DNA from: Minisyncoccota bacterium
GTDB lineage: Bacteria; Patescibacteriota; Minisyncoccia; Phycocordibacterales; SBAW01
Reading direction: 5' to 3'
Length of the DNA: 64,000 bases
Assembly (NCBI GenBank): GCA_035548815.1
Contig: DASZSF010000005.1
Span: forward strand, 182,177 to 246,176
Shown here: one piece after another, positions 1-64,000 of the stretch
Position numbering within the stretch: the first letter of the stretch is position 1
How the letters are laid out: each line of letters starts with the position of its first letter
Program-made: the position numbers and the translations under genes
Notes under the pieces: generated by a model
Databases searched by the model: none
Seen by the model: the letters and a program-made list of their open reading frames with translations, nothing else
Told to the model about the DNA's origin: nothing

Positions 1-80
1 TTGCAGGCTTCATCATTGGCCGCCGTTACTTCAGCGAATCAACCGCAAACAAAGGCTTAGTTGCGCTCCAGCAGAATGAC

Positions 81-935
81 ATGACCACAGCACTTGCAGA
101 TGCACAGCATGCGATGGACATCGAGCAGACTATCGATTCGCTCCAGTTCGCTACGCTAACGGGGACAGCTGCGCTTTCAGACCTCGTGCAGTCAACCACG
201 ACGCCAAGCGATACACTCAAACAGGCTTTCGCACAGCAAGTGCAAGCAACCGCAGCAGTTGGGCAGGCAGCTATTTTAAAAAATCCAAACGACTACCGCT
301 CCTACATTCTCTTGGCGAAGGTCTACGACCTGCTCGCACAAATAGGAGTGCAAGGTGCGTATGACACTGCAACAACCCTCTATGCAACGGCGCTGTCGCA
401 CAATCCAACTAACCCAAGCATTCCGCTTGCAGCAGCGCGGCTTGCAGCTGTCCACGGCGACACAAAGACCGCAGAAAGCGCGCTCTCTAAGTCGCTTGAA
501 CTTAAGAGTGATTACACCGATGCAATATTATTCGCAGTCCAGTTGTATGTCGACAGAAAGGACACTAAGAACGCAATAGCGGCAGCACAAGCTGCGGTTA
601 AGAGCGCGCCGGGCGTCCCGTCTATATGGTTCGAACTCGGCCTCTTGTACTATTCGTCAGCTGACTACAAGGACGCAGCTGCAGCTTTTGCACAGGCAGT
701 CGCGTTGCAGAACGACTATGCAAATGCAAAGTACTTTCTCGGTCTCTCGTACGTACAGATACAGCGCGTGCCAGACGCAATACAGCAGTTTAAAGACCTG
801 ACCGTTTCCAATCCGGACAATGCGGAAGTTAAGCTCATCTTGAGCAACTTAGGGCAGGGCAAAGCACCATTCGACGGGGCACAGCCTCCAGTCACATCAA
901 GCCCCCAGACGCGCGAAACCGCTCCGATACAGTAA
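81..935 (+). CDS. TPR-repeat protein
   Basis: Several ~34-aa repeats with TPR-like spacing (e.g. AKVYDLLAQIG..., SIWFELGLLYYSSADYKDAAAAFAQAVALQNDYANAKYFLGLSY). ATG start checked. Confidence 0.6.
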   Translation: MTTALADAQHAMDIEQTIDSLQFATLTGTAALSDLVQSTTTPSDTLKQAFAQQVQATAAVGQAAILKNPNDYRSYILLAKVYDLLAQIGVQGAYDTATTLYATALSHNPTNPSIPLAAARLAAVHGDTKTAESALSKSLELKSDYTDAILFAVQLYVDRKDTKNAIAAAQAAVKSAPGVPSIWFELGLLYYSSADYKDAAAAFAQAVALQNDYANAKYFLGLSYVQIQRVPDAIQQFKDLTVSNPDNAEVKLILSNLGQGKAPFDGAQPPVTSSPQTRETAPIQ

Positions 936-944
936 GATAGTGCA

Positions 945-2618
945 ATGGTACGGTCGCTGTGGTCATACATAGGAAAAGAAGCGCGGAGTATGCACGAGGC
1001 GGCCTACTTATTGGCCGCCTTTGCGCTCTGTTCACAACTGCTCGCGCTTATCCGTGACCGTTTGTTTGCAGCGCACTTTGGCGCATCGCACACGCTCGAC
1101 CTGTACTATGCTGGTTTCCGTATACCTGACTTTCTCTTCGCGACGGTAGCGTCGCTCTTGTCGCTCTATGCCTTGTTGCCGGTACTGACACGGCTTGAAC
1201 AAAAAGGGGATGGACTTGTGGTGGCGTTCCTTGAACAGACGCTTATATTCTTTTTTGTATGTATGGGCGCAATATCGCTCGTGGTGTGTATATTTGCGCC
1301 GCAGATCATTGCGCTTGTGATGCCGGGCATCCATGACCCGTCACTTGTCTTGCTGGTGAGAATCTTGCTGCTACAGCCGATACTCCTTGGCGCCTCAAAC
1401 ATCGTGGCGGCATTTACACAACTACGTCAACGTTTTTTTCTCTATTCGATCTCGCCGCTTCTCTACAACTTCGGCATTATTTTAGGAACTCTCACGTTTT
1501 ATCCGTACATGGGCGTGGCGGGCTTGGGCTGGGGCGTTGTGCTGGGCGCGTTGCTCCACTTCCTCATCCAGCTTCCATTTTTTGGCGCGAAAGAAGAAGG
1601 AAAGTGGCTTCCATTGAGTGAACTTTTCCGCGAGCTTACGTCTGTGCTGAGACTTTCTGTTCCGCGAACGCTGGCGCTTGCGGCAACTCAAGTGTCGCTC
1701 TTACTCATCGTCGGTATCGCATCGCTTCTTTCGGCGGGCTCCATTTCTGTATTCATGTTTGCGTACAATTTGCAGGCAGTGCCGCTGACCATCATCGGTG
1801 TTTCGTATTCGGTTGCTGCGTTTCCGACACTTGCGCGCCTACATGCACAAGGCTCGCACGCGGAGTTTGTTCGTTATATTGAAACGGCGCTCCGGCACAT
1901 ATTTTTTTGGAGCATCCCCGCAACGGTGTTCGTGATAGTGTTGCGTGCCCAGCTCGTGCGCGTCATCTTGGGGGCAGGTGCATTCGACTGGGCGGCAACG
2001 CGTTTGACTGCCGCAGCGCTTGCATTGTTTATCGTCTCGCTTGCAGCGCAGTCGGTCACGCTCCTTATTGCCCGCGCGTACTACGCGGCAGGCAATACAC
2101 GAAAACCTCTTTATTTCGGACTTGTCGATATTGTTGTTTCTGTCGGCAGCGCCCTGTGCTTTGCCTTTGCGTTCCACGACTACGCCTTCATCCGCATCTT
2201 TATTGAGTCATTGCTGCGTGTGGGTGATGTGCCAGGCACTGTGGTGCTTATGCTCGCGCTTGGATATTGCTGCGGCTCGGTGGCTGAGTTCGTCGTCGGA
2301 CTCTTCTTCTTTATGCGGGACTTCAAGATACCGCGCATTAGGATCTCAGCGCTTATATTCCAGAGTTTTTCTGCCTCGGTGATAGGTGGCGCCGCATCGT
2401 ACATGGTACTGCTCTACACGGGTATTGCAGGCACAGTAAACACAACGTGGATGCTTGTGCTCCAGGGCGCCGCTGCGGGTGTTGTAGGCGTATGTGTGGT
2501 GCTGGGCATACTTGTATTGCTCCGCAATGAGGAGCTTAAAGAGGCTGTAGGGGCCCTGCATAGGCGTTTCCGCGACAGAGGCGGGGTGGCGCTCGAAACG
2601 ACGGACATCTCGTCGTAG
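945..2618 (+). CDS. murJ: Lipid II flippase MurJ/MviN family
   Basis: 557 aa polytopic membrane protein. N-terminal ALIRDRLFAAHFGAS..LDLYYAGFRIPDFLF is typical of MurJ. An alternative ATG lies at 990. Confidence 0.8.
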   Translation: MVRSLWSYIGKEARSMHEAAYLLAAFALCSQLLALIRDRLFAAHFGASHTLDLYYAGFRIPDFLFATVASLLSLYALLPVLTRLEQKGDGLVVAFLEQTLIFFFVCMGAISLVVCIFAPQIIALVMPGIHDPSLVLLVRILLLQPILLGASNIVAAFTQLRQRFFLYSISPLLYNFGIILGTLTFYPYMGVAGLGWGVVLGALLHFLIQLPFFGAKEEGKWLPLSELFRELTSVLRLSVPRTLALAATQVSLLLIVGIASLLSAGSISVFMFAYNLQAVPLTIIGVSYSVAAFPTLARLHAQGSHAEFVRYIETALRHIFFWSIPATVFVIVLRAQLVRVILGAGAFDWAATRLTAAALALFIVSLAAQSVTLLIARAYYAAGNTRKPLYFGLVDIVVSVGSALCFAFAFHDYAFIRIFIESLLRVGDVPGTVVLMLALGYCCGSVAEFVVGLFFFMRDFKIPRIRISALIFQSFSASVIGGAASYMVLLYTGIAGTVNTTWMLVLQGAAAGVVGVCVVLGILVLLRNEELKEAVGALHRRFRDRGGVALETTDISS

Positions 2619-2654
2619 AGCTCGTAAAATGCTAGACTCGGGTGTGCTTCCTGT

Positions 2655-4517
2655 ATGCAGCAGATACGAAACTTTAGCATCATAGCCCATATAGACCACG
2701 GCAAGTCGACCCTTGCCGACCGTTTGCTTGAGGTCACGGGCACCATAGAAAAGCGCAAAATGCGCGACCAGGTGCTCGATTCCATGGACTTGGAGCGTGA
2801 GCGCGGCATTACCATCAAAATGCAGCCGGTGCGTATGCGCTACAAGCACGGCGGACAGGAGTATTTGCTGCACCTCATCGACACGCCGGGCCACATCGAT
2901 TTTTCATATGAGGTATCACGCGCGCTCACTGCCGTTGAAGGCGCAGTGTTGCTTGTGGATGCAACGCAGGGTGTGCAGGCGCAGACGCTTACAACGCTCC
3001 GCACAGCCCAAGAACTTGGACTCGTCATAATTCCAGCGCTTTCAAAAATCGACTCGCCTCTGGCAAATGTCGACGATGTGCGCGACCAGGTCGCGTTGCT
3101 TTTAGATATCGACCCATCCGAAGTCCTTCTTTGTTCTGGCCGCACAGGAGAGGGTGTTGAGACTTTGCTTCAGGCTGTTATTGACCGGGTGCCACCGCCA
3201 CGAGAGGGCAATTCTGTTTCTGAGAAAAAGGTAGGCGGGGGCGGCCAAACTGCGGAGCAGTTTGGGGATAAGCCTTTTTCGAAGGAACAGAATGGACCTC
3301 GAGGATTAGTGTTCGACTTCCAATATTCAGACCACCAGGGCGTGATAGTGTACTTGCGCATGTTCGACGGGCAGGTGAAGAAAGGCGATAGGCTTGAGTT
3401 TGCTGCGACGGGCCGCAATTTTATTGCGCTTGAAGTGGGGAGTTTTTCTCCCAAGCCAGTGCCCCTGCCGGAAGGGTTAGGTGCGGGCTCTATTGGCTAC
3501 GTTGTCACAGGCATTAAAGAGCCGGGGTTGGCACGCGTCGGCGACACTGTACGCATGCAAGGTTCAAAAGTTACGCCTTTGTCGGGCTATGGCGAACCAA
3601 AGGCCGTTGTCTGGGCGTCTATATATCCCGAAAGTCAGGATGATTTTACGGCATTGCGCCAGGCCCTTGGGCGCCTGCGTCTTTCCGATTCCTCACTTTC
3701 ATTTGAAGAAGAATCATCAGGCATGCTCGGACGCGGCTTCCGTTGCGGACTCCTCGGCATGCTCCACTTGGAAATAGTCACCGAACGCTTGCGCCGAGAA
3801 GCAAATCTTTCGCTTGTTGTTACGACGCCGACCATCACCTATGAAGTAGAAACGCGGGACGGCAAGCGCCATACAGTATATTCTCCTGCGCAATTCCCAG
3901 AATACGGCGATATAAAAGAGGTGTGGGAGCCGTTCGTGTCGGCTGAAATTATTTTGCCAGCCGAATATATGGGCCCGCTTATGCCGCTGTTGTTCGAACA
4001 CGAAGTGGCGACCGAAAGCACTGAAAATTTTTCTGAAAGCCGCATGCGCGTAAAAGTAGTGATGCCGCTGCGCGAGCTCATGCGAAACTTTTTCGACAAA
4101 TTGAAGAGCGTTTCTTCAGGCTATGCATCAATTTCATACGAACTGCGCGAACTTCGTCTGGCCGACGTTGCGCGGCTCGACATGTACGTTGCGGAAGAAA
4201 TCGTGCCAGCATTTTCCCGCATTATCGCAAAGCATCGCGCTGACGAAGAGGCAATAGCGGCAGTAGAAAAACTCTACAAAATTCTGCCGCGCCAAAACTT
4301 TGCAACCAAAATTCAGGCAATGGCATTGGGACGCATTGTTTCGTCACGCACGCTTTCAGCAATGTCCAAAGATGTCACCCAGCACATGTACGGCGGCGAC
4401 ATTACCCGCAAAATGAAGCTCCGCGAAAAGCAAAAGAAAGGCAAAAAGCGCATGCTCGAACGCGGCCGCGTCAACATCCCAGAGGACGTCTTCCTCAAAA
4501 TGATCCAGAGCGACTAG
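2655..4517 (+). CDS. lepA: Elongation factor 4 (LepA)
   Basis: [20 protein letters not shown] and NKID-type GTPase motifs plus a LepA C-terminal region. Carries a Gly-rich insertion (VGGGGQTAEQFGDKPF...). Confidence 0.9.
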   Translation: MQQIRNFSIIAHIDHGKSTLADRLLEVTGTIEKRKMRDQVLDSMDLERERGITIKMQPVRMRYKHGGQEYLLHLIDTPGHIDFSYEVSRALTAVEGAVLLVDATQGVQAQTLTTLRTAQELGLVIIPALSKIDSPLANVDDVRDQVALLLDIDPSEVLLCSGRTGEGVETLLQAVIDRVPPPREGNSVSEKKVGGGGQTAEQFGDKPFSKEQNGPRGLVFDFQYSDHQGVIVYLRMFDGQVKKGDRLEFAATGRNFIALEVGSFSPKPVPLPEGLGAGSIGYVVTGIKEPGLARVGDTVRMQGSKVTPLSGYGEPKAVVWASIYPESQDDFTALRQALGRLRLSDSSLSFEEESSGMLGRGFRCGLLGMLHLEIVTERLRREANLSLVVTTPTITYEVETRDGKRHTVYSPAQFPEYGDIKEVWEPFVSAEIILPAEYMGPLMPLLFEHEVATESTENFSESRMRVKVVMPLRELMRNFFDKLKSVSSGYASISYELRELRLADVARLDMYVAEEIVPAFSRIIAKHRADEEAIAAVEKLYKILPRQNFATKIQAMALGRIVSSRTLSAMSKDVTQHMYGGDITRKMKLREKQKKGKKRMLERGRVNIPEDVFLKMIQSD

Positions 4518-4634
4518 CGCTTAGACGAGCAGGGAGAAGTAGGAAAGCACCATGCTCAAGATGACGAGTACGGCCAAAATGGTCGTAAATATCTGCAAGC
4601 GGCGTGCGCGCTTTTTTCGGTCATTACCAAACAT

Positions 4635-5048
4635 ATGCCTGATACAATAGCATATATGCGCGAGTTCAAAAAGCGCCGCAGTAGGCGGGCAGAACTGGTT
4701 AATTTCTCACTCCGACTGGCAGGTGCCTTGCTGCTCTTGTTTGTGACTCTAGGGGCCGTAAAAGGCGCATGGGACATGTACGGTCGGCTTTCTGTAGCCA
4801 CTGCAGGCCAGCAAAGTGCTGCGGCACAGCTGGCGAATCTTAAAACCCAGGAGACTGCTGTGGAATCGCAAGTGAACGAGCTTTCTTCGGCGCGGGGCCA
4901 GGAAGAGCTGCTACGCGAACATTATGGGGTGGCAAAGCCAGGCGAAGGTGTGGTCCAAATAGTCACTCAAACGTCTACAAGTACATCAGAGGCTGCTGGA
5001 GGCCGTACGTGGCTGGGGCAGCTATTTCACGCCCTCTTTTCGTGGTAA
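4635..5048 (+). CDS. Septum formation initiator FtsB/DivIC-like protein
   Basis: Basic N-terminus, one TM helix, then a coiled coil ending ELLREHYGVAKPGEGVV, as in the FtsB/DivIC family. Confidence 0.5.
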   Translation: MPDTIAYMREFKKRRSRRAELVNFSLRLAGALLLLFVTLGAVKGAWDMYGRLSVATAGQQSAAAQLANLKTQETAVESQVNELSSARGQEELLREHYGVAKPGEGVVQIVTQTSTSTSEAAGGRTWLGQLFHALFSW

Positions 5049-5062
5049 AGTTTAGGCGATTT

Positions 5063-5133
5063 GCGGAATTGGTTTAGTGGTAGAACATGTGCTTCCCAAG
5101 CATAGGGCGCGAGTTCGATTCTCGCATTCCGCA
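5063..5133 (+). tRNA. tRNA-Gly (anticodon CCC)
   Basis: Cloverleaf folded by hand: acceptor GCGGAAT/ATTCCGC, T-arm GCGAG-TTCGATT-CTCGC, anticodon loop TTCCCAA. No encoded CCA. Confidence 0.8.
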
Positions 5134-5172
5134 CAAAGTGGTATACTTAGTGTCCAATAATTATTTAAACCT

Positions 5173-5412
5173 ATGAAAAACGTCACCATCTACACAACGC
5201 CGACCTGCCACTTTTGCCAGCTCGCAAAGGAGTTTTTTGCTGAGAAAAATGTTCAGTACACGGCCTACGATGTGACGCAGGATGCCGCAAAGCGCGAAGA
5301 AATGATCCAGATGACCGGCCAGCTTGGCGTGCCTGTCATTGTCATCGGCGACGACATTATGGTCGGTTTTGACCGCGAAAAGGTTGCCGGCAAACTCGGC
5401 ATCGAAGCGTAG
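5173..5412 (+). CDS. Glutaredoxin-like protein (NrdH/Grx family)
   Basis: 79 aa thioredoxin-fold pattern with a CHFC redox motif near the N-terminus and a GVPVIVIGD core. Confidence 0.6.
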   Translation: MKNVTIYTTPTCHFCQLAKEFFAEKNVQYTAYDVTQDAAKREEMIQMTGQLGVPVIVIGDDIMVGFDREKVAGKLGIEA

Positions 5413-5446
5413 TCTTGTCACATATTTTTTACGGTACACTGTAAAC

Positions 5447-6583
5447 ATGGAGCGTGAAGACGCGTATGCGGCCGCAGGTGTACATGTTGGTATCGAGGCC
5501 CAAGCGTCACGCATTATGTTTGAAGCGTCTAGGCAGACGTGGAAAAATAGAAAGGGTCTGATTGGAGATATCATCAACCCTTTTGCAGATTTCGCTGGAT
5601 TGCGAATGGTGTCAGTGGAGTCTCTCCCTCAGGGCAGTTATATGTCCGTCGGGTTTGATACTGCAGGGACGAAAGTTGAGATAGCCGAAAGAGTTGGCAA
5701 GCACGACACAATAGCGTTTGATCTGCTCGCCATGGTATGTGATGACGCTGTATTGCGCGGCGGAGAACCGGTGCTTGTGGGAACGAATCTTGATTTATCC
5801 TCCCTTGGCTCTGACGAAAGATACCTTCCAGTAATTCGAGAGCTTGCAACCGGATATGTTGCAGCAGCAAATGCAGCGGGGGTTGCAATAATTAATGGTG
5901 AGATTGCTCAAATGGGAAAACTCGTTTCTGGATGGGACAATTTTCCGTATCATTGGGGAGCTTCATGTGTTTGGTTTGGGAAAAAAGAAAATTTGTTTAC
6001 CGGTCGTGAAGTTGAAGTTGGAGATGCAGTTGTAATGCTCAAAGACAACGGTTTTCGGACAAACGGTCTGACGCTGGCGCGCACTATTTTTGCCAAAAAA
6101 TACGGTGAAGAATGGCATAAACAACTATTCGATGATAGTACGCTTGGTATGCACGTATTAACCCCATCGACTATTTATTCTTGTTTTGTCACGCATCTTA
6201 ATGGCACATTCGACAGGGAGGGAGTTTCGAAACTCCACGGCGTCGTGCATATTACCGGTGGTGGCATACCGGAGAAGTTGCAGCGCGTATTAAAGCCCAG
6301 TGGATTCGGCGCAAATCTTTCTAATCTTTTCAGTCCTGCCCATATTGTCACTCATTGTCAGGAAGTTGGTGAGGTGTCCGACAAGGATGCCTACGGCGCG
6401 TGGCATATGGGGCAGGGTATGGGTCTAATTACTCCTCAGCCGGACATAGTTCTCAAAGAAGCGCAGGCATTTGGGATAGAAGCTCGCGTAGCAGGACATA
6501 TAGTCTCCAAGCCAGGCATTCGGCTTGTAAGTAAGGGGGCTGCTTCACCAGGGGAAGATCTCGTGTATCATAGCGAAGCGTAA
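5447..6583 (+). CDS. purM: Phosphoribosylformylglycinamidine cyclo-ligase (AIR synthetase, PurM-like)
   Basis: DTAGTKVEIAERVGKHDTIAFDLLAMVCDDAVLRGGEPV matches the PurM core DGVGTKLKLA..HDTIGIDLVAMCVNDL. Start moved to ATG 5447 to avoid overlap with the upstream gene. Confidence 0.7.
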   Translation: MEREDAYAAAGVHVGIEAQASRIMFEASRQTWKNRKGLIGDIINPFADFAGLRMVSVESLPQGSYMSVGFDTAGTKVEIAERVGKHDTIAFDLLAMVCDDAVLRGGEPVLVGTNLDLSSLGSDERYLPVIRELATGYVAAANAAGVAIINGEIAQMGKLVSGWDNFPYHWGASCVWFGKKENLFTGREVEVGDAVVMLKDNGFRTNGLTLARTIFAKKYGEEWHKQLFDDSTLGMHVLTPSTIYSCFVTHLNGTFDREGVSKLHGVVHITGGGIPEKLQRVLKPSGFGANLSNLFSPAHIVTHCQEVGEVSDKDAYGAWHMGQGMGLITPQPDIVLKEAQAFGIEARVAGHIVSKPGIRLVSKGAASPGEDLVYHSEA

Positions 6584-6586
6584 GCC

Positions 6587-6658
6587 GCCCTTGTAGTTCA
6601 ATGGATAGAACAGCTCCGTCCTAAGGAGTAGATGTAGGTTCGATTCCTACCGAGGGCA
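6587..6658 (+). tRNA. tRNA-Arg (anticodon CCT)
   Basis: Acceptor GCCCTTG/CGAGGGC with one G.U pair, T-arm GTAGG-TTCGATT-CCTAC, anticodon loop GTCCTAA. Confidence 0.75.
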
Positions 6659-6683
6659 CAAAAACACTGATAATATTAATTGC

Positions 6684-6980
6684 ATGGATCTAGATGTTGA
6701 GGAGGTTCGCGAGCTGGTTAAAAAGAATTTAGAACTTACGGAAGAAAATCACCGGATATTGCGCGGGATGCGAAGTGCGGCACGATGGGGCAGGCTTATT
6801 ACAATAGTTTGGTGGATAGTTGTTGTGGCTGTGTCGGGTGCGACGTATTACTACTACGTCCAGCCTTACGTTGAACAGGCAAAACAAGTCTACGCAGACT
6901 TCGAAAAGAATGGCCAAAGCGCGAAGAATTTTGGGGCCGAATTTGCTCAATTTCTTGAGCAGTTTAAGAAGCCGCAGTAA
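6684..6980 (+). CDS. Hypothetical small membrane protein
   Basis: 98 aa with a charged N-terminus and a single TM (LITIVWWIVVVAVSGATYYYY). Sits between two tRNA genes. Confidence 0.4.
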   Translation: MDLDVEEVRELVKKNLELTEENHRILRGMRSAARWGRLITIVWWIVVVAVSGATYYYYVQPYVEQAKQVYADFEKNGQSAKNFGAEFAQFLEQFKKPQ

Positions 6981-6988
6981 ACCTCTGG

Positions 6989-7061
6989 TGCTTGGGGCCG
7001 GGATCGAACCGGCGACCCCCTCCTCTTCAGGGAGATGCTCTACCAACTGAGCTACCCAAGC
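6989..7061 (-). tRNA. tRNA-Phe (anticodon GAA)
   Basis: Reverse complement reads GCTTGGGTAGCTCAGTTGGTAGAGCATCTCCCTGAAGAGGAG...GGTTCGATCCCGGCCCCAAGCA, with anticodon loop CTGAAGA. The ORF-track call 6729..7046 is the tRNA. Confidence 0.85.
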
Positions 7062-7092
7062 GGTACTAGGATACTAGCAAAAAATTGAAGAT

Positions 7093-7134
7093 TTCACAAA
7101 AGGCGAGGGATGCCGAAGCAAAGCCGGCCTCGCC
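7093..7134 (-). terminator. Putative intrinsic terminator of the hsp20 gene
   Basis: GC hairpin GGCGAGG(N18)CCTCGCC, followed on the minus strand by TTTTGTG. Confidence 0.4.
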
Positions 7135-7172
7135 GCGCTAAGCGCGGTCGAGAGGCTTTGCGCAGGCTCTCG

Positions 7173-7670
7173 CTAGTTCGATTTAATCTTAAGTTTTGCT
7201 TGGCGGCCTTTGTCGAGCTTAGGGAGTTTTATCGTGAGAAGTCCGTGCTTTTCAGTAGCCTCTGCTTCTTCGATTTCAACTTCCTGTGGCAGCACAATAG
7301 TGCGGCTAAATGCGCCCCAATAGAGTTCCTGGAAGAAAAAGTCGCCCGCAGTGCCTTCAGTATGGCGCTCGCGTTTGCCGCGGAGCGTCACCATGTCGCG
7401 TGTTATTGAAACGTCCAAATCTTCAGGGCGGACGCCCGCTATCATGGCTTTGATGATGATGTGAGTCGGAGTTTGGTACACATCTACGGCAAGTTCTCCT
7501 TCCTGTTCCTCTTCTTCCTGCATCACAGGAATAGCTTTTGCAGGCATCTGCGCGCGTGCTGCAGGCGAGTAGCCTGAACCGCCGCTTTCGAGGTCTTCAA
7601 ATCCGTAGTCGCTGTCAGCAGATGTGCCGCCTGTGAGCCATTCAAAGAGTGATCGTTTTTCCTTTGCCAT
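7173..7670 (-). CDS. Hsp20/alpha-crystallin family small heat-shock protein
   Basis: Alpha-crystallin domain: VDVYQTPTHIIIKAMIAGVRPEDLDVSI...LLTIKLPK. Confidence 0.8.
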   Translation of the reverse strand: MAKEKRSLFEWLTGGTSADSDYGFEDLESGGSGYSPAARAQMPAKAIPVMQEEEEQEGELAVDVYQTPTHIIIKAMIAGVRPEDLDVSITRDMVTLRGKRERHTEGTAGDFFFQELYWGAFSRTIVLPQEVEIEEAEATEKHGLLTIKLPKLDKGRQAKLKIKSN

Positions 7671-7680
7671 AGTCTTATTG

Positions 7681-8385
7681 CTAACAGTAGTCCTTAGAGG
7701 GCTGTTTAATGCGCTCAGTCAGCAGCAAGGCTGCCACGGTGCCAAACCAAATGCATATAAACACCCAGAATGTCGAAGGCGACTTTCCTCCTTGAAGTAT
7801 AAAAAAATTGAACAGCGTGTGCAAGGAAATCGCAAGGATAAGTCCCGCTGCTGCAGCCATTTTTCGCGTTTTTGCGGGCGAAAAAAACGCAAATGCCAAG
7901 CATATGCCTATGGTCACTGATGCGAGCACGTGCAGAAGCGTTGCGCCCATGAATCGGAGGTCTTCTGTCACGAATGCGCGCAGTGTGTCATTGCTTGCGA
8001 CAGGTGCCCACAAAAAAGCTGCATTTTCGAGCGCCGAAAAGCCCAGCGCCGCAGTTGCCATGTATATAATCGCGTCGAGCGGCTCGTCGTAGACGGCAAA
8101 GCGGAGCGCCGCAAGGTACGCTGCGCCGAATTTAAGCACTTCTTCAACAGATGCCCACATTAAGAAGATCAGGAGCTGGTTGGTAGTGAATTGGGCAAAA
8201 AAACGCTCCAGTGGGTAGGCGATGATGACCGCGACCATGCCGCACAAAAACGTATAGAAGATGAAGCGCTTAGGTTCAGGGTGGCAGCGGTCTTCAAGCA
8301 GCCAGAAAAAGAGCCAGACAAACGCCGGCACGACGCCACCTAAAAACGCTGTCAAAAGGACAGGAGGACTCAAAAGCGTATCCAC
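7681..8385 (-). CDS. PrsW-family intramembrane protease-like membrane protein
   Basis: Polytopic protein with an EExxK-like motif (SVEEVLKFGAAY) and FSALENAAF, reminiscent of PrsW. Annotated start is GTG. Confidence 0.4.
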   Translation of the reverse strand: MDTLLSPPVLLTAFLGGVVPAFVWLFFWLLEDRCHPEPKRFIFYTFLCGMVAVIIAYPLERFFAQFTTNQLLIFLMWASVEEVLKFGAAYLAALRFAVYDEPLDAIIYMATAALGFSALENAAFLWAPVASNDTLRAFVTEDLRFMGATLLHVLASVTIGICLAFAFFSPAKTRKMAAAAGLILAISLHTLFNFFILQGGKSPSTFWVFICIWFGTVAALLLTERIKQPSKDYC

Positions 8386-8399
8386 GCCCTTATTATAAA

Positions 8400-10517
8400 C
8401 TAATTTCTAGCGTTGACCGGCCAAGTTTCTATCAGTAGCAACGTAGATTTATTTGGAAGTGAGCCCCAGATCTCTTCGGTCAAGAATGGCATGAACGGAT
8501 GCAAAAGCTTGAGCGAGTTTTCAAGCAAGTAGTAGAGCGTCGCGCCATATTCGGGCTTTCCTTTGCTTTCCTCCAAAATTTCTGCCGCAAAGCGGTCCCA
8601 CACGTAGTGATAGAGCTTATCTGCCGCCATGTAGATGCGATATTCTTCGATATCTTTTGTGACGTCAGCCGCGATTGCGTCGAACTCGTCTTTTAATTCA
8701 GATTTTATCTCGCCATCATGTTCTTGCGAGAGCACGAAACGCGCGATGTTCCAAATCTTATTGGCGAATTTTTTATACGCGCCAATTTTGCGCGGGTCGA
8801 GGTTTAAGTCGGTGCCTGGCGTATTGCCAACGATGAGTCCCATGCGCAGTGCGTCAGTGCCATATTCGTTCGAAATCTCAAGAGGTGAGATGACATTGCC
8901 CTTGCTCTTGCTCATCTTTTGCCCTTTTGCGTCGCGTACAAGCCCGTGCAGATAGATATCGCGGAATGGAACTTTGCCTGTGCGGTAGAGTCCGAGCATC
9001 AACATGCGCGCCACCCAGAAGAATAGGATGTCCGCGCCCGTTTCCATGACCGACGTCGGATAGAACGTTTTGAAATCATTGGAGTCTGGGTAGCCAAGCG
9101 TTGCAAATGGCCACTGGCCCGAGCTAAACCAGGTGTCGAAGGTGTCCGGGTCGCGTGTCCAACCGTCGCCCGGATCTTCAACCTGGATTTTCCACTCTTC
9201 GCTTTGCTTGCCGTGAGCGTCAGTCGAACGGCTCCATGCAGGAATTGGGATGCCCCAGACAATTTGGCGCGATATGTTCCAATCCTGAATATTTTCGAGC
9301 CAATGGAGCAATATTTTTTCGTGATTTTCGGTCAACACGCGGACGTCGCCATTCTTTACTGCCTCAATTGCTTTCTGTGCAAGCGGCTGCATCGAAATAA
9401 ACCACTGCGGCCGCACTTGCGGTTCTATTTCGCGGCCGCACTTGTAACAGACCGGGACTTCGTGGCTGTAGGTCTCGTCTATCTTTTCAACCAGACCCTT
9501 CGATTGGAGTTTTTCAACTATTTTTGCGCGGGCGTCTTTGATGTTCATGCCTTCAAACTCGCCAGCAATAGGAAGGAGCTTGCCGCGCCAATCAATCACT
9601 TGCTCGTAGGGCAAGTTGTGGCGCTTTGCGATGTCGAAGTCTATAGGGTCGTGCCACGGCGTAATCGTCATGACACCAGTACCCAACTCCATGTCGATAC
9701 TTTCGTCTTTGATGACAGTTGCAGTGATAGGGCCATTGATCCATTCAAGTTCAAATTGCTGGCCTTGGCTGTACTGCGCATAGCGTTTGTCGTCCGGATG
9801 CATGACAACGTACTTGTCGCCGAATTTTGTTTCAGGGCGGGCAGTTGCGATGGTGAACGGACCGTATTTTAAATAGTAGAATTTGTCGGTGCGGGTCTCG
9901 CGTTCAGTTTCCAAGTTGGAAAGCGACGTCTGATGTTTCGGACACCAGTTAACAATGCGCGGTGCTCGGTAGAGGAGTCCATCGTCGTTCAGTTTTTTGA
10001 ACGTGTCGTAGACGGTGTCGATAACGCGTTCATCAAGCGTAAAGACTTCGCGCGACCAGTCGCATGATGCGCCGAGCTGGCGGATTTGCCCTTCCATGAA
10101 TGATTTGTTCGAAAGGGTGAAGTCCATGATCTCTTTGTAGAGATCATCTGCCTGCATTTCAAAACGCGAACGCCCTTCTTTTTCGAGCTTCTTTTCGTAC
10201 ACCACCTGGGTTTCAAAACCTGCATGGTCGGCACCAGGCACCCACAATGTCTTCTTTCCGCGCATGCGTTCAAAACGCATCAGGATGTCTTGGACTGTCA
10301 CAAAGAGTGCGTGGCCTGCGTGGAGAGAGCCGTTCGCATTGGGCGGCGGCATGATGATGGTGAAAGGTTCCATCTCGACCTGCTTGCCCTGAGCGTCTAG
10401 TCGAAGGGGCAAATTGTCCGGGTTGAAAAAACCGCTTTCCTCCCACTTTTTGTAAATCTCGCCCTCAACGTTTTGGGGCTGGTAGGGGGTATTAAATTTG
10501 TCGGGCGCTTCGGACAT
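8400..10517 (-). CDS. valS: Valine--tRNA ligase (short form lacking C-terminal coiled coil)
   Basis: PPPNANGSLHAGHA (HIGH region), KMSKSKGN, and ValRS editing and anticodon-binding regions. ATG 10517 is preferred over the TTG at 10523. Confidence 0.85.
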   Translation of the reverse strand: MSEAPDKFNTPYQPQNVEGEIYKKWEESGFFNPDNLPLRLDAQGKQVEMEPFTIIMPPPNANGSLHAGHALFVTVQDILMRFERMRGKKTLWVPGADHAGFETQVVYEKKLEKEGRSRFEMQADDLYKEIMDFTLSNKSFMEGQIRQLGASCDWSREVFTLDERVIDTVYDTFKKLNDDGLLYRAPRIVNWCPKHQTSLSNLETERETRTDKFYYLKYGPFTIATARPETKFGDKYVVMHPDDKRYAQYSQGQQFELEWINGPITATVIKDESIDMELGTGVMTITPWHDPIDFDIAKRHNLPYEQVIDWRGKLLPIAGEFEGMNIKDARAKIVEKLQSKGLVEKIDETYSHEVPVCYKCGREIEPQVRPQWFISMQPLAQKAIEAVKNGDVRVLTENHEKILLHWLENIQDWNISRQIVWGIPIPAWSRSTDAHGKQSEEWKIQVEDPGDGWTRDPDTFDTWFSSGQWPFATLGYPDSNDFKTFYPTSVMETGADILFFWVARMLMLGLYRTGKVPFRDIYLHGLVRDAKGQKMSKSKGNVISPLEISNEYGTDALRMGLIVGNTPGTDLNLDPRKIGAYKKFANKIWNIARFVLSQEHDGEIKSELKDEFDAIAADVTKDIEEYRIYMAADKLYHYVWDRFAAEILEESKGKPEYGATLYYLLENSLKLLHPFMPFLTEEIWGSLPNKSTLLLIETWPVNARN

Positions 10518-10531
10518 TCCCAAAATATATC

Positions 10532-11605
10532 TTATTTCGGGGCCAAAATCGAGAAGCGGTTGGAGTAGGCGCGAAGGGGCTCCTTAGCAACGTCGTCTAT
10601 GCCAGAAAGCGCCCGGGCAAGTGCCGCCTCGGCTATCATGACCGCGTTGTCGCCAGTAATTGCGAGGTTGGGGAGCCGGACTTCTACATTTGGGAATTCG
10701 TCTTCCAAAAACATCACCAGCCGTTCGCGTAGATATGTATTTGCAGCAACGCCGCCGCCGATCACGAATGTTTTTGCATCAGTTTCTTCAAGTGCGCGGC
10801 GTGTCTTTGCAACGAAGATGTCACCAACGGCAGTTTCAAACTCCAATGCAAATACCATCTTTTGCTCATGACTCAAATTTTGAACTCCGCCCATGTCGCG
10901 AAGTTTGTACAAAACTGCGGTTTTTAAACCAGAGAAAGAGACATTCAAATCTTTGTTATGCAACATGGGTCGCGGCAATTCCAAGTCAGAAGTCATATTT
11001 TCAACACGAGCTTGTTCAGCGAGCTTTGAAATCTGCGGGCCGCCGGGGTATGGGAGGCCGAGCATGCGTGCGACTTTGTCGAACGCTTCGCCAACAGCAT
11101 CGTCTTGCGTCTCGCCAATAACTTCGTAGTTGAACCATTCGCGCATTAATACGTATTCTGTGTGACCTCCTGAAATTAAAAGCCCCAAAACAGGGAGTTG
11201 AACATTTTCAAGCAAACCGTCTTGCACAAGTGATGAAATCAAGTGCCCTTCCATGTGATTAGCCGCAATAAGAGGCAAGTTTTTTTCTTTCGCTAAATTT
11301 TCTGCAAATGTAATGCCAGCCCAGAGCGCAGGTTCGAGCCCAGGCCCTTGTGTGACAGCGATAGCGTCTATGGGTTCGTCGCCAACATTTTTTAGAGCCT
11401 GTTCTAAAATGATAGGTAAATTCTTTTCATGTTCGCGCTTGGCTAGGTTAGGGTAGACGCCGCCAAATTCTGCATGCAATTTCGCCTGCGAGTTAAGGGC
11501 AAAGGCGCCGAGCTCTGCGAATGCAAAACCGTTCTCCGTTTTCGTTCCAGAAACAAGAGCTACGCCTGTCTCATCGCAGGATGTTTCAATAGCCAAAATA
11601 TTCAT
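10532..11605 (-). CDS. tsaD: tRNA N6-adenosine threonylcarbamoyltransferase TsaD
   Basis: MNILAIETSCDETGVALV and Kae1/TsaD family motifs throughout. Confidence 0.9.
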   Translation of the reverse strand: MNILAIETSCDETGVALVSGTKTENGFAFAELGAFALNSQAKLHAEFGGVYPNLAKREHEKNLPIILEQALKNVGDEPIDAIAVTQGPGLEPALWAGITFAENLAKEKNLPLIAANHMEGHLISSLVQDGLLENVQLPVLGLLISGGHTEYVLMREWFNYEVIGETQDDAVGEAFDKVARMLGLPYPGGPQISKLAEQARVENMTSDLELPRPMLHNKDLNVSFSGLKTAVLYKLRDMGGVQNLSHEQKMVFALEFETAVGDIFVAKTRRALEETDAKTFVIGGGVAANTYLRERLVMFLEDEFPNVEVRLPNLAITGDNAVMIAEAALARALSGIDDVAKEPLRAYSNRFSILAPK

Positions 11606-11609
11606 CGAG

Positions 11610-11682
11610 TGCGCGATACAGGACTCGAACCTGTGACCCTCCCCACGTCAAGGGGATGCTCTACCAACTGAGCTAACCGCGC
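11610..11682 (-). tRNA. tRNA-Val (anticodon GAC)
   Basis: Reverse complement reads GCGCGGTTAGCTCAGTTGGTAGAGCATCCCCTTGACGTGGGGAGGGTCACAGGTTCGAGTCCTGTATCGCGCA. Confidence 0.85.
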
Positions 11683-11724
11683 GTAGAACCCCAAAATACA
11701 ATATTTTGGGGCCGCATTCAACTC

Positions 11725-12147
11725 CTATTGATTCATTCCGCCCGGCTGCAAAACCCCGAAGATATTCTCTTCCGGGTCGCGATAGTAGGCGAGCATGCCT
11801 ACATGTGGCACTTCCATTTTTGCAAACGCTTCAGTGGCACCAGCGGCCTTCAACTTTTCTATCGTTGCGTCGATATTTTCAACACCAATGATGCATACGA
11901 ACGCATTTACTGCGTCGGTCGGCTTCGGGAGGTCACCCACACGCGGGGTCATACCGCCGTTAATGCCGACGTCTTCCATTTTTACACCCTTCGCCATGTC
12001 ATCAGGCCCAGGGCCTGTTGCTATCATCCGGTAGCCGCCATAATCTGCGCCCGCATCTGTAATGTTCCACCCAAACACATCCTGATAAAATTTCAGCATC
12101 TTTTCCATGTCTTTGGCATGGACCTCGAAGTGTACGACTCTGTTCAT
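11725..12147 (-). CDS. VOC/glyoxalase-bleomycin-resistance family protein
   Basis: MNRVVHFEVHAKDMEKMLKFYQDVFGW... is a typical VOC fold N-terminus. Start taken at the internal ATG. Confidence 0.6.
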   Translation of the reverse strand: MNRVVHFEVHAKDMEKMLKFYQDVFGWNITDAGADYGGYRMIATGPGPDDMAKGVKMEDVGINGGMTPRVGDLPKPTDAVNAFVCIIGVENIDATIEKLKAAGATEAFAKMEVPHVGMLAYYRDPEENIFGVLQPGGMNQ

Positions 12148-12639
12148 GGCACCAGTATAGCAAAACCATATTGAAGAGTTCATGATGGGTACAGAAGCTA
12201 TTTCGTATAGTGTTCATGCAGTGCGGAAAAGAGAGAGGCACTGCGGTCGACATTACGAGAGATTAAATTCGAGGAAACTCTATGTGACAGCAATGGGTAA
12301 CCGCCGTCCTGGGGCTTGTAGCCGTGATAGTCCCGTTTTTGGCGCTATCAACGGCAGCGCTCGCATGGACGCTCGTGATTGGCGGCATCGCCATCGCGGT
12401 GCTGTCAGTGTGGACCGCTATACGAGAGCAGTCGCCAGAGTATCACCAAGAAAGCTTGCGGGAAATAAGGCAAAGCTAATAGTTAATGTATAGGCGACTT
12501 AAGCTTTTCAAATTCGAGTCCGAAAACAAAAACCGGCTCCATCTGCGGAGTCGGTTTTTGTATGGGTGGCGGCACCTTGGCATAATGCGCCAAGTGCACT
12601 TGGATTTTTATAATCGCTAACGCTCTTTAAAAATCTCGG

Positions 12640-12726
12640 CGGAGAGGGAGAGATTCGAACTCTCGATGCAGTTTCCCACATGCCTGATTTCGAGTCAGGT
12701 GCCTTCGACCACTCAGCCACCTCTCC
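12640..12726 (-). tRNA. tRNA-Ser (anticodon CGA)
   Basis: Reverse complement reads GGAGAGGTGGCTGAGTGGTCGAAGGCACCTGACTCGAAATCAGG + long variable arm + GAGAG-TTCGAAT-CTCTC. Confidence 0.85.
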
Positions 12727-12790
12727 GTGTTGCACTACAGTACCAATATTTTGCAATTTCGGCAAAAAACCTATACTATGCAGAGCACTT

Positions 12791-12862
12791 GGCCCTATCG
12801 TCTAACGGTTAGGACGCCGGCTTTTCAAGCCGTTAATCGGGGTTCGATTCCCCGTAGGGTCA
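12791..12862 (+). tRNA. tRNA-Glu (anticodon TTC)
   Basis: GGCCCTATCGTCTAACGGTTAGGACGCCGGCTTTTCAAGCCG...GGGGTTCGATTCCCCGTAGGGTCA. Similar to canonical bacterial tRNA-Glu. Confidence 0.8.
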
Positions 12863-12935
12863 CAAATTTTTGAGCTTATTTTGTAACGCCGTTTGGAGAC
12901 CCCAAAAGGGAGTTTTTTGCTATTTGGAACCACTA

Positions 12936-12964
12936 TTGACAATAATATATATTTATGATAAGAT
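12936..12964 (+). promoter_or_regulatory. Sigma70-like promoter (TTGACA-17-TAAGAT)
   Basis: Exact -35 hexamer, a 17-nt spacer and a TAnnnT -10. Sits 27 nt upstream of an AGGAGG RBS and the ATG at 12991. Confidence 0.4.
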
Positions 12965-12990
12965 GAAAACCGGCAAATTAGGAGGTCGCC

Positions 12991-13350
12991 ATGCAAATCA
13001 CATCCCAGAAGGTCGGAGAGGGTCTCAAACACCAGCTCCAGATCAGTGTCGTCTTGGGTCTCCCTGTGGAGCTCAAGGTGGTCTGTCGTTCGGCTAGCCG
13101 CAACGACACCAGCTACGAGATTTTCGACCAGCACGGCGCGTCGATGGGCAAGCGCAGCTTCACCTATGCGATGCTCAACAAGACCATGAACGGTCCGCTG
13201 GTCGACGACCTCAATGTTCTTTTGGACGAGTTCGGTATCACAATCGAGCCGTCCAAGTTCGACGAGGTGTCCGACCAGGCGATCGGTACCTGCGAGGCCC
13301 GCTACGGCTATGGCCGCGACGATGGTGACGTGGTCATCACGCTCACCTAA
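12991..13350 (+). CDS. Hypothetical protein (GC3-rich, compositionally foreign)
   Basis: 119 aa with an AGGAGG RBS 7 nt before the ATG, strong GC3 periodicity unlike neighbours, and a terminator hairpin immediately downstream. Confidence 0.5.
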   Translation: MQITSQKVGEGLKHQLQISVVLGLPVELKVVCRSASRNDTSYEIFDQHGASMGKRSFTYAMLNKTMNGPLVDDLNVLLDEFGITIEPSKFDEVSDQAIGTCEARYGYGRDDGDVVITLT

Positions 13351-13372
13351 GGCTCCGATACGCCTCAACGGG

Positions 13373-13406
13373 AACCCCAGACTTCGGTCTGGGGTTTACT
13401 GCTTTT
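13373..13406 (+). terminator. Intrinsic terminator
   Basis: AACCCCAGAC-TTCG-GTCTGGGGTT perfect 10-bp stem followed by TACTGCTTTT. Confidence 0.6.
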
Positions 13407-13493
13407 CAAGCTCCAAATTTCTTCCAAATTGCTGCCACTAATATAATTCCAAAACCAACTGGTTCCAATTAGTACGCACTTGGTTCACAAAAA

Positions 13494-14417
13494 TTAGTGG
13501 GCTTTGACCCAGTAGTAGATATCCTCGAGCGCTTTTACAGCATCGCCCGCAGCGATGTTGTTTTGATGATAGAGGCCATCTGAACAATCTCCGGCAGACC
13601 AGATGCCTTCGACGCTTGCGCGCTGGCTTTTGCCGTCTACTTTAACGCGGCCCCATTCGTCTAGTGCAACTAAATCTTTTACAAATGCCGTTGCTGCTAT
13701 CATGCCGATTTCAACGAAGATGCCTGCGACGGGGAGCTCCGTCGTCTCGCTGGTCTTGGTATTTTTGACCGTCACGCTCTTAACAAATTGTTCGCCTTTA
13801 ACTTCTGTAGGAACGGTGTCACACATTGCTTTAAAATTTGCATGAGCTTGCACGGCTTCAACGGTTGCGGCGTCGGCTTTTGAAAAGTCGCTGCTGCGGT
13901 TTAAGAGCGTGACAGATTTGCAGTAGGCCAAGAGCTGCGCAGCGCTTTCAAACCCGGCATTGCCTGCGCCAACCACCACCACATCTTGCCCGGCAAAGAG
14001 CGGGCCGTCGCACGACGCGCAATAGGTGAGGCCTTTGTTTTCAAATTGTGCGGCACCCGGCACATCGAGCTTGCGGCGCGAACCGCCAGTTGCAACAAGA
14101 ACAGCCTTTGCGGTGTGTGTATCGCTTCCAACCTGTACAGAAAAACCACCGTCGATTTTTTGAACATTCTCTGCGCGCATGCCGAGCTTCAATGTAACGA
14201 CATCTGCCGCATAGGCTTTCAAATGTCCTTCAAGAGCCTTTGCCAAATCCATGCCGGAAATCTTCTCCGTGCCTATCCAGTTCTGGATTTCAACCGAGTC
14301 GGTGCTTTGGCCGCCTATTGCTTCTGCTATGAAAAGAGTTTTGAGGCGCTTGCGTGCAGCGTACACCCCTGCAGCAACGCCTGCAGGCCCGCCACCGATG
14401 ATTATGAGATCGTGCAT
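13494..14417 (-). CDS. trxB: Thioredoxin-disulfide reductase
   Basis: GGGPAG FAD site, CASC redox-active disulfide, and VVGAGNAG NADPH site. Confidence 0.85.
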   Translation of the reverse strand: MHDLIIIGGGPAGVAAGVYAARKRLKTLFIAEAIGGQSTDSVEIQNWIGTEKISGMDLAKALEGHLKAYAADVVTLKLGMRAENVQKIDGGFSVQVGSDTHTAKAVLVATGGSRRKLDVPGAAQFENKGLTYCASCDGPLFAGQDVVVVGAGNAGFESAAQLLAYCKSVTLLNRSSDFSKADAATVEAVQAHANFKAMCDTVPTEVKGEQFVKSVTVKNTKTSETTELPVAGIFVEIGMIAATAFVKDLVALDEWGRVKVDGKSQRASVEGIWSAGDCSDGLYHQNNIAAGDAVKALEDIYYWVKAH

Positions 14418-14516
14418 AAGTTGAGACAGTGTATCACAAAAAGATCCACAAAAGTGTGCGCTCCGGGGCGCTAGCCCAAGTCTTACCCACTTTTGCAGAC
14501 CTTTTTGTTTCTAATT

Positions 14517-15731
14517 TTATTTAATTTTTGGACGGCGGAGGAAGGAAGGCACTGCACCCCATTCGTCCTCCTCGTCTTCATCTTTTTTGAGTTTCGCCTC
14601 TGGTTCCGCAGCAGGAGCTTTTCGGGGCTCCTCTTTTTCTTCTTTTACAACAACAGGCTCTTCCTTTTTAGAAGGAGTAGGAGCATTGAATATTTTGCCG
14701 ATAGGCGGAACGTCTGCCTCTTTGGTATCGCGGCTCGGGAAGGTAAAGAGCTGTGCGCCGCGCGGCATAACGCCGGTTGCGGGGAAGCCCGTTGCGATGA
14801 CCGTGACGCGGACTTCGCCCTTCTTGAGTTTGTCGTCCTTGATTGCACCGAAGATGATCTTTGCGTTCGGGTCGACTGATTCGGTGATGATCTTTGCAGC
14901 TTCGTGTACTTCAATCATGCCCAGGTCGTCCTGGCCAGCGATAGCAAAGAGTACGCCCTTTGCGCCGTTGATAGAAAGTTCAAGCAATGGCGAGGAAACT
15001 GCAGCGCGTGCTGCTGAACCTGCACGGCCTTCGCCTGATGCGATGCCGATGCCCATGAGTGCCGAGCCTGCGTTGTCCATGACGGCGCGGATGTCGGCAA
15101 AGTCGACGTTGATGATGCCTGGGTGGGTGATGAGGTCGGAAATTCCTTCAACCGCTTGTTTCAAAATGTCATCGCAGATAGCGAATGCCTGCTTGAGTGT
15201 TGTTTCTTTTGCGACGGTTGCCAAGATGCGGTCGTTCGGAATGACGATAAGCGCATCAACTTCTTTGCGGAGGTCTTCCAAACCCTGTTCAGCCAAACGC
15301 ATGCGCTGCTGGCCTTCGAATGAAAATGGTTTGGTGACAACTGCGACGGTGAGTGCGCCGAGTTCTTTTGCGGTCTTTGCAACGATAGGTGCAGCACCCG
15401 TGCCCGTGCCGCCGCCCATGCCGCATGCAACAAAGACCATGTCGCTGCCTTTTATAGACTGCTGAATTTCTTCTTTTGTTTCTTCAGCTGCGCGCTTGCC
15501 AAGTTCCGGGTTCATGCCGGCACCCAAACCTCGCGTGAGGTTCTTGCCGATATGAATCTTCTTTTTTGCGAGGGAGTGGTGGAGGTCCTGCGCATCGGTG
15601 TTTATGGCAATGAAATCGACGCCGCGCACTTTGCTCTCGAGCATGTGGTTGACTGCGTTGTTGCCTGAACCTCCAACGCCGACGACCCGGATCCGTGCGA
15701 ATGCTTCAATTTCTGGTTGTACTTGTGCCAT
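14517..15731 (-). CDS. ftsZ: Cell division protein FtsZ
   Basis: [10 protein letters not shown] and [10 protein letters not shown] tubulin signature motifs. Acidic and basic C-terminal tail. Confidence 0.95.
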
Positions 15732-15823
15732 ATCTCCCTGATTTCTTTAGTAATGTAATGCCGGAAAAGTATACCACTTCTAATGGCTATGCAAACTTTG
15801 ACAAACGCCCGTTGTATTGGGCG

Positions 15824-17002
15824 CTACGGAAGGAACTTCTTGAACCAGCGCCAGAAGGTTTGGGCGAGGTCGGAAAGGCCGGAGTCATCGCGGACTTCCA
15901 AGTCGCCGCCCGAGGTGAGGCCCCAAATAGTGAGGCCGTAGGCCACTGCCCACGAGCCGTCCTTCAACTGCATTTTGGTTGTCGTGCCTTCGGTCAGGCT
16001 TGCCGTGCGTGCAGGCAAGCGAAGTGCTGCTTTTGCGAGATCGGCAACGCTTTGAATGAGCGAGCCGCCGCCTGTGAGGATGATGCCAGCGGGCAAAAGT
16101 TCGTCTTTGCCAATCTTTTTCAAGTGCGCTTCAACAAGCTTGAGCATTTCTGATACTTTTTTGGCGATGATATCGTCTATTTTCTTTTTCGGGTATGGAG
16201 CGCCGAGCACTGCGCCTTGTTTCAATTGTTCGGCATCTTCAGGAGCGATGCGCAGCCCAAGCGCTAGGTCATTTGTGACGTTGGTTGCGCCTATTGGAAA
16301 TACTTTGAGCGAAATAGGCGTCGAATCTTCAAATACGATTATGGAAAGGGTTTCCGCGCCGATGTTTGCAAGTACGCAGCCAACACGCTTTTGCATTTTG
16401 GTGAGTGCCACAAAGCTTGCCGCCAATGGTGCCGCAACGATATCTTCGACCTCAATGCCAGCGTCTTCAACTGCAGAAACCAAATCGTTCACATGACGCT
16501 CAAGGCAGGTGATGAAGAGTGTTTCTGTGGCGATGCGCATGCCCTTCATCCCGACAGGGTTGCGGGCGAGCACTTTGACTCCGTCGACCGAAAAACGCAG
16601 AGGAATCGTGTGCAGTATCTTTTTATTTAAAATGACTGCCGGCGCAAGCGACCGTTCGCTCGCCGCAATGGCGCGCGGGATATCGCGTTCGGTAATTTCT
16701 GAATCTCCGCGCTCCACGACTGCCTCACCGCGGGAGAACGCTTCATCAAGCCCTGTGCCGCCAACGGCAACGAACGCTTTTTTAACTTTTACGTGTGCGG
16801 CTTTGGATGCTTGTGCGACAGCTGCGGCAATAGAGCGTGATACTTCCGCGCCCGAGAGTATATAGCCCTGCTTCATGCCACGGCTTTCTGCATAGCCGGT
16901 GCCCAAAATGCGCGGCGGTTGCCGCGGGTCGTCAGCGCTTTCGGCGATGACCACCTTTACATGGTACGTTCCAACATCAATGCCTGTTACGATTTTGCTC
17001 AT
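15824..17002 (-). CDS. ftsA: Cell division protein FtsA
   Basis: Actin-like ATPase fold (GIDVGTYHVKVV..., GGTGLDEAF). Lies immediately upstream of ftsZ in the conserved order. Confidence 0.85.
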   Translation of the reverse strand: MSKIVTGIDVGTYHVKVVIAESADDPRQPPRILGTGYAESRGMKQGYILSGAEVSRSIAAAVAQASKAAHVKVKKAFVAVGGTGLDEAFSRGEAVVERGDSEITERDIPRAIAASERSLAPAVILNKKILHTIPLRFSVDGVKVLARNPVGMKGMRIATETLFITCLERHVNDLVSAVEDAGIEVEDIVAAPLAASFVALTKMQKRVGCVLANIGAETLSIIVFEDSTPISLKVFPIGATNVTNDLALGLRIAPEDAEQLKQGAVLGAPYPKKKIDDIIAKKVSEMLKLVEAHLKKIGKDELLPAGIILTGGGSLIQSVADLAKAALRLPARTASLTEGTTTKMQLKDGSWAVAYGLTIWGLTSGGDLEVRDDSGLSDLAQTFWRWFKKFLP

Positions 17003-17315
17003 GCTTCACGAGCCCAAACCTGCGTAAGGTCTTCTGCTCTTCGCGTTCCATTGTAACACCATGTTTGAGGCCCTTAAGGTGAAAAAGGCCGTGGATAAAG
17101 AGGTAGCCGATACTAAAGGGCTTGGCCGCGCTCCTGCAGATGAGTATCTCGCCTGACGTTTTTGAAAGCGGGAACGAAAGCACGTTCGACACTTTGTCGT
17201 AGCCGCGGGTTTTGATAGTGACCTCGCGCATTTCCTTGGCACTCAAAAAGGCAAGGGATAAATCGTATTCCTTGCCCAGAACGGAGTCTTTTATTTGTTT
17301 GTAGGGAATGCGCAT
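16977..17315 (-). CDS. ybeY: rRNA maturation endoribonuclease YbeY
   Basis: TRGYDKVSNVLSFPL plus the metal-binding IHGLFHLKGLKHG (H3xH5xH) motif. Confidence 0.7.
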   Translation of the reverse strand: MRIPYKQIKDSVLGKEYDLSLAFLSAKEMREVTIKTRGYDKVSNVLSFPLSKTSGEILICRSAAKPFSIGYLFIHGLFHLKGLKHGVTMEREEQKTLRRFGLVKHEQNRNRH

Positions 17316-17326
17316 CCCGGGAGGGT

Positions 17327-17578
17327 TTAGCGGCGGCGGCCACGGACCGGCTTTTCCGGCATCTTGCCGAGCTTGATAAGCTCGCGCACTTCTTCACGGC
17401 GCTTCAAGACTTTAAGGGTTTGCTTTTTGCGGACTTCGCTCGATTTTACGCGGCTGTAGTAGCGGCGCTTGCGTGCACCCTGGATAAGGCCCGTGCCCTG
17501 TACGCGCTTGGAAAAGCGGCGAATCAAGTTCACTGGGTTTTCGTTATCGTTTTTGGTGACTTCTGCGTTAATTGCCAT
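17327..17578 (-). CDS. rpsU: 30S ribosomal protein S21
   Basis: Small basic protein with the S21-like pattern LIRRFSKR...RKRRYYSRVKSSEVRKKQ. Start chosen at MAINAEV. Confidence 0.6.
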   Translation of the reverse strand: MAINAEVTKNDNENPVNLIRRFSKRVQGTGLIQGARKRRYYSRVKSSEVRKKQTLKVLKRREEVRELIKLGKMPEKPVRGRRR

Positions 17579-17626
17579 GTCGAAATACCATACCACAGCA
17601 GGCCCTTTTTGCGCAAGGCGGCGGCT

Positions 17627-26393: not shown

Positions 26394-27140
26394 ATGGATG
26401 GTTTTTGGCCTTCTGCAAGTAAATGGTTTAGCGAAAAGACAAGTAGCCCTTTGTATTTTACGTACGTAGGTTTTTTTGTCGTTTGGAATTGGAAATTTTT
26501 TCAAATAATATTTTTAGAAAATTCTGCCCTATTTGAAAAACCCAGAGTTGAATATGTAACATCCAATCTATATCTTCATTGGGGACACGGTTTATTTTTA
26601 GATGGACTCACTAGCTTCCTGTGGCATACTCTTCCACCCGCAATTCTAACCATCATTGCGATATTATTTTTCCCGTATGCCCAAAAATGGGCACTTTTCT
26701 ATTATCTTGAAAGTCGTTTTGAACGAAAAAGAATGTTCCAGTCAAAACAACTTGAACATAATCAATGGTTATTGGATCAGGAAAAACTACGATCTCAAAC
26801 TTTGAAAGATATTGCCACTGAAAAAGTTGAACAGAAAAAAACTGAACGTGAGATAGATAGGGCAACAACTGATCAAGAAAAATGGGATTCTGAGTATAAT
26901 CTGTTGCGCAGTGAGGGAGTTTCCATTGACGCAGCTATCAATAACGCTGAGAAGATAATCTACGGCCATCGTGGTTATTATGGTACTGAGAAATATGAGG
27001 TAAATTATATTTCACCAGATGATCTTTCCTTACTTGATGGAGTAAATCTTATCAATATTCCACGAGGTCAAAATCTAATAGAATTTACAGAAAAAGGGAA
27101 ATATTTTGTGAGAGCAAGTAAAATCAGTAATGCATTTTAA
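26394..27140 (+). CDS. Hypothetical membrane/coiled-coil protein (AT-rich orphan)
   Basis: 248 aa with N-terminal hydrophobic segments, a central coiled coil and a C-terminal globular region. Local GC is about 35% against a ~50% backbone. Confidence 0.5.
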   Translation: MDGFWPSASKWFSEKTSSPLYFTYVGFFVVWNWKFFQIIFLENSALFEKPRVEYVTSNLYLHWGHGLFLDGLTSFLWHTLPPAILTIIAILFFPYAQKWALFYYLESRFERKRMFQSKQLEHNQWLLDQEKLRSQTLKDIATEKVEQKKTEREIDRATTDQEKWDSEYNLLRSEGVSIDAAINNAEKIIYGHRGYYGTEKYEVNYISPDDLSLLDGVNLINIPRGQNLIEFTEKGKYFVRASKISNAF

Positions 27141-27729
27141 AATGACCCTAGGAACCCTTGAATTTTTGAAGGCAGTGGAGCATCCGGAGATGGTTGCGGG
27201 AAAGGTGAGTGAGGCGTTGGGAAAAGTCAGTGGGGCGGATGGGGTTGGGGTAAGTGAGATTGATCCGAGTTTGTCGGACACAGCTGCATTTTGTGAAAAA
27301 TATCAGATTGGGCCGGAGGTGGCTGCAAACTGCGTAATTTTGCGAGCGAAGAAAAGCGGAGCTGGCTCTGAAGGAAATAGCGAAACAACTGGAGGCGAGG
27401 TGCAAGTGCAGTATGTTGCGTGTGTTATTTTGGCCACGACCCGCGTTGATGTGAACGGTTTGATGCGCGAGGTGCTTGGCACTAAAAAGATTTCGTTCGC
27501 GCCAATGGACGAAGCGGTTTCGCTTTCGGAAATGGAATTTGGAGGCATCACGCCCGTTGGCCTTCCGGCTAGCTGGCCGATTTATATAGACAAAGCCGTT
27601 GCTGAATCGCCACAACTCATCATCGGCAGTGGTGTCCGTAAATCAAAACTATTGGTATCAGGAACCTTTCTTTCCACCTTGCCAAACGCTCAAATTTTGG
27701 AAGGATTAGGGCAAGTAAAACAAATATGA
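27130..27729 (+). CDS. YbaK/ProX-type aminoacyl-tRNA deacylase domain protein
   Basis: EMEFGGITPVGLP (GGxxPxG YbaK motif) and SGVRKSKLLV. Confidence 0.65.
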   Translation: MHFKMTLGTLEFLKAVEHPEMVAGKVSEALGKVSGADGVGVSEIDPSLSDTAAFCEKYQIGPEVAANCVILRAKKSGAGSEGNSETTGGEVQVQYVACVILATTRVDVNGLMREVLGTKKISFAPMDEAVSLSEMEFGGITPVGLPASWPIYIDKAVAESPQLIIGSGVRKSKLLVSGTFLSTLPNAQILEGLGQVKQI

Positions 27730-28094
27730 AAAAAGCATACGGCTCATCAGAATTTTCAACGGCACCCCTCTCCTCGGCTCAAGAAATTGAAGGTCTGATA
27801 TTTGTTTCTGGCCAGATCCATGCAGACAAGAATTTGAATCTTATTGGTGAGACTATTGAAGAACGATTCACTGCAGTCATGGCAAATATAGAACGAATTT
27901 TGGTAGAGGCACAGTTAACGAATACTGATATCATTCAAGCGCGTCTCTATTTAACAAATCTTGATGAATTGCCAGCCCTCAATGAGATTTATAAACAATA
28001 TTTCAAGCACCCATTGCCAGCCCGTACAGCAATTGGAGTCTCAAAACTTCCTCTCGGAGCCTCACTTGAAATAGAAGTAATAGCTGCAAGATAG
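27726..28094 (+). CDS. ridA: RidA/YjgF family reactive-intermediate deaminase
   Basis: FVSGQI...ARTAIGVSKLPLGASLEIEVIA is the canonical RidA C-terminal signature. Confidence 0.8.
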   Translation: MKKAYGSSEFSTAPLSSAQEIEGLIFVSGQIHADKNLNLIGETIEERFTAVMANIERILVEAQLTNTDIIQARLYLTNLDELPALNEIYKQYFKHPLPARTAIGVSKLPLGASLEIEVIAAR

Positions 28095-28095
28095 T

Positions 28096-28665
28096 ATGCC
28101 AAAGGTAGTTTTGCTTGATGCAGACGGAGTGGTGCTGAAAAAGACCGACGGATATTTTAGTGACAGATTTGCCGAAGAATATGGTGCTCCAAAAGAAGAT
28201 GTTCTCGAATTCTTTCGAGGGCCATTCAAACTCTGCCAAACAGGTAAGGCGGATTTGAAAGAAGAGTTGAAAGACAGGCTTCCGGCATGGGGCTGGAGCA
28301 AAAGTGTTGAAGAGTTTTTGGAGTATTGGTTTGAAGAAGCTCGCCTAGATGACGACGTGGTTGCGGTCGCCCAAACTTTCCGTGAAAAAGGCGTGAAGTG
28401 CTATCTCGCAACCGACCAAGAAAAATACCGAAAAGAATATATTTGGAAAAAATTGGAAGGGAAGCTAGACGGCTCGTTTATTTCCTCCGATATTGGCTTT
28501 ACCAAGTCACAACCAGAGTTTTTCGCGGCTGTTCTGCAGCAGCTTGGCGTTGAATCTTCCGATGTTACCTATTTTGACGACGACCAGCATAACGTTGACA
28601 CCGCAAAATCACTCGGCATCGACGCCCATTTCTATACCTCTATCGGCGATCTTAAAAAGTATTAA
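28096..28665 (+). CDS. HAD-superfamily hydrolase (subfamily IA-like)
   Basis: LLDADGVV (motif I DxDG), the YLATDQ region and FDDDQHNVDTA (motif IV). Confidence 0.7.
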   Translation: MPKVVLLDADGVVLKKTDGYFSDRFAEEYGAPKEDVLEFFRGPFKLCQTGKADLKEELKDRLPAWGWSKSVEEFLEYWFEEARLDDDVVAVAQTFREKGVKCYLATDQEKYRKEYIWKKLEGKLDGSFISSDIGFTKSQPEFFAAVLQQLGVESSDVTYFDDDQHNVDTAKSLGIDAHFYTSIGDLKKY

Positions 28666-28676
28666 ACTGCACACAT

Positions 28677-29132
28677 ATGAGGACGATTGAGAGGGATGTA
28701 GTAGCAGCACTGATTTTTTCCAAAGACGGGAAGCTTTTTCAGGCATATAGGACCAATGGGAACTCGGTGTATTCGCATAAATGGCACATTCCTGGCGGTG
28801 GTGTTGAAGAGGGCGAAGATCACACAACAGCGCTCGTGCGCGAAATGCAGGAAGAGCTGCAACTCGATATTTCGAACTGCCCAATTGAGCTGACTGACGA
28901 CCAAGGCGGCGGAGAATCTGAAAAGGTTTTGCGCGACACAGGCGAGCGTGTGTTTGCAAAGATGAAATACTTCGTCTACAAAGTGCAGTTAGACAAAAAT
29001 GCCGACGAAGTTGAAATCACCCTCGACCCGTACGAATTTGAGACATATAAATGGTCCGATCTTTCGGAATTAAAAGAAGACGAGGTGACTCCGCCGTCCG
29101 CGACGCTCTTTAAGCGCTTGGGCTATATGTAG
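28677..29132 (+). CDS. NUDIX hydrolase
   Basis: Nudix box GGGVEEGEDHTTALVREMQEELQL. Confidence 0.8.
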   Translation: MRTIERDVVAALIFSKDGKLFQAYRTNGNSVYSHKWHIPGGGVEEGEDHTTALVREMQEELQLDISNCPIELTDDQGGGESEKVLRDTGERVFAKMKYFVYKVQLDKNADEVEITLDPYEFETYKWSDLSELKEDEVTPPSATLFKRLGYM

Positions 29133-29171
29133 TGAATGACGAGGACCGTCCTCGTCAAATTCATATAAAAG

Positions 29172-29200
29172 AAAAAGGCGGCTTTGGGGCCGCCTTTTTG
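29172..29200 (+). terminator. Intrinsic terminator
   Basis: GGCGGC-TTTGG-GGCCGCC hairpin followed by TTTTTG. Confidence 0.5.
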
Positions 29201-29471
29201 GGTGAGTCTGCGCCGCTGTTATTGGTGCCACAAAGGGCTTTCCTTTGTAAACAGATTCATGTAATAAACATGTTCCGTGTGCGTTATATAGAGTATGAGA
29301 AGGATGGCGGCTAAACATAAAGATGCAGGCGGGGTGACCGCCTTGGCGCTCGCGGCCGTCATCGCGTACTCGCTCTGGGGCGCATTTGTTTTGCACGAAC
29401 ACAAAGTCCAAGTCGCTCACGAACAGCCTGCACAGAGTTTGGCTGTTAAATAGTGCGGTACAATAGGGGCA

Positions 29472-30014
29472 ATGGAAACGGGTTTTTTGCATCCTACTGA
29501 TGCTCTGAATGCGGCACATGTGCATGAAGGCATGATTGTCGCCGACTTGGGCGCGGGTTCAGGCTTTTTTACTCGCGCTGCGGCGCGCATCGTAGGCGAA
29601 GGTGGCCAAGTGTGGGCAGTGGACACAAATCAGGACATGCTGCCACGGCTCAAAAACTTAGGCGAGGCGGAAGGTTTACACAATATTGAGGTAATGAAGG
29701 GCGATATTGAAACGGTTGGCGGCAGCAACCTCCCAGCCGGGCATTTTGATTTTTGTATCTTAACCAACGTGCTGTTTTGCGCCGAAAATAAAACTGCTGC
29801 CGTGGGCGAAGTAAAACGATTGCTCAAAACGGGTGGCCGCGCGCTCGTTATCGACTGGACCGATTCGTTTGGAGGTTTGGGCCCGCACCCCGGGCACGTT
29901 ATTGAAGAAGCGACCGCGCGCGAACTATTTGAAAACGCAGGGCTCGCGTTCGTTCAAGCCGTGCCTGCAGGGAGCTACCACTGGGGATTTATTGTTCGAA
30001 AGAAGGCAGAATGA
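29472..30014 (+). CDS. Class I SAM-dependent methyltransferase
   Basis: VADLGAGSGFFT (motif I) and LLKTGGRALVIDW (motif post-II). Confidence 0.65.
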   Translation: METGFLHPTDALNAAHVHEGMIVADLGAGSGFFTRAAARIVGEGGQVWAVDTNQDMLPRLKNLGEAEGLHNIEVMKGDIETVGGSNLPAGHFDFCILTNVLFCAENKTAAVGEVKRLLKTGGRALVIDWTDSFGGLGPHPGHVIEEATARELFENAGLAFVQAVPAGSYHWGFIVRKKAE

Positions 30015-30107
30015 CGAGCTATACTGCTTATAGAAATGCTCCGCATTTATATAAGCGTCGCTCGCTCGGAAATTAAAGTAAACTTCATTTCTCTCACTCG
30101 CTAGCTT

Positions 30108-31412
30108 ATGAAAATGACCAACTTCCAACTTATTTTTACGGGAGCCTTCGTCTTTTTTATTGTGTGCGGCCTTGTCGCATTTTCTCTCTACACCACTAAA
30201 AGCAACAACATCGGCAATGTGGTCGTGTGGGGCACGCTTGACGGCGGCACGATGTCGAAGCTTATCAATGACCTTAGCCAACAGGACAAGTCGTATCAGA
30301 GCGTCACGTATGTCGAACGCCCAGCCGCTACATTTGTCAGCGACGTTATAAACGCAATGGCCAGTGGCACAGGGCCTGACCTTGTGCTCATAAGCCAAGA
30401 CCAGCTCAACGCCTTTTCTAACAAGCTTTCTGTCATTCCATACAGCGCGGTATCGCAGTCAACCTACGTCTCTTCCTACATTGCAGAAAGCCAGCTCTTC
30501 TTGACTGCTGATGGCGCCTTCGCATTGCCATTTGTTATAAATCCTATGGTCTTGTATTGGAATCGCAATCTCGTGTCTTCGGCAGGATTGGGGCAGCCGC
30601 CAAAATATTGGGACGACTTGCTTACAACCGCGCAGAAGCTTACGGTCTTAGATGCAAACAACAATGTCAAAAAGAGTGCCATAGCGATGGGCTCGTGGGA
30701 CAATGTTGCGTATGCAAAGCAAATAGTGGCAGCGCTCTTTATGCAGGCGGGGGACAGTATTACACAATACGACCAGACGGGTGCACTTAGGTCCGTATTT
30801 GGCCAAACACCACAGGGGGCTCCCGAAAATCCAGCATCGTCAGCGTTGCAGTTTTATACCGAGTTCGCCAACCCATCAAAAGTTACCTATTCGTGGAATC
30901 GCTCACTGCCCAAATCAACCGACGCATTTACAGCAGGGGATGCGGCTCTCTATGTTGGGTTTGCAAGCGACTATCCGGATCTTTTGTCGCGAAACCCTAA
31001 CTTAAATATCGGGGTAGCGCTCCTGCCCCAGATCCAGGGCAATAGTACCGCCCTTACGTTCGGGCAGCTTACCGGCATTGCCATTCCGCGCACGGCGTTT
31101 AACCCAACTGGTGCGCTTACTATAGCAGAGAAACTTTCGGGCGCGACAGCCGTTGGTGCAGCTGCGGCAGCGTTCGGGTTTCCACCTGTACGCCTTGATG
31201 TGCCGACAGACACGTCAGCCAATGCGGCACAGGCCGTCTTTTACCAGTCATCGCTTATTGCACGCGGCTGGATCGACCCCGACTATGCCGCGAGCGATGC
31301 TATATTTAGGACGATGGTGGATGCGGTGGTCAGCAACAAGTCATTGCCTGACACGGCGGTGCAAGATGCCGCGCAGTCTCTCCAGGCGCTCATATCACAC
31401 ACAGGACAATGA
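30108..31412 (+). CDS. Membrane-anchored extracellular solute-binding-protein-like protein (SBP_bac_1-like)
   Basis: N-terminal TM anchor, then a sugar-type SBP pattern: VVVWGTLDGG, PDLVLISQDQL, PFVINPMVLYWNRNLVSSAGL..PPKYWDDLLTTAQKL. Stop overlaps the next ATG by 4 nt. Confidence 0.55.
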   Translation: MKMTNFQLIFTGAFVFFIVCGLVAFSLYTTKSNNIGNVVVWGTLDGGTMSKLINDLSQQDKSYQSVTYVERPAATFVSDVINAMASGTGPDLVLISQDQLNAFSNKLSVIPYSAVSQSTYVSSYIAESQLFLTADGAFALPFVINPMVLYWNRNLVSSAGLGQPPKYWDDLLTTAQKLTVLDANNNVKKSAIAMGSWDNVAYAKQIVAALFMQAGDSITQYDQTGALRSVFGQTPQGAPENPASSALQFYTEFANPSKVTYSWNRSLPKSTDAFTAGDAALYVGFASDYPDLLSRNPNLNIGVALLPQIQGNSTALTFGQLTGIAIPRTAFNPTGALTIAEKLSGATAVGAAAAAFGFPPVRLDVPTDTSANAAQAVFYQSSLIARGWIDPDYAASDAIFRTMVDAVVSNKSLPDTAVQDAAQSLQALISHTGQ

Positions 31413-31792
31413 AAACACTAGGCTATATCTCAACCACTGTGACCTTGATGTGCATGCCGCTTATCGCAGAGGCAGCTGGTGGCGGTGTGGGATTCCAAAA
31501 TCCTCTCAATGCCAGCACCATTTGCGGGGCGCTGAAGATATTTTTGGATGGACTCATGGCCCTTGCCGTTCCTGTGGCGGTAGTATTTTTGGTCTACGCG
31601 GGCTTTTTATTTGTATGGGCACGTGGAAATCAAGAAGCGCTGACAAAGGCAAAGAAGAATCTTTTTTACACGGTACTGGGTATTGCGATCTTTATGGGCG
31701 CGTGGCTTTTAGGACAAGTTGTGGCAAACACCTTTAACAGCCTGGCGAGCGGTGCAGGACAGCCAAATTCCCAGATAGGGCAATGTCAATAA
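31409..31792 (+). CDS. TrbC/VirB2-like pilin-family small membrane protein (paralog 1)
   Basis: Signal peptide, two TM helices flanking a basic loop (VYAGFLFVWARGNQEA...GIAIFMGAWLLGQVV), and an AGGA RBS. Confidence 0.45.
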   Translation: MKTLGYISTTVTLMCMPLIAEAAGGGVGFQNPLNASTICGALKIFLDGLMALAVPVAVVFLVYAGFLFVWARGNQEALTKAKKNLFYTVLGIAIFMGAWLLGQVVANTFNSLASGAGQPNSQIGQCQ

Positions 31793-31793
31793 T

Positions 31794-32099
31794 ATGAATA
31801 CACTTTTAAGCGCAGGTGATACATTTAAAGATGTCATTTCCCGCCTCATAGGGCTAATGAACCTGCTCATCTGGCCGCTCATAGGGTTTGCGATTCTTTT
31901 CTTCTTTTATGCGCTTGTCCGCTTCGTTTTCAAAGGCGGAGATTCGAAAGCTCGGATACAAGGCCGTCAGGCAATCTTATGGAGCTTAATAGCACTATTC
32001 GTTCTCTTTTCACTCTGGGGACTTGTGAGATTGCTCCAGACAGCCGTGTTTGTTGGCACTCCGGCACAAGAGCTCCAGAGGGGCACACAGCCGCTATAA
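31794..32099 (+). CDS. TrbC/VirB2-like pilin-family small membrane protein (paralog 2)
   Basis: Same 2-TM architecture (LIGFAILFFFYALVRFVFKGGDSKAR...LFSLWGLVRLL). Starts 1 nt after the previous stop. Confidence 0.45.
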   Translation: MNTLLSAGDTFKDVISRLIGLMNLLIWPLIGFAILFFFYALVRFVFKGGDSKARIQGRQAILWSLIALFVLFSLWGLVRLLQTAVFVGTPAQELQRGTQPL

Positions 32100-32164
32100 T
32101 CTATCCACACGAGGGTCTTGTGCGGGTGAGTGCGCTTGTTACACTATAAGTATATTAATTTAGA

Positions 32165-32527
32165 ATGAGTATGAAGAAGATTACTTCGATAGGCCTCCTT
32201 TTCCTTGCAGTTGCGCCGTTTATTGCGTCAGCACAATTATCAAACGTCCGAACTCTCATTGGCGCAGTCGGGAGCATCATCAACATGCTCATCCCGCTTT
32301 TGGTGGGAGTAGCGATTCTCGCGTTCTTCTGGGGTCTTATTAAATATATAAGTGGGGGAAAGGGAATGAAGGCAGGGCGTAACACCATGATCGCCGGTAT
32401 TGTTTCGTTCTTCATCATGGTATCGCTCTACGGCATTGTAAACTTCGCAGGTTCAGCACTTGGTATCAACCAAAACGGCCAGGGTAATGCTGTTCGCCCG
32501 AATGCGCCATCTATCCCGACCCAGTAG
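32165..32527 (+). CDS. TrbC/VirB2-like pilin-family small membrane protein (paralog 3)
   Basis: Signal peptide plus two TM helices with a GGKGMKAGR loop. Confidence 0.45.
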   Translation: MSMKKITSIGLLFLAVAPFIASAQLSNVRTLIGAVGSIINMLIPLLVGVAILAFFWGLIKYISGGKGMKAGRNTMIAGIVSFFIMVSLYGIVNFAGSALGINQNGQGNAVRPNAPSIPTQ

Positions 32528-32533
32528 TCAATC

Positions 32534-32788
32534 TTGAAAACTCTCGTCAATCTTTTCTCGAATATAATCATAAACCCACTCCTGGCATTACTGTTTGGAG
32601 TGGGTTTGTTGGTGTTTGTGTTCGGTGTTGCAGAATTTTTGTTTGAGTTTGATGTACGTGGCAACCAGACTGCACGAGAGGAGGGCAAAAAACATATGCT
32701 CTGGGGTGTTATAGGCATGTTTATCATGGCCTCAGCCTATAGCATCATTGAAGTTATCGCCTCAACGCTGGGAGCCAAACTTCCGTAA
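32534..32788 (+). CDS. TrbC/VirB2-like pilin-family small membrane protein (paralog 4)
   Basis: 84 aa with two TM helices and a DVRGNQTAREEGKK loop. Confidence 0.4.
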   Translation: MKTLVNLFSNIIINPLLALLFGVGLLVFVFGVAEFLFEFDVRGNQTAREEGKKHMLWGVIGMFIMASAYSIIEVIASTLGAKLP

Positions 32789-32872
32789 TTTTTGAAATGA
32801 AAAAGAAAACACCAGAGCCCTTGAGAGGGTTCTGGCGCTGGATGTTGTCAGAAAAGGATATGCAGGACGATT

Positions 32873-33337
32873 CTACGGCGGCAGGAGCTGGACGGAGCCA
32901 TTGAACTCCGTGTCCGCGGCCGCAACCGCTTCGATCGAATCCGGCATTGCCTGACACAGCCGGTTTGGATCTCGCAACTTTGGGTCGCAGATCAATATCT
33001 TGTCTTGATCTGCAGTTTTTCCCTTCTGCCAGACCCAGGCAAGGTGCCCCTGCAAGGTTAGACCCACCCTGCAGGTGCCCGATGGGTTCACCACGGTGCG
33101 AACCATGGTGAACCGCATGTTCCGCTGTACGCTGTCGCAGGCGGCGTTTGGCGTCTGCGACTGATTGGCTGTTGGGGGCCAGGCACCGGAATCCACAATC
33201 GCCATTCCCCAGATAAGGCAGCCAAAGAATATCAGGCCCCCTATCGCTAGGCCAACTACCATCATCATGCGAGACGCTCTCCGCGATGCAGCGACCATCA
33301 GCGGCGGAGCGAGACGGCTTGCATGTACGGGGTCCAT
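32873..33337 (-). CDS. Hypothetical membrane-anchored Cys-containing protein (GC3-rich)
   Basis: 154 aa with an N-terminal TM and 6 Cys in the soluble part. Its ATG overlaps the upstream stop (TAATG), indicating an operon. Confidence 0.45.
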   Translation of the reverse strand: MDPVHASRLAPPLMVAASRRASRMMMVVGLAIGGLIFFGCLIWGMAIVDSGAWPPTANQSQTPNAACDSVQRNMRFTMVRTVVNPSGTCRVGLTLQGHLAWVWQKGKTADQDKILICDPKLRDPNRLCQAMPDSIEAVAAADTEFNGSVQLLPP

Positions 33338-34560
33338 TAGTGGTCTCCTCCGTGATTGTCATGGCCGTGGTTACCGTTGGAGTCGTTTTTCTTGCCGCCT
33401 CCAAACGCTGCTGCCAAGCCTGCGGCAAAGGCGCCGAAGCCTCCGCCGATGTGCTTGGCTGTTTCAGTGGCTTCGGAATTGGTTTCAACCCGGATGATTC
33501 TCACATCCCGGTTGATGCCCTTTTCCTTGGCATTCAGCATCACTTTGTCCATTTCGTCCTGGAAGGTCGTCGTTGGCTTGCCGTCTACCATCGAGGCTTC
33601 GACATTCTTTCTTGCTGTACGTCGATAGATTTCCATCGTGATTTCGCCCTCGCGAGCTTCAGCATAGTCTGTCGGCAGCTTGAGAGTCCCAAGCACGACA
33701 CGTTCTACGGTTGCCCCGTATTGTTCTTCAAAGCTGCTGCCGCGCACGTCCCTGTCTTTGGGTTGTGAGGCTGCGAGGCCTGACTGGCCAGCCGGAGCCA
33801 CTTGTTCCGTGCCCGCAAGCGCTTCGATGAGCGATACCTGGATGTCAGGAATCTTGGCTGACAGCTCGTCCATGGTAACCTTGGCGACCTGTTCGCGCGC
33901 GTCGCTCTCGAAGATATCCAACGCTCCTTCGTTGATTGTTTCTGTTGAGTGGCTGATGTGCACCAACAGCAGCGGACCGAATGTACGCCAACGAACCGTC
34001 GGCTCGGGGAAGGTGGCGGTCAGCCCGTCCATTGTGGGGAACGAGATGGACCGGCCGAACGTACTACTTCGAAGCGATATGTAGTCGGTGTCCGGATTCA
34101 CAACCTCCCACGGCAAGCGGATATTGAACCAGCCTTGTGTAAATACATGCACGCGGCCGGTGAATATGTCCATCGCCATCGCTGCAGTCACTTTTGGCAC
34201 GGGCACCGACAGGTACCACGTGATGCATGAAAACTCAGCGATGAATAGACCGAGCGCCATTCCAATCCGGATTTTCGGTGGGAAGACGACCAGAAGATTC
34301 ATGATGTACGCATCGGGCACCAACACGATGAGCCCGATGACTGCCCATATGAGCAGTCGATCCCATGTATTCCCGGCTTTGCCGGTTATCTTGAGGCCAT
34401 AGCGCATGGCGATTTCTTGAAGCTCTGCCGGAGTTTTCTTTTGGATTCCGGCAGACTGAGAGGTTGGCATGGCTGGCGAATTCTTCGCCGAAGGCCATGC
34501 ATAGACAGCGCACGCAGCCGCGACGGCCACGAGCGAGAGGATGATGATAGGCAGAAGCAT
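33337..34560 (-). CDS. Membrane protein with possible SPFH/band-7-like domain and Gly/His-rich tail (GC3-rich)
   Basis: N-terminal TM helices, a GRVHVFTQGWFNIRLPWEVV segment resembling stomatin GRxxxxGPGLxFIxP, a coiled coil, and a C-terminal GGGFGAF...HGHDNHGGDH. Start placed at MLLP, which has a GAAAGGGG RBS. Confidence 0.4.
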   Translation of the reverse strand: MLLPIIILSLVAVAAACAVYAWPSAKNSPAMPTSQSAGIQKKTPAELQEIAMRYGLKITGKAGNTWDRLLIWAVIGLIVLVPDAYIMNLLVVFPPKIRIGMALGLFIAEFSCITWYLSVPVPKVTAAMAMDIFTGRVHVFTQGWFNIRLPWEVVNPDTDYISLRSSTFGRSISFPTMDGLTATFPEPTVRWRTFGPLLLVHISHSTETINEGALDIFESDAREQVAKVTMDELSAKIPDIQVSLIEALAGTEQVAPAGQSGLAASQPKDRDVRGSSFEEQYGATVERVVLGTLKLPTDYAEAREGEITMEIYRRTARKNVEASMVDGKPTTTFQDEMDKVMLNAKEKGINRDVRIIRVETNSEATETAKHIGGGFGAFAAGLAAAFGGGKKNDSNGNHGHDNHGGDH

Positions 34561-34733
34561 GTTGTCTACCCCTTTCTCAAAGGTCTGTGCGGCAGCGCCG
34601 CAGCGTGGTGAATGTCTGTCCATTCCAGAGCCGAAGCCATGGATGGTATTCCTTAGAATTATATCACAATAAAAGCTCTTTTGTCAAGCTAAAAAAGATA
34701 CAGAAAATAAGCGTTTTTTGGAAATTTGACGAG

Positions 34734-34815
34734 TGCTGGGGAGAGGACTTGAACCTCCATGGATTGCTCCGCCTGCTCCTAAGGCAGGTGCGTATACCAA
34801 TTCCGCCACCCCAGC
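34734..34815 (-). tRNA. tRNA-Leu (anticodon TAG)
   Basis: Reverse complement reads GCTGGGGTGGCGGAATTGGTATACGCACCTGCCTTAGGAGCAGG + long variable arm + GGAGG-TTCAAGT-CCTCT CCCCAGC A. Confidence 0.85.
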
Positions 34816-34829
34816 ATATGTGTAAACGG

Positions 34830-34902
34830 TGCGCCCACGAGGGCTCGAACCTCGGACCATCTCCTTAAGAGGGAGTTGCTCTACCAACTGAGCTATGGGC
34901 GC
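34830..34902 (-). tRNA. tRNA-Lys (anticodon CTT)
   Basis: Reverse complement reads GCGCCCATAGCTCAGTTGGTAGAGCAACTCCCTCTTAAGGAGATGGTCCGAGGTTCGAGCCCTCGTGGGCGCA. Confidence 0.8.
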
Positions 34903-34933
34903 GAACAGCAAAACAATACCATTAATTTTTATT

Positions 34934-35800
34934 TTAAAAAAGCCTGCCTTTTTGGAATCGCCATACTATTGGCGGGTAGGTAATGTAGCGTTCCACAAAG
35001 TGGGATTTAAATGTAGAGAATCCTTTCCATTCACGCGGTTCGCCTGGTTGCCAAAAATACATGAAGACAAGATTTTTAATGCCGCGTTTTAGCGAGTCTT
35101 TAAACCAATAGTCAACGAGCCCTGTCATTGCTTCTGTGCTGCGTGCCTCTTCGTATATAAACGTGCACATACGGGTGGTGCTATTGTACGTCGGGGAGGT
35201 AATGATAGCGTTTCCTGCAACTATAGCGTTTGTTTCATTATTTTCCACAACAAAAAATTCTATATGCGGCCGCACTTCTGGTAATGCATACTGGCGTCCA
35301 AGCGTGGCAAGAAGGTAGACGCCGACGTGCTTGTAGGTACGGCTCTTTTTGTACGCCGCTTTGTACTCTTCGAATGACACATGTTTTATGGAATGCGTCC
35401 GCCCCAGATGTTTGTCCCACTTTTTTGCATTGCGTTGCGCGTCTTTGCTCCACCTAAGGCGGTAATTCGAGTCTGTGAGTTCAACCAAACCATCTTTCCG
35501 CCACGACTGTGGGCGCCATATACTGTGCCAATGCGGCGGGACGTCCGTGCGGCGCACGCGTTTCCACATTATTATTCTGTTATAGGCGAGCGCTCCAGAA
35601 TGAGCATGGGAAAGATCAGGTTCAGCATCGCCACTAAAGAGTTCAAAACATATAGGCCATAAACACCAACGGGTGCTCGTTGGTGTACGTTCGCGCCGGC
35701 ATATCGGCGGAGGCAGGGCTATCATGCCAAATTCAGGCCATAGTTCAGGCGGGGCGAACCACTCCGGCGCTGTCGTATCGTGCTCCTCTTCTGTCCCCAT
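34934..35800 (-). CDS. Fem/BioF2-like GNAT-fold acyltransferase family protein (paralog B)
   Basis: 288 aa with C-terminal ...WKGFSTFKSHFVE resembling the FemABX GxxxFKxxFG tail. Its ATG overlaps the upstream paralog stop (TAATG). Confidence 0.35.
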   Translation of the reverse strand: MGTEEEHDTTAPEWFAPPELWPEFGMIALPPPICRRERTPTSTRWCLWPICFELFSGDAEPDLSHAHSGALAYNRIIMWKRVRRTDVPPHWHSIWRPQSWRKDGLVELTDSNYRLRWSKDAQRNAKKWDKHLGRTHSIKHVSFEEYKAAYKKSRTYKHVGVYLLATLGRQYALPEVRPHIEFFVVENNETNAIVAGNAIITSPTYNSTTRMCTFIYEEARSTEAMTGLVDYWFKDSLKRGIKNLVFMYFWQPGEPREWKGFSTFKSHFVERYITYPPIVWRFQKGRLF

Positions 35801-36645
35801 TATTTTCTTAGTATAGTGCCGCGCAAAAATTTGAACAAAGGAGGTTGGTAGAGCAGGTAGTCTGTGACGAATTGCGCTTTGAAATGTGAGATGCCTTTTC
35901 CGCGTTTGGTGCCGCTCTCATGCGGCGGGACGAATGCTCCGAAATGGAGCACTTCAACATGGCGGGAAAGGGCGTCAGCGAACCAATGGTCAATGAGCCC
36001 GAGCATGACATTGTCCATGCGCTCTTCTTTGAGATAAAAACCGCAGCTGTATGCGCTTGCGCGTCCTTTGCAGCCATCAAACACGGCATGGCCTCCCACT
36101 ATGACGCCGTCGCGTATGCGCTCTGCTCCCCACATCTGTACAGAATCAGGGAATCGCTCAAGGCGAGCTTGTAATTTTTTGAGCTCGTATGTCGGTATCT
36201 CAGAGGCGACGGTGCTTTTGCTATATGCCCGAGCGAACTCATCAAATGAAAGGGAGATTACTCTATATTTTTTATCGAGCAATTCGTCGCGCCACTTTTT
36301 TCGATAGTAGCGAGCAGTTTTTGACCAGCGGGTGAAATAACCGGGCGCGAGCTTGTGATAGCCGATATATATGGACGAGCGTAGCCAGGGTAGCTGCAAC
36401 CATCCGCGCGGCACATCCATGCGCGTTCTCCGATGCCAAACGGCGATGCGGTTTGGACCAGGCGGCGTGTCATGAAGAAGGGGTTCGGTGTTGCTCCGAT
36501 ACTCTTCAAAATATATGGGCCATATGCCATATCGCGCACCGACGGGTGATGCGCCAACAGGCTCTGGTTTTGTAGTGTCTCTAAAGAGTCGGTAGAACAG
36601 ATATTCGGGCCATTCAAAAAGAGAGAGCAGGCGACTATCTTCCAT
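35800..36645 (-). CDS. Fem/BioF2-like GNAT-fold acyltransferase family protein (paralog A)
   Basis: Paralog of 34934..35800 with C-terminal ...GKGISHFKAQFVT. Start abuts the 3' end of tRNA-Leu(TAA). Confidence 0.35.
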   Translation of the reverse strand: MEDSRLLSLFEWPEYLFYRLFRDTTKPEPVGASPVGARYGIWPIYFEEYRSNTEPLLHDTPPGPNRIAVWHRRTRMDVPRGWLQLPWLRSSIYIGYHKLAPGYFTRWSKTARYYRKKWRDELLDKKYRVISLSFDEFARAYSKSTVASEIPTYELKKLQARLERFPDSVQMWGAERIRDGVIVGGHAVFDGCKGRASAYSCGFYLKEERMDNVMLGLIDHWFADALSRHVEVLHFGAFVPPHESGTKRGKGISHFKAQFVTDYLLYQPPLFKFLRGTILRK

Positions 36646-36730
36646 GGTGCCGGGGGTGGGAATCGAACCCACACGACCTTGCGGTCTGGGGATTTTAAGT
36701 CCCCTATGTCTACCATTTCATCACCCCGGC
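36645..36730 (-). tRNA. tRNA-Leu (anticodon TAA), CCA encoded
   Basis: Reverse complement reads GCCGGGGTGATGAAATGGTAGACATAGGGGACTTAAAATCCCC + long variable arm + GTGGG-TTCGATT-CCCAC CCCCGGC A CCA. Confidence 0.85.
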
Positions 36731-36736
36731 AAAAAC

Positions 36737-36811
36737 TGGAGGCCACGGAGGGATTCGCACCCTCGCATAACGGTTTTGCAGACCGTCGCGTTGCTTCTTC
36801 GCCACGTGGCC
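36737..36811 (-). tRNA. tRNA-Cys (anticodon GCA), CCA encoded
   Basis: Reverse complement reads GGCCACGTGGCGAAGAAGCAACGCGACGGTCTGCAAAACCGT...GAGGG-TGCGAAT-CCCTC CGTGGCC T CCA. Confidence 0.8.
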
Positions 36812-36930
36812 AATGGGATAACTTTATCGCACTTCACTTTTTTTAGAAAGGTTTAAAAAATAAAACTCACGAAGTATTGACAAAGTAGAAAATTGTGTAA
36901 TTATTAACTCCGAAACAGTTCGGAGGTGTC

Positions 36931-37518
36931 ATGTCAGTATCAGAAATTATTGGCGGCCTTCCCGTCATCTCAAGTGTCTTGGATCACGGCCCGCTTGTTG
37001 CGGCGTTCGCGACCTTCTTCGTTATGTTCGGGGTTACGTATCCGCTCATATGTTGGGAATGGGGATACTGGCTCCCACTGCGGCGCCTGTATCTCAACTT
37101 CCTGGTATGCGACGCGTTCGTGTACCCTGGCTATATGGCAGTAGCGGCGAGCGTCTTGGCAGATGCCGACCCCGGCAATTTCTGGGCAAGCTCTTCCTGG
37201 CATTGGAGCGTGCTGATTTTGGGCACAGTGCTTTCGCTGGCGGTTTGCTGGTGGGAGATGCGCATAGAAAAGTATCCGCTCGATGTACAGCTGGAGCCCT
37301 GGAAGATCTGGCACACGCTCACGTTCCCAATAGCTTTTTACTGGATCGTGAGTACGCTTCCCATCGTCTTGTTGCAGGGCAAGCTTTGGGCTATTTGTGC
37401 CGTGGTGTCAGGAGCTCTGCTTTTCCTAGCCACGTCGGTGCTCGATGGCTGGCTGCCAGGTACACAGAAAGCTCAACGCCGGCTCATGCAGGTGTTGAGT
37501 TCAATAGGAGTCCTATGA
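36931..37518 (+). CDS. Hypothetical polytopic membrane protein
   Basis: 195 aa with about 6 predicted TM helices and a GGAGG RBS. Confidence 0.45.
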   Translation: MSVSEIIGGLPVISSVLDHGPLVAAFATFFVMFGVTYPLICWEWGYWLPLRRLYLNFLVCDAFVYPGYMAVAASVLADADPGNFWASSSWHWSVLILGTVLSLAVCWWEMRIEKYPLDVQLEPWKIWHTLTFPIAFYWIVSTLPIVLLQGKLWAICAVVSGALLFLATSVLDGWLPGTQKAQRRLMQVLSSIGVL

Positions 37519-37533
37519 GGGCTCCTATTCTTT

Positions 37534-37851
37534 TTATGAAATTTCGTCGAGGCGCTGGCGGTTCTTTTCGCCTAAGTCTATTTTGAACTCGAAAAAGGGA
37601 GGGAAGGCACCGCGGATCTTGGTGCGGAAGAAGTCCGCTAATTCGCGGCGGTTGCGCTGTGCAAAATCGAGCGCAGCGGCTTCAGCCTTTTCCGGCAAAA
37701 CGGTGATAAAGATGGTTGCGCTCTTGGCATCGGACGACAGCATGACGCGCGTTACGGTAATGAGCGACTGCGGCCCGGCCTCCTTTGCCAAGAATTCGGC
37801 AGCGACTTCGTGCACGGCTGTCTGAATTTTTTCGTTGCGATTTCCCTCCAT
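37534..37851 (-). CDS. rbfA: Ribosome-binding factor A
   Basis: KH-like RbfA pattern (LITVTRVMLSSDAKSATIFITVLP...). Confidence 0.8.
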   Translation of the reverse strand: MEGNRNEKIQTAVHEVAAEFLAKEAGPQSLITVTRVMLSSDAKSATIFITVLPEKAEAAALDFAQRNRRELADFFRTKIRGAFPPFFEFKIDLGEKNRQRLDEIS

Positions 37852-37878
37852 GATTTGTTTTTCAATTTATGGTGAGTC

Positions 37879-39459
37879 TTATCGAATCACAACCTCAAAC
37901 GATTCAATAGTGTCGCCGGCAGCTGGTTCAAAATCTATTTTGAGCATTGCGCCAAACTCGCTGCCTTTTTCAACTTTCTTTACGTCTACTTTTTGCGACT
38001 GAAGGCCGGTGATTGAGCCGCGGCCGATTTCCATATCGCGACGCATTATTTTGATGTCCTCACCTACAGAAATCTCGCCTTCGTCGACACGGCCGCCGAG
38101 CACAACTTTGTTTTTAACAACGCTGAATACTTTCAAGATTTTTGCCGAGCCGGTCTTTTCTTCCATGTTGGCACGTGGGCGGCGCTTCTCAACTTCTTCT
38201 TCAAGCCATTTTGCGAGTTCGTAGATGATAGAGAAGGTTGCCACAGTGACACCTATGCATTCTGCAGTTTGTGCTGCGTCGCGGTCGACTTTGACATTGA
38301 ACCCAATGATGATGCCTGGAGTCTTGCCGCTGCCAACGAGCTGTACGTCCTTTTCTGTCACGGTGCCAGTGCCGCGGCCAACGATGCGGACTTCAAGCCG
38401 TTCATGCTTCGGAAGCTTATCGAGTTCGTGTATGACTGCGTCTCCCGTGCCCGCGAAGTCTGTCTTGATGACTATAGGGAGGGAGAGAATTTCTATATCT
38501 TCGGCACCAGAGGCTGTTTCCGGGTACACAGATTCCTTGCTAGGAATCTGCTCAGTCCTCGCGCCGTCGCGCTGTGGAGCCCCGGAAACAGCCCTGCTGC
38601 CTGCGCTTCGTTTGTACTCCGCTACTTCATTATCCGCTTCTTTCTTGCTCTCAACACAACGCCACGTGCTGCCAATTGTAGGCAGGGTAGAGAAGCCGAC
38701 GATGCGGATAGGGCTGCCAGGCAACGCCTCTTTAATTGGTTTGCCAACGTAGTTTTCCATGATGCGCACTGGTGCAAACGAGTCGCCTGACACGACGAAC
38801 TCGCCCGACTCAACAGTGCCGTTTTGCACAATGAGCGTTGCGGTATTGCCGCGCTTTTGGTCGAGGTGTGCTTCAATCACGAGTCCAGAACCTGGGAGGT
38901 CCGGATCGACTGAAAGTCCTTCAAGTTCGCCTGCGAGCAAAATTAAGTCGAGAAGTTCAGGAATACCTTCGCCGCTTTTGCTCGACACCCCGATGAACGG
39001 AACTTCGCCGCCCAATCCTTCCAAATAAATGCCGTTTTCAAGCAGCGACATCTTTGCTTTTTCAACATCAGCGCCAGGCTTGTCTATTTTTGTGATAGCG
39101 ACGATGTAGGGGATCTTTGTTTCTTCGATAAGTTTTACTGCTTCGAGCGTTTGCGGTTTAGCGCCGTCTTCAGCAGAGACAACGAGCACGGCAACATCTG
39201 CGACTTCCAGCCCGCGTGAACGCATTGCGCGAAACGCTTCGTGCCCCGGCGTGTCCAAAAAAGTGATACGATGCGTACCGCTCGTGTTCGTATGCTCTGC
39301 TTCGTATGCAGAAAGATGCTGCGTAATGCCGCCCGCTTCACCTTCAACAGTGTTAGTCTTGCGGATGTAGTCCAGCAAGGTGCTTTTGCCGTGGTCGATA
39401 TGGCCAACAACGGCGACTATGGGCGGGCGTTCCCGCGTTTTGGCGGTTTCAGGTGACAT
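37879..39459 (-). CDS. infB: Translation initiation factor IF-2 (short form, no N-terminal extension)
   Basis: [22 protein letters not shown] and NKID GTPase motifs. Domain II/III and C-terminal beta-barrel present. Confidence 0.9.
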
Positions 39460-39467
39460 GGTAGGTA

Positions 39468-40004
39468 TTAGTTCGCTGCGGGGCGTTTGTGTGCGGCAAG
39501 CGACTGCTTTGCTTTTTCTATCGCCTCGCGTTCTTCAGCGGTCAGTTCAAATGTCGATGCGCCTTTTTCGAGCGGCTTGGCGTAGACGCCGACGTGGTTG
39601 CGCGAATACAGAGTTGAAAATACCACACCAGAATGGTGTTCGTCAATGAATGCGGCAGAAAAACTTTGATTGCCGCCCGCGCCATTTCCTGCAAATGCAT
39701 TGAAGCGCACAACTCCAACTCCTTGCACAGAACCGCGCAAGCGCGACTCGGCGAGCTTCAAATATTTTTCGAGCTCTGCACGGAAGTTTTGAAGTTCGCG
39801 CATATCGCGCAAAAGTATTGAGATGCTTTCTTCAATGGAACCATTGCGGCCCAGCGCCAGCCGTGTCAGGCGGCGCCGCAGCGATAGTTGAAGAATGAGC
39901 GCCATGACGGCCAAGATGAAAGCCCCGGCTGCAAGCCACGGCGCGGCAAGCCCCAGCCAATAGGCAGCCTTGAGAAAATATGTATGGGCTAGAGCAACCG
40001 ACAT
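39468..40004 (-). CDS. DUF4446-like membrane protein
   Basis: TM N-terminus, then VGVVRFNAFAGNGAGGNQSFSAAFIDEHHSGVVFSTLYSRNHVGVYAKPL. Start is ambiguous: ATG candidates at 40004, 40022 and 40049. Confidence 0.4.
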   Translation of the reverse strand: MSVALAHTYFLKAAYWLGLAAPWLAAGAFILAVMALILQLSLRRRLTRLALGRNGSIEESISILLRDMRELQNFRAELEKYLKLAESRLRGSVQGVGVVRFNAFAGNGAGGNQSFSAAFIDEHHSGVVFSTLYSRNHVGVYAKPLEKGASTFELTAEEREAIEKAKQSLAAHKRPAAN

Positions 40005-40026
40005 GAAAACCAGTATACTGAACATA

Positions 40027-41214
40027 ATGCTATTTAAAAAGAAGCGCATATACGCCGACGCAGCTGCGGCAACCCCGATTTCTCCTCGAGCAAAAGCCGA
40101 GCTCATCCGGCTTTTAGATGTCTATGGCAACGCCGGTGCGTTACATACAGAAGGGGTGGCCGCAAAAAATGAGTTAGAGAAAGCCAGAGAAGTCGTGGCA
40201 AAAAGCATTGGCGCTCATGCCAATGAAATTGTATTCACCGGCAGTGGCACGGAAGGCAATAACTTAGCCTTGCAGGGGATTTTGCGTCCTTTGTTGCGTG
40301 CAGGAAAAAAAGTTCATGCAATAACGAGTGTTATAGAACATTCATCAGTGCTCGAGCCACTGCGCGCACTTTCACGCGAAGGCTTGATGCTTACAGAATT
40401 GCCGGTAGATAGCGAAGGCCTCGTTTCAGTAAAAGAATTTGCAGACGCAATTACAGAAGATACTGTGCTTGTTTCTATTCAATATATAAATAGTGAGATA
40501 GGCACTGTTGAACCGTTGCGCGAAATTGCAAAAGAAATTCGTTACGCACGAAAACAGCGAACAAGCGGCTTGCCACTGTACTTTCATACCGACGCATCGC
40601 AAGCACCTATGTGGTTCGACATAAAAGTAGAACGGCTGGGCGTTGATCTTTTGACACTCGATGCTCAAAAAATAATGGGTCCAAAAGGAGTGGGCGCTCT
40701 ATATATACATCGAGGTGTCTCGATAGAGCCAGTGCTATCAGGGAGTAAACAAGAACGAGGGTTGCGCGGGGGCACAGAAAACATTCCGCTCGTCGGCGCA
40801 TTTGCTACGGCACTCGCTGATGTGTCTATTGGTATTGAAGACCGAGCTGCGAGAGTGGCAGAGGTGCGGAATTATATGTGGAAAGAAATACAAGAACGTG
40901 TACCTGATGCCGTTCTTAATGGGCCTTCATTTGAACATCGTGCGCCTAACAATTTAAATATTTCTATACCAGGTTTGGATAGAGAGATGGCGGTCATCGG
41001 GTTAGATGCAGAAGGCATTGCTATTACTACACGTTCGGCATGCAATGTTGCCGACAGCGAACTTTCGTATGTCGTTGTGGCGCTCGGTCAGGGTGAAGAA
41101 CAAGCGAAAGGCGCTGTTCGAATTACACTGTTGCCCGACGCTACGAAGGCAGATGCTGTTGCTATTGCCAACGCATTTCAAAAAATTGCAAAACGATATA
41201 AAAACGTTGTATAA
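40027..41214 (+). CDS. Cysteine desulfurase (NifS/IscS-like class V aminotransferase)
   Basis: IYADAAAATPISP N-terminus, the PLP-lysine region LDAQKIMGPKGVGALYI, and the SACNVADSELSYVV active-site Cys loop. Confidence 0.8.
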   Translation: MLFKKKRIYADAAAATPISPRAKAELIRLLDVYGNAGALHTEGVAAKNELEKAREVVAKSIGAHANEIVFTGSGTEGNNLALQGILRPLLRAGKKVHAITSVIEHSSVLEPLRALSREGLMLTELPVDSEGLVSVKEFADAITEDTVLVSIQYINSEIGTVEPLREIAKEIRYARKQRTSGLPLYFHTDASQAPMWFDIKVERLGVDLLTLDAQKIMGPKGVGALYIHRGVSIEPVLSGSKQERGLRGGTENIPLVGAFATALADVSIGIEDRAARVAEVRNYMWKEIQERVPDAVLNGPSFEHRAPNNLNISIPGLDREMAVIGLDAEGIAITTRSACNVADSELSYVVVALGQGEEQAKGAVRITLLPDATKADAVAIANAFQKIAKRYKNVV

Positions 41215-42018
41215 TTGAGCGTAATGGACCTCGAACACCTGACCAAACATCAAGTGATATTGCTCACGCTGTTGGTCAGCCTCGTGACTTCCATTGTGAC
41301 GGGCATTGTTACCGTATCGCTCATGAATCAGGCGCCTCAGGGTGTCACCCGCACGATTAACCAGATCGTTGAACACACCGTGCAAACCGTCGTTCCAGCC
41401 ACCCAAGGCGCAGCAGCGGCTACCGTTACGACAGAAAAAACAGTTGTCGTGAAAGACGACGACCTCACGGCCCAGTCTATTGCCGCAGTCCAAAAAGCCA
41501 TTGTCCGCATCACTGCACATGGCGATGATGCACTGGTTGCGCGCGGAGTCATTGTCGACTCGGCAGGCACTGCGCTCACCGACAGCGACGCGCTCAAGAG
41601 CTCGGGCGCAAAAGAGTTTGACGCGATCCTTTCAGACGGTTCGCGCGTCCCGGCCACTGTCATAGCGCCGGCAACCTCAAGCCCTATTGGCATGGTGACG
41701 GTGGCCTATGGGACGTCCACTGCGGTCACTGCAATAAAAATGGCTGATGTAAGTAAGGTAGCGTTGGGCCAAAGCGTCATCCGCATAGGCGGCAAAGGTG
41801 CAGATACGGTTGGCACGGGCGTCGTTGCAGCACTGCCAGGCAAAGGTTCCGACATTGAAGCAAGCGTTACGTCCGCAACTCCAGGCTCTATCCTTATGAC
41901 GATCTTTGGCGAACTCATTGGCATTTCAACGGCCGATTCTCTGACAGACGGTGCCGACTTCTATACCGTTCCGAAAGCTCCCGAACCCGACCCTAAACCA
42001 GTTCCGAAAACGCAGTAG
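41215..42018 (+). CDS. Membrane-anchored trypsin-like (HtrA/S1C-like) domain protein, possibly degenerate
   Basis: TM anchor followed by a layout resembling HtrA (RITAHGDDALVARGVIVDSAGTALT; VIRIGGKGADTVGTGVVAAL; TPGSILMTIFGELIGIST). The catalytic triad is not clearly conserved. Confidence 0.35.
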   Translation: MSVMDLEHLTKHQVILLTLLVSLVTSIVTGIVTVSLMNQAPQGVTRTINQIVEHTVQTVVPATQGAAAATVTTEKTVVVKDDDLTAQSIAAVQKAIVRITAHGDDALVARGVIVDSAGTALTDSDALKSSGAKEFDAILSDGSRVPATVIAPATSSPIGMVTVAYGTSTAVTAIKMADVSKVALGQSVIRIGGKGADTVGTGVVAALPGKGSDIEASVTSATPGSILMTIFGELIGISTADSLTDGADFYTVPKAPEPDPKPVPKTQ

Positions 42019-42041
42019 TTACTAGCTAAATACAAAACCGT

Positions 42042-44726
42042 ATGCCTCCATTCAATCATTTCACTACGAAAGCAAAAGAGGCCGTCCGCCGAGCCCATGA
42101 ACTCGCGGTCGAACGCGGCCAAAATCAGGTAAGCCCGATGCACTTGTTGGGCGCTCTTCTGCTGCAGGAAGAATCGCTCGTCGTCACCATTGTTGAAAAG
42201 CTCGAAGTGGACATGGTGCTTCTCACAGACACCGTGCTAGAAAACTTGGAAGGGAATGCAGGCGGTGCGACACTTTCGCCCTCCTACCAGCTGTACCTCA
42301 CGCCCGAACTTGTGCAGGCGCTTGAACGTTCTGCAAAAGTGGCGACAGAACTCCACGACGAATTCGTCTCATGCGAGCATTTGTTAATTGCTATTTTGGA
42401 TGTGCCGGGCGCTGCACGCGAAACACTGGCTCGCTTCCGCATCACGCGCGAATCCGTGCTGCGCGCATTGTCCGAGCTTAAATCCTCAAAAGTTGCGACT
42501 GCAGCGCCAGAGAAAAAGAATCGTGCACTCACCAAGTACACCCGCTCGCTTACAAAGATGGCGGCCGAGAACAAACTCGACCCGGTCATCGGCCGCGACG
42601 AGGAAATAAAACGCGTCATCCAGATTCTTTCGCGCCGGACCAAGAACAACCCGATACTCATCGGCGAGGCGGGTGTTGGAAAGACCGCCATTGCAGAAGG
42701 GTTGGCTAGCCGTATAGCAGCTGGCGATGTCCCAGACTCGCTCCGCGATAAAGAACTTGTATCGCTCGACTTGGGTGCACTCATTGCAGGCACCAAGTAC
42801 CGCGGCGAATTTGAAGAGCGCTTGAAGGCGATAATGAAAGAGATCGAACGCTCTGAAGGCAAAGTACTGCTCTTCATCGACGAGATTCATACCATGATTG
42901 GTGCAGGTGCCGCAGAAGGTGCAATGGATGCGTCCAACATGCTGAAGCCGGCACTTGCACGCGGCGACATCCATGTCATTGGCGCAACCACGCTCCGCGA
43001 ATATCAAAAGCATATTGAACGCGATCCGGCATTCCAACGCCGCTTTCAACCGGTGTACGTCCTTGAACCAGGCGTTGAAGACGCAACCGCGATCTTGCGC
43101 GGCCTCAAAGAAAAATATGAACTTTTCCACGGTGTGCATATTACCGACGACGCGCTTGTGGGCGCAGTCGAACTTTCGGCCCGCTACATTCCGGACCGCT
43201 TCTTGCCCGATAAGGCAATCGACCTTATTGACGAGGCGTCATCGGCGTTGCGCATTAGCTTGGAAAACAAACCGCCTGCGCTTGAAGATGCGCACCGCAA
43301 AATCATGCGCTTGGAAGTTGAAAAGGAGGCGCTGCGCAAAGAGGCTGCTGAAGAAGGCGACAGCGCAGCAAAGAGCCGCACCAAAACAATTGAGAAAGAC
43401 ATTGCAGATTTGAAGGAAAAGACCGGCGAACTTGAAATGCGCTGGAAGAACGAAAAGCAGGTCCTGCTCGACATCAAAGCGATAAAGAAGGAATTGGAAA
43501 CGCTCCGCATGGAAGCAGACTCGGCTGAAGCGAGCGTGGATCTTTCGCGTGCGGCAGAGATCCGCTACGGCGAGATCCCAAGCCTCGAGCGCGATTTGGA
43601 GCAAAAGACAAAACGCTTGAAAAAGCTCCAAAGCACGCGTCGCATATTGAAGGAAGAAATTACTGAAACCGACATCGCAAGCGTTGTGTCGAAGTGGACG
43701 GGCATTCCTGTCTCGCGCATGCTTGAAGAGGAGGCTGAAAAGCTTTCGCGTATTGAAAACGTGCTTGAATCTCGCGTCGTGGGCCAAAAAGAGGCAGTGC
43801 AAAAAGTTGCCGATGCAGTAAAGCGCTCGCGCGCAGGCATCGCAGACCCGAACCGCCCCATCGCGTCTTTCATGTTCTTGGGCCCAACGGGCGTCGGCAA
43901 AACAGAACTTACGCGCGCATTGGCAGAGTTTATGTTCGACGACGAAAAGGCGCTGATCCGCGTCGATATGTCCGAATATATGGAAAAGCATTCGGTTAGC
44001 AAAATAATCGGCGCGCCTCCGGGCTATGTTGGCCACGAAGAGGGTGGGGCACTCACAGAACTTGTCCGCCACCGTCCGTATTCAGTGCTGTTGTTCGACG
44101 AAATTGAAAAAGCGCACCCAGAAGTATTCAACATCCTTCTGCAGGTGCTCGACAACGGTACGCTCACCGATGCAAAGGGCCGTCATGTGAACTTTCGCAA
44201 CACGATAATCATCATGACGAGCAACATCGGCGCCCAGTACATCGACAAGATGGAACAGCTCGGGTTCGCGGCATCGGCGACGGACGCAGCCAACTACGCG
44301 ATGGCGAAGGACCGCGTCGGCCAGGCGCTCAAGGACTACTTCCGCCCCGAATTCTTGAACCGCATCGACGAAATAATCATCTTCAACATTTTGGGTCCGG
44401 ACGCAATTCAGGAAATTGTTGGCATTCAAGTCAAAGAGGTCGTCGAGCGATTGGCGCAAAAGCATATCACGCTCACTATCAACAAAGGCGTGTACGAATA
44501 TTTGGCAAAAGAAGGATACAACCCGCACTACGGCGCCCGCCCGCTCCGCCGACTCATTCAAGATAAGATTCTTACGAAGGTTGCATCACTTATGGTCAGC
44601 CGCGGTGTGCTTTCAGGCGGCAGCGTGACTGTCGATATCAAGGCAGGGGAATTTGTCTTCGATGTAAAGAAAGGTCCGAAGGGTCGCACAAAGGTAGTAG
44701 CCTCAAACGAACTCCAAGCGGTCTAA
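42042..44726 (+). CDS. clpB: ATP-dependent chaperone ClpB
   Basis: Two AAA+ modules ([15 protein letters not shown]; [15 protein letters not shown]) with the long middle coiled-coil domain typical of ClpB. Confidence 0.95.
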
Positions 44727-44804
44727 CAATTAGAGATATATAAAGCAAGAACCCCGCACCAGACAATGTCTAGTAGCGGGGCTTTTTGCGTCACAGCGTT
44801 CGCG

Positions 44805-44915
44805 TTATGCGAGGCTGTCAACGTAGTTGCACAGGTCGACGATGACCTGATCGATGCTGAGAATGAACGCAGCATAGTTGCAGAGGTCGTCGACGATCTG
44901 GTCGATGGTGGTCAT
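44805..44915 (-). CDS. Small Cys-containing peptide (36 aa) with internal tandem repeat, GC3-rich
   Basis: MTTIDQIVDDLCNYAAFILSIDQVIVDLCNYVDSLA. AAGGAG RBS 7-8 nt upstream and a TTGACA-17-TATTAT promoter. About 85% GC3. Confidence 0.45.
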   Translation of the reverse strand: MTTIDQIVDDLCNYAAFILSIDQVIVDLCNYVDSLA

Positions 44916-44972
44916 GGTGTGTCTCCTTGCAGGGGCCTTGGGATCGATTCCCGCAGCTGTCTTTCGTATGTA

Positions 44973-45001
44973 ATAATACACTATATTACTATACTTGTCA
45001 A
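44973..45001 (-). promoter_or_regulatory. Sigma70-like promoter (TTGACA-17-TATTAT) for the 44.9-kb peptide
   Basis: Read on the minus strand: TTGACAagtatagtaatatagtgTATTAT. Divergent from tRNA-Tyr. Confidence 0.5.
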
Positions 45002-45083
45002 GTACCCCAAAAAAGCCCAAAAATAAGGCAAAAACAGTCGACAAAAACCCCGAAACGATGTATTTTATACATGTTCGATATAT

Positions 45084-45169
45084 GCGTCGGTGGTAGAGTG
45101 GTCAATTACACTTGGCTGTAAACCAAGCGCCTCACGGCTACGTAGGTTCGAATCCTACCCGGCGCACCA
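45084..45169 (+). tRNA. tRNA-Tyr (anticodon GTA), CCA encoded
   Basis: GCGTCGGTGGTAGAGTGGTCAATTACACTTGGCTGTAAACCAAG + long variable arm + GTAGG-TTCGAAT-CCTAC CCGGCGC A CCA. Confidence 0.8.
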
Positions 45170-45195
45170 AACAACAGTGCTACAATTATTGTGTA

Positions 45196-46137
45196 ATGAA
45201 AGTGTTTAAGAGCCCGCTCTTTTGGTTTGGCGTATTTTTTCTGACACCTGCGGCAGTTGTGTTCGGGGCTGATGCGCTGACGCCCTGCGGTACGCTCGCG
45301 TTTACGGGGTCGTATGGCCCTGGGTACTTTCTCTCGGCGACCAGCTGTAACTTTTGCTATTTAGCCAAGCTCATCCAAAATATCGTGAATTTTTTGCTGA
45401 TGGTCGCCATCCCGATTTCCGTGGCGATGTTTGCTTGGGCAGGCGTTATGTACTTTACGGCAGGGGGGAATCCGGCGCGGGCTGAACGTGGGCGCAAGAT
45501 TTTTGCTGCAGTATTGTTGGGCTTCTGCATCGCGCTTGGTGCCTGGCTGTTCGTGCAGGTGTTTCTCCAAACGGTAACGAATCCTAATTTCTTCAGCGCA
45601 AACAACTGGATAAATCTTGATTGCAGTACCTTCAATGATCAGCGTTCCCGCAATGTGTCCATCAGCACGGTGCTTTCTGGAAACGGACTTGCGCCTTCGA
45701 CTGTGACAAGCGACCCAACGAGTCCGACTCTAGCGCCACCGCCTGACAGTGGTGAAATTCAGGCAGCTATTTCACAAGCAACAAGTCGTTATATTGGCAC
45801 AGTAACCACTGCCGGTCCAGGTGGGGGAAATTTAGCATGCGCATGGGCGGTAAATAATATTCTCGGCAGCGCAGGCATTTCATCAATTGATGGCGATAGT
45901 GTGCCGGACATGGAGACAGTGCTCAAATCTGGAAGAGGGCAGCCCGTTGACCAGTCGCAAGGCCAGCCGGGTGATATCGTTATACAGGGGAACCAATGGC
46001 ATGTCGGAATTTGCCAAGATGTTGGGTGCACCCGAGTTATATCAAACTCCTCTGGCGCGCGCAGTTTTACGAACGACCAAACGATGTCTGCGTTTTCAAG
46101 AGGTGCGCAAAGCCGTGTATACCGTGTAGTAAATTAA
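45196..46137 (+). CDS. Pilin-like (TrbC/VirB2-type) N-terminal module fused to CHAP/NlpC-P60-like putative cell-wall hydrolase domain
   Basis: The N-terminus has a signal peptide, four Cys and two TM helices (IQNIVNFLLMVAIPISVAMFAWAG...GAWLFVQVF), homologous to the 31.4-kb paralogs. A Ser/Thr/Pro linker follows. The C-terminus has the Cys...His pair GNLACAWAVNNIL...PGDIVIQGNQWHVGI typical of CHAP. Confidence 0.45.
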   Translation: MKVFKSPLFWFGVFFLTPAAVVFGADALTPCGTLAFTGSYGPGYFLSATSCNFCYLAKLIQNIVNFLLMVAIPISVAMFAWAGVMYFTAGGNPARAERGRKIFAAVLLGFCIALGAWLFVQVFLQTVTNPNFFSANNWINLDCSTFNDQRSRNVSISTVLSGNGLAPSTVTSDPTSPTLAPPPDSGEIQAAISQATSRYIGTVTTAGPGGGNLACAWAVNNILGSAGISSIDGDSVPDMETVLKSGRGQPVDQSQGQPGDIVIQGNQWHVGICQDVGCTRVISNSSGARSFTNDQTMSAFSRGAQSRVYRVVN

Positions 46138-46138
46138 T

Positions 46139-46552
46139 ATGAAACGCTCTACAGCAACCCTCATAGTTATAGCAGTCCTCGGCGGTCTGCTTGCGTGCGT
46201 TATATATTCTGGGAAAGTCACTCACCTTCTTCGACAGAATACTTTTTTTGCTGCAGTTGGGACGGCGCAATCAGTAAAAACAGTCGCAGGTGTTAAGGCT
46301 GCTGTGCAGGCTCATGTACCGGCAGGTATTTCAATGATATTTGGAGCAACCAGCATGGAAGATATATATGCGCTTCAAGTGTGGGGCGCTGACGACATGG
46401 GGGGAGAAGCGCTTTTGATGTACGACAGCACAAACAATGAGTGGAATTTCGTGTCGTGGGGCGGCGGAGCCTGGAGCGCAGAAGGCCTCACGCGGTCAGA
46501 AGGAGTGCCACAAGACACAGCAGAGGCGCTGCTCGGCGGGCTGCCCAACTAA
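46139..46552 (+). CDS. Hypothetical small membrane protein between the two pilin-fusion genes
   Basis: 137 aa with an N-terminal TM and a Trp/Gly-rich soluble part. ATG lies 1 nt after the upstream stop. Confidence 0.4.
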   Translation: MKRSTATLIVIAVLGGLLACVIYSGKVTHLLRQNTFFAAVGTAQSVKTVAGVKAAVQAHVPAGISMIFGATSMEDIYALQVWGADDMGGEALLMYDSTNNEWNFVSWGGGAWSAEGLTRSEGVPQDTAEALLGGLPN

Positions 46553-46555
46553 TGT

Positions 46556-47632
46556 ATGAAGCGACTCATTCCATCGCGCACAACGCTCATCTCCGCCGGA
46601 GTATTCTTCTTTGGCGTGCCGCTCTATGTGTGGGCGGCGCAAACTGGGCTGGTTCCATGCGGCACTGCCAGCTTTACCGGTTTGTATGATTCTAATTACT
46701 ATTTGCAGGCAACCAATTGCAATCTGTGCTACTTTGCACAGCTGATTCAAAATATCGTCAACTTTTTGCTCATGGTCACCATTCCGATTTCGGTGGCGAT
46801 GTTTGCTTGGGCAGGCTTCAAATATCTTACAGCGGGCGGGGATGTAAAGAGAATAAGCCGCGCACATAATATTTTTTCTTCCGTATTTATCGGTTTTTGC
46901 ATCGCGCTCGGTGCATGGCTGTTTGTGCAGGTTGTTTTGCAAGCAGTCACAAGCAGCAACTATTTGCCCAGCAGCTTTTTTAACTTGAGCTCCTGCAGCC
47001 AGCAAAATGACATACGCCGGCGTGATGAAGCGCTAAGTACTGTATTGAGCGGGAATGGCCTTGCACCAACTGTTACAGGAGCGCCCTCAAGTGGTGGCGG
47101 AGTATTCTGTCCGAGCGGGTATGAGCTTTACCTTGGTTCTTGTTACAACCCTACGACGAACGATATTGTTAGCGCAACGATCGGTTCTTCTGCTGCGAGC
47201 ACAAGAGGTCGTGTCGTAATTACTAACCCGGATGGCACGCAGACCGAGATGATCGACGGCTCACCTTCGTGGCGAAGAAACAATCCGGGAAATATGATAG
47301 CAGGGGCTGGCCAGTACCAGCCGATAGGAATGGATGGAGGATTCGCAGTCTTTGCGAGCTACGAGGACGGGTTCAACGCAATGCTCGCAAACCTTAAAAG
47401 CCCTCTATACCAAAATGGCAACATGACGATAGCAGCTGCTCTCTATAGATGGGCGCCACCCATTCCAGGGTCAGGAAATGACCCTGTTAAATATGCAGCG
47501 TTCGTACAAAGCACAACAGGAATCCCTTCAAGCACAGTAATAAATAACCTCACCCAGGAACAGCTTGTTGCAGTGGCAACAGCGATGCGCACACAAGAAG
47601 GTTGGAGTGTTGGGAGGACAATTTCCCGCTAA
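46556..47632 (+). CDS. Pilin-like N-terminal module fused to a different, unassigned C-terminal domain
   Basis: The N-terminal ~150 aa are paralogous to 45196..46137, with ~88% DNA identity over 46748-46817 vs 45376-45445 and a shared STVLSGNGLAP junction. The C-terminus is unrelated (WRRNNPGNMIAG...GFAVFASYEDGFNAML...YRWAPP). Confidence 0.45.
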   Translation: MKRLIPSRTTLISAGVFFFGVPLYVWAAQTGLVPCGTASFTGLYDSNYYLQATNCNLCYFAQLIQNIVNFLLMVTIPISVAMFAWAGFKYLTAGGDVKRISRAHNIFSSVFIGFCIALGAWLFVQVVLQAVTSSNYLPSSFFNLSSCSQQNDIRRRDEALSTVLSGNGLAPTVTGAPSSGGGVFCPSGYELYLGSCYNPTTNDIVSATIGSSAASTRGRVVITNPDGTQTEMIDGSPSWRRNNPGNMIAGAGQYQPIGMDGGFAVFASYEDGFNAMLANLKSPLYQNGNMTIAAALYRWAPPIPGSGNDPVKYAAFVQSTTGIPSSTVINNLTQEQLVAVATAMRTQEGWSVGRTISR

Positions 47633-47642
47633 TTCGTTACGT

Positions 47643-48236
47643 TTATTTCTTGGTCTTTACGGTCAGCGTGCCCTGCGTAAGAAGTGTTCGCACATCGCGA
47701 GCAATGTTTTCATCCGTCTGTGGATAGTAGATTGTGTCGAAATATATGCCGACGGTGTAGGTGCCGTCTGGCAATGAGTTTGCGACTTTACTAGAGAATG
47801 TGCCGTAGCTTAATTGGCCTTGAGACAATCCAGACAACATGACACTGCCGCCGTGGTCGCTGCGGTCGCTCCACACCACGTTAGGTATAGAAGCACTAAG
47901 CGCTGTGGTTAGCGGAAGGTCGCCTGTTGCGACGACCACTTCAAGGCCGTATGCATTTGTATATGTGCCGGTTATTGTTGGTTTGGACGACGTAGCATTA
48001 AGTGAGTTCTGATCTATGTTTGCAGTGGCTGTGATTTGAACATCAGTGTTTGTTTGCGTCCCTGAGGGTACTGACGAAGTAACATTATTGGGCTCGTTTT
48101 GAGAGGTCGGTGGGGTATTTGAAGGAGTGTTTGACCCCTGTGTTTTTTGCCAAAAATAGTAGGCCAGCCCGGCAATAACCACTACGCCAACTGCCCCAAA
48201 AATGATGAAAGGCCATGGTGACTTTTGTTCCGGCAT
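47643..48236 (-). CDS. Hypothetical membrane-anchored Ser/Thr-rich surface protein
   Basis: TM anchor, an S/T/N/P-rich low-complexity linker and a C-terminal beta-rich domain. ATG at 48236 preferred over the upstream TTG. Confidence 0.45.
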   Translation of the reverse strand: MPEQKSPWPFIIFGAVGVVVIAGLAYYFWQKTQGSNTPSNTPPTSQNEPNNVTSSVPSGTQTNTDVQITATANIDQNSLNATSSKPTITGTYTNAYGLEVVVATGDLPLTTALSASIPNVVWSDRSDHGGSVMLSGLSQGQLSYGTFSSKVANSLPDGTYTVGIYFDTIYYPQTDENIARDVRTLLTQGTLTVKTKK

Positions 48237-48310
48237 CTTGGTTTGTATGTTACCATGCCTTTTAATCGGGCCTTTTGACGGGCTCCACAAGCTCTGCTAT
48301 AGTGCTCTGC

Positions 48311-48469
48311 ATGTCACAGGACAGACTCATAAAGCTCGCCTGCAGCAAGTGCAAGCGTATAAACTACTGGTCCTCCAAGAATAAGAAGCTGGTGGAGCGC
48401 AAGATCGAACTCAAAAAGTATTGCAAATGGTGCAAAGCTTCTACGGTTCACAAGGAAGCAAAGAAGTAA
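48311..48469 (+). CDS. rpmG: 50S ribosomal protein L33
   Basis: 52 aa zinc-ribbon protein (CSKCKRINYW...CKWCKASTVHKEAKK). Immediately precedes tRNA-Trp, as in the conserved rpmG-tRNA-Trp-secE locus. Confidence 0.75.
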   Translation: MSQDRLIKLACSKCKRINYWSSKNKKLVERKIELKKYCKWCKASTVHKEAKK

Positions 48470-48546
48470 TAGAGCGCTCCCGTCTGGGGGCGTTTTATTG
48501 TAGACTGGTCGATGTGGGCTTGCGTGAGCTAAGTTCACGAGTCGAA

Positions 48547-48617
48547 GGGCGCTTAGTTTAGTGGTAGAACAACGGTCTCCAAAACCGTTAGTGGGGGTTC
48601 GATTCCCTCAGCGCCCG
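48547..48617 (+). tRNA. tRNA-Trp (anticodon CCA)
   Basis: GGGCGCTTAGTTTAGTGGTAGAACAACGGTCTCCAAAACCGTTAGTGGGGGTTCGATTCCCTCAGCGCCCG. Confidence 0.85.
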
Positions 48618-48729
48618 CCTAAAGCAAAAAGTATCGGAGGTATGCTGACGCATCTCTTGGGTATTTGACAGTATATAGAGAATATGTCACTGTTAAGTTC
48701 GAACTTAGCACACAGACAGGGAGAGTAAG

Positions 48730-49176
48730 ATGCATTTTGCAGGTGTGGCGTTTCTCAACTTTGGGCCGGATCTCGAGGGCTGCATCATGAAAGCGGCGAC
48801 CGAGACCCTGATCCCGGTCCTCGAGCGTTTTCGTCAGCACTACGGGGCCAGCCCGAGGGAGCTCATCCTCCTGGAAGGCATGATCAAGATCGGCCTCGGC
48901 AAGTCACCCGAGACCCAGAAGTGGATTTCGGAAGACTGCACGGTCATCCACCTTCGGCTCTTCGCGGAGCTTGGTGGCACCGGCCGCGACAGACCAGAGC
49001 TTCAGAGTGGGATCAATCGCCTGATCGCCGAAGTCCTCGGCGCCGACCAGTCCTTCAGCGTCCAGCTCGGAGAGCCGACAGTGAAGTGGCAGATACCGGA
49101 TCCGGAAGGATTCTTCCCTGACAACTGGATTGGTCTCTCCAACGACCATGTCCGCGCACAATCGACGATTGCCTAA
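48730..49176 (+). CDS. Hypothetical protein (GC3-rich island gene)
   Basis: 148 aa with an AGGGAGAG RBS, a TTGACA hexamer 60 nt upstream and strong GC3 bias. Confidence 0.45.
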   Translation: MHFAGVAFLNFGPDLEGCIMKAATETLIPVLERFRQHYGASPRELILLEGMIKIGLGKSPETQKWISEDCTVIHLRLFAELGGTGRDRPELQSGINRLIAEVLGADQSFSVQLGEPTVKWQIPDPEGFFPDNWIGLSNDHVRAQSTIA

Positions 49177-49419
49177 TACCGGAAGTAAGTATTTGGCATC
49201 GTCGGAAATCAAAGGGTCATCCGCAAGGATGGCTCTTTTTTATTCCAAATCGGGAAAAACATCTCTGCTGCTGAGGCCTCATAGTCTCTAATGAAAGTTC
49301 GTTAAAATGAGCTTGTGGGGCAATGACCTGCGGGTACTAACTGCGGACGGCCCGCCACGAGCGAAAAATTAAAAAAGAAAACGCGATGCGGACCCGGGAG
49401 GGTGCACATCGCGCTTGTT

Positions 49420-50538
49420 TCAAAGTCGGATTCTCTCGTAGTTTGGCCGAGGATTCGGCGAGAACACGAACTGGCCCACGTCGACCTTGCCCGACATGAA
49501 GCCGGCCATGCATGTTGAGAGATAGTACACGAACATGCGGTAGAACCGCTCGCCATATTTCCTCATGATCTCCAGCCGGTTGTCCATGAGATTCTGCCGC
49601 CAGGCGGCAAGCGTTCTCACGTAGTCGGCGCCGAAGAATTCCTTGTCCAAGATGTAGAACAGCCCGTCGACGGCCTCTTCAAGCTGCTCGACGAGCGGAA
49701 GCTGGCTGTTGGGGAAGATGTGCTTCTCGAGCCAGGTGTTCATAGCCCACCCTGGATCGCGAGCGACGATACATTGCAGCGCAAAGATGCCGCTGCTTTC
49801 CTTGAGCCACTCCGCCGCCTTCCTAAAGTACTCGCGATAGTGCTTGGGGCCGACATGCTCGATCATGCAGATCGACACGACGGCATCAGCCTTGCCCGAG
49901 TACTGGCGGTAGTCCTGGAGCCGGAACTCCACGTGCGGGCTGTGCACATGGCCGTAGTGTTCGTTGGCGTACGCGCACTGCTCGGGCGAGATTGTCAGTC
50001 CAACGCCGTTGGCATGATATTTCTCGCTAGCCTGGCCCAGGAACGGTCCCCAGCCAGAACCGATGTCGACGACAGTCCAGCCGGGTTTGAGTTCGGCCTT
50101 GCGGCAGAGAAGGTCGGCCTTCTGCCGCTGTGCCTCCTCGAGGGTCGAAACGCCGTCGAAGCGCGCACACGTGTAGAAGAAGCTCGGCCCGAGCATCATC
50201 CGGTAGAATTCAGGGCTTTCGTCGTAGTGGACGCGAGCGACCTTCTTGGAACGCTCGAGGGTCTGGACGTCGAGCACGCCGAAACGCAGCTTCCTCCAAA
50301 GGCGGTCAAACCTCGGGAAGTGCCGGTAGGCTCGGGACTGGACGATGCGAAGGAGAAACCCTTCGATATCCGTGCAGCCCCACCAACCCTCGATGAACGC
50401 ATCGCCTAGGCCAACGGCGCCTCGGAGCGCCACTCCCCGATAGAATCGATCATCGTAGATTTGGGGGTCCCACGGACGTCCACCGTCCGGGATGATGTCA
50501 GCCCTGCGGAACAGGGCGGTCAAGATGGACTTAAACAT
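49420..50538 (-). CDS. cfa: Cyclopropane-fatty-acyl-phospholipid synthase family SAM-dependent methyltransferase
   Basis: VVDIGSGWGPF (SAM motif I), VVSICMIEHVGPKHYREYF and overall CMAS-family layout. GC3-rich. Confidence 0.75.
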   Translation of the reverse strand: MFKSILTALFRRADIIPDGGRPWDPQIYDDRFYRGVALRGAVGLGDAFIEGWWGCTDIEGFLLRIVQSRAYRHFPRFDRLWRKLRFGVLDVQTLERSKKVARVHYDESPEFYRMMLGPSFFYTCARFDGVSTLEEAQRQKADLLCRKAELKPGWTVVDIGSGWGPFLGQASEKYHANGVGLTISPEQCAYANEHYGHVHSPHVEFRLQDYRQYSGKADAVVSICMIEHVGPKHYREYFRKAAEWLKESSGIFALQCIVARDPGWAMNTWLEKHIFPNSQLPLVEQLEEAVDGLFYILDKEFFGADYVRTLAAWRQNLMDNRLEIMRKYGERFYRMFVYYLSTCMAGFMSGKVDVGQFVFSPNPRPNYERIRL

Positions 50539-50652
50539 GGTGTAAAGGTCCTTTCAGTACCTGTGTGGATCTACCCAAGAAACTATCATAGACAAGATGT
50601 TTTTTCTACTGTCCGATATTATCTTTTCATCATCTGTTTGAGGTACACTAGT

Positions 50653-52005
50653 TTGGTGACTCAAGACCTGGCATTCGAAATATTGAAGACAGGTGCGAAT
50701 GTTTTCCTAACGGGAGAACCGGGAGCGGGCAAAACGCATACCATAAACCGCTACATTGCGTACTTGCGCGAGCAGGGCATTGAACCTGCGGTGTGTGCAT
50801 CGACCGGGATTGCCGCAACGCACATCGGCGGGTACACCATCCACTCGTGGAGCGGCATTGGCGTAAAACCGCACCTGACTGAATATGACTTGGACCAAAT
50901 TGCACAGAAAGAAAAGGTCGTAAAACGTGTGCGACTGGCAAAAGTTTTAATCATCGATGAAATTTCGATGCTCTCTGCCGACACGCTCGACATGGTCGAC
51001 CTGGTGATGAGGACACTCCGCGGACGGGAAGAAGCCTTTGGCGGCGTGCAAGTGATTTTTGTCGGCGACTTCTTCCAGCTTCCACCTGTCGTTAAAGCTG
51101 TGCAAAGCGACACACTTGAAATTTCCTATGACGAGCCGCGTTCACCATTCGCATTCCACGCAAAGAGCTGGAAGGATGCAAACCTTCTCCCGTGCTATTT
51201 AGAAGAACAGCACCGTCAGGAAGACGATGAGTTTTTGCTCATACTTTCTGCGATGCGCCGCGGCGATGTGCCAACCGCATTGCGCAAAAAGTTGGAAAGC
51301 CGCGTAGGCGAGCCGCCGGCAAAAAATATCCATACAAAGTTATTCCCGCACAATGCCAATGTCGACCGTCTGAACGATGCTGAATTGCAAAAAATTCCTG
51401 GCCTCCCGCGCCGCTACGACATGCGCTCAAAAGGCGCTCCCCCACTTGTGGAAGCACTCAAACGCAACTGCCTTTCGCCTGAAACACTGTTGCTCAAAGT
51501 TGGCGCGAAGATAATGTTCACTAAAAATGACCCTGAGGGCGAATACTACAATGGCACGCTCGGCGAAGTGCGCGAGTTTTCCAAACTAAGCGGCAACCCG
51601 ATAGTAAAGCTCAAGGCAGGCGGGATTATAGAAGTTGAAAGCGTTGAATGGGCCGTGCAGGACGGCCACAAAAAGCTGGCTACGATAGAACAGCTGCCGC
51701 TGCGACTCGCGTGGGCTATTACCGTGCATAAAAGCCAGGGCATGTCGCTCGACTCAGCTGTCATCGATTTAAGCCAAGCCTTTGAATATGGGCAGGGATA
51801 TGTGGCGCTTTCGCGTGTTCGCACGCTTGATGGATTACATTTGCTCGGGTTCAACGAACGGGCGCTCGAAGTGCATCCAGAAGTCTTGGAACGGGACATG
51901 GCCTTTCGCGAACAGTCAGAGGCTGCCGCAGATGCGTTTACTGCAATGGACCAGAAAGAATTGGATGAGATGCACGAGCGATTTATCCGCGCGGCGCTCG
52001 TATAA
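50653..52005 (+). CDS. Pif1-family 5'-3' DNA helicase (RecD-like)
   Basis: LTGEPGAGKTH (Walker A), CASTGIAATHIGGYTIHSWSGIG (Pif1 signature region), VLIIDEISM, and C-terminal AITVHKSQGMSLD...GYVALSRVR. TTG/GTG start with a GAGG RBS; the upstream ORF-track extension overlaps cfa. Confidence 0.7.
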   Translation: MVTQDLAFEILKTGANVFLTGEPGAGKTHTINRYIAYLREQGIEPAVCASTGIAATHIGGYTIHSWSGIGVKPHLTEYDLDQIAQKEKVVKRVRLAKVLIIDEISMLSADTLDMVDLVMRTLRGREEAFGGVQVIFVGDFFQLPPVVKAVQSDTLEISYDEPRSPFAFHAKSWKDANLLPCYLEEQHRQEDDEFLLILSAMRRGDVPTALRKKLESRVGEPPAKNIHTKLFPHNANVDRLNDAELQKIPGLPRRYDMRSKGAPPLVEALKRNCLSPETLLLKVGAKIMFTKNDPEGEYYNGTLGEVREFSKLSGNPIVKLKAGGIIEVESVEWAVQDGHKKLATIEQLPLRLAWAITVHKSQGMSLDSAVIDLSQAFEYGQGYVALSRVRTLDGLHLLGFNERALEVHPEVLERDMAFREQSEAAADAFTAMDQKELDEMHERFIRAALV

Positions 52006-52872
52006 ATTCTCTCGCTAATGCAAGTGCCACCGATTTATTTTTGACCCAGTGAATGTCTCTGCGGCGCTTAAACCAGCGCATCTGACGTTTAACGTAGCCA
52101 AGTTCTGACCGGATAAGTTGCTCGGTAAGTTCTGTTTTAGAAATTTTGTTATCCAAATACGCGAGCAGGGGAATAAGTTCAAACCCAAGTGCCGCAATAT
52201 GTTTTTTTGAAAGAATAGATTTGAGCTTTTTCGCTTCGGCAATCATTTTGTTCAAACGAGTGACGACGCCCGTGCGAATTGCACGTTCGTGGATTTTTTG
52301 GCTTGGTTTGAGTCCGAGCCACAAAACATCGTATGCAGGATTGTAGGTACGTTCGGGCACTCTGCCGAGCGCTTTCGCTATTTCAATAGCACGAACCAAT
52401 CGAGCCGGATTATGTTTATCAATGCGCTCTGCTGTTTTTGGATCAAGTTTTGTAAGTTGTGCAAAAAGCTGTGCAGGAGTCTTTTTCGCAAGTTGGGCGC
52501 GCAGAGTTTTGTTGGGCGGGACTTCGGGGAGTTCCAAACCTCGAAGCAGTGAATCTGCATAAAAACCCGTGCCGCCAACGACTATAGGAATGATAAAATC
52601 TTTCTCAAGTTTCGATATAATTTTGTCTGCAGCTTTTTTAAACTCGCCGGCGCTATAGAGGCGCTTGGGCGAGGCAAATTGGAGCAGGTGATGGGGGATG
52701 CCAGCACGCTCCTTCTTACTCGGGACGCGCGCAATAGCATCCAAGCCTTTATATATTTGCCGCGAGTCTGCTGAAATAACTTCGCCGTTTAATTTGTGCG
52801 CCAAAAAAATCCCCAACGCAGTCTTGCCCGACGCTGTCGGCCCCACAACTGCTATGACTTTTGGCTTTGCCA
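51983..52872 (-). CDS. miaA: tRNA dimethylallyltransferase
   Basis: VIAVVGPTASGKT P-loop and ISADSRQIYKGLDAIARVP. Confidence 0.9.
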
Positions 52873-52937
52873 TATCAAACTTGTACACCCCATTAATAAA
52901 AAAGAAAAGCGGCCGTGTGGGACGGCCGCCATGGCAA

Positions 52938-53774
52938 TTAGAGCGTTGCAAGGACGCGGTTGATATCGGTGTGAATTTTCTTCGCCTCGGATTTGGGGTC
53001 AGAAGCGAAGATGATGCTGCTGCCGACGTTGATGACCAATCCGCGCCGGCTGCTATTCATGCCGTTCTTCACGGCTTGGTCGAGATCACCGCCCTGCGTA
53101 CCGATGCCCGGCAGCAAGATCTGCATGGCGCCCACGATGCTGCGTACGAACGAGAGTTCTTCGGGAGCGGTCGCTCCGACGACCACACCGCAGTTGCTGT
53201 ATTTGGCATTCCATTCCTGCGCGTCCCACGCCACCTGCTGGTAGAGCGGACGCGCGTTGCTCCACGGTTCACCCGCTTTGAAGGTCAGCAGATCCTGATA
53301 CTTGCCGGCGCCTGGGTTGCTCGTCCGACACAGGACGAAGATGGTCCGGTCCGGATATTTCTTGAAGAGCGGCTCGAGCGAGTCGTCGCCCAAGTAAGCG
53401 TTGGCGGTCATGGCGTCCGCCCCGAGCATGTCGAAGGCGAACTCCGCGTACTGCTCGGCGCTTATGGCGATATCGCCCGACTTGCAGTCGAGGATGATCG
53501 GCATGTCGGGGTAGGTGTGCTTGAAATGCTTGCACAGCATCTCGAGTTGATTAATCCCGTAGCTCCCTTGTGACAGGAAGTAACCCAGGTTGGACTTAAA
53601 TGCGGCGATATATTCGGCAGCACTGGACGCGCGTGCACGGCAGAACTTCAGAAGACCGTACGGACGGTCGTTCCTATATTGGTCAGGCATTCGATCTTGT
53701 TTCGGATCCAGCCCGAGGCAGAAGCGCCCACCAGCGTCCCAGCGGTGATTCCATTTGGCGTCGAACAACGTCAT
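52938..53774 (-). CDS. pyrF: Orotidine-5'-phosphate decarboxylase (type 2-like), GC3-rich
   Basis: ILDCKSGDIA (active-site Lys region) and LLPGIGTQGGD phosphate-binding loop. AAGGGGGAG RBS. Start placed after the adjacent tRNA. Confidence 0.6.
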   Translation of the reverse strand: MTLFDAKWNHRWDAGGRFCLGLDPKQDRMPDQYRNDRPYGLLKFCRARASSAAEYIAAFKSNLGYFLSQGSYGINQLEMLCKHFKHTYPDMPIILDCKSGDIAISAEQYAEFAFDMLGADAMTANAYLGDDSLEPLFKKYPDRTIFVLCRTSNPGAGKYQDLLTFKAGEPWSNARPLYQQVAWDAQEWNAKYSNCGVVVGATAPEELSFVRSIVGAMQILLPGIGTQGGDLDQAVKNGMNSSRRGLVINVGSSIIFASDPKSEAKKIHTDINRVLATL

Positions 53775-53847
53775 GGGTTTTGCTCCCCCTTGAGTCGGAC
53801 AAGAGCGTCCGAGGCCACTATACCGACCTTTTAAAAAGCGAACAATG

Positions 53848-53934
53848 TGGTGCCGGGAGGGAGAATCGAACTCCCATGATGTTGCCATCGCGGGATTTTG
53901 AGTCCCGTGCGTCTACCAATTCCGCCATCCCGGC
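53848..53934 (-). tRNA. tRNA-Leu (anticodon CAA), CCA encoded
   Basis: Reverse complement reads GCCGGGATGGCGGAATTGGTAGACGCACGGGACTCAAAATCCCG + long variable arm + GGGAG-TTCGATT-CTCCC TCCCGGC A CCA. Confidence 0.85.
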
Positions 53935-53978
53935 TTATGCACCTCAAATACGAGGCTAGCTATGCTAGAATATCGCTA

Positions 53979-55046
53979 ATGTCAGAGTTTTACAATAACG
54001 CGATTTTTTGGGTCGAGACCGAAAAGATCAAACCAAACCCATATCAGCCCCGCCGCGAATTCGACCAGGCAAAGCTTGAAGACTTAGCAAAATCCATCCG
54101 CCAATACGGCGTCATCCAACCGCTCACCGTCACACGAAAAGAATTTGAAAAGCAGGATGGAGGCTTAGCCACAGAATATGAACTTATTGCCGGAGAACGC
54201 CGTTTGCGCGCAGCGCGTTTGGCAGGTGTCGCCCAGGTGCCTGTCATCATCCGCGCCGACTACGACGATGACAAGACTAAGCTTGAAGTCGCTATCATCG
54301 AAAACCTTCAGCGCGAAGACCTAAACCCGATGGATCGTGCGCATGCATTTGCACGCCTTGTAAACGAGTTTGGGTTTAAGCACGTGCAGGTTGCAGAGAA
54401 AGTTGGGAAAAGCCGCGAATATGTCTCAAACACTATTCGCTTGCTCGCGTTGCCGCAGGATGTGCAAACAGCATTAACCGAAGGCAAAATTTCCGAAGGC
54501 CATGCGCGCCCGCTGTTGATGCTTGTTGATAGGCCGCAAGAGCAGAGCGTGCTGTTCCGCGAAATCATGCAGAAGAAGCTCACGGTGCGCGATACGGAAT
54601 CCATTGCACGCCGCATCGCTATAGACCGCGTCCGCCGCAAAGAATATCTGTACAGCCCTGAAATTATAGACATGGAACGCGAGCTGACAGAAGCTCTTGG
54701 TACGCGTGTGATGATCGAACCAAAAGAAAACGGCGGCAAACTCTCTATCGATTTTATGGGCGAAGATGATCTTCGTATTCTGTTTGCTTCTCTTGCAAGC
54801 CGCATTGCACAAGGTCCCGCTGCGCAGAAACCAACATCGCCTCAACACGGAGAATCTTCTGCTGAAGATTCTCCTATGTCCGGTGCCGTCGCACCTACCA
54901 ATGTTTCGGACGACGTTGTTTCTGCTTCGCCTGAAGCTATAACTCCCGCACCTGACGAAAAGGCCTCCGAACTCTTAGACGACCGCAGTAAAGAAGAAAA
55001 AGAGAACGATGAGAATTCGTTCGACCCTAGCAATTTTTCTCTATGA
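53979..55046 (+). CDS. parB: Chromosome partitioning protein ParB/Spo0J with acidic Ser-rich C-terminal extension
   Basis: IQPLTV...YELIAGERRLRAARLAG ParB box and HTH region. Start moved to the ATG downstream of the tRNA. Confidence 0.85.
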   Translation: MSEFYNNAIFWVETEKIKPNPYQPRREFDQAKLEDLAKSIRQYGVIQPLTVTRKEFEKQDGGLATEYELIAGERRLRAARLAGVAQVPVIIRADYDDDKTKLEVAIIENLQREDLNPMDRAHAFARLVNEFGFKHVQVAEKVGKSREYVSNTIRLLALPQDVQTALTEGKISEGHARPLLMLVDRPQEQSVLFREIMQKKLTVRDTESIARRIAIDRVRRKEYLYSPEIIDMERELTEALGTRVMIEPKENGGKLSIDFMGEDDLRILFASLASRIAQGPAAQKPTSPQHGESSAEDSPMSGAVAPTNVSDDVVSASPEAITPAPDEKASELLDDRSKEEKENDENSFDPSNFSL

Positions 55047-55684
55047 AAAAGATATATTTTGTCAGGCATGGTGAAAGCGATGCCAATGCCGGCGGGCCAC
55101 TAAAACCGGAGAATGAAGTGTCCCTTACAGAGCTTGGTCATGAGCAGGCAGAGTTTGTTGGCCAACGCGCTACAAAATTAGGCGTTGATGTAATTATTTC
55201 AAGCACGCTTTTTCGCGCTCGGCAGACTGCTGAACATATATCACAAGCAACAGGTTTGCCTGTAGAAACTTCAGATTTATTAATCGAACGACGATATCCA
55301 AGTGCAGGACATGGACGTACAAAGGATGATCCAATTCTTAAAGAAATCCTCCATGCGTTAGAAGTTCGGTTTGGTGAAGATGATCCAAAACATTCCGACG
55401 AAGAAACATTTGAAGAAATAAAAGAGCGTGTCATTAAAGCTCTTGAGTATCTTGCGAACCGCCCGGAGGAGAATATTTTAGTTGTTACGCACGGAATCAC
55501 TCTTCGGATACTTGTGGCTGTCGCACTTTTCGGCCCCGAACTGACGCGCCGTGAAGCTGGAAAGATAGTGAATGTGTTCAAAACCAAAAACACGGGTATC
55601 AGCTATTTTGAATACGATCCAGAATTGCAGCCGCATGCGCCATGGATAGTGCGCACATGGAACGATCACGCACACCTCGGGTAG
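55043..55684 (+). CDS. Histidine phosphatase family protein (phosphoglycerate-mutase-like)
   Basis: YFVRHGESDANAGG (RHG catalytic motif) and a C-terminal TWNDHAHL. Confidence 0.7.
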   Translation: MKKIYFVRHGESDANAGGPLKPENEVSLTELGHEQAEFVGQRATKLGVDVIISSTLFRARQTAEHISQATGLPVETSDLLIERRYPSAGHGRTKDDPILKEILHALEVRFGEDDPKHSDEETFEEIKERVIKALEYLANRPEENILVVTHGITLRILVAVALFGPELTRREAGKIVNVFKTKNTGISYFEYDPELQPHAPWIVRTWNDHAHLG

Positions 55685-55707
55685 TGCCTTGATATATCAA
55701 GGCAGTG

Positions 55708-57288
55708 TTAATTTTGTGTAGACGTTTGTCTTTCGAGCTGGTTGCGAATGTGGCGGCGGGCGAGGGTGGTTTTGGCGAAGTCGAGCCACTTCTTTGATGG
55801 CTTGGCGTTTTTCTTTGTTTGAATTTCAACAATGTCGCCGTTGTGGAGCATGGTATCGAGCGGTGCCATTTTGCCATTTATTTTTGCGCCTGCGACATGG
55901 TCGCCAATGTCAGAGTGTATGGCATAAGCAAAGTCCACCGGGCTTGAATTGACCGGCAGGTCGACGACGTCGCCTTTAGGCGTGAAGATAAACACGCGAT
56001 GCGTGAAAATGTCAGTCTTGAACGTTGTTTCAAAATCCTGATCGCTCGCTTCGTCTTCAAGTTCTGAAAGCCACTCTGGCGTTTCAGGCGCGCCATAGCG
56101 TGCACGCGGACGGACTTCGATCTCCGGTGCAGTTGCATCTTTTTTTGGAAGTGTGCGTGAAGGACGTTTGATTTTTGGCATCAAGCTTCGTATCCAGTCA
56201 AAACTGGTCATGCCGCGACGGGGTGCACCCGGTTTGCCGCCAGGCCCAACGCCCTCTTTGTACATAACGTGTGCGGCGATACCGAACTGCGCTTCTTGGT
56301 GCATTTCTTTGGTTCGGATCTGGATTTCTACGATGCCGCCGTCGCCCGCAAATATAGTGGTGTGCAGCCCTTGGTAACCGTTTGGTTTTGGAAAGGCGAT
56401 GTAGTCTTTAATTTTATTTGGAAGCGGTTGCCACAGGTTGTGCACGAACCCAAGCACGCGATAGCAGTCGGTAACGTCATTCACAATCACACGGAGCGCC
56501 GCAATGTCGAAGACGCTTTCGATGTCGCCGCCTTTGCGCTGGAGTTTTTGCCACAAGCTCCAGAGGCCTTTCACACGCTGCTCGACATGGAAGTTTCGGA
56601 GACCGTTCTTCGCAAGCTCTGTTTTAAGCGTACGCGACATTTTTTCGAGCCGCTCCTCTGTTTCTTCCGCGCGTTCGCTCAAAAGTTTTTTTGCTTCTGC
56701 ATAATCTTCTGGGTATGCGTATTGAAAGGCCAAATCTTCCAACTCGCGGCGGACCAAGCCCATACCCAAGCGGTGGGCGATAGCCGCGTAAATTTCCAAT
56801 GTCTCAAGCGCGATGCGTTTTTGCTTTTCAGGCGGCACGTGTTTGAGCGTGCGCATGTTGTGCAAGCGGTCCATGAGCTTGATGATGAGCACCCGTGCGT
56901 CCTGGCCTGTTGCCACGAGCAATTTGCGCAAGCTTTCGCGGTGGCGCTCCGCTCCGCGGTATTTAAACTGTCCGAGTTTGGTGACGCCTTCTACCAAAAA
57001 GCGGATTTCTTTGCCGTTTTTATCAAACGCTTTTTCTATCTGTTCTCCTGTGACGCCAACATCCTCTATGGAGTCGTGCAAAAGCCCGGCCGCAATAACC
57101 TTGGCGCTCATACCCACGCGCGCCAGGCTTTTTGCAGTCTCAATGAGGTGAATGATGTACGGTTCGCCCGAAAACCGCTTGTGGTCTTTGTGGGCTTCCG
57201 CGGCAAAGAGATAGGCCTTTTCCACCAAGGCAGCGTCCTCCTTGGACGGCCCGTTCATGAGGTTCAGTATGTCTTTCACCTCTGGCAT
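55708..57288 (-). CDS. rel: Bifunctional (p)ppGpp synthetase/hydrolase Rel (RelA/SpoT family)
   Basis: HD hydrolase domain (HLIETAKSL...LHDSIEDV), synthetase domain (RVKGLWSLWQK...) and a C-terminal TGS-like region. Confidence 0.9.
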   Translation of the reverse strand: MPEVKDILNLMNGPSKEDAALVEKAYLFAAEAHKDHKRFSGEPYIIHLIETAKSLARVGMSAKVIAAGLLHDSIEDVGVTGEQIEKAFDKNGKEIRFLVEGVTKLGQFKYRGAERHRESLRKLLVATGQDARVLIIKLMDRLHNMRTLKHVPPEKQKRIALETLEIYAAIAHRLGMGLVRRELEDLAFQYAYPEDYAEAKKLLSERAEETEERLEKMSRTLKTELAKNGLRNFHVEQRVKGLWSLWQKLQRKGGDIESVFDIAALRVIVNDVTDCYRVLGFVHNLWQPLPNKIKDYIAFPKPNGYQGLHTTIFAGDGGIVEIQIRTKEMHQEAQFGIAAHVMYKEGVGPGGKPGAPRRGMTSFDWIRSLMPKIKRPSRTLPKKDATAPEIEVRPRARYGAPETPEWLSELEDEASDQDFETTFKTDIFTHRVFIFTPKGDVVDLPVNSSPVDFAYAIHSDIGDHVAGAKINGKMAPLDTMLHNGDIVEIQTKKNAKPSKKWLDFAKTTLARRHIRNQLERQTSTQN

Positions 57289-57305
57289 AGTGCCAGTATA
57301 TACGG

Positions 57306-59651
57306 TTATTCGTCTTTTTTCTTCTTTGCGAAACCGCGGCGCTTTTTTTCTTCTTTCAAGATTTCGAGCGCGCGGTCGAGCGTAATGGTGTACACGTCGT
57401 CGGTTTTGAGCGAGCGGAAGTCTGGTTTTGGTTTTGTGTTGTGAGCAATGTACGGTCCAAAGCGTCCGACATTTGCAGTTATGCTTTCGCCGGTATCCGG
57501 GTGCGCGCCCAACGTGCGCGGCAAGGCCAAGTAGTGCAATGCGTCTGCCAATGTCACAGTTGCAGGATCTTTTTCTTTCGGAATAGATGCGCGTTTAGGT
57601 TTTGCTTTTTTAGTTGAGCCTTTACCTGTCGGCATTTCGCCAAGTTGTACGTACGGTCCAAAGCGCCCCGACAGAACAAATATATCCAGGCCGGTTTCCG
57701 GGTCTTTGCCGATTGGCTCGTTATCATTTGAAATAACTTCACCAGCGTCTGTGCGCGAACCGACACATTCAGGGAAGCGCGAACAGCTCATAAACTTTCC
57801 ACCGCGTGAAAGCTTGAAGACCATCGGTGCGCCGCAAATTGGGCAAGGGAATTCTGCTGGAGCAGGACCCAAGTCCGTTAGCTTGCCCGCCTCTTTGTCT
57901 TTTATTTTTACTTCTTTCAAAAACGGTGTGTAAAAATCCTTGAGGGTCTTTGCGTATTCGCGTTTGCCTGTGGCGATATCGTCGAGCTCGTCCTCCATTT
58001 CGGCGGTAAAGGTATCGCTGATGTAGGTAGGGAAGTTCTCTTCCAAGAATGTTGAAACAACATCGCCTGTGTCTGTTGGCACGAGCGAACGGCCTTCTTT
58101 GACGACATAGCCGCGGTCATCGAGCGTGCGCATGATAGATGCGTACGTAGACGGGCGGCCGATACCGCGCTTTTCAAGTTCCTTCACGAGCCCGGCTTCG
58201 GTGTAGCGCTGGGGCGGCGTGGTCTGCTTTTCATCTATATGTGTGTCGACGACATTCAATACTTCGCCTTCCTTTACTTCAGGCAGTTCGACATCCTCGC
58301 CGCGCGCAGCAGGGTCGGCACGAAGCCAGCCGTCGAACAGCACGCGCGAACCATTCGCTGAAAAGAAAAATTCTGAAGAATCTTTCTTTCCTTTCTCGCC
58401 AAATGAGAGTTCGTAGGTCACAAAGTCAGATGTATCCTCCGTGTCCTGGCTTTCATCGCCGCCTGTATGCGACTCAACATGCGCACGTTCGTAGGCATGC
58501 ACGTCAGTTTTTGTTTTGGCAATGATTTTGGTGCGCAAAATCTTTGCATCTGCCATCTGCGATGCAACAGTGCGCGCCCAAATAAGTTCGTATAAGCGTT
58601 TTTGTTCAGGCGTGGTGCCTGCCGACTCTTTTTCTATGTGCGTCGGGCGGATAGCCTCGTGCGCTTCCTGTGCATTCTTTGATTTGGTCGTAAAGACGCG
58701 CGATTGAGCGTAGTTTCCGCCATACTTCTTTTCGACATGTTTCAAGATCGCACCCTGAGCAGGCTTGCCCAGGTTTGTTGAGTCGGTACGCATATAGGTA
58801 ATGTGCCCTGCTTCGTAGAGTTTCTGCGCAATGCGCATGGTGTTGGCAGGGGAGAATCCAAGTCGCGAGCTTGCTGTCTGCTGAAGCGTCGATGTCGTAA
58901 ACGGTGCGCGCGTTGAACGCTTTGCTTCAGTCTCTGTAACGCCTTGGACGGTAAGCCCTTCTTTTTTTACAAGGATGCCGAGTTCGTCGGCATTGTCTTT
59001 ATCTCCCAAGTCGCGATTTGCGGTAAGGGTGAGCGCCTCCTTCTTTTTGGTCGTCGTGTCTGCACTAACAACATAGTAGGTTTGCGGTACGAATGCGCGT
59101 ATCTCTCGCTCGCGTTCCATCAAAATGCGCAGCGCTGGGCTTTGCACGCGGCCAGCCGAAAGGCCGTATCGGACCTTTTTCCAAATCAATCCCGAAAGAT
59201 CATAACCTACCAAACGGTCGAGCACGCGGCGTGCCTCCTGCGCCTGGCGGAGATTTTCGTCAATCTGGCGCGGGTGTTCAATTGCCTCTTGAATAGCCTC
59301 CTTGGTAATTTCGTGAAATACGATGCGTTCAGGTTTTTTGAGGCCAAGCTCGTCTTGGATATGCCAGGCAATAGCTTCGCCTTCGCGGTCGGGGTCGGTC
59401 GCAAGGATCACTTCGCTTGCTTTTTTTGCGAGATTTTTTAGATCGTGTATGACATCGACTTTACCGGGCACGACTTCGTAGTGGGGGACAAAGCCCGCCT
59501 CTATATCAATAGCTTTTTTGTTGCTTTTTGGGAGGTCGCGTACATGCCCTACAGATGCACGCACGACAAAATCGCCGGACGAATCTATGTCCTTTAAGTA
59601 TTTTTCGATAGTCTTTGCCTTTGCGGGGCTTTCGACGATGACTAGCTTCAT
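57306..59651 (-). CDS. topA: DNA topoisomerase I
   Basis: Toprim start MKLVIVESPAKAKTIEKYL, the catalytic Tyr region, and C-terminal Zn-ribbon-like Cys pairs. The ORF-track upstream extension uses TTG. Confidence 0.9.
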   Translation of the reverse strand: MKLVIVESPAKAKTIEKYLKDIDSSGDFVVRASVGHVRDLPKSNKKAIDIEAGFVPHYEVVPGKVDVIHDLKNLAKKASEVILATDPDREGEAIAWHIQDELGLKKPERIVFHEITKEAIQEAIEHPRQIDENLRQAQEARRVLDRLVGYDLSGLIWKKVRYGLSAGRVQSPALRILMEREREIRAFVPQTYYVVSADTTTKKKEALTLTANRDLGDKDNADELGILVKKEGLTVQGVTETEAKRSTRAPFTTSTLQQTASSRLGFSPANTMRIAQKLYEAGHITYMRTDSTNLGKPAQGAILKHVEKKYGGNYAQSRVFTTKSKNAQEAHEAIRPTHIEKESAGTTPEQKRLYELIWARTVASQMADAKILRTKIIAKTKTDVHAYERAHVESHTGGDESQDTEDTSDFVTYELSFGEKGKKDSSEFFFSANGSRVLFDGWLRADPAARGEDVELPEVKEGEVLNVVDTHIDEKQTTPPQRYTEAGLVKELEKRGIGRPSTYASIMRTLDDRGYVVKEGRSLVPTDTGDVVSTFLEENFPTYISDTFTAEMEDELDDIATGKREYAKTLKDFYTPFLKEVKIKDKEAGKLTDLGPAPAEFPCPICGAPMVFKLSRGGKFMSCSRFPECVGSRTDAGEVISNDNEPIGKDPETGLDIFVLSGRFGPYVQLGEMPTGKGSTKKAKPKRASIPKEKDPATVTLADALHYLALPRTLGAHPDTGESITANVGRFGPYIAHNTKPKPDFRSLKTDDVYTITLDRALEILKEEKKRRGFAKKKKDE

Positions 59652-59664
59652 TTCAGTTGTTCTA

Positions 59665-60540
59665 TCATACACGTTCAATTTTTCCTAACCGCTCTGCAAT
59701 GAGTCCGCGAATAAGCAGTGACGATAGTGCGATGTTCGCATCCTGTGCAGACAGGTCGCACGCGACGATTAGCTCGTCACTTTGAAGTGGCTCTATTAGC
59801 ATTCCAAGTATCGCTGCTTCGTTGTCGGTCAGGTCCATTGGGAGTGCCGTTTGCTGTATCGAGTCGTCTGTTTTGAATCCAAGTGCCGCGAGGATGTCAT
59901 TGCTGTTTCTAACCAGCGTTGCGCCTTCGCGAATGAGCCTGTTGACGCCCATGCCGGTAGGCCGGTCGAGCTCGTGCGGTATAGCCAGTACTTCGCGGTT
60001 GTAGTCGAGCGCTAGACGGGCCGTAATGAGCGTGCCCGACTTTTCGCCCGCCTCTACTATTAACGTTGCCTTGGACATGCCAGCAACGATACGGTTACGC
60101 TGGGGAAAGGAGTGGATCATAGCCGTAAACGGTCCTTCGTTTTCAGAAAGCAGCGTGCCTCCTTTCAATAATATAGTGTGCGCGAGGTTTATATTTCCAG
60201 CAGGATACAACGATTTGTCATCGAGACTTGAAGGGAGTATCGCTATTGTGGGGAGCCTAACGTCAAGCGCAGCGCGATGAGCTTCGGAGTCGATTCCAAA
60301 CGCGAGCCCCGACACTATTGTTATCGGATACTGCGCCAGCCCCGCGATAAGTTTGTGAGTCATCCGTTTGCCATAGGCAGTAGAGGCACGAGAGCCCACG
60401 ACGCACAACGTTGTGTTGTCGCGCGGAGGCATTTCTCCCCGGATGAACAAGCGCGTAGGAGCATCGGGAATGTGCCGCAAAAGTGGGGGAAAATCATTCG
60501 CGTCCAGTTGTCGGATAGGAAAACGCATTGTACTATTCAT
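59665..60540 (-). CDS. dprA: DNA processing protein DprA (Smf)
   Basis: LCVVGSRASTAYGKRMTHKLIAGLAQYPITIVSGLAFGIDSEAHRAAL Rossmann-like DprA core. Confidence 0.85.
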   Translation of the reverse strand: MNSTMRFPIRQLDANDFPPLLRHIPDAPTRLFIRGEMPPRDNTTLCVVGSRASTAYGKRMTHKLIAGLAQYPITIVSGLAFGIDSEAHRAALDVRLPTIAILPSSLDDKSLYPAGNINLAHTILLKGGTLLSENEGPFTAMIHSFPQRNRIVAGMSKATLIVEAGEKSGTLITARLALDYNREVLAIPHELDRPTGMGVNRLIREGATLVRNSNDILAALGFKTDDSIQQTALPMDLTDNEAAILGMLIEPLQSDELIVACDLSAQDANIALSSLLIRGLIAERLGKIERV

Positions 60541-60560
60541 TATATTGCACTGATACGAGT

Positions 60561-61853
60561 ATGCTTGATATTGCGTTTATTCGAGACAATCCGGACATCG
60601 TTCGGGCAACGCTAAAAAATAAGAACCGCGAAGGCACGGTCGATCTTGATCGCGTGCTTGTGCTTGCAGACGAACGCAAAGAGGCAGCTGCCCGCGTGAG
60701 CGACATCAACCATAAGCGCAACCAGGCTCAGCAGAATCGCGACATCGAAGCAGGCAAACAGCTCAAAGAAGAGCTTGCTGGAGCTGAAGAAAAATACAAA
60801 GAGCTTGAAAAGGAGCTTGTCTCTTTATTGATAAAAATACCGAACATCCCATCAGCTGATACCCCCATTGGGCCTGACGAATCGGGCAATCAGGTCATCC
60901 GCCAGTGGGGCGAGAAGCCTGCCTTTTCGTTCAAACCAAAAGAGCATTGGGAACTTGGTAAAGAACTCGGCGTCATCAATACCGAAAAAGCATCGGAAGT
61001 GTCTGGTGCGCGCTTCGCATATTTGATGGGAGATTTAGCGTTACTTGAATTTTCTTTGATGCGATTTGCATGGGATGTTTTGACCTCGCGCGAGAAACTC
61101 GGCGAGATAATCGCACACGCTGGCCTTTCGGTAAGCGACAAACCATTCACCCCTGTTATCCCGCCGGTTTTGATGCGCAGCCAGGTCATGAACCGTATGG
61201 CGCGATTGGACCCAATAGACGAGCGCTACTATTTTGAAAAAGACGACATGGTCTTCATTGGTTCTGCGGAACATACACTCGGGCCTCTGCATATGGACGA
61301 GAATATTCCTGAAGACCATCTGCCGCTCCGCTACGCTGCGCTCACGCCGGCGTTCCGTCGCGAAGCCGGGAGTTATGGCAAAGACACCAAGGGTATTTTG
61401 CGCATGCACCAGTTCAACAAGCTTGAGATGGAGACATTTTCAAAGCCTGAAGACGGTTTGGCAGAACAGCAGCTCATGGTTGCGATACAGGAGTATTTAA
61501 TGCAGCAGCTCGAGCTCCACTACCAAGTCATTTCTATCTGCACCGGCGACATGGGCTTCCCAGACCAGCGCCAGATAGATATAGAGACCTGGATGCCAGG
61601 TCAAGACACATACCGCGAAACGCACACGTCCGATTACATCGGAGGTTTTCAGGCACGCCGTTTAAATACAAAAGTGAAGCGTCATGACGGCACATCGGAG
61701 CCTGTGCATATGAACGACGCGACAGCACTTTCACAACGTCCGCTTATTGCCATCTTGGAAAACTATCAGAACGAAGACGGCTCCGTAACTATTCCAAAGG
61801 TCTTGCGCCCCTACATGGGCGGAAGAGAAAAAATCGAAAAGAAGGGCGTATGA
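60561..61853 (+). CDS. serS: Serine--tRNA ligase
   Basis: N-terminal coiled-coil arm, class II motif 2 (TPAFRREAGSYGKDTKGILRMHQF) and motif 3. Confidence 0.9.
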   Translation: MLDIAFIRDNPDIVRATLKNKNREGTVDLDRVLVLADERKEAAARVSDINHKRNQAQQNRDIEAGKQLKEELAGAEEKYKELEKELVSLLIKIPNIPSADTPIGPDESGNQVIRQWGEKPAFSFKPKEHWELGKELGVINTEKASEVSGARFAYLMGDLALLEFSLMRFAWDVLTSREKLGEIIAHAGLSVSDKPFTPVIPPVLMRSQVMNRMARLDPIDERYYFEKDDMVFIGSAEHTLGPLHMDENIPEDHLPLRYAALTPAFRREAGSYGKDTKGILRMHQFNKLEMETFSKPEDGLAEQQLMVAIQEYLMQQLELHYQVISICTGDMGFPDQRQIDIETWMPGQDTYRETHTSDYIGGFQARRLNTKVKRHDGTSEPVHMNDATALSQRPLIAILENYQNEDGSVTIPKVLRPYMGGREKIEKKGV

Positions 61854-62665
61854 CCTCGCGGCTCCGCGCACGCAGACGCCGCCGCGCGTATATAATCGCG
61901 GGACTTATCGCATTGGTGGTAGTGCTTCTGGCCGTGCTCGCATGGGCATTTGTAAGCGCGCCGTTCGCACGCATTACAAAAGTGACCGTGTCAGGCAGCA
62001 ATGTGGTGCCAGCGTCATCTATTGAAGACGCAGTACAGCATGAGTTGAAAGGGAAGTATGCGTTTATCTTTCCTAAAGACAGCATCTTTTTATATTCGCG
62101 CCATACAATTGAAGATGCAGTGCTGTCGCTGTATCCGACGCTTAAAACAGTTGGCGTTCACGCAAAAGATTTTCATACGCTCTCTGTTGTCGTGACGGAG
62201 CGCACGCCAAAAGCTCTGTGGTGCGGAACCGACGCATCCAGCGCGGCAAATACCTGCATGTTTCTTGATGAAAATGCTTTGGCGTACGCGTATGCACCCC
62301 AATATAGCGACACTGCATACACGACCTACTATGGCGCGCTAAAGCCGGGCACTGCGTCATCATCAAAACAATTTCTGACGAGTGACCAGTTTCATTCTTT
62401 GTCTGCGCTTGCTCGAACATTTGAACAGCATGTCGCTCCGGACCGGCTTTCGTATGTGAGTGTCAATGCAGATGACGATGCGACGCTCCAGTTCGCGCCT
62501 GGCTACTCCATACGCTTTTCACTGCATGATGATGGCGGAGACATCTACAACCACTTCACGGTAGCTCAAAAAGCCGCATCATTCGCCAACCATCCGCTGT
62601 CTGATTTTGACTACATCGACCTGCGCTTTGGCGACAAGGTGTACTACAAGCTCAAAAACGAGTAA
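61850..62665 (+). CDS. ftsQ: Cell division protein FtsQ/DivIB-like (POTRA domain)
   Basis: Basic N-terminus, one TM helix, and a POTRA-like ITKVTVSGSNVV...LSVVVTERTPKALW. Confidence 0.5.
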   Translation: MTSRLRARRRRRAYIIAGLIALVVVLLAVLAWAFVSAPFARITKVTVSGSNVVPASSIEDAVQHELKGKYAFIFPKDSIFLYSRHTIEDAVLSLYPTLKTVGVHAKDFHTLSVVVTERTPKALWCGTDASSAANTCMFLDENALAYAYAPQYSDTAYTTYYGALKPGTASSSKQFLTSDQFHSLSALARTFEQHVAPDRLSYVSVNADDDATLQFAPGYSIRFSLHDDGGDIYNHFTVAQKAASFANHPLSDFDYIDLRFGDKVYYKLKNE

Positions 62666-62674
62666 GGTGTCTCT

Positions 62675-63709
62675 ATGAAGGGATTCTGGGGCATGCTCAA
62701 AAAACCTATCTATGTATTGGCGCCGATGGCAGATGTTACCGACGCGGCATTTCGGCGCATCATCGCTAAGTATTCAAAAGTTGGTGGAGGCACACCTTAC
62801 GTCACCTATACAGAGTTCGTCTCGGCTGATGGGTTAGCATTGGCGCCTGAAGAGGGCAGGCAGAAGCTGCTGCGCGATTTGGCATTTAGCGAAGGCGAGC
62901 GGCCTATAGTCGCGCAGTTTTTTAGTGCCATTCCAGAACATATGGAAAAAGCTGCAAAATTGGCCAGCGAGCTTGGGTTTGATGGCGTAGACATCAACAT
63001 GGGTTGCCCAGCTGACGCAGTGGTCCGCCAAGGCGCAGGCGCAGAGCTCATAAAGCATCCAGAGCTCGCACAAGAATTAATTGCTGCTGCAAAACAGGGT
63101 GCTGGTGCGCTGCCCGTGTCAGTAAAAACACGGCTTGGGTACAACACAGACATTTTGGAAGAATGGCTACCGATATTACTTAAAGCCAAACCCGAAGTTG
63201 TGACCATTCATGCGCGAACCCGAAAAGAGATGTCGGCAGTGCCAGCGCGATGGGAGCGAATCGCACGTGCAGTAGAAATTCGGAACGAACAGGACAGCGA
63301 TGCGCTTATCATCGGCAACGGGGATTTGAAGAACATCGCCGATGCAAAAGAAAAAGTTGAAGCCACCGGTGCTGACGGCGCGATGCTTGGCCGCGCTATT
63401 TTTGGTAACCCGTGGTTGTTCTCAAGTTTGGTAAAGCCTGCGCAGAACTTTTCGATCGGTTCTGGGGAACCGCGAGAAAGTTCTGACTCCGGCATCCCCG
63501 AGCGTTTGAGAGTCGCAGTCGAACACACAAAACTTTTCGAAAAACTTTTAGGAGATGTAAAAAATTTCGCACTCATGAAAAAGCATTTCAAAGCGTATGC
63601 AGAAGGGTTCCCTGGTGCAAAAGAGTTGCGCGTAAAGCTCATGGAGACAAGTAATGCACATGAGATCGAAGAAATAGTAGAAGAGTTTTTAAAGGCGGGA
63701 GTATACTAG
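62675..63709 (+). CDS. dus: tRNA-dihydrouridine synthase
   Basis: LAPMADVTDAAFR, DGVDINMGCP (catalytic Cys) and the TIHARTR region. Confidence 0.85.
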   Translation: MKGFWGMLKKPIYVLAPMADVTDAAFRRIIAKYSKVGGGTPYVTYTEFVSADGLALAPEEGRQKLLRDLAFSEGERPIVAQFFSAIPEHMEKAAKLASELGFDGVDINMGCPADAVVRQGAGAELIKHPELAQELIAAAKQGAGALPVSVKTRLGYNTDILEEWLPILLKAKPEVVTIHARTRKEMSAVPARWERIARAVEIRNEQDSDALIIGNGDLKNIADAKEKVEATGADGAMLGRAIFGNPWLFSSLVKPAQNFSIGSGEPRESSDSGIPERLRVAVEHTKLFEKLLGDVKNFALMKKHFKAYAEGFPGAKELRVKLMETSNAHEIEEIVEEFLKAGVY

Positions 63710-63713
63710 TGGC

Positions 63714-64000: not shown

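Follow-up and report, generated by a model that had tools for sequence, protein, structure and literature searches.

The window, by which we mean the whole 64-kb stretch of DNA that was analysed, belongs to a Candidatus Adlerbacteria-like genome from the patescibacterial class Paceibacteria. It contains a block of six plus-strand genes, namely a methyltransferase gene, a gene for a solute-binding-protein-like (SBP-like) protein and four genes for small pilin-like proteins, here called paralogs A to D (Table 1). The five ORFs from the SBP-like gene onwards were found at the coordinates given in an earlier note on this DNA, all on the plus strand. The conserved unit starts one gene before the SBP gene, with the methyltransferase gene, which the note had overlooked; a second cluster of pilin-domain genes, 12 kb downstream, had also escaped it.

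Table 1. Genes and sequence elements of the operon, with positions in the window
Feature	Position	Strand	Remarks
Methyltransferase gene	29472..30014	+	180 aa; opens the conserved block
SBP-like gene	30108..31412	+	434 aa; N-terminal anchor, MalE/CUT1-type two-lobe fold
Pilin-like paralog A	31409..31792	+	127 aa
Pilin-like paralog B	31794..32099	+	101 aa
Spacer B/C	32100..32164	+	65 nt; sole long junction of the operon
Pilin-like paralog C	32165..32527	+	120 aa
Pilin-like paralog D	32534..32788	+	84 aa; TTG start
Terminator-like hairpin and T-run, operon end	32769..32795	+	Consensus match only

The stop codon of the SBP gene overlaps the start codon of paralog A (ATGA), as can be read directly in the sequence. 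A gap of 1 nt separates paralog A from paralog B, and one of 6 nt separates C from D. These two junctions agree with the gaps of 1-64 nt given earlier, whereas the upper value has to be corrected by one nucleotide. The SBP gene had been described as fused to the small genes; the genes are separate and co-transcribed, and none of them is fused. The B/C spacer contains a sigma-70-like match (GTTACA-17-TAGAAT, 32138-32166), and the terminator-like element consists of a stem at 32769-32785 followed by TAATTTTTGA; both are matches to a consensus only. The genes behind the hairpin lie on the opposite strand.

The methyltransferase gene encodes a class I SAM-dependent enzyme (Pfam Methyltransf_31/11/25, E 1e-15 to 1e-17), for which no NCBIfam model reached its cutoff. 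The protein is cytoplasmic and has no membrane segment. In 74 of 79 GTDB loci a homolog directly precedes the SBP gene, with a median gap of 18.5 nt and at most 30 nt in 43 of 46. It is missing in two Zambryskibacteria-like loci (L080, L085), which have kept the SBP gene and the array.

Fold, anchor and conservation of the SBP-like protein

A sugar-type SBP fold behind an N-terminal membrane anchor had been proposed for the SBP-like protein, and the analysis bears out both. The protein matches Pfam SBP_bac_8 with 72.5 bits (cutoff 27), its top PDB sequence match is 5ci5 (E 4e-15), AlphaFold2 modelled a complete two-lobe fold with confidence (pLDDT 89.2, pTM 0.85), and the best Foldseek PDB matches of this model are the oligosaccharide SBPs Atu4361, CpMnBP1, cyclic maltosyl-maltose binding protein and MalE (target-normalised TM-scores ~0.7-0.8, E ~1e-21). 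The MalE-type fold is preceded by a predicted helix (aa 5-29), from which a linker of ~8 residues leads to the first strand of the fold in the AlphaFold2 model.

Conservation in the anchor helix matches that in the globular part (F6 95%, Q7 94%, F14 84%, G21 83%, F25 93%). F6, F14, G21 and F25 share one face of the helix, as one would expect if it packed against another helix within the membrane. The invariant aromatic and polar residues of the family include W41, D91, Y150, N152, W168, W263 and N264. Between species the median identity of the protein is 52%, and its rate is roughly that of RbfA or NifS and not that of a hypervariable protein. The family comprises 1,630 clusters at the 50% identity level (E<=1e-30), and its profile detected 7,545 proteins out of 1.8 billion at E<=0.001.

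Inspection of 268 family members revealed neither a conserved lipobox cysteine (any Cys in the region in 32 of them) nor a class III (prepilin) motif at the N-terminus. The residue before F6 is T, N, K, P or I, with Gly outside the six commonest, and position +5 is V, F, L or I, with Glu outside the six commonest.

Conservation of the arrangement and search for partner genes

For comparison, ~160 related loci were collected from GTDB species and metagenomes, and linkage was counted where the available DNA extended more than 1.6 kb beyond the SBP gene. The array directly follows the SBP gene in 69/69 loci of GTDB species (3-7 pilin-like genes) and in 47/47 metagenome loci (2-8 genes), so that in sum 116/116 loci, some of which may be shared between the two sets, have 2-8 same-strand pilin-like genes 3' of the SBP gene. 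The arrangement far exceeds chance, and the synteny that the earlier note had suggested looking for is thus present in the relatives. The junctions are tight also elsewhere: in 47 species the median gaps are 0 nt between SBP and A, 1 nt between A and B and 12 nt between C and D, whereas the B/C gap has a median of 71 nt.

The whole neighbourhood (S1, Lactamase_B, gyrA ... RbfA, IF2, NifS) is syntenic in these genomes, and the linkage of SBP gene and array could therefore partly be inherited gene order. The convergent genes downstream of the block differ between loci. In one locus (L016) the flanks with gyrA and with RbfA/IF2 are gone and the six-gene block is retained, and in another (L157) the unit is duplicated (SBP-pilin-SBP-pilin x3). 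Covariation of the rates of the SBP and the small proteins is weak (partial r 0.24-0.35 for B-D, -0.01 for A).

No permease or ATPase gene had been noticed near the SBP gene, and motif scans of the window and of +-10 kb in the ~160 loci agree with this. LSGGQ and EAA-loop motifs are absent from every frame of the 64-kb window, and no ORF with an EAA-loop motif was detected within +-10 kb in the related loci. ORFs combining Walker-A and LSGGQ were in the same range limited to one exporter-type ABC protein and UvrA, the latter identified by Pfam in two loci and by size in a third. None of the close relatives has permease genes adjoining the SBP gene. The window ORFs of at least 500 aa are MurJ, LepA, a class I aminoacyl-tRNA synthetase, GyrA, IF2, ClpB, Pif1, RelA and TopA. 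The large Walker-A ORFs examined within +-10 kb in the ~160 loci, several of which were classed from their position only, are housekeeping or UvrA/UvrB/ABC-exporter proteins, with the exception of one 710-aa ORF (L040). No gene for an ATPase or a polytopic membrane protein lies in or beside the block, and the operon encodes no sensor kinase or RRNPP regulator. VirB4, VirB6 and VirD4 were found neither within 30 kb in the window nor within 10 kb in the related loci; the connection to type IV secretion systems (T4SS) therefore comes solely from the family membership of the small proteins.

The four hairpin proteins

A TrbC/VirB2-like nature had been suggested for the small proteins, and profile searches point the same way. 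Paralogs A, B and D match PF18895 (T4SS_pilin) with 34.9, 32.7 and 34.0 bits (cutoff 26.6). Paralog C scored 18.2 bits, below this cutoff, and is tied to the other three by iterated profiles (E 1e-22 to 1e-29). The mutual identity of A-D is 28-36%, and iterated profiles recover each from the others at E<=1e-20. Paralog A also gave matches below cutoff to TrbC/VirB2 (PF04956, 24.7 bits, cutoff 27.9) and to the NCBIfam Mbov_0395 pilin-like model (24.9 bits), and many of its orthologs carry precomputed matches to both PF18895 and PF04956. Searches of Pfam and NCBIfam profiles revealed no matches of the small proteins to holin or bacteriocin families, either of which would have spoken against pilins. 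The "pilin" in the name of PF18895 was itself inferred, and filament formation by the hairpin proteins is putative.

All four proteins have R/K- and G-rich loops (ARGNQ in A, KGGDSK in B, SGGKG in C, VRGNQ in D). A signal peptide had been assigned to each of them; judged from the sequences, signal-peptide-like leaders with AxA-like ends are present in the 127-aa and 120-aa proteins A and C only, whereas B and D and their orthologs begin at the first membrane helix. Behind its signal peptide, paralog A has an N-terminal tail that carries Cys39 and an NPL motif; two long helices then flank the ARGN loop, and the C-terminal tail contains Cys126. AlphaFold2 placed the helices at 38-70 and 75-115 with a 4-residue turn between them (pLDDT 75). 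In 29 orthologs C39 is invariant and C126 is found in at least 90%, while the spacer behind the signal peptide differs in length by ~0-40 aa. A Foldseek search of the PDB with this model gave no match at E<=0.001, conjugative pilins included, simple hairpins giving little signal in such a search, and a profile search of PDB sequences for paralog A detected nothing relevant.

Paralogs B, C and D each have two membrane helices around their loops, and the leader of C ends in ..ASA|QL. Across species the four proteins form separate orthologous groups in fixed order, with ortholog identities of 36-50% and with motifs of their own in B (WGLIALFV..FS.WG), C (FFWGL..YI) and D (IINP; GK.HMLWG..GMFIM). 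Own motifs, order and identities fit distinct subunits and not interchangeable variants.

Comparison with known systems and interpretation

The SBP-like protein resembles the CUT1 SBPs, for which we compared E. coli MalE, the T. litoralis trehalose/maltose-binding protein (1eu8), A. fabrum Atu4361 (4qrz) and CpMnBP1 (4r9f). It shares with them SBP_bac_8/SBP_bac_1, the two-lobe fold and the motifs ..YWNR.. and ..P.YW(D/N).., but its identity to them is only 15-20%. Unlike them, it has no cognate permease or ATPase nearby in the ~160 loci, and it has a sequence-conserved anchor helix and translational coupling to VirB2-like genes.

ChvE of Agrobacterium binds sugars and signals to the vir regulon. 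Like PrgZ of the conjugative plasmid pCF10, it is an SBP-fold protein tied genetically or functionally to a T4SS or to conjugation; in contrast to the SBP-like gene, neither is co-transcribed with pilin genes. ChvE acts on the sensor kinase VirA (Shimoda et al. 1993, as cited in PMC4086400). PrgZ, an orphan SBP in a monoderm, borrows the chromosomal Opp permease and is a peptide-binding (family 5) SBP importing pheromone (PMC6540685).

The only known surface organisation of sugar-binding proteins with pilin-like proteins is the bindosome (Bas) of Sulfolobus/Saccharolobus solfataricus with BasABC (Zolghadr et al. 2011, PMC3047682). The likeness is one of architecture: SBPs with a hydrophobic N-terminal helix, several small pilin-like partners and a monoderm envelope. 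However, the bindosome is a member of the type IV pilus (TFF) superfamily, whereas the small proteins described here are VirB2-type; its SBPs and BasABC bear class III signal peptides, a motif that the SBP-like protein lacks; an ATPase (BasE) and a platform protein (BasF) are dedicated to it, whereas no ATPase or platform gene adjoins our block; and its SBPs still feed ABC transporters (PMC3047682).

Multi-pilin PF18895 arrays have already been described in Patescibacteria (PMC12102498; PMC10633639), where VirB2-like arrays are widespread (Quinonero-Coronel et al. 2025, PMC12102498) and most abundant in Microgenomatia and Saccharimonadia, not Paceibacteria. In ~40% of the Patescibacterial assemblies that hold both, the pilin gene lies away from virB4 (PMC12102498). 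In Saccharimonadia the PF18895 array lies inside a type IV secretion gene cluster, and the pilin series of Southlakia epibionticum, the one species tested, is described as essential (Wang et al. 2023, PMC10633639); in cultured Paceibacteria genes with T4SS-pilin domains are among the most highly expressed genes for secreted proteins (PMC10936435). The array described here shares with these that it is a chromosomal run of two-helix PF18895 paralogs in the same phylum (identity 28-36%, against 25% on average in the survey). In contrast to them, it always follows an SBP-like gene, usually also a methyltransferase gene, and its four members are fixed orthologs in fixed order. In the gene table for Southlakia, the PF18895 genes of the run SEML1_0014-0019 adjoin VirB6, PrgI and VirB4-like genes (PMC10633639), whereas no VirB4-like gene lies within 30 kb of the array in the window. 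The pilin-cluster rows of that table contain no annotated SBP (PMC10633639), and the main texts of PMC12102498 and PMC10633639 do not mention an SBP with pilin arrays. An obligatory SBP partner of a pilin array, as opposed to the arrays already known, thus appears undescribed in the literature searched.

We favour, with a probability of about one half, the reading that the methyltransferase, the SBP and the four VirB2/TrbC-type hairpin proteins constitute a Paceibacteria envelope operon, in which the SBP would be a membrane-proximal glycan-binding partner and not an ABC receptor. Paralogs A-D would correspond in Paceibacteria to the tandem PF18895 "pilin" array. The SBP, kept at the membrane by its short tether and conserved anchor helix, would be physically associated with the hairpin proteins, would bind an oligosaccharide or glycan ligand and, working with them, would act as receptor, docking or gating partner of a VirB2-type structure instead of delivering substrate to an ABC importer. 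A T4SS ATPase may be linked to the operon. The suggestion in the earlier note that the SBP-like protein is a ligand- or host-recognition part of a putative pilus-like structure is plausible. It is less likely that the protein is a distal, host-specific tip adhesin, since the tether has only ~8 residues and conservation is moderate; a membrane-proximal receptor or docking role fits the data better.

The SBP could instead be an ordinary receptor serving a CUT1-type sugar ABC importer, with the permease and ATPase genes at another place in the genome. It would then share a transcript with the array for no other reason than that the host interface requires both. Fold and Pfam family match CUT1 oligosaccharide SBPs, the invariant residues (W41, D91, Y150 and others) fit a preserved sugar site, membrane tethering of SBPs is normal in monoderm bacteria, and orphan SBPs with a distant permease have a precedent (PMC6540685). 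We nevertheless regard an ABC receptor as rather unlikely, given that importer-type permease and ATPase genes are absent throughout the DNA scanned and that the ATGA overlap, the conserved anchor face and the co-duplication of SBP and pilin genes exceed what co-regulation needs. The 7,545 profile matches are moreover judged few for a CUT1-type SBP profile, so that the family would be well separated from mainstream ABC SBPs. A self-contained, T4SS-independent membrane complex of the SBP and the four hairpin proteins, working as a novel SBP-dependent uptake channel or as a signal transducer, would need neither ABC ATPase nor VirB4, the hairpins contributing eight membrane helices. The four distinct orthologous subunits, each encoded by a single gene, their invariant order and translational coupling, the conserved anchor helix, a short tether holding the SBP at the membrane surface, the absence of T4SS genes nearby and the lack in two of the four of the signal peptide typical of VirB2/TrbC pilins would suit such a complex. 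We consider it unlikely: an energy-coupling component is not evident, hairpin gene numbers of 2-8 between lineages are odd for a transporter of fixed stoichiometry, and homologous arrays lie inside T4SS clusters in Saccharimonadia.

Import could also proceed through a VirB2-type apparatus, either the enigmatic, relaxase-less "T4SS" of Patescibacteria, which is essential in Saccharibacteria, or a Paceibacteria derivative of it, with the SBP as substrate-capturing front end for host glycans or nutrients. The tethered MalE-like receptor would then dock on a heteromer of the four hairpin subunits; we give this distinctly little weight. Least probable to us is an SBP fold that serves as assembly factor, either as scaffold or chaperone of the hairpins or as anchor to the cell's own wall glycan, with no free ligand and with the methyltransferase modifying one component. 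SBP folds have been taken over for non-transport roles in other bacteria, SBP and methyltransferase genes precede the structural genes in the operon, and the rate of SBP evolution is moderate and steady in lineages that probably have different hosts. Yet both lobes of the fold are complete in a confident model, the invariant aromatics lie in loops that usually line the cleft, and the methyltransferase is missing in some lineages that have SBP and array.

A large part of bacterial diversity belongs to the Patescibacteria. They live on other cells, and the ultra-small, uncultivated Paceibacteria are their largest class. T4SS-like genes and VirB2-like arrays are widespread in the phylum, and their function has been called "completely unknown" (PMC11665869). 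The operon hints at a sugar receptor that acts with the poorly understood secretion-system pilins of Paceibacteria. For annotation, an "ABC substrate-binding protein" of this kind probably has no ABC partner. If SBP-dependent import through the array were true, it would be a route that is neither ABC, TRAP nor TTT. If the favoured reading holds, the operon would be a bacterial, VirB2-based parallel to the archaeal bindosome. An SBP invariably beside the array offers a biochemical handle, as one can express its soluble domain and determine what it binds, and this ligand could reveal what the pilin-like structure contacts or transports.

Layout of the operon and its surroundings

The five ORFs of the operon lie exactly at the positions claimed in an earlier note on this DNA. 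The gene for the 434-aa membrane-anchored, solute-binding-protein-like protein (SBP) is followed by four small pilin-like paralogs (A, B, C and D) on the same strand, and the stop codon of SBP overlaps the start codon of paralog A in an ATGA, bearing out the translational coupling proposed there. The remaining junctions measure 1 nt (A to B), 65 nt (B to C) and 6 nt (C to D), so that the claimed range of 1-64 nt is right for its minimum but not for the longest junction. The long spacer between B and C could be the site of an internal promoter or of a regulatory RNA element; promoter-like sequence was recognised in it by consensus match only.

Coordinates of the operon and of further features, counted within the window
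Feature	Position	Strand	Remark
Methyltransferase gene	29472-30014	+	
SBP gene	30108-31412	+	434 aa ORF
Paralog A	31409-31792	+	127 aa ORF
Paralog B	31794-32099	+	101 aa ORF
Spacer B to C	32100-32164		
Paralog C	32165-32527	+	120 aa ORF
Paralog D	32534-32788	+	84 aa ORF, TTG start
Terminator-like hairpin and T-run	32769-32795	+	operon end; consensus match only
Convergent gene pair	32873-34623	-	428 aa and 154 aa
tRNA-Leu and tRNA-Lys	34733-34902		
Paralogous ORF pair	34934-36672	-	288 aa and 290 aa
tRNA-Leu and tRNA-Cys	36645-36811		
tRNA-Tyr	45084-45169		
Second pilin-domain gene cluster	45112-47632	+	
ParB gene	53898-55046	+	

The neighbours of the block (methyltransferase, SBP and A to D) are housekeeping genes, namely gyrA, IF2, RbfA, ClpB, TopA, FtsZ, tRNA genes and ParB, and the region is chromosomal core, not a mobile element. 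Besides ParB, the window holds 13 tRNA genes along with numerous genes for replication and translation. The cumulative GC skew climbs monotonically over the whole window, which therefore contains no replication origin or terminus.

Conservation of the block in related loci

The comparison covers two sets of 80 loci, one from GTDB species genomes and one from metagenome contigs seeded with the most divergent SBPs, with no de-replication between the sets. In all 69 GTDB loci where downstream DNA exceeds 1.6 kb, at least three same-strand pilin-like ORFs follow the SBP gene directly (46 loci have four, 18 have five, 4 have six or seven and 1 has three). All 47 metagenome loci with enough downstream DNA have 2-8 such ORFs 3' of SBP, most commonly six or seven. 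Each of the paralogs A to D defines a separate orthologous group with distinctive motifs, and their order A-B-C-D is constant in the GTDB loci. Median gaps in 47 species are 18.5 nt between methyltransferase and SBP, 0 nt between SBP and A, 1 nt between A and B, 71 nt between B and C and 12 nt between C and D; the B to C junction is consistently long in these loci, every other junction measuring 0-19 nt. Of 79 loci, 74 have a methyltransferase homolog 5' of SBP.

The wider neighbourhood is likewise syntenic (S1, Lactamase_B, gyrA ... RbfA, IF2, DUF4446, NifS), and linkage alone is therefore no proof of function. Several observations carry the linkage beyond inherited gene order. Gene content varies in the intervals that separate the block from gyrA and from RbfA, and an insertion inside the block was found in one locus alone (L129). 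In L016 both flanks are replaced (gyrA on one side, RbfA/IF2 on the other) and the six block genes are still together. In L157 the unit is duplicated, giving SBP, one pilin-like gene, a second SBP and three pilin-like genes. Zambryskibacteria-like loci have lost the methyltransferase gene and kept SBP with seven pilin-like genes.

Some loci show further variants. The tandem duplication of L157 (positions 8173-12770 of that locus; also in L158) comprises methyltransferase, SBP1, a pilin-like gene, SBP2 and three pilin-like genes, and in L155 pilin-like ORFs flank the SBP gene on both sides. In one subclade (L017, L021, L023, L024, L026, L027, L035, L054 and L055) an additional pilin-like ORF of 71-103 aa, with D as its nearest paralog, stands between SBP and A; paralog C is duplicated in other lineages, and the array of Zambryskibacteria-like loci comprises six to eight genes. 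L016 carries a gene for a TrmB-family (sugar-specific regulator) HTH protein at 8564-9346, just 5' of its methyltransferase gene. As no other locus has this gene, we rejected a general partnership with the regulator. The same locus encodes, 6 kb upstream, a 754-aa surface protein that has Ig-like and peptidoglycan-binding domains.

Median identities to the window proteins in 46 species were 52% for SBP, 48% for A, 36% for B, 47% for C, 50% for D and 60% for the methyltransferase, compared with 81% for gyrA, 66% for IF2, 59% for RbfA and 57% for NifS. The block proteins are constrained orthologs and not hypervariable surface antigens. Rates of SBP and the small proteins, with gyrA and Lactamase_B distances controlled, gave weak correlations that come without a proper null distribution.

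Two pairs of adjacent genes lie 3' of the operon. The 428-aa protein of the convergent pair matches Band_7/SPFH weakly (22.7 bits, under the cutoff) and has a C-terminal tail rich in Gly and His, and the stop of its gene overlaps the start of the membrane-anchored 154-aa ORF by 1 nt. We rejected this pair as members of the system and place it outside the conserved block because it is patchy among relatives, the 154-aa and 428-aa genes occurring in only about 22 and 10 loci. The paralogous ORFs of 288 and 290 aa are bracketed by tRNA genes, one of which (tRNA-Leu) overlaps the start of the 290-aa ORF; they have no Pfam hit even at E<=1, and homologs were found in 22 of 79 related loci.

The hairpin proteins and the tethered SBP-like protein

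Paralogs A, B and D score above the gathering threshold of the Pfam family T4SS_pilin (PF18895) and C scores 18.2 bits; with three of four proteins passing, the TrbC/VirB2-like assignment of the earlier note holds. Paralog A also has below-cutoff matches to TrbC/VirB2 (PF04956) and to a mycoplasma ICE 'pilin-like' NCBIfam model. The four proteins share 28-36% core identity and each is recovered from the others by iterated profiles, identifying them as paralogs. A signal peptide had been claimed for each; A and C have leader-like N-termini, but B and D begin at the first membrane helix. We rejected a holin, bacteriocin, phage or defence identity. Pfam, NCBIfam and PHROGs gave no such match, including for the holins and bacteriocins against which the pilin reading had been set, and the sole PHROGs match is to one family of unknown function.

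The AlphaFold2 model of paralog A is a long two-helix hairpin, and neither this model (Foldseek) nor a paralog A profile found a significant match in the PDB. Among 29 orthologs of A, C39 in the N-terminal tail is invariant and the C-terminal C126 is present in at least 90%; a low-complexity spacer of about 0 to 40 residues follows the signal peptide. Head-to-tail cyclisation is a feature of T-pilin and TrbC, and we speculate that a C39-C126 disulfide between the external tails might mimic it.

A second pilin-domain cluster in the window encodes proteins of 341 and 358 aa, in each of which a PF18895 module close to the N-terminus (35.5 and 34.4 bits) precedes a C-terminal extension of about 200 aa without Pfam hit; a 137-aa membrane-anchored ORF lies between the two genes. 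The first ORF start overlaps tRNA-Tyr, so that a later Met (MKVFKSP...) is probably the true start. The C-terminal region of this first protein contains Cys/His motifs (CAWAVNN ... WHVGIC) and, judged by these, looks like a cysteine peptidase or amidase.

SBP matches Pfam SBP_bac_8 with 72.5 bits (cutoff 27). A profile of 33 family members matched CUT1-type sugar-binding proteins of the PDB weakly (best 5ci5, E 4e-15). The AlphaFold2 model is confident (pLDDT 89.2, pTM 0.85) and shows an N-terminal helix (residues 5-29) joined by a low-confidence linker of about 8 residues to a complete two-lobe fold. Its Foldseek neighbours are the oligosaccharide-binding proteins Atu4361, CpMnBP1, cyclic maltosyl-maltose binding protein and MalE; identity to them is 15-20%, and the target-normalised TM-scores are about 0.7-0.8. 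Profile and structure matches thus agree with the fold proposed earlier. The nearest homologues are labelled Candidatus Adlerbacteria, Paceibacterota or Parcubacteria, which places the window in the class Paceibacteria of the Patescibacteria (CPR). The family comprises 1,630 clusters (50% identity level) at E<=1e-30, and its profile has 7,545 hits in total at E<=0.001 among 1.8 billion proteins; in our judgement it is large yet set well apart from other SBPs.

The membrane anchor of SBP is as conserved as its globular part (mean column entropy 1.93 versus 1.98). F6 (95%), Q7 (94%), F14 (84%), G21 (83%) and F25 (93%) lie on one helical face, from which we infer a specific helix-helix contact within the membrane. 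The N-terminal motif '[ST][NT]FQ[LI]' at first appeared pilin-like, but a class III (prepilin) signal was rejected for want of Gly -1 and Glu +5, and a lipobox was ruled out by the absence of a conserved Cys.

Possible roles of the SBP-pilin unit

Several features point to SBP and the hairpin proteins being physically partnered at the membrane: a constant complement of four distinct subunits, translational coupling, conservation along one face of the anchor helix, the shortness of the tether, and the duplication of SBP jointly with a pilin gene. In such an arrangement the MalE-like domain would be the part that recognises carbohydrate. Both the short tether and the steady rate of evolution speak against one form of the host-recognition role suggested in the earlier note, a host-specific adhesin borne on the tip of a long pilus, which would hold only if the anchor helix itself were extracted into the fibre like a pilin.

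No LSGGQ or EAA-loop motif occurs in any frame of the 64-kb window. Within +-10 kb in about 160 loci, Walker-A and LSGGQ occur together only in UvrA (in three loci, one of them assigned by size) and in a single exporter-type ABC protein lying 6.4 kb off, so that the claim of no permease or ATPase nearby extends to the related loci. We found no VirB4-like protein among window ORFs of at least 500 aa or among the large Walker-A ORFs examined in the related loci, which are housekeeping or UvrA/UvrB (several by position only; the 710-aa ORF of L040 excluded). SBP as an ordinary ABC receptor, merely co-regulated with the array, would work with a remote permease, which we consider unlikely. A T4SS-independent complex of SBP and hairpin proteins for uptake or signalling is in our view slightly less likely still. 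Improbable, given the complete two-lobe fold, is an SBP fold serving as assembly or anchoring factor. The operon itself is confirmed and strongly conserved; the SBP fold, the VirB2-like small proteins and the lack of nearby ABC parts stand from the earlier reading, but signal peptides on all four do not.

An SBP fold with a T4SS-linked function outside any local ABC operon is found in ChvE. The same applies to PrgZ (PMC6540685). The closest architectural analogy is the archaeal bindosome, a surface assembly of sugar-binding proteins with three small pilin-like proteins (PMC3047682); the bindosome, however, belongs to the type IV pilus systems, and this operon lacks the features that define it.

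VirB2-like proteins (PF04956 and PF18895) were reported in 1,948 Patescibacterial assemblies, near virB4 in 1,135, with 441 arrays of 2-11 pilin genes at an average identity of 25% (Quinonero-Coronel et al., PMC12102498); the text of that study does not mention solute- or substrate-binding proteins. In Southlakia epibionticum, according to the tables of Wang et al. (PMC10633639), the run SEML1_0014-0019 contains genes with PF18895 hits that are marked essential, and no SBP is annotated among the table rows covered here. In cultured Paceibacteria, genes with a T4SS-pilin domain rank with the most strongly expressed of those for secreted proteins (PMC10936435), with no SBP_bac_1/8 gene among the listed rows of the supplementary table. 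According to a perspective article, what the T4SS does in Saccharibacteria is 'completely unknown', uptake being one possibility that its authors mention (PMC11665869). Full-text search, with incomplete literature coverage, returned no description of an SBP paired with pilin, VirB2 or TrbC in Patescibacteria or Parcubacteria.

The genes A to D are best interpreted as the form that the VirB2-like array of Patescibacteria takes in Paceibacteria, located away from virB4 and linked to an SBP-like gene. Such pilin arrays are known; the obligatory coupling to a membrane-tethered MalE-like protein, usually together with a methyltransferase, appears undescribed.

Follow-up and report, generated by a model that had tools for sequence, protein, structure and literature searches.

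Small proteins of at most 50 aa that are encoded by short open reading frames (sORFs) are a known class of bacterial gene products, with SgrT, MciZ, Sda and SpoVM as examples; these are named here as representatives of the kind, not as homologues. The gene described here, a 36-codon ORF on the minus strand of a 64-kb stretch of DNA (the whole stretch that was analysed, hereafter the window), would be of this kind, with a product that is a family-less member of the class. As in other sORF genes, the unit stands alone and resembles that of a small RNA, with its own promoter, Shine-Dalgarno (SD) sequence and terminator, and it was missed by automatic annotation. Its product is a predicted single helix, too short to form a domain, that would be expected to bind a larger partner, as is the case for known sORF proteins. 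Unlike many characterised sORF proteins, which are inserted in membranes, this peptide is strongly acidic and soluble-looking. It also differs from the examples above in that it belongs to no sequence family, is built from an internal tandem duplication, and was found in one MAG only.

A second group of described peptides that has to be considered includes delta-haemolysin, which is encoded in RNAIII, and the phenol-soluble modulins, i.e., amphipathic helical peptides that lack a signal and have their genes within small RNAs. The product of the gene under study is likewise short and amphipathic and has no signal peptide, and the gene has a strong promoter and a short predicted transcript that could be dual-function. 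Conversely, no Pmt-type exporter is located nearby, there is no sequence similarity to these peptides, and a net charge of -6 speaks against the lysis of membranes. Genomes of the Candidate Phyla Radiation (CPR), to which the host belongs, are small, and nearly every gene in them is thought to matter; to our knowledge, the small proteins of CPR bacteria are essentially unexplored. A literature search on small proteins in the CPR matched only a general review, and a search combining Shine-Dalgarno, leaderless and Patescibacteria found nothing. If real, the gene would provide a clean case, in a CPR bacterium, of a lineage-specific micropeptide gene that escaped annotation, as well as an example of a gene built by internal duplication at a variable spot beside a tRNA gene.

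The gene is located between clpB (42042-44726, plus strand) and tRNA-Tyr (GTA; 45084-45169, plus strand), from which it is divergent. Two T4SS_pilin (PF18895) genes, with starts at 45196 and 46556 on the plus strand, follow 3' of the tRNA gene. This location agrees with the original prediction, and the same holds for the expression signals and the reading frame that it described. The ORF runs from 44915 to 44808 on the minus strand, followed by a TAA stop codon (44807-44805), and encodes MTTIDQIVDDLCNYAAFILSIDQVIVDLCNYVDSLA, the Cys-containing 36-aa peptide that had been proposed. It is preceded by a sigma-70-type promoter, TTGACA-17 nt-TATTAT (44973..45001, minus strand), which matches the consensus in 11 of 12 positions. 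Transcription would start near 44966, giving a putative 5' leader of ~51 nt (44916..44966, minus strand). The SD sequence AAGGAG (44928..44923, minus strand) is located 7 nt 5' of the ATG, and the leader contains no in-frame start codon before this ATG; a longer, 79-aa version of the minus-strand ORF begins with a TTG codon upstream of the promoter. At the other end, a hairpin terminator (44745..44789) with a T-rich tract after it on each strand is common to the convergent clpB (plus strand) and the small gene (minus strand). The hairpin has a folding energy of -25.3 kcal/mol (z = -4.9) and was also scored as an inverted repeat (I2), and a terminator-like site was found on the minus strand at 44757-44745. 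On the tRNA-Tyr side, an A/T-tract spacer (45002-45037) separates the promoter of the small gene from a promoter-like site of the plus strand, TCGACA-17-TATTTT (45038-45066), so that the promoters of the small gene and tRNA-Tyr are back-to-back. The order and the spacing of the promoter, the SD sequence, the start codon, the stop codon and the terminator are correct for a small-protein gene.

We estimated how frequently such signals are found in the window. Promoters with at least 11 of 12 matching positions occur four times on both strands of the 64 kb, including the promoter of the small gene, compared to 0.67 expected from shuffled sequences. An SD sequence of at least 6 nt located 3-12 nt from the start was found for 8 of the 2137 ATGs of the window. 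The combination of promoter, SD sequence and ATG is expected by chance ~0.004 times per window, according to a rough joint estimate from the separate rates. It should be noted that the long genes of the window mostly have no SD sequence and that a TAnAnT box is frequent 6-12 nt upstream of their ATG, a sequence pattern that suggests widespread leaderless mRNAs in the host CPR genome. Starts of the TAnAnT-like type were seen, for example, at 41224, 5447, 14417(-), 23908 and 59651(-). Since most host genes are SD-less and leaderless-looking, the architecture of the small gene is atypical for the host. GGAGG-type or otherwise strong SD sequences precede some long ORFs (119, 154 and 195 aa), which are probably real genes. 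The design with a leader and an SD sequence is a minority style in the host genome, yet a plausible one.

We trained a codon log-odds model with 39 long ORFs from the window. The minus-strand ORF has a score of +13.1 bits, compared to 11.5 +/- 7.2 bits for 36-codon windows of real genes, whereas the opposite in-register frame scores +10.1 bits over the same 36 codons. The in-register antisense windows of real genes have a mean of -6.3 bits; 0.5% of them reach 13.1 bits and 2.3% reach 10.1 bits. The gene-like codon signal ends at the limits of the 36-codon ORF. The GC content by codon position in the minus-strand ORF is 0.53/0.25/0.83 (heterogeneity p = 4e-6), and a GC3 of at least 0.83 is found in 5% of the 36-codon windows of clpB itself. 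The locus had been described as a GC3-rich micro-island. The GC3 value in the ORF is 0.83, in a window with a GC content of 51%, but the island was overstated, the total GC content of the region (0.53-0.56) being similar to that of the flanks. A GC island of foreign origin is not supported. Codon by codon, the plus frame is exactly complementary to the minus frame; therefore, the high GC3 of the minus strand equals a high GC1 of the plus strand. As both frames are gene-like, composition alone cannot pick the strand and leans only slightly to the minus strand. The antisense of an amphipathic helix is also amphipathic, and the +10.1 bits of the opposite frame were counted against the minus-strand reading.

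A 17-codon unit, present in two diverged copies, makes up almost the whole ORF. The first copy includes codons 3-15 (TIDQIVDDLCNYA; 44870..44910, minus strand) and the second copy includes codons 20-32 (SIDQVIVDLCNYV; 44819..44859, minus strand). At the DNA level, the units IDQIVDDLCNY and IDQVIVDLCNY are seen as a direct repeat of 41 nt (family D1) with 80% identity and a period of 51 nt, i.e., 17 codons. Among 5000 codon shuffles, none reached this repeat, either at the amino-acid or at the DNA level; thus, the two IDQ...DLCNY units of the original prediction represent a real tandem duplication. The 11-codon cores have three synonymous and three nonsynonymous differences, two of them I/V swaps, and, because the plus frame gives a similar count of differences, this comparison of synonymous and nonsynonymous changes is uninformative. 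No paralogue of the small gene and no duplicated fragment of tRNA-Tyr were found in the window. The search for mobile-element flanks detected only a 14-nt direct repeat with 79% identity (44798 and 45073), consistent with chance. An origin from the neighbouring pilins was also considered and rejected, the CN[FY]...IQNIV-type resemblance being not significant in Smith-Waterman comparisons to shuffles (p = 0.72 and 0.12). As to the pilin paralogues themselves (45196-47632, plus strand), they share ~58% identity over the first ~170 residues and differ in their C-terminal extensions, and a 137-aa ORF without a family is located between the two genes. Their GC content is unusually flat across codon positions (0.53/0.51/0.52 and 0.50/0.50/0.51).

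AlphaFold2 with the single sequence as input predicted one helix, which includes residues 4-35, with a pLDDT of 81. In one heptad register, all ten a and d positions are hydrophobic (IILYIIILVL) in five uninterrupted heptads, and a hydrophobic moment of 0.45 was obtained at 102.9 degrees, a value reached by 0.06% of shuffles; both statistics are inflated, since the two halves of the peptide are mutual copies. The peptide contains six Asp residues and no Lys, Arg, His or Glu, resulting in a net charge of -6, and its polar face consists entirely of Asp, Asn, Gln and Ser. There is one Cys per repeat (positions 12 and 29). No membrane segment was detected: the best 19-residue Kyte-Doolittle window has a value of 1.5, and Asp is included in it. 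Neither a signal peptide nor a double-glycine leader is present in the 36 aa. The product is predicted to form one amphipathic alpha-helix of 32 residues, in which a hydrophobic a/d(/e) stripe is combined with a face that is strongly acidic. In the model, the continuous helix with I, L, V or Y at every a and d position is similar to those of homo-oligomeric coiled-coil peptides. Unlike usual coiled coils, the peptide has no Lys or Arg, and the usual e/g salt bridges are absent; the charge repulsion in a coiled coil of this type may require a basic partner or cations.

The relatives of the host identified by ClpB belong to Adlerbacteria/Paceibacteria of the CPR (68-87% ClpB identity). For the comparison of gene neighbourhoods, we used a clpB-anchored set of 80 loci of relatives. 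Across Paceibacteria, the order clpB-tRNA-Tyr is conserved, and the spacer is usually 2-130 nt long, with room for the terminator and the tRNA promoter only. Compared to these spacers, the 357-nt spacer of the studied genome contains ~210 extra nt, which represent an added unit. Neither the peptide nor DNA similar to the 357-nt spacer was found in any of the 80 clpB loci. The junction itself is variable, as seen downstream of clpB in loci L007, L021, L009, L012, L004 and L015, with spacers from 2 nt to 4.3 kb and with tRNA-Tyr in either orientation. The larger spacers of relatives (inserts of 0.2-4.3 kb) hold unrelated ORFs. The variety of inserts, together with the absence of the peptide from all 80 loci, indicates that the junction is a variable spot and that the small unit is lineage-specific. 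Among the individual loci, L007 has a 4.3-kb insert at the junction with heavy-metal-ATPase-like ORFs, whereas L002 and L006 have tRNA-Asn 3' of clpB in place of tRNA-Tyr. In ~20 relatives, tRNA-Tyr and a T4SS-pilin-like gene are located within a few kb after clpB, and none of these relatives has the peptide. Therefore, the pilin genes do not need the peptide, and the suggestion that it regulates the pilin cassette was not supported.

The search for the peptide and its repeat in relatives and metagenomes, which the original prediction had called for, revealed no homologue in the protein and DNA collections either. The exact 36-aa peptide has no database record. Because the 36-residue peptide is too short, the 79-aa extension served as the homologue query; a 36-residue query picks up fairly close relatives only, and remote homologues could be missed. 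The 79-aa extension had no word-sharing candidate among 5.8e9 protein clusters, and an exhaustive HMMER search of 1.84e9 representative proteins found no true homologue. The lone HMMER match, a 1334-aa repeat protein (P0001), was rejected as spurious, being without an aligned stretch. The DNA pattern for IDQ[IV][IV][VD]DLCNY is absent in the viral and metagenome contigs searched. For the relaxed pattern IDQxxxDLCNY, nothing was found in viral contigs, and nine matches in metagenomes were rejected as chance, as they are located in unrelated or very short frames and have no second unit. A double-DLCNY pattern gave nothing in viral contigs, tblastn against phages and plasmids was empty, and the peptide had no match in sequence searches of Pfam, PHROGs, NCBIfam and PDB. 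Overall, the peptide frame is not conserved in relatives, but the opposite strand is not conserved there either.

We suggest that the locus is a lineage-specific small-protein gene, whose product is an amphipathic, acidic coiled-coil micropeptide that acts in the cytoplasm via self-association or docking to a partner; the probability that we assign to this reading is roughly 50%. The unit would have been inserted, or would have arisen, in the normally very short clpB/tRNA-Tyr spacer of an Adlerbacteria-like (Paceibacteria, CPR) genome. The near-consensus promoter would fire leftwards, away from the promoter of tRNA-Tyr. The resulting RNA would be ~215 nt long and would include the 51-nt leader with AAGGAG, the 36 codons, and the clpB hairpin serving as a bidirectional terminator. 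The putative translation product is a cytoplasmic micropeptide that may self-associate as a coiled coil or a helical bundle, or may dock on a partner protein by its hydrophobic stripe. The acidic face and the two Cys residues would then be free to mimic charge, bind metal or form disulfide cross-links. A narrower version of this proposal is a long shot: the micropeptide gene might be recently born, from a tandem duplication of the 51-nt unit and a new promoter back-to-back with that of tRNA-Tyr, and its extremely acidic coiled-coil helix might act as a decoy or an inhibitor of a basic partner (e.g., a nucleic-acid-binding or host-interaction protein). If this narrower version is true, the peptide would represent a protein family that is so far without relatives.

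The strongest of the alternatives, and still an unlikely one, is evolutionary noise. Here the unit would be a young insert, possibly generated de novo or by duplication, with fortuitous or decaying signals and without a selected function, whether or not it is expressed. The absence of the unit from all relatives and databases searched is consistent with noise, and so is the variability of the clpB/tRNA-Tyr junction with its unrelated inserts of 0.2-4.3 kb in relatives. Against this, chance is unlikely to bring together a promoter with 11 of 12 matches, a 6-mer SD sequence at 7 nt, an ATG, a clean stop codon and a terminator, in addition to a perfect heptad stripe and to codon usage that is gene-like within the ORF only. 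Furthermore, the copies of the repeat have diverged by 20%, yet IDQ...DLCNY and the hydrophobic pattern are retained in both.

The unit may also act as RNA, i.e., as a ~215-nt sRNA or a dual-function RNA, such as a regulator at the clpB 3' end that acts in antisense or shares the terminator, with an incidental ORF; we regard this as distinctly unlikely. It is consistent with the strong promoter and the terminator, which bound a short transcript convergent with clpB. Another short unit bounded by a promoter and a terminator, and without a clean ORF, is found in a convergent spacer of the same window (20484-20600). However, an Rfam search detected nothing at gathering thresholds or at E <= 10, save tRNA and trivial hairpin matches. 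The leader and the ORF fold no better than shuffles (z = -0.59), and the z of -2.9 obtained for the whole unit is due to the inclusion of the terminator. Complementarity of the unit to the rest of the window does not extend beyond 12-mers. In addition, an sRNA needs neither 3-nt periodicity nor a gene-like codon score nor a correctly spaced SD sequence and ATG. A structured RNA or a riboswitch was rejected based on the lack of an Rfam match and the fold z of -0.59. An attenuator leader peptide was rejected as well, as the sole features downstream on the minus strand are the terminator and the 3' end of clpB, which is convergent.

A secreted or toxic peptide is highly improbable, whether taken as a toxin of type I, as a bacteriocin of the leaderless or class II kind, or as the precursor of a RiPP in which DLCNY forms two cores; this concerns two of the roles proposed in the original prediction. 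The short length, the repeated unit with Cys and Tyr, the strong expression signals and the adjacent surface-structure (T4SS_pilin) genes are the points in its favour. Type I toxins (Hok, Ldr, Ibs, TisB, Fst; ~20-60 aa) are of similar size and, similarly to the studied gene, are independent small intergenic units. However, the peptide has no transmembrane helix, no basic residue and a charge of -6, and a small toxin is therefore not supported. No convincing promoter of an antisense RNA was found: the promoter-like sites of the plus strand match in only 9 of 12 positions (at 44995 and 45038), and both face tRNA-Tyr, away from the ORF. Precursors of RiPPs with repeated cores or Cys/Tyr motifs are closer in appearance, being small acidic peptides, and the repeated Cys-x-Tyr unit has a counterpart in mycofactocin MftA, which has the C-terminal Cys/Tyr motif ...CGVY; we note MftA as a lead only. 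The differences are that the Cys-x-Tyr motif is internal to the predicted helix, that there is no leader and no precursor family match in NCBIfam or Pfam (nor any match in PHROGs), and that no maturation enzyme, peptidase or transporter was identified nearby. Specifically, none of the ORFs within ~8 kb was identified as a radical-SAM protein, a YcaO, a lanthipeptide synthetase, a peptidase or an ABC transporter. The family-matched neighbours in this range are rbfA, infB, DUF4446, a class-V aminotransferase, clpB, the two T4SS_pilin genes, a CMAS methyltransferase, a PIF1 helicase and an OMP decarboxylase; several ORFs within ~8 kb have no family match. Leaderless and class II bacteriocins are cationic and have an immunity or transport gene adjacent, in contrast to the charge of -6 and the lack of a transporter near the small gene.

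The opposite strand carries a deposited gene call, an 86-aa ORF (44766..45026, plus strand), which we judged to be spurious. It was called on contig CAZMXM010000007.1 of GCA_964570245.1, where the locus of the small gene lies at about positions 226,978-227,174. That this ORF is the real gene is hardly credible: it was called by an annotation pipeline, its central 36 codons score +10.1 bits and most genes of the genome lack an SD sequence anyway, but its ATG falls within the apical loop of the hairpin that terminates clpB, past the expected stop of plus-strand transcription, its first 14 and last 36 codons are non-coding by score (-3.2 bits each), its C-terminal tail is the AT-rich promoter in translation, and its only match in the database search is itself. 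The coding-like part of the call is just the stretch opposite the 36 codons. The strand choice is thus decided by anatomy, namely the ATG at the hairpin apex and the non-coding flanks, and not by composition. As judged from the sequence, the minus-strand mini-gene is a better gene model than the 86-aa call, in agreement with the earlier view that this antisense call lacks the signals of the minus-strand ORF, and it corrects a call of the deposited MAG that is probably on the wrong strand.

Several other features of the window were noted in the course of the analysis. A tRNA-like element is located at 20404-20480 (plus strand), with the T-arm GAGGGTTCGATTCCCTC and the acceptor GCCGGC; it is uncalled by ARAGORN and sub-threshold in Rfam. 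Its central part includes a 19-bp long-range helix formed by 20424-20442 with 20520-20538, and the 201-nt segment 20404-20600 (plus strand) has a fold z of -7.1. The short unit near 20484 has a promoter with 11 of 12 matches (TTGACA-18-TATACT) and a strong terminator at ~20560-20597. The segment 20404-20600 could represent either an sRNA or a tRNA-like RNA that is unusual or interrupted. Upstream of an S1-like gene, ~1.2 kb (21772-22950) are without a long ORF and contain a promoter with 11 of 12 matches at 22910 (minus strand); no Rfam family was found for this region at E <= 1, and it is a candidate for an unannotated RNA gene or a decayed region. An intergenic small ORF at 32696-32788 (plus strand), preceded by AGGAGG, encodes the 30-aa hydrophobic peptide MLWGVIGMFIMASAYSIIEVIASTLGAKLP, a candidate small membrane protein by its sequence. 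The sole perfect promoter of the window (12 of 12 matches, TTGACA-18-TATAAT) is located at 34659-34687 on the minus strand; after it, a hairpin capped by UUCG directly precedes or overlaps the start of a 428-aa ORF (33340-34623).

Follow-up and report, generated by a model that had tools for sequence, protein, structure and literature searches.

Two predicted peptidoglycan hydrolases carried on VirB2/TrbC-like pilin modules, with a partner protein, at a conserved Patescibacterial chromosomal slot

Overall organization of the locus

The three-gene cassette described here encodes a partner protein and a predicted two-enzyme peptidoglycan-cutting set, which a VirB2/TrbC-like module tethers to the cytoplasmic membrane on its outer side. 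The hairpin of this module bears four family-conserved extracytoplasmic Cys residues and is followed by a flexible Pro/Ser/Thr linker and then by the catalytic domain. With a probability of roughly 0.5, the surface-tethered peptidase and glycosidase pair is the VirB1-type wall opener of a Patescibacterial T4SS or pilus, with ORF B as its inhibitor or immunity partner. The features are listed in Table 1, where positions refer to the window, that is, the whole 64-kb stretch of DNA analysed. An earlier note on this sequence gave intergenic gaps of 1 nt and 4 nt; according to the ORF coordinates, the first value stands and the gap between ORF B and ORF C is 3 nt.

Table 1. Positions of the cassette, its domains and its surroundings in the window
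Feature	Position	Strand	Description	Basis
Promoter-like site	45038-45066		Upstream of tRNA-Tyr	
tRNA-Tyr (gta)	45084-45169	+	26 nt upstream of ORF A; upstream edge of slot	ARAGORN; Rfam tRNA, 60.6 bits
ORF A, 313 aa	45196-46137	+	Signal peptide, pilin-like module, Pro/Ser/Thr linker, predicted NlpC/P60 peptidase	ORF list, Pfam, homologue alignment
Pilin module of A	45283-45696	+	PCG, CxxC, TM1, basic loop, TM2, Cys143, STVLSGNGLAP	BLASTP A vs C; hydropathy
PF18895 match in A	45367-45564	+		Pfam
Predicted NlpC/P60-type cysteine peptidase domain of A	45763-46134	+		
Putative triad of A	Cys215 45838-45840; His269 46000-46002; Asn284 46045-46047	+		
ORF B, 137 aa	46139-46552	+	N-terminal TM anchor (lipobox-like LLAC) and conserved C-terminal domain of ~65 aa	Hydropathy; family alignment
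ORF C, 358 aa	46556-47632	+	Signal peptide, pilin-like module, Cys-containing beta-rich spacer, PHA02564 lysozyme-like domain	ORF list, Pfam, PHROG
Pilin module of C	46655-47068	+		Pfam, BLASTP A vs C, hydropathy
PF18895 match in C	46739-46936	+		Pfam
Predicted PHA02564/Enc34-type muralytic domain of C	47252-47629	+		
Signature residues of C	Trp299 47450-47452; Tyr313 47492-47494; putative catalytic Glu348 47597-47599	+		
tRNA-Trp (cca)	48547-48619	+	Downstream edge of slot	
Four small stand-alone pilin paralogues, tandem array	31409-32788	+	Same Pfam family; without enzyme domains and without the CxxC motif	

The shared pilin-like module

The N-terminal modules of ORF A and ORF C are 58% identical over 173 aa (BLASTP, E 1e-61), a likeness far beyond chance. 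The alignment stops just past the common STVLSGNGLAP and nothing significant lies beyond it, which bears out the earlier description of a highly similar N-terminus followed by full divergence. At the DNA level the modules are 75.6% identical over 213 nt overall; the similarity noted previously between positions 45376-45445 and 46748-46817 is real, but the figure of about 88% should read 90% (63/70).

Both modules pass the cutoff of the T4SS_pilin family PF18895 (35.7 bits for A and 34.4 bits for C, cutoff 26.6), and both remain under the cutoff of TrbC, PF04956 (22 and 20 bits, cutoff 27.9). The proposed TrbC/VirB2-like character of the module therefore holds through PF18895, and so does its kinship with the four stand-alone paralogues, three of which score above the gathering score of the same family. 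Kyte-Doolittle hydropathy gives hydrophobic segments at residues 6-29, 53-88 and 100-128 of A and 10-28, 60-89 and 105-133 of C, in agreement with the suggested signal peptide and two TM helices around an AGG[ND]..R..R loop. The four conserved Cys residues also stand (31, 51, 54 and 143 in A), although they do not form the single contiguous segment first described: they are distributed over the PCG motif, the CxxC motif and one position past TM2. Across 149 relatives, the Cys and Arg residues of the module are nearly invariant. In the proposed topology, Sec would place the hairpin in the membrane so that its two ends face outward, and disulfides may link the N- and C-proximal segments. We know of no demonstration that PF18895 proteins form pili, a point against the wall-opener reading.

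The junction past TM2 is conserved (C-x(n)-R-x-R ... STVLSGNGLAP), with W137, C142 and R151 changing hardly at all among relatives. This would suit a pro-pilin whose C-terminal enzyme is cleaved off at the Cys/Arg-rich junction (compare RP4 TrbC), so that a mature pilin would remain and the hydrolase would be set free as a secreted enzyme; it is established that TrbC and VirB2 pilins are processed at their C-termini and that VirB1* is released. However, no protease or cyclase gene is found at the locus, and such cleavage is purely inferred here; we consider it very improbable.

The C-terminal domain of ORF A

The C-terminus of ORF A is a predicted NlpC/P60 cysteine peptidase with Cys215 and His269 in its putative active site. 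The domain has a papain-like alpha+beta fold in which the Cys lies at a helix N-terminus and the His on a beta-strand, and both are conserved in homologues. Cys215 is invariant within GGNLACAWAVNNI; His269 is placed after an equally invariant PGDIVI and is kept in every full-length homologue, so the Cys/His pair proposed earlier is conserved wherever a homologue covers the region. Asn284, 15 residues past the His, lies in an N-[SA]-S motif found in 6/6 homologues covering this region (P0005 ends earlier). In the alignment with CwlO, a Ser stands opposite the triad His of the target.

ORF A itself matches neither PF00877 (NlpC/P60) nor PF05257 (CHAP) at E<=1 in Pfam, which counts against the wall-opener reading, and its NCBIfam RipC match reaches only 14 bits. 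For homologue P0003, on the other hand, a PF00877 match is precomputed, and homologue P0004, at 22.3 bits, falls just short of the cutoff (23). A word-indexed homologue search with the C-terminus of A alone gave 6 matches. The domain had been described as CHAP/NlpC-P60-like; the NlpC/P60 half of this description is retained. CHAP proper was considered and rejected, there being no CHAP HMM match, and the closest fold neighbours not being CHAP domains.

In structure, the domain comes closest to CwlO, LytE and MepS, which are growth autolysins, and LytE has a proteinaceous inhibitor, IseA. This would agree with housekeeping autolysins that remodel the cell's own wall in growth and division, in which the hairpin is a plain anchor, ORF B is an IseA-like regulator and there is no tie to a T4SS. 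We regard this explanation as quite unlikely: the anchor passes a curated T4SS_pilin cutoff and shares its family with the stand-alone pilins arrayed in this genome, and the glycosidase is of a phage endolysin type.

The C-terminal domain of ORF C

The second C-terminus, previously called unassigned, can now be assigned to a PHA02564/Enc34-type lysozyme-like endolysin domain. It matches the N-terminus of Gp29 (PDB 9vvp) at 6e-9 by phmmer and phrog_873, annotated 'endolysin', at 6.7e-16. A search with the C-terminus alone returned only itself (1 match), and the family was reached by seeding with the Gp29 fragment from the PDB match; after alignment of ORF C with 52 family members, the resulting profile matches the Enc34 endolysin 7q47 at 1.7e-37. 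The AF2 model of the domain (pLDDT 86.7) shows an all-helical fold resembling the lysozyme alpha-lobe, and 7q47 is its sole significant Foldseek match (E 5.9e-5, probability 1.0, TM 0.56).

In Enc34, the catalytic Glu131 is accompanied by Trp79 and Tyr95 (PMC8943055), whose counterparts in C are Glu348, Trp299 and Tyr313. Glu348 corresponds to the invariant E150 and Tyr313 to the invariant Y115 of the A4 alignment, Trp299 lies within RWAPP, and the RNNNPGN family motif is present as RRNNPGN. Muralytic activity has been proven experimentally only for Enc34 ORF39 (PMC8943055). With this assignment, A and C would both be peptidoglycan hydrolases, a predicted peptidase and a predicted glycosidase.

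ORF B, the partner protein

ORF B, a bitopic membrane protein whose gene is coupled to that of the NlpC/P60 fusion, belongs to a previously undescribed family with a predicted TM anchor and a 65-aa domain. Homologues of B lie immediately 3' of NlpC/P60 genes in 22 loci. A homologue in locus L007 is 50% identical (E 7e-15). In addition to the window, B lies directly 3' of the pilin-fused NlpC/P60 gene at 12 of 14 other loci, the spacing ranging from -4 to +12 nt, so that it co-varies with this fusion; among NlpC/P60 loci without a pilin module it is present in 4 of 23. No partner gene follows the PHA02564, SLT or LAS-like fusions in the loci examined. A metagenome scan with the NlpC/P60 alignment was productive; one with the ORF B alignment gave no matches. 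ORF B has no Pfam match, a search of the PDB with a 15-sequence profile likewise gave no relative, and in NCBIfam the score of B for 'copper uptake system-associated protein' (24.6 bits) is under the cutoff of 50.

A conserved slot with displaced domains

The cassette occupies a conserved chromosomal slot, clpB, tRNA-Tyr ... tRNA-Trp, miaA, found in many relatives; a PIF1 helicase gene is a further neighbour. The tRNA-Trp gene follows the fusion pair in L001-L005, and tRNA-Tyr lies upstream of the pair also in L003 and L004, on the opposite strand. None of the related loci retrieved contains a relative of the 215-aa minus-strand ORF or of the 36-aa ORF. The term 'tRNA-Tyr-adjacent cassette' in the earlier note could imply mobility, which we do not uphold, given the conserved synteny, the unremarkable GC content and the lack of an integrase. 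Flanking repeats and tRNA remnants were sought; the sole repeat is an 18-nt T-arm-like match between tRNA-Trp (48595-48612) and 44940-44957, a stretch recognised as a tRNA by neither ARAGORN nor Rfam. Neither virB4, virB6 nor virD4 was detected with Pfam in the large ORFs of the window, which covers 64 kb of a 283-kb contig, or around the related loci examined.

Among close relatives, this one orthologous slot holds at least four enzyme classes, including pilin-SLT and pilin-LAS-like fusions. In L002, L003 and L004, a LAS-like member is paired with an SLT or SLT-like one; in L004 the second gene has no Pfam match and matches only an in-house SLT-like profile that included this gene itself. L010 contains NlpC/P60, B and pilin-SLT_3, and L012 a pilin-SLT_3 (sub-threshold Pfam match) and a pilin-NlpC/P60 plus B. 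The LAS/M15 identity of the LAS-like domains in relatives is probable, as suggested by H-x6-D and HxH motifs and by E values of ~1 to hedgehog N-domains and VanY. NlpC/P60 and LAS-like domains have displaced each other here, as have PHA02564 and SLT or SLT_3, and the pairing of a peptidase with a glycosidase is maintained while the individual domains change. The N-modules are more alike within one genome than between genomes, the tandem copies being homogenised in each genome.

The stable place between clpB and miaA, with no T4SS neighbours seen, is what housekeeping autolysins would lead one to expect; between close relatives, however, essential autolysins do not usually give way to non-homologous domains. 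A MurJ gene in the window indicates that the organism makes peptidoglycan, as own-wall remodelling would require.

Such fusions are widespread. The pilin module is matched by 10,805 cluster representatives, and among the best 150 of these all but four are at least 270 aa long. Of the top 113, Pfam assigns SLT to 28, SLT_3 to 10, CHAP to 4, Transglycosylas to 2 and NlpC/P60 to 1, and in-house profiles add ~12 A-type NlpC/P60, ~27 LAS-like and 2 PHA02564 domains; many different C-termini are thus joined to this N-module, a pattern that the earlier note had proposed to look for. Since SLT_3 (PF18896) in Pfam matches many fusions, the architecture is at least implicit in databases. We found no mention of pilin-enzyme fusions in the papers on Patescibacterial VirB2-like pilin arrays (Wang et al. 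2023; Quinonero-Coronel et al. 2025).

Proposed function

In the proposed mechanism, the pilin module would target the enzymes to the T4SS/pilus machinery, where A, as a DL-endopeptidase, would cut stem peptides and C would cut glycan strands. The pair would thereby open the peptidoglycan locally for passage of the T4SS or pilus, and the outside domain of B may bind and restrain A near the producer's own wall. A 2025 survey found that most Patescibacteria with VirB2-like pilins have no recognisable VirB1 (PMC12102498), a gap that pilin-hydrolase fusions could fill. Several points count against the wall-opener reading. T4SS genes were not detected at the loci described above, and a two-helix anchor would suit any surface enzyme; Enc34-type endolysins themselves often bear a two-helix TM domain (PMC8943055). 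Moreover, one would sooner expect a dedicated partner and a quick exchange of domains in effector-immunity pairs than in assembly hydrolases.

The last point leads to host-directed lytic effectors, in which the module would polymerise into or cap a T4SS pilus, the swappable hydrolases would digest the host wall at contact, and B would confer immunity. The sharply bounded, non-homologous C-termini on a conserved N-module and the several enzyme classes in one slot agree with this, and the product of the gene directly 3' of the NlpC/P60 gene lies on the same membrane side as the enzyme. The PHA02564 domain is phage-derived and its family is active on Gram-negative sacculi (PMC8943055), and T4SS and pilin arrays are essential to epibiotic growth in Saccharibacteria (PMC10633639; PMC12857230). 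On the other hand, a partner gene accompanies the NlpC/P60 enzyme alone, the default effect of two TM helices would be to keep the enzyme on the producer, and a 150-200-aa C-terminal domain may not be compatible with pilus assembly. The locus also has no orphan C-terminal cassettes and no T4SS genes, and its synteny with housekeeping genes is stable. We therefore consider host-directed effectors possible but rather doubtful. The more far-reaching form, a Patescibacterial polymorphic effector system on a VirB2-type pilin, whose interchangeable 'warheads' (NlpC/P60, PHA02564, SLT, SLT_3, LAS-like and CHAP) breach the host wall at the attachment site while ORF B family immunity proteins shield the producer, we hold to be unlikely; if true, it would give the essential T4SS and pilin arrays a concrete job.

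The function of these systems has been called completely unknown, although cultivated Patescibacteria cannot live as epibionts without them (PMC11665869). Our results imply that wall-cutting domains are often joined to the pilin-like module itself, in proteins that a domain scan would label 'VirB2', and the fusions are candidates either for the VirB1 function that is missing or for an activity that breaches the host wall. Furthermore, B represents a new partner-protein family, a candidate inhibitor or immunity factor, and the locus clearly exemplifies how non-homologous domains displace one another while the chromosomal site stays fixed.

Comparison with known systems

As a VirB1-type wall opener, the pair would have the role that in monoderm T4SSs falls to bifunctional glycosidase-plus-peptidase hydrolases (PrgK of pCF10, TraG of pIP501, CwlT of ICEBs1, TcpG of pCW3 and the Tn916 Orf14 type), which likewise are membrane-anchored, extracytoplasmic and combine a glycan-cutting domain with NlpC/P60 or CHAP. 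The likeness is functional only. In the monoderm enzymes both activities lie on one polypeptide, anchored by a plain TM helix and encoded inside a T4SS operon, and the glycosidase is SLT, GH73 or GH25; in A and C they are divided between two polypeptides, the anchor is a VirB2-like pilin module, the genes lie outside any T4SS cluster, the glycosidase is of the PHA02564 type, and the peptidase has the dedicated partner B beside it.

The described Patescibacterial VirB2-like arrays (Wang et al. 2023; Quinonero-Coronel et al. 2025) share PF18895 and tandem paralogues with A and C, but consist of small stand-alone pilins, often near virB4, whereas A and C, at 313 and 358 aa, have an extension with the CxxC motif and end in enzyme domains. 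With Enc34 ORF39-type endolysins (PDB 7q47) and phage virion Gp29 (PDB 9vvp), C has the catalytic domain and the Trp/Tyr/Glu signature in common. The Enc34-type proteins, however, are phage enzymes, often tethered by a C-terminal TM hairpin, while C is a cellular Patescibacterial gene product with an N-terminal pilin-like hairpin, in which the conserved Glu of the Enc34-family NEND motif is replaced (PGSGND).

Polymorphic toxins and effector-immunity systems (T6SS Tae/Tai, CDI, Rhs) resemble the cassette in their conserved N-module, non-homologous C-termini past a sharp junction and partner gene directly downstream, and Tse1 and Tae3 share the NlpC/P60 fold predicted for A; here, in contrast, only one enzyme class has a partner gene, orphan cassettes are missing and the carrier is an integral-membrane pilin module. 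Finally, A with B can be compared to LytE/CwlO with IseA of Bacillus subtilis, an NlpC/P60 DL-endopeptidase with a proteinaceous regulator outside the membrane, although B is membrane-anchored, and no sequence relationship between B and IseA or a solved structure was detected.

Gene organization and the A/C junction

The window, a housekeeping stretch, comes from a Patescibacterial MAG; its nearest relatives are MAGs of Candidatus Adlerbacteria and other Patescibacteria. Three closely packed genes, A, B and C, are separated by intergenic gaps of 1 nt (A/B) and 3 nt (B/C). According to hydropathy, A and C each carry a signal-like segment and two TM helices, and B has a single N-terminal TM segment. 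In a protein alignment of full-length A and C, the two are 58% identical over 173 aa (E 1e-61), and the aligned region ends just past the common STVLSGNGLAP. Beyond this junction nothing aligns, so that the shared N-terminal module followed by divergence, as described in the earlier note, is borne out, and the C-termini did not turn out to be homologous after all. At the DNA level, identity peaks at 63/70 in the stretch singled out by that note and is 75.6% over 213 nt.

Features of the cassette and its surroundings (window positions)
Feature	Coordinates	Strand	Product or remark
Solute-binding protein gene	30108-31412		
Small pilin paralogues (four)	31409-32788		third at 32165-32527
Adjacent ORFs	34934-35800; 35800-36672	-	288 aa; 290 aa
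Small ORF	44805-44915	-	36 codons
18-nt direct repeat	44940-44957; 48595-48612		16/18
tRNA-Tyr	45084-45169	+	upstream of A
A	45196-46137	+	313 aa
B	46139-46552	+	137 aa
C	46556-47632	+	358 aa
PHA02564 domain of C	47252-47629		
Convergent ORF	47643-48290	-	215 aa

The shared pilin module

Both A (35.7 bits) and C (34.4 bits) exceed the curated Pfam threshold of 26.6 bits for T4SS_pilin (PF18895), with only a sub-threshold echo of TrbC/VirB2 (PF04956). Since three of the four small ORFs of the pilin array also pass PF18895, the previous assignment of the module to the same TrbC/VirB2-like family as these paralogues holds. Relatives of the module number 10,805 at E<=1e-3 (1,707 at E<=1e-10) in a full HMMER scan against 1.84 billion cluster representatives, and of the best 150 only four are shorter than 270 aa. 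When 149 relatives are aligned, P18, C30, C50, C53, W137, C142 and R151 are nearly invariant and define a subfamily with a PCG...CxxC segment ahead of TM1 and one Cys past TM2. Because the segment and this Cys would both lie on the outer face, disulfide stapling between them is plausible.

The four small paralogues adjoin the solute-binding protein gene. The first has one Cys ahead of TM1 and one at the C-terminus; the third has no Pfam match, yet apparently the same layout. In many relatives (related loci L015, L018, L019, L037 and L013), the module is preceded by an N-terminal extension of ~200 aa, in which no Pfam domain was found, and lies at about residues 200-330 of proteins of 540-630 aa.

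Catalytic domains of A and C

Six homologues of the C-terminus of A were found; one has a precomputed PF00877 match, and the homologue P0001 is another pilin fusion. GGNLACAWAVNNI (containing Cys215) and PGDIVI are invariant in their alignment and His269 is conserved, in agreement with the proposed Cys/His pair. The domain profile matches the NlpC/P60 endopeptidase CwlO at 1.4e-5, as well as MepS, Acd24020 and others, and the top 14 Foldseek matches of the AlphaFold model (pLDDT 80.4) are all NlpC/P60. A itself has no Pfam NlpC/P60 or CHAP match, and relatives give CHAP and NlpC/P60 scores below threshold. The domain is a divergent, putative NlpC/P60-type Cys/His peptidase; the earlier reading, CHAP/NlpC-P60, is thus retained at the superfamily level as NlpC/P60, and its CHAP part is dropped.

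The C-terminus of C, previously left unassigned, can now be placed with the Enc34-type lysozyme-like hydrolases (PHA02564). It matches the N-terminus of phage Gp29 (1295 aa; recently solved as chain L of PDB 9vvp) at 6e-9, and phrog_873 ('endolysin') at 6.7e-16, plus a tape-measure PHROG. A search seeded with the Gp29 match gave 918 relatives, mostly of 130-220 aa and labelled 'structural protein' or 'Protein P5', and the profile of this family matches the catalytic domain of the phage Enc34 endolysin (PDB 7q47) at 1.7e-37. The same structure is the sole significant Foldseek match (E 5.9e-5, probability 1.0) of the AlphaFold model (pLDDT 86.7). Muralytic activity of the PHA02564 family was shown in the Enc34 study, in which the fold is described as lysozyme alpha-lobe-like and related to GH73 and GH23, with Glu131 as the catalytic residue together with Trp79 and Tyr95 (PMC8943055). 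All three residues are kept in C, as Glu348, Trp299 and Tyr313. With an NlpC/P60-type domain in A and an Enc34-type domain in C, the cassette pairs a predicted peptide-cutting enzyme with a predicted glycan-cutting enzyme.

Since the PHA02564 domain occurs in Gp29 and in tape-measure and 'endolysin' PHROGs of >600 aa, it is used in virion-associated proteins besides Enc34-type endolysins.

Breadth of the architecture

Among the best 113 of the 10,805 module relatives, Pfam recognizes T4SS_pilin in 106, SLT in 28, SLT_3 in 10, CHAP in 4, Transglycosylas in 2, and NlpC/P60, Lysozyme_like, PG_binding_1 and Peptidase_S8 in one each. Custom profiles add ~12 A-type NlpC/P60, ~27 LAS-like (probable zinc-peptidase) and 2 further PHA02564 fusions (P0236 and P0268). 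The N-module therefore occurs elsewhere with other C-termini, as anticipated, and these counts indicate that the predicted pilin-plus-wall-hydrolase architecture is common and implicit in Pfam. No description of it was found in a recent Patescibacterial T4SS survey, a Tn-seq paper or reviews. According to the survey, VirB1 is absent from most genomes with VirB2-like pilins (PMC12102498).

B as a partner of the NlpC/P60 fusion

No noteworthy relative of B was found in Pfam, PHROG or PDB. On the short P0001 contig, the pilin-NlpC/P60 fusion is followed by the gene of a B homologue of 146 aa (50% identity across the 64 C-terminal residues, E 7e-15), and the gene after that begins with another pilin module. 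Linkage was assessed in 54 loci with the NlpC/P60 domain from a metagenome scan, whose ORFs were scanned with custom profiles; a B homologue lies directly 3' of the NlpC/P60 gene in 22. When the gene carries a detectable pilin module, B follows in 12 of 14 cases (restricted to genes with at least 450 nt of sequence downstream), at gaps of -4 to +12 nt; without the module, it follows in 4 of 23. B thus co-varies with the enzyme and, as judged from gene order, this pattern marks it genetically as a cognate partner. In the family alignment, an N-terminal TM anchor and a Pro/Thr/Ser linker lead to a conserved domain of ~65 aa (consensus YALQxW..GGEALL.YD...W.VV..GGGAW...L...GVP..TA), which is predicted from the positive-inside rule to face outward, on the same side as the enzyme. 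B defines a putative new partner family, with inhibitor, immunity protein and accessory factor as candidate roles.

One B homologue (L010, 578-1279; 233 aa) contains the conserved domain in two copies. L020 (2144-4402), L021 (2111-4426), L025 (1802-4030) and L028 (1972-4224) encode proteins of 740-770 aa with a C-terminal domain of the same NlpC/P60 subfamily, and a B homologue comes next in each. The pilin module was undetected in these proteins, that of L020 also being without a Pfam match; therefore, B comes after the enzyme domain in at least some further architectures.

A conserved slot with exchanged domains

In L003 and L004, clpB and tRNA-Tyr are followed by two tandem pilin fusions, then by tRNA-Trp and a PIF1-like helicase. 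L001, L002 and L005 have the same downstream half, and the window likewise has clpB, tRNA-Tyr, tRNA-Trp, the PIF1 helicase and miaA. In the more distant L012, L015, L018 and L019, a pilin-NlpC/P60 gene and B lie between clpB and miaA. GC content at the cassette is unremarkable, and neither an integrase nor a convincing att repeat is present there. A tRNA-borne mobile cassette is rejected in view of these features and the clpB...miaA synteny. What the earlier note called a tRNA-Tyr-adjacent cassette is, from this comparison of loci, a conserved chromosomal slot in which the predicted catalytic domains have been exchanged. In relatives, the second gene of the slot encodes SLT, with PF01464 above cutoff for L001, L002 and L003; the domain in the first has H-x6-D and HxH motifs and a weak resemblance to zinc peptidases of the LAS/hedgehog type. 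The N-modules are more alike within genomes (identity of 65% in the window, 84% in L002, 75% in L003 and 98% in L004) than between genomes, which suggests gene conversion between tandem copies and displacement of the C-termini.

In the tandem fusions of L004 (5959-6984 and 6997-8073), the near-identity extends over ~150 aa and is followed by an abrupt change of enzyme domain, evidence of recent gene conversion or duplication. The tRNA-Tyr between clpB and the first fusion gene, on the plus strand in the window, is on the minus strand in L003 (4720-4803) and L004 (5835-5918), which suggests a local inversion. The direct repeat resembles a tRNA T-arm plus 3' end; its second copy is inside tRNA-Trp, and the first, at which ARAGORN and Rfam both give no tRNA call, may be the remnant of a tRNA or a chance match.

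Neighbouring ORFs

For the 36-codon ORF (MTTIDQIVDDLCNYAAFILSIDQVIVDLCNYVDSLA; internal repeat IDQ[IV][IV]DDLCNY), there is a Shine-Dalgarno sequence (AAGGAGA) as well as a sigma-70-like promoter (11/12, 45001-44973) and a hairpin like that of a terminator (44757-44745). The public annotation has an 86-aa plus-strand ORF there instead, and no relative occurs in any fetched locus. The 215-aa ORF, convergent with C, encodes a protein with a single TM helix, a stretch rich in Ser/Thr/Asn/Pro and a C-terminus rich in beta structure. Pfam gives no match, PHROG ('Zot-like') and NCBIfam (surface protein) give only weak ones, and none of the fetched loci contains a relative; L002-L004 are without such an ORF at this position. 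The adjacent 288- and 290-aa ORFs adjoin tRNA-Leu and tRNA-Cys and appear paralogous when compared by eye; the former has no Pfam match.

Functional interpretation

A and C are two exported, membrane-hairpin-anchored, predicted peptidoglycan hydrolases of different bond specificity, and the partner protein B is coupled to the peptidase A. Overall, the original observation is real and its interpretation was largely on target. We give a probability of about 0.5 to the reading in which A and C would jointly form the wall-opening component of a Patescibacterial T4SS or pilus, with B restraining the endopeptidase A. The model first put forward, of host-directed enzymes displayed on a pilus, also fits the swapped domains, the presence of a partner gene and the phage origin of the glycosidase; we consider it doubtful. 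T4SS core genes are absent from every locus examined, which is what most weakens both T4SS-linked readings. A plain autolysin role, in which the pilin module would be a mere anchor, is improbable. As wall openers for a T4SS or pilus, A and C would resemble PrgK, TraG, CwlT and TcpG, the proposed likeness being one of function.

What the first reader, a model, noticed from the sequence alone, without database searches (positions are those of the whole stretch)
48650..50560. High-GC3 island at the tRNA-Trp 3' side replaces the expected secE-nusG context; carries a CFA-synthase-family methyltransferase
rpmG-tRNA-Trp is normally followed by secE-nusG-rplK. Here tRNA-Trp is followed by a GC3-rich hypothetical gene (48730-49176, with TTGACA and AGGGAGAG signals) and a convergent cyclopropane-fatty-acyl-phospholipid-synthase-family gene (49420-50538). 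The backbone resumes at the Pif1-like helicase. Membrane-lipid cyclopropanation is unexpected in a reduced genome that presumably scavenges lipids. The codon bias points to acquisition from a high-GC donor.
Basis: partly seen in the sequence, partly recalled or inferred. Interest (0 to 1): 0.5.

Follow-up and report, generated by a model that had tools for sequence, protein, structure and literature searches.

The report
Acquired cfa gene islet beside tRNA-Trp
A 2-kb piece of foreign-looking DNA sits between the tRNA-Trp gene and a helicase gene of an ultra-small (Paceibacterota/CPR) bacterium and carries a membrane-lipid cyclopropanating enzyme plus an orphan gene. It is an ordinary lineage-specific gene gain at a variable spot, not a displaced secE-nusG operon.

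Summary
ORF148 (48730-49176) and cfa (49420-50538) have GC3 of 0.75 and 0.79, against 0.54 ± 0.09 for the window. With pyrF they are the three highest of 58 genes.

Synteny shows an insertion. Five related Adlerbacteria-like contigs share the backbone ClpB…rpmG–tRNA-Trp–[slot]–pif1–miaA–…–ParB–RelA–TopA–DprA. One of them (L100) has tRNA-Trp followed by pif1 after only 111 bp. The other four carry different cargo in the slot. Homology stops at the tRNA 3' end and resumes 38 bp before pif1, so the islet is 48620-50617.

The "replaces secE-nusG" reading is wrong, because this lineage's backbone has pif1 after tRNA-Trp.

The enzyme is a full-length E. coli-type Cfa, not the mycobacterial type. It belongs to a 100%-bootstrap metagenomic clade at ≤60% identity. 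Those members whose host can be identified are Paceibacterota. All members have Gln in place of the E. coli His266 bicarbonate ligand, as active plant cyclopropane synthases do.

cfa genes are common in CPR and DPANN. Cfa modifies existing phospholipids, so it fits a lipid scavenger.

No integrase and no significant att repeat was found. The donor is unknown, probably about 60% GC, with no actinobacterial signal.

Verdict: a new member of a known kind, of low-to-moderate interest.

The parts
48305..48469 (+). rpmG (ribosomal protein L33). Backbone gene upstream of the tRNA.
   Evidence: PF00471, 61 bits. 87-98% identical to rpmG in L096, L097, L099 and L100.
48547..48619 (+). tRNA-Trp(cca). 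Its 3' end is the left boundary of the islet.
   Evidence: ARAGORN and Rfam RF00005, 71.9 bits. Nearly identical in L096 and L097 (more diverged in L099), and similarity ends at the last tRNA base.
48620..50617 (.). The inserted islet (1,998 bp): two convergent stand-alone transcription units.
   Evidence: The boundaries come from alignments with the relatives. The corresponding gap in L100 is 111 bp with no gene. By DNA the islet matches only its own genome (L001, L002).
48665..48725 (+). Putative promoter (TTGACA at 48665) and ribosome-binding site (AGGGAGAG, 48718-48725) of ORF148.
   Evidence: Read directly from the sequence. The consensus scan did not call a full -35/-10 pair here, so the promoter is only inferred.
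48730..49176 (+). ORF148, an orphan gene of unknown function. It is probably coding.
   Evidence: GC1/GC2/GC3 of 0.62/0.42/0.75 is a coding-type periodicity. No homologue beyond itself in 5.8 billion proteins or in 1.84 billion representatives, apart from one spurious 46-aa hit. No Pfam, NCBIfam, PHROG, PADLOC or PDB match. The AF2 model has pLDDT 40.
49211..49248 (+). Intrinsic terminator of ORF148: a 12-bp stem followed by a T-run.
   Evidence: Terminator scan. Folding gives -28.9 kcal/mol, z = -3.7.
49350..49367 (+). Weak att-like repeat of the tRNA-Trp 3' end plus flank (GCCCGCCACGAGCGAAAA, 14 of 18 matches). Probably chance.
   Evidence: Repeat D6. Two equally good matches occur elsewhere in the 128 kb of both strands. 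The full 24-nt tRNA 3' end has no second copy at ≤3 mismatches.
49362..49416 (-). Intrinsic terminator of cfa: a 16-bp interrupted stem (49379-49416) followed by a U-tract.
   Evidence: Inverted repeat I7. Folding gives -31.7 kcal/mol, z = -2.8.
49420..50538 (-). cfa, a cyclopropane-fatty-acyl-phospholipid synthase family enzyme (372 aa, full length including the N-terminal domain).
   Evidence: PF02353, 238 bits. NF008686, 354.6 bits, against a cut-off of 400. PDB 6BQC, 234 bits, aligned over 5-361 vs 20-373. The SAM motif and 4 of 5 bicarbonate ligands are kept, with His266(Ec) replaced by Gln255.
50618..50655 (+). Conserved pif1 upstream (promoter) region. The backbone resumes here.
   Evidence: ATTATCTTTTCATCATCTGTTTGRGGTACACT is shared with L097 and partly with L096 and L099.
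50656..52005 (+). Pif1-family helicase, a backbone gene.
   Evidence: PF05970, 118 bits. 69-85% identical orthologues with conserved downstream synteny.

Best explanation
The 1,998 bp at 48620-50617 are a lineage-specific gene islet inserted into the short intergenic gap between tRNA-Trp and pif1 of an Adlerbacteria-like Paceibacterota (CPR) genome. Related genomes fill this gap with different cargo, or leave it empty.

The islet holds two self-contained, convergent transcription units, each with its own terminator.
1. An orphan 148-aa gene.
2. cfa, an E. coli-type cyclopropane-fatty-acyl-phospholipid synthase.

Inferred function: Cfa binds the membrane through its N-terminal domain. It transfers a methylene group from S-adenosylmethionine onto cis double bonds of acyl chains already built into phospholipids. 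This turns them into cyclopropane rings, which stiffens and protects the membrane under acid or oxidative stress and in stationary phase. Because the substrate is a finished phospholipid, the enzyme is useful to a cell that takes its lipids from a host.

Inferred origin: the third-position GC excess, the lack of any homologue above 60% identity, and the absence of cfa from the same slot in relatives point to horizontal acquisition from an unsampled donor of roughly 60% GC. That donor carried the Gln-variant cfa of a clade seen mostly on Paceibacterota-like contigs. No integrase or att site remains, so the entry route is unknown. Recombination after DNA uptake and a decayed integrative element are both possible.

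Shown: the anatomy, the insertion and the family assignment. Inferred: the enzyme product, the donor and the entry mechanism.
For: Insertion:
- L100 has rpmG, then tRNA-Trp, then 111 bp, then pif1.
- L099 has a 111-aa SMR-like gene in the slot. L097 has an FMN reductase. L096 has 6.8 kb of cargo including a second tRNA-Trp.
- The backbone proteins are 69-88% identical.
- Similarity ends at the tRNA 3' end and resumes 38 bp before pif1.
- None of the five related loci contains cfa within the 14-21 kb fetched around pif1.

Foreignness:
- The GC3 values rank among the top three of 58 genes.
- The best non-self Cfa hit is about 60% identical among 5.8 billion proteins, whereas the neighbouring Pif1 has 16 hits at ≥76%.
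- ORF148 has no homologue.
- On five of the six distinct other contigs measured (L083, L087, L090/L091, L093, L094), the cfa homologue has a GC equal to or below that of its contig.

Enzyme identity. The SAM motif and C124, E227, I257 and Y306 are conserved. Q255 is invariant in the 32-member clade. The same His-to-Gln change occurs in the cotton cyclopropane synthases (GhCPS; PMC3132707).

Clade:
- Bootstrap 200/200 for the 32-member clade and 160/200 for the window's position.
- L085 shares the TrxB-FtsZ-FtsA-YbeY gene order with the window. Its FtsZ is in a 90% cluster named Paceibacterota.
- The P0007 cluster contains a Parcubacteria-labelled fragment.
- The Dus protein of L094 is 66% identical to the window's.

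Expression signals: terminators follow both genes.
Against: - No integrase, transposase or significant direct repeat marks the islet, so the entry mechanism is unsupported.
- The GC3 excess is only 2.4-2.9 sd, and rpmG (0.70) shows that some native genes are also GC3-rich.
- Only ±10 kb of each relative was seen, so cfa could exist elsewhere in their genomes.
- The score is below NCBI's equivalog cut-off (354.6 against 400), and one catalytic-site ligand differs, so the product is not proven to be a cyclopropane rather than a methyl or methylene branch.
- One clade member (L083) sits on a contig with sigma-32 and an RND pump, so the clade may not be CPR-only.
- Both contigs that carry the islet are 100% identical and may come from the same reads.
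Confidence: 0.72

Rival explanations
1. The islet is a decayed tRNA-targeting integrative element. It entered by site-specific recombination at the tRNA-Trp 3' end and later lost its integrase. It may have arrived in two steps, cfa first and the ORF148 module second.
For: - The left boundary is exactly the tRNA 3' end.
- L096 has two full tRNA-Trp genes bracketing a 3.1-kb insert whose first gene has GC3 0.81.
- A 14-of-18 repeat of the tRNA end plus flank lies at 49350-49367, between the two modules. Its first 11 nt equal the tRNA-end/flank junction of L097.
Against: - There is no integrase or recombinase in the islet or in any relative's slot.
- The repeat is no better than two chance matches elsewhere in the window.
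- The 24-nt tRNA end has no second copy.
- The empty gap is only 111 bp, so any tolerated insertion must appear to abut the tRNA.
Confidence: 0.15
2. cfa and ORF148 are ancestral genes of this lineage that were lost from the slot in relatives. Their high GC3 reflects codon selection or local mutation bias, not transfer.
For: - cfa identity to Paceibacterota homologues (47% to L085, 58% to L094) is in the same range as backbone proteins of those genomes (FtsA 46%, TrxB 55%, FtsZ 67%, Dus 66%).
- Some native genes are GC3-rich, for example rpmG at 0.70 and S1 at 0.65.
Against: - The most distant relative sampled (L100) has the empty site, and the four nearer ones have other cargo. This reading would therefore need several independent losses.
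- There is no Cfa above 60% identity, although many relatives at 76-88% backbone identity are in the same database.
- The GC3 exceeds that of every ribosomal or housekeeping gene in the window.
- cfa homologues sit at different genomic positions with no shared neighbours.
Confidence: 0.1
3. The islet came from a high-GC non-CPR donor such as Actinobacteria.
For: GC3 of 0.75-0.79 implies a donor of about 60% GC (inference from the known relation between GC3 and genomic GC). One clade member (L083) lies on a contig with proteobacterium-like genes.
Against: - The mycolic-acid/actinobacterial models score far lower than the E. coli-type ones (160 against 355 bits; ≤138 against 234 bits) and lack the N-terminal domain.
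- None of the 80 best GTDB species-representative loci is actinobacterial, and all are ≤42% identical.
- The 100%-supported clade contains Paceibacterota contigs.
- GC-richer contigs exist within that clade's hosts, for example L094 flanks at 0.58 GC.
Confidence: 0.05
4. The islet is an assembly or binning chimera: foreign reads joined into a CPR contig.
For: There is an abrupt compositional change and no homologue of ORF148.
Against: - The same 8.9-kb stretch, including both junctions, is found 100% identical in a separately assembled Logan contig. The proteins also occur on contigs of 283 kb and 291 kb.
- Both junctions fall in intergenic DNA, with intact terminators and the conserved pif1 promoter.
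Confidence: 0.03

Closest known systems
Escherichia coli cyclopropane fatty acid synthase (Cfa, PDB 6BQC; NCBIfam NF008686)
   Same: - Same two-domain, full-length architecture, aligned over residues 5-361 against 20-373.
- SAM-binding D-x-G-x-G-x-G motif.
- Bicarbonate ligands Cys, Glu, Ile and Tyr conserved.
- Presumably the same post-synthetic methylenation of phospholipid cis double bonds.
   Different: - About 35-40% identity.
- The score of 354.6 bits is below the 400-bit equivalog cut-off.
- His266 is replaced by Gln.
- The host is a CPR bacterium with no evident lipid synthesis genes in the window.
Plant cyclopropane synthases (cotton GhCPS1/2, Sterculia SfCPS)
   Same: They share the His266-to-Gln substitution at the bicarbonate site while still belonging to the cyclopropane fatty acid synthase family (PMC3132707).
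   Different: The plant enzymes are large fusion proteins with an N-terminal oxidase-like domain and act on phosphatidylcholine-bound oleate. No specific phylogenetic link was tested here.
Mycobacterial mycolic-acid cyclopropane synthases and methyltransferases (CmaA1/2, PcaA, MmaA; NF040660)
   Same: Same catalytic CMAS fold, PF02353.
   Different: They lack the N-terminal domain, act on mycolic acids, and score much lower (≤138 bits in PDB; 160 bits against 355 in NCBIfam). The window protein is not of this type.
tRNA-linked genomic islands and islets of bacteria
   Same: - Located at the 3' side of a tRNA gene.
- Deviant composition.
- Accessory cargo.
- Absent from related genomes, with an identifiable empty site.
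- The same site is used repeatedly in relatives.
   Different: It is only 2 kb long. It has no integrase, no tRNA-derived direct repeat and no mobility genes.

Membership tests
Cyclopropane-fatty-acyl-phospholipid synthase (E. coli-type Cfa) | CMAS catalytic domain (PF02353) above the gathering score | tested here: met
   238 bits against a cut-off of 27, covering profile positions 4-273 of 273.
Cyclopropane-fatty-acyl-phospholipid synthase (E. coli-type Cfa) | Full-length architecture with the N-terminal (membrane/lipid-binding) domain of E. coli Cfa | tested here: met
   Aligned to 6BQC over query 5-361 against chain 20-373, and to NF008686 over 2-364 against 16-375 of 383.
Cyclopropane-fatty-acyl-phospholipid synthase (E. 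coli-type Cfa) | SAM-binding glycine-rich motif (V/I-L/V-D-I-G-C/S-G-W-G) | tested here: met
   The window has VVDIGSGWG. D158, G160 and G162 are invariant across all 84 aligned sequences.
Cyclopropane-fatty-acyl-phospholipid synthase (E. coli-type Cfa) | Five bicarbonate-binding residues (E. coli C139, E239, H266, I268, Y317) | tested here: inconclusive
   C124, E227, I257 and Y306 are conserved. H266 is replaced by Q255, which is invariant in the 32-member clade and present in 5 of 52 other sequences. The same change exists in the cotton cyclopropane synthases (PMC3132707).
Cyclopropane-fatty-acyl-phospholipid synthase (E. coli-type Cfa) | Score above NCBI's curated equivalog cut-off (NF008686) | tested here: not met
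   354.6 bits against a cut-off of 400. It is the best-scoring model by far, but formally below equivalog level.
Cyclopropane-fatty-acyl-phospholipid synthase (E. coli-type Cfa) | Formation of cyclopropane rings on phospholipid acyl chains | not testable with these tools
   This needs heterologous expression in a Δcfa host and GC-MS of fatty acid methyl esters.
Integrase-mediated tRNA-linked genomic island | Insertion at the 3' end of a tRNA gene, with an empty site in relatives | tested here: met
Integrase-mediated tRNA-linked genomic island | Integrase or recombinase gene in the island | tested here: not met
   There are only two ORFs. ORF148 has no family match and the other is cfa.
Integrase-mediated tRNA-linked genomic island | Direct repeat of the tRNA 3' end at the distal boundary (attL/attR) | tested here: not met
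   There is no second copy of the 24-nt tRNA end at ≤3 mismatches. The best internal repeat matches 14 of 18 nt at background frequency and is not at the distal boundary.
Conserved rpmG-tRNA-Trp-secE-nusG-rplK context | secE-nusG directly downstream of tRNA-Trp in this lineage | tested here: not met
   In L096, L097, L099 and L100 and in the window, tRNA-Trp is followed by pif1, directly or after unrelated cargo. No nusG or rplK is in the window or in these loci.

The most novel reading that the evidence does not exclude
In this Paceibacterota family the 3' flanks of tRNA genes (tRNA-Trp and tRNA-Leu-caa) may act as integrase-free cargo slots that are refilled repeatedly from a CPR gene pool. 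One slot takes different accessory genes in each genome: cfa, an FMN reductase, an SMR-like gene, or a second tRNA-Trp plus a PEP-utilising enzyme. The other slot holds three mutually unalignable versions of the same enzyme (pyrF), or nothing. The Gln-variant Cfa would then be a CPR-adapted enzyme that remodels host-derived phospholipids after uptake. That would be a rare case of a lipid-scavenging episymbiont chemically editing a membrane it cannot synthesise.
Probability: 0.2. Interest if true: 0.5.

Novelty: new member of a known kind. Interest (0 to 1): 0.27.

Why it matters
- **Annotation.** The result corrects a tempting misreading. The missing secE-nusG is a feature of the lineage's backbone, not a consequence of the island.
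- **CPR biology.** It gives a clean, small example of gene gain in a CPR genome with a mapped empty site. It suggests that tRNA-flanking gaps are recurrent exchange points in these reduced genomes.
- **Physiology.** A Cfa enzyme in an organism thought to scavenge lipids is sensible, because the enzyme edits finished phospholipids. If it is active, cyclopropane fatty acids in environmental lipid profiles could partly derive from CPR cells modifying host lipids.
- **Scope.** None of this overturns current knowledge.

Tried and rejected
1. **cfa-tRNA-Trp linkage in L094.** ARAGORN called a 98-nt tRNA-Trp next to the 58%-identical cfa. Rfam finds no tRNA there even at E ≤ 1, only a genuine tRNA-Gln upstream. 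Rejected.
2. **att repeat.** The 24-nt tRNA end has no second copy. The 18-mer at 49350 matches at background level.
3. **ORF148 function.** Nothing usable came from Pfam, NCBIfam, PHROGs, PADLOC, PDB sequences, the 5.8-billion-protein word search or the 1.84-billion-representative HMMER scan. The only hit is a 46-aa stretch of a eukaryote-like SAP/SPRY/AAA_33 protein. The AF2 single-sequence model has pLDDT 40, so no fold search was run.
4. **A conserved partner gene next to cfa.** Neighbours of cfa in seven loci share no similarity with each other or with ORF148.
5. **Viral vector.** IMG/VR holds only homologues at ≤39% identity, about half of them from giant-virus bins, and nothing for ORF148.
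6. **Species-representative genomes.** The first genome-contig scan, with the single protein, found nothing.
7. **Metagenome scan with Pif1.** It gave one uninformative 51% locus with no tRNA.
8. **Taxon names for clade contigs.** Most carry none. Only the L085 FtsZ cluster and the P0007 cluster gave labels.
Full report
**Source and observation.** The window comes from a 283-kb contig of a Candidatus Paceibacterota MAG (GCA_964570245.1, CAZMXM010000007.1).
- rpmG at 48305-48469 (PF00471);
- tRNA-Trp(cca) at 48547-48619;
- a 148-aa ORF at 48730-49176, preceded by TTGACA and AGGGAGAG;
- a convergent 372-aa CMAS-family gene at 49420-50538;
- a Pif1-family helicase from 50656.

**Composition.** Third-position GC is 0.748 for ORF148 and 0.787 for cfa. 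The other 55 genes of the window average 0.536 ± 0.088, giving z = 2.4 and 2.9. Together with pyrF (0.762) these are the three highest of 58 genes, while GC1 and GC2 are normal. The intergenic DNA on either side is AT-rich, at 0.40 and 0.38 GC. The anomaly is real, though moderate.

**Synteny shows an insertion, and nothing was displaced.** The neighbouring Pif1 helicase has many close relatives, with 16 hits at ≥76% identity, one of them labelled Candidatus Adlerbacteria. Five of their contigs were read: L096, L097, L098/L099 and L100, plus one without DNA. All share the backbone …ClpB–(tRNA-Tyr)–T4SS-pilin-like genes–rpmG–tRNA-Trp–[slot]–pif1–miaA–[pyrF slot]–tRNA-Leu(caa)–ParB–His-phosphatase–RelA/SpoT–TopA–DprA–SerRS. 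Protein identities to the window are 69-88% for Pif1, ParB, RelA and TopA.

The slot between tRNA-Trp and pif1 differs in every genome:
- **L100:** 111 bp with no gene, which is the empty site.
- **L099:** 472 bp with a 111-aa SMR-like gene.
- **L097:** 698 bp with an FMN reductase.
- **L096:** 6.8 kb with a second complete tRNA-Trp and eight genes, the first of which has GC3 0.81.
- **The window:** 2,036 bp with ORF148 and cfa.

In DNA alignments, similarity ends at the last base of the tRNA. It resumes at about window 50618, in a conserved pif1 upstream element 38 bp before the start codon. The islet is therefore 48620-50617. None of the related loci contains cfa.

**The cargo.**
- **cfa.** It is a full-length E. 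coli-type cyclopropane-fatty-acyl-phospholipid synthase. NF008686 scores 354.6 bits over 2-364 (cut-off 400), and PDB 6BQC scores 234 bits over 5-361. Mycolic-acid enzymes score 160 bits (NCBIfam) and ≤138 bits (PDB) and cover only the catalytic domain.
- **Catalytic residues.** The SAM motif and four of the five bicarbonate ligands are conserved. The fifth, E. coli His266, is Gln255 here. The cotton cyclopropane synthases carry the same His-to-Gln change (PMC3132707), so the substitution is compatible with cyclopropanation but does not prove it.
- **ORF148.** It shows coding-type periodicity, a ribosome-binding site and a strong terminator. It has no homologue anywhere, and its predicted structure is unusable.
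- **Organisation.** cfa also has its own hairpin-plus-U-tract terminator. The islet therefore consists of two independent, convergent units.

**Where cfa comes from.** The best non-self hit among 5.8 billion proteins is about 60% identical. A neighbour-joining tree of 84 sequences puts the window protein in a 32-member clade with 200/200 bootstrap support. Within it, the window protein is sister to an 18-member subclade (160/200). Every member of the clade has the Gln variant.

The hosts that can be identified are Paceibacterota-like:
- L085 shares the TrxB-FtsZ-FtsA-YbeY order with the window at 39-67% identity. Its FtsZ lies in a 90% cluster labelled Paceibacterota.
- The P0007 cluster includes a Parcubacteria-labelled fragment.
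- The Dus protein of L094 is 66% identical to the window's.

One member (L083) sits beside sigma-32 and an RND pump, so the clade may not be exclusive to CPR. Outside the clade, identities fall to about 40% across many phyla. These include other CPR (Uhrbacteria, Buchananbacteria, Saccharibacteria, Peribacteria) and DPANN archaea, with no Actinobacteria among the best 80 species-representative loci.

In the other clade members cfa sits at different genomic positions with unrelated neighbours. On five of the six other distinct contigs, its GC is equal to or below that of the contig. The GC3 excess is therefore particular to this genome. Backbone neighbours have many relatives at 76-88% identity, but cfa has none above 60%. 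The sampled close relatives thus most likely lack an orthologue. The gene probably came from an unsampled donor of roughly 60% GC, possibly another CPR bacterium. Contigs of 0.58 GC do occur among the clade's hosts (L094). This last step is inference.

**How it got there.** No integrase, transposase or phage-like gene is present. The 24-nt tRNA 3' end has no second copy. The best internal repeat, at 49350-49367, matches 14 of 18 nt and lies between the two modules. It is no better than two chance matches elsewhere in the window. Viral contigs hold only distant homologues. The tandem tRNA-Trp genes of L096 hint that tRNA-directed integration happens in this family. For the window itself the route remains open. 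It could be recombination after DNA uptake, and the backbone does encode DprA. It could equally be a decayed integrative element.

**Is cfa surprising here?** It is not very surprising. Many Patescibacteria and DPANN genomes are annotated with it, and the literature has noted it for Woesearchaeota (PMC11481508). Cfa modifies unsaturated acyl chains of phospholipids already in the bilayer, using only SAM (established enzymology of E. coli Cfa). It therefore needs no fatty-acid synthesis and suits a lipid scavenger.

**Assembly artefact?** This is unlikely. An independently produced Logan contig of 8.9 kb is 100% identical across both junctions. Both junctions also lie in intergenic DNA with intact regulatory elements.

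**Verdict.** This is a small, lineage-specific, compositionally foreign islet in a hypervariable tRNA-Trp/pif1 gap of an Adlerbacteria-like CPR genome. It carries a probably functional Gln-variant Cfa and an orphan gene. It is a new member of known kinds (tRNA-flank islet; Cfa family). Interest is low to moderate. What adds to the interest is the recurrent reuse of tRNA-flank slots in this family, including a second slot where pyrF has been swapped.

Noticed in passing
window 52938-53774 (-), next to tRNA-Leu(caa) at 53848-53934: pyrF is the second-highest GC3 gene of the window (0.76) and is a type-2 OMP decarboxylase (TIGR02127, 201 bits). At the same syntenic position (miaA | pyrF | tRNA-Leu | ParB), L096 and L099 each carry a type-1-like pyrF. 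These are not alignable with the window's pyrF or with each other. L097 and L100 have no pyrF there. One slot at the 3' side of a tRNA therefore holds three different versions of one enzyme, or is empty. L085 has cfa-NUDIX-pyrF(type 2, 39% identical)-pyrE adjacent to one another.
   Followed up: partly
L096 1010-1081 and 4163-4236: A close relative (Pif1 80% identical) has two complete, slightly different tRNA-Trp(cca) genes. They bracket a 3.1-kb insert holding a 190-aa membrane protein (GC3 0.81) and a 668-aa PPDK_N/PEP-utilising enzyme (GC3 0.40). This looks like tRNA-directed integration at the same hot spot.
   Followed up: partly
window 26394-28094: There is a low-GC patch. The 248-aa ORF at 26394-27140 has GC3 0.26 (z = -3.2), and the RidA-like gene at 27726-28094 has GC3 0.31. 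This is a compositional outlier in the opposite direction to the cfa islet.
   Followed up: no
window 45196-46137 and 46556-47632: Two paralogous T4SS-pilin-like (PF18895) genes flank a 137-aa gene between tRNA-Tyr and rpmG. This block is also variable in length and copy number among the relatives.
   Followed up: no
window 32873-34623 (-), next to tRNA-Leu(tag) and tRNA-Lys at 34733-34902: Two adjacent hypothetical membrane-protein genes have raised GC3 (0.69 and 0.65) and lie beside a tRNA pair. This may be another tRNA-flank acquisition.
   Followed up: no
L094 2491-2588: ARAGORN reports a 98-nt tRNA-Trp containing two T-arm-like segments, 270 bp downstream of a 58%-identical cfa. Rfam's tRNA model does not match it. 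It may be a spurious call or a degenerate tRNA remnant.
   Followed up: partly
L097 3964-6655 and 15905-18318: In this relative, clpB, topA and relA are split into several ORFs. This points to frameshifts, sequencing errors or pseudogenisation in that assembly.
   Followed up: no
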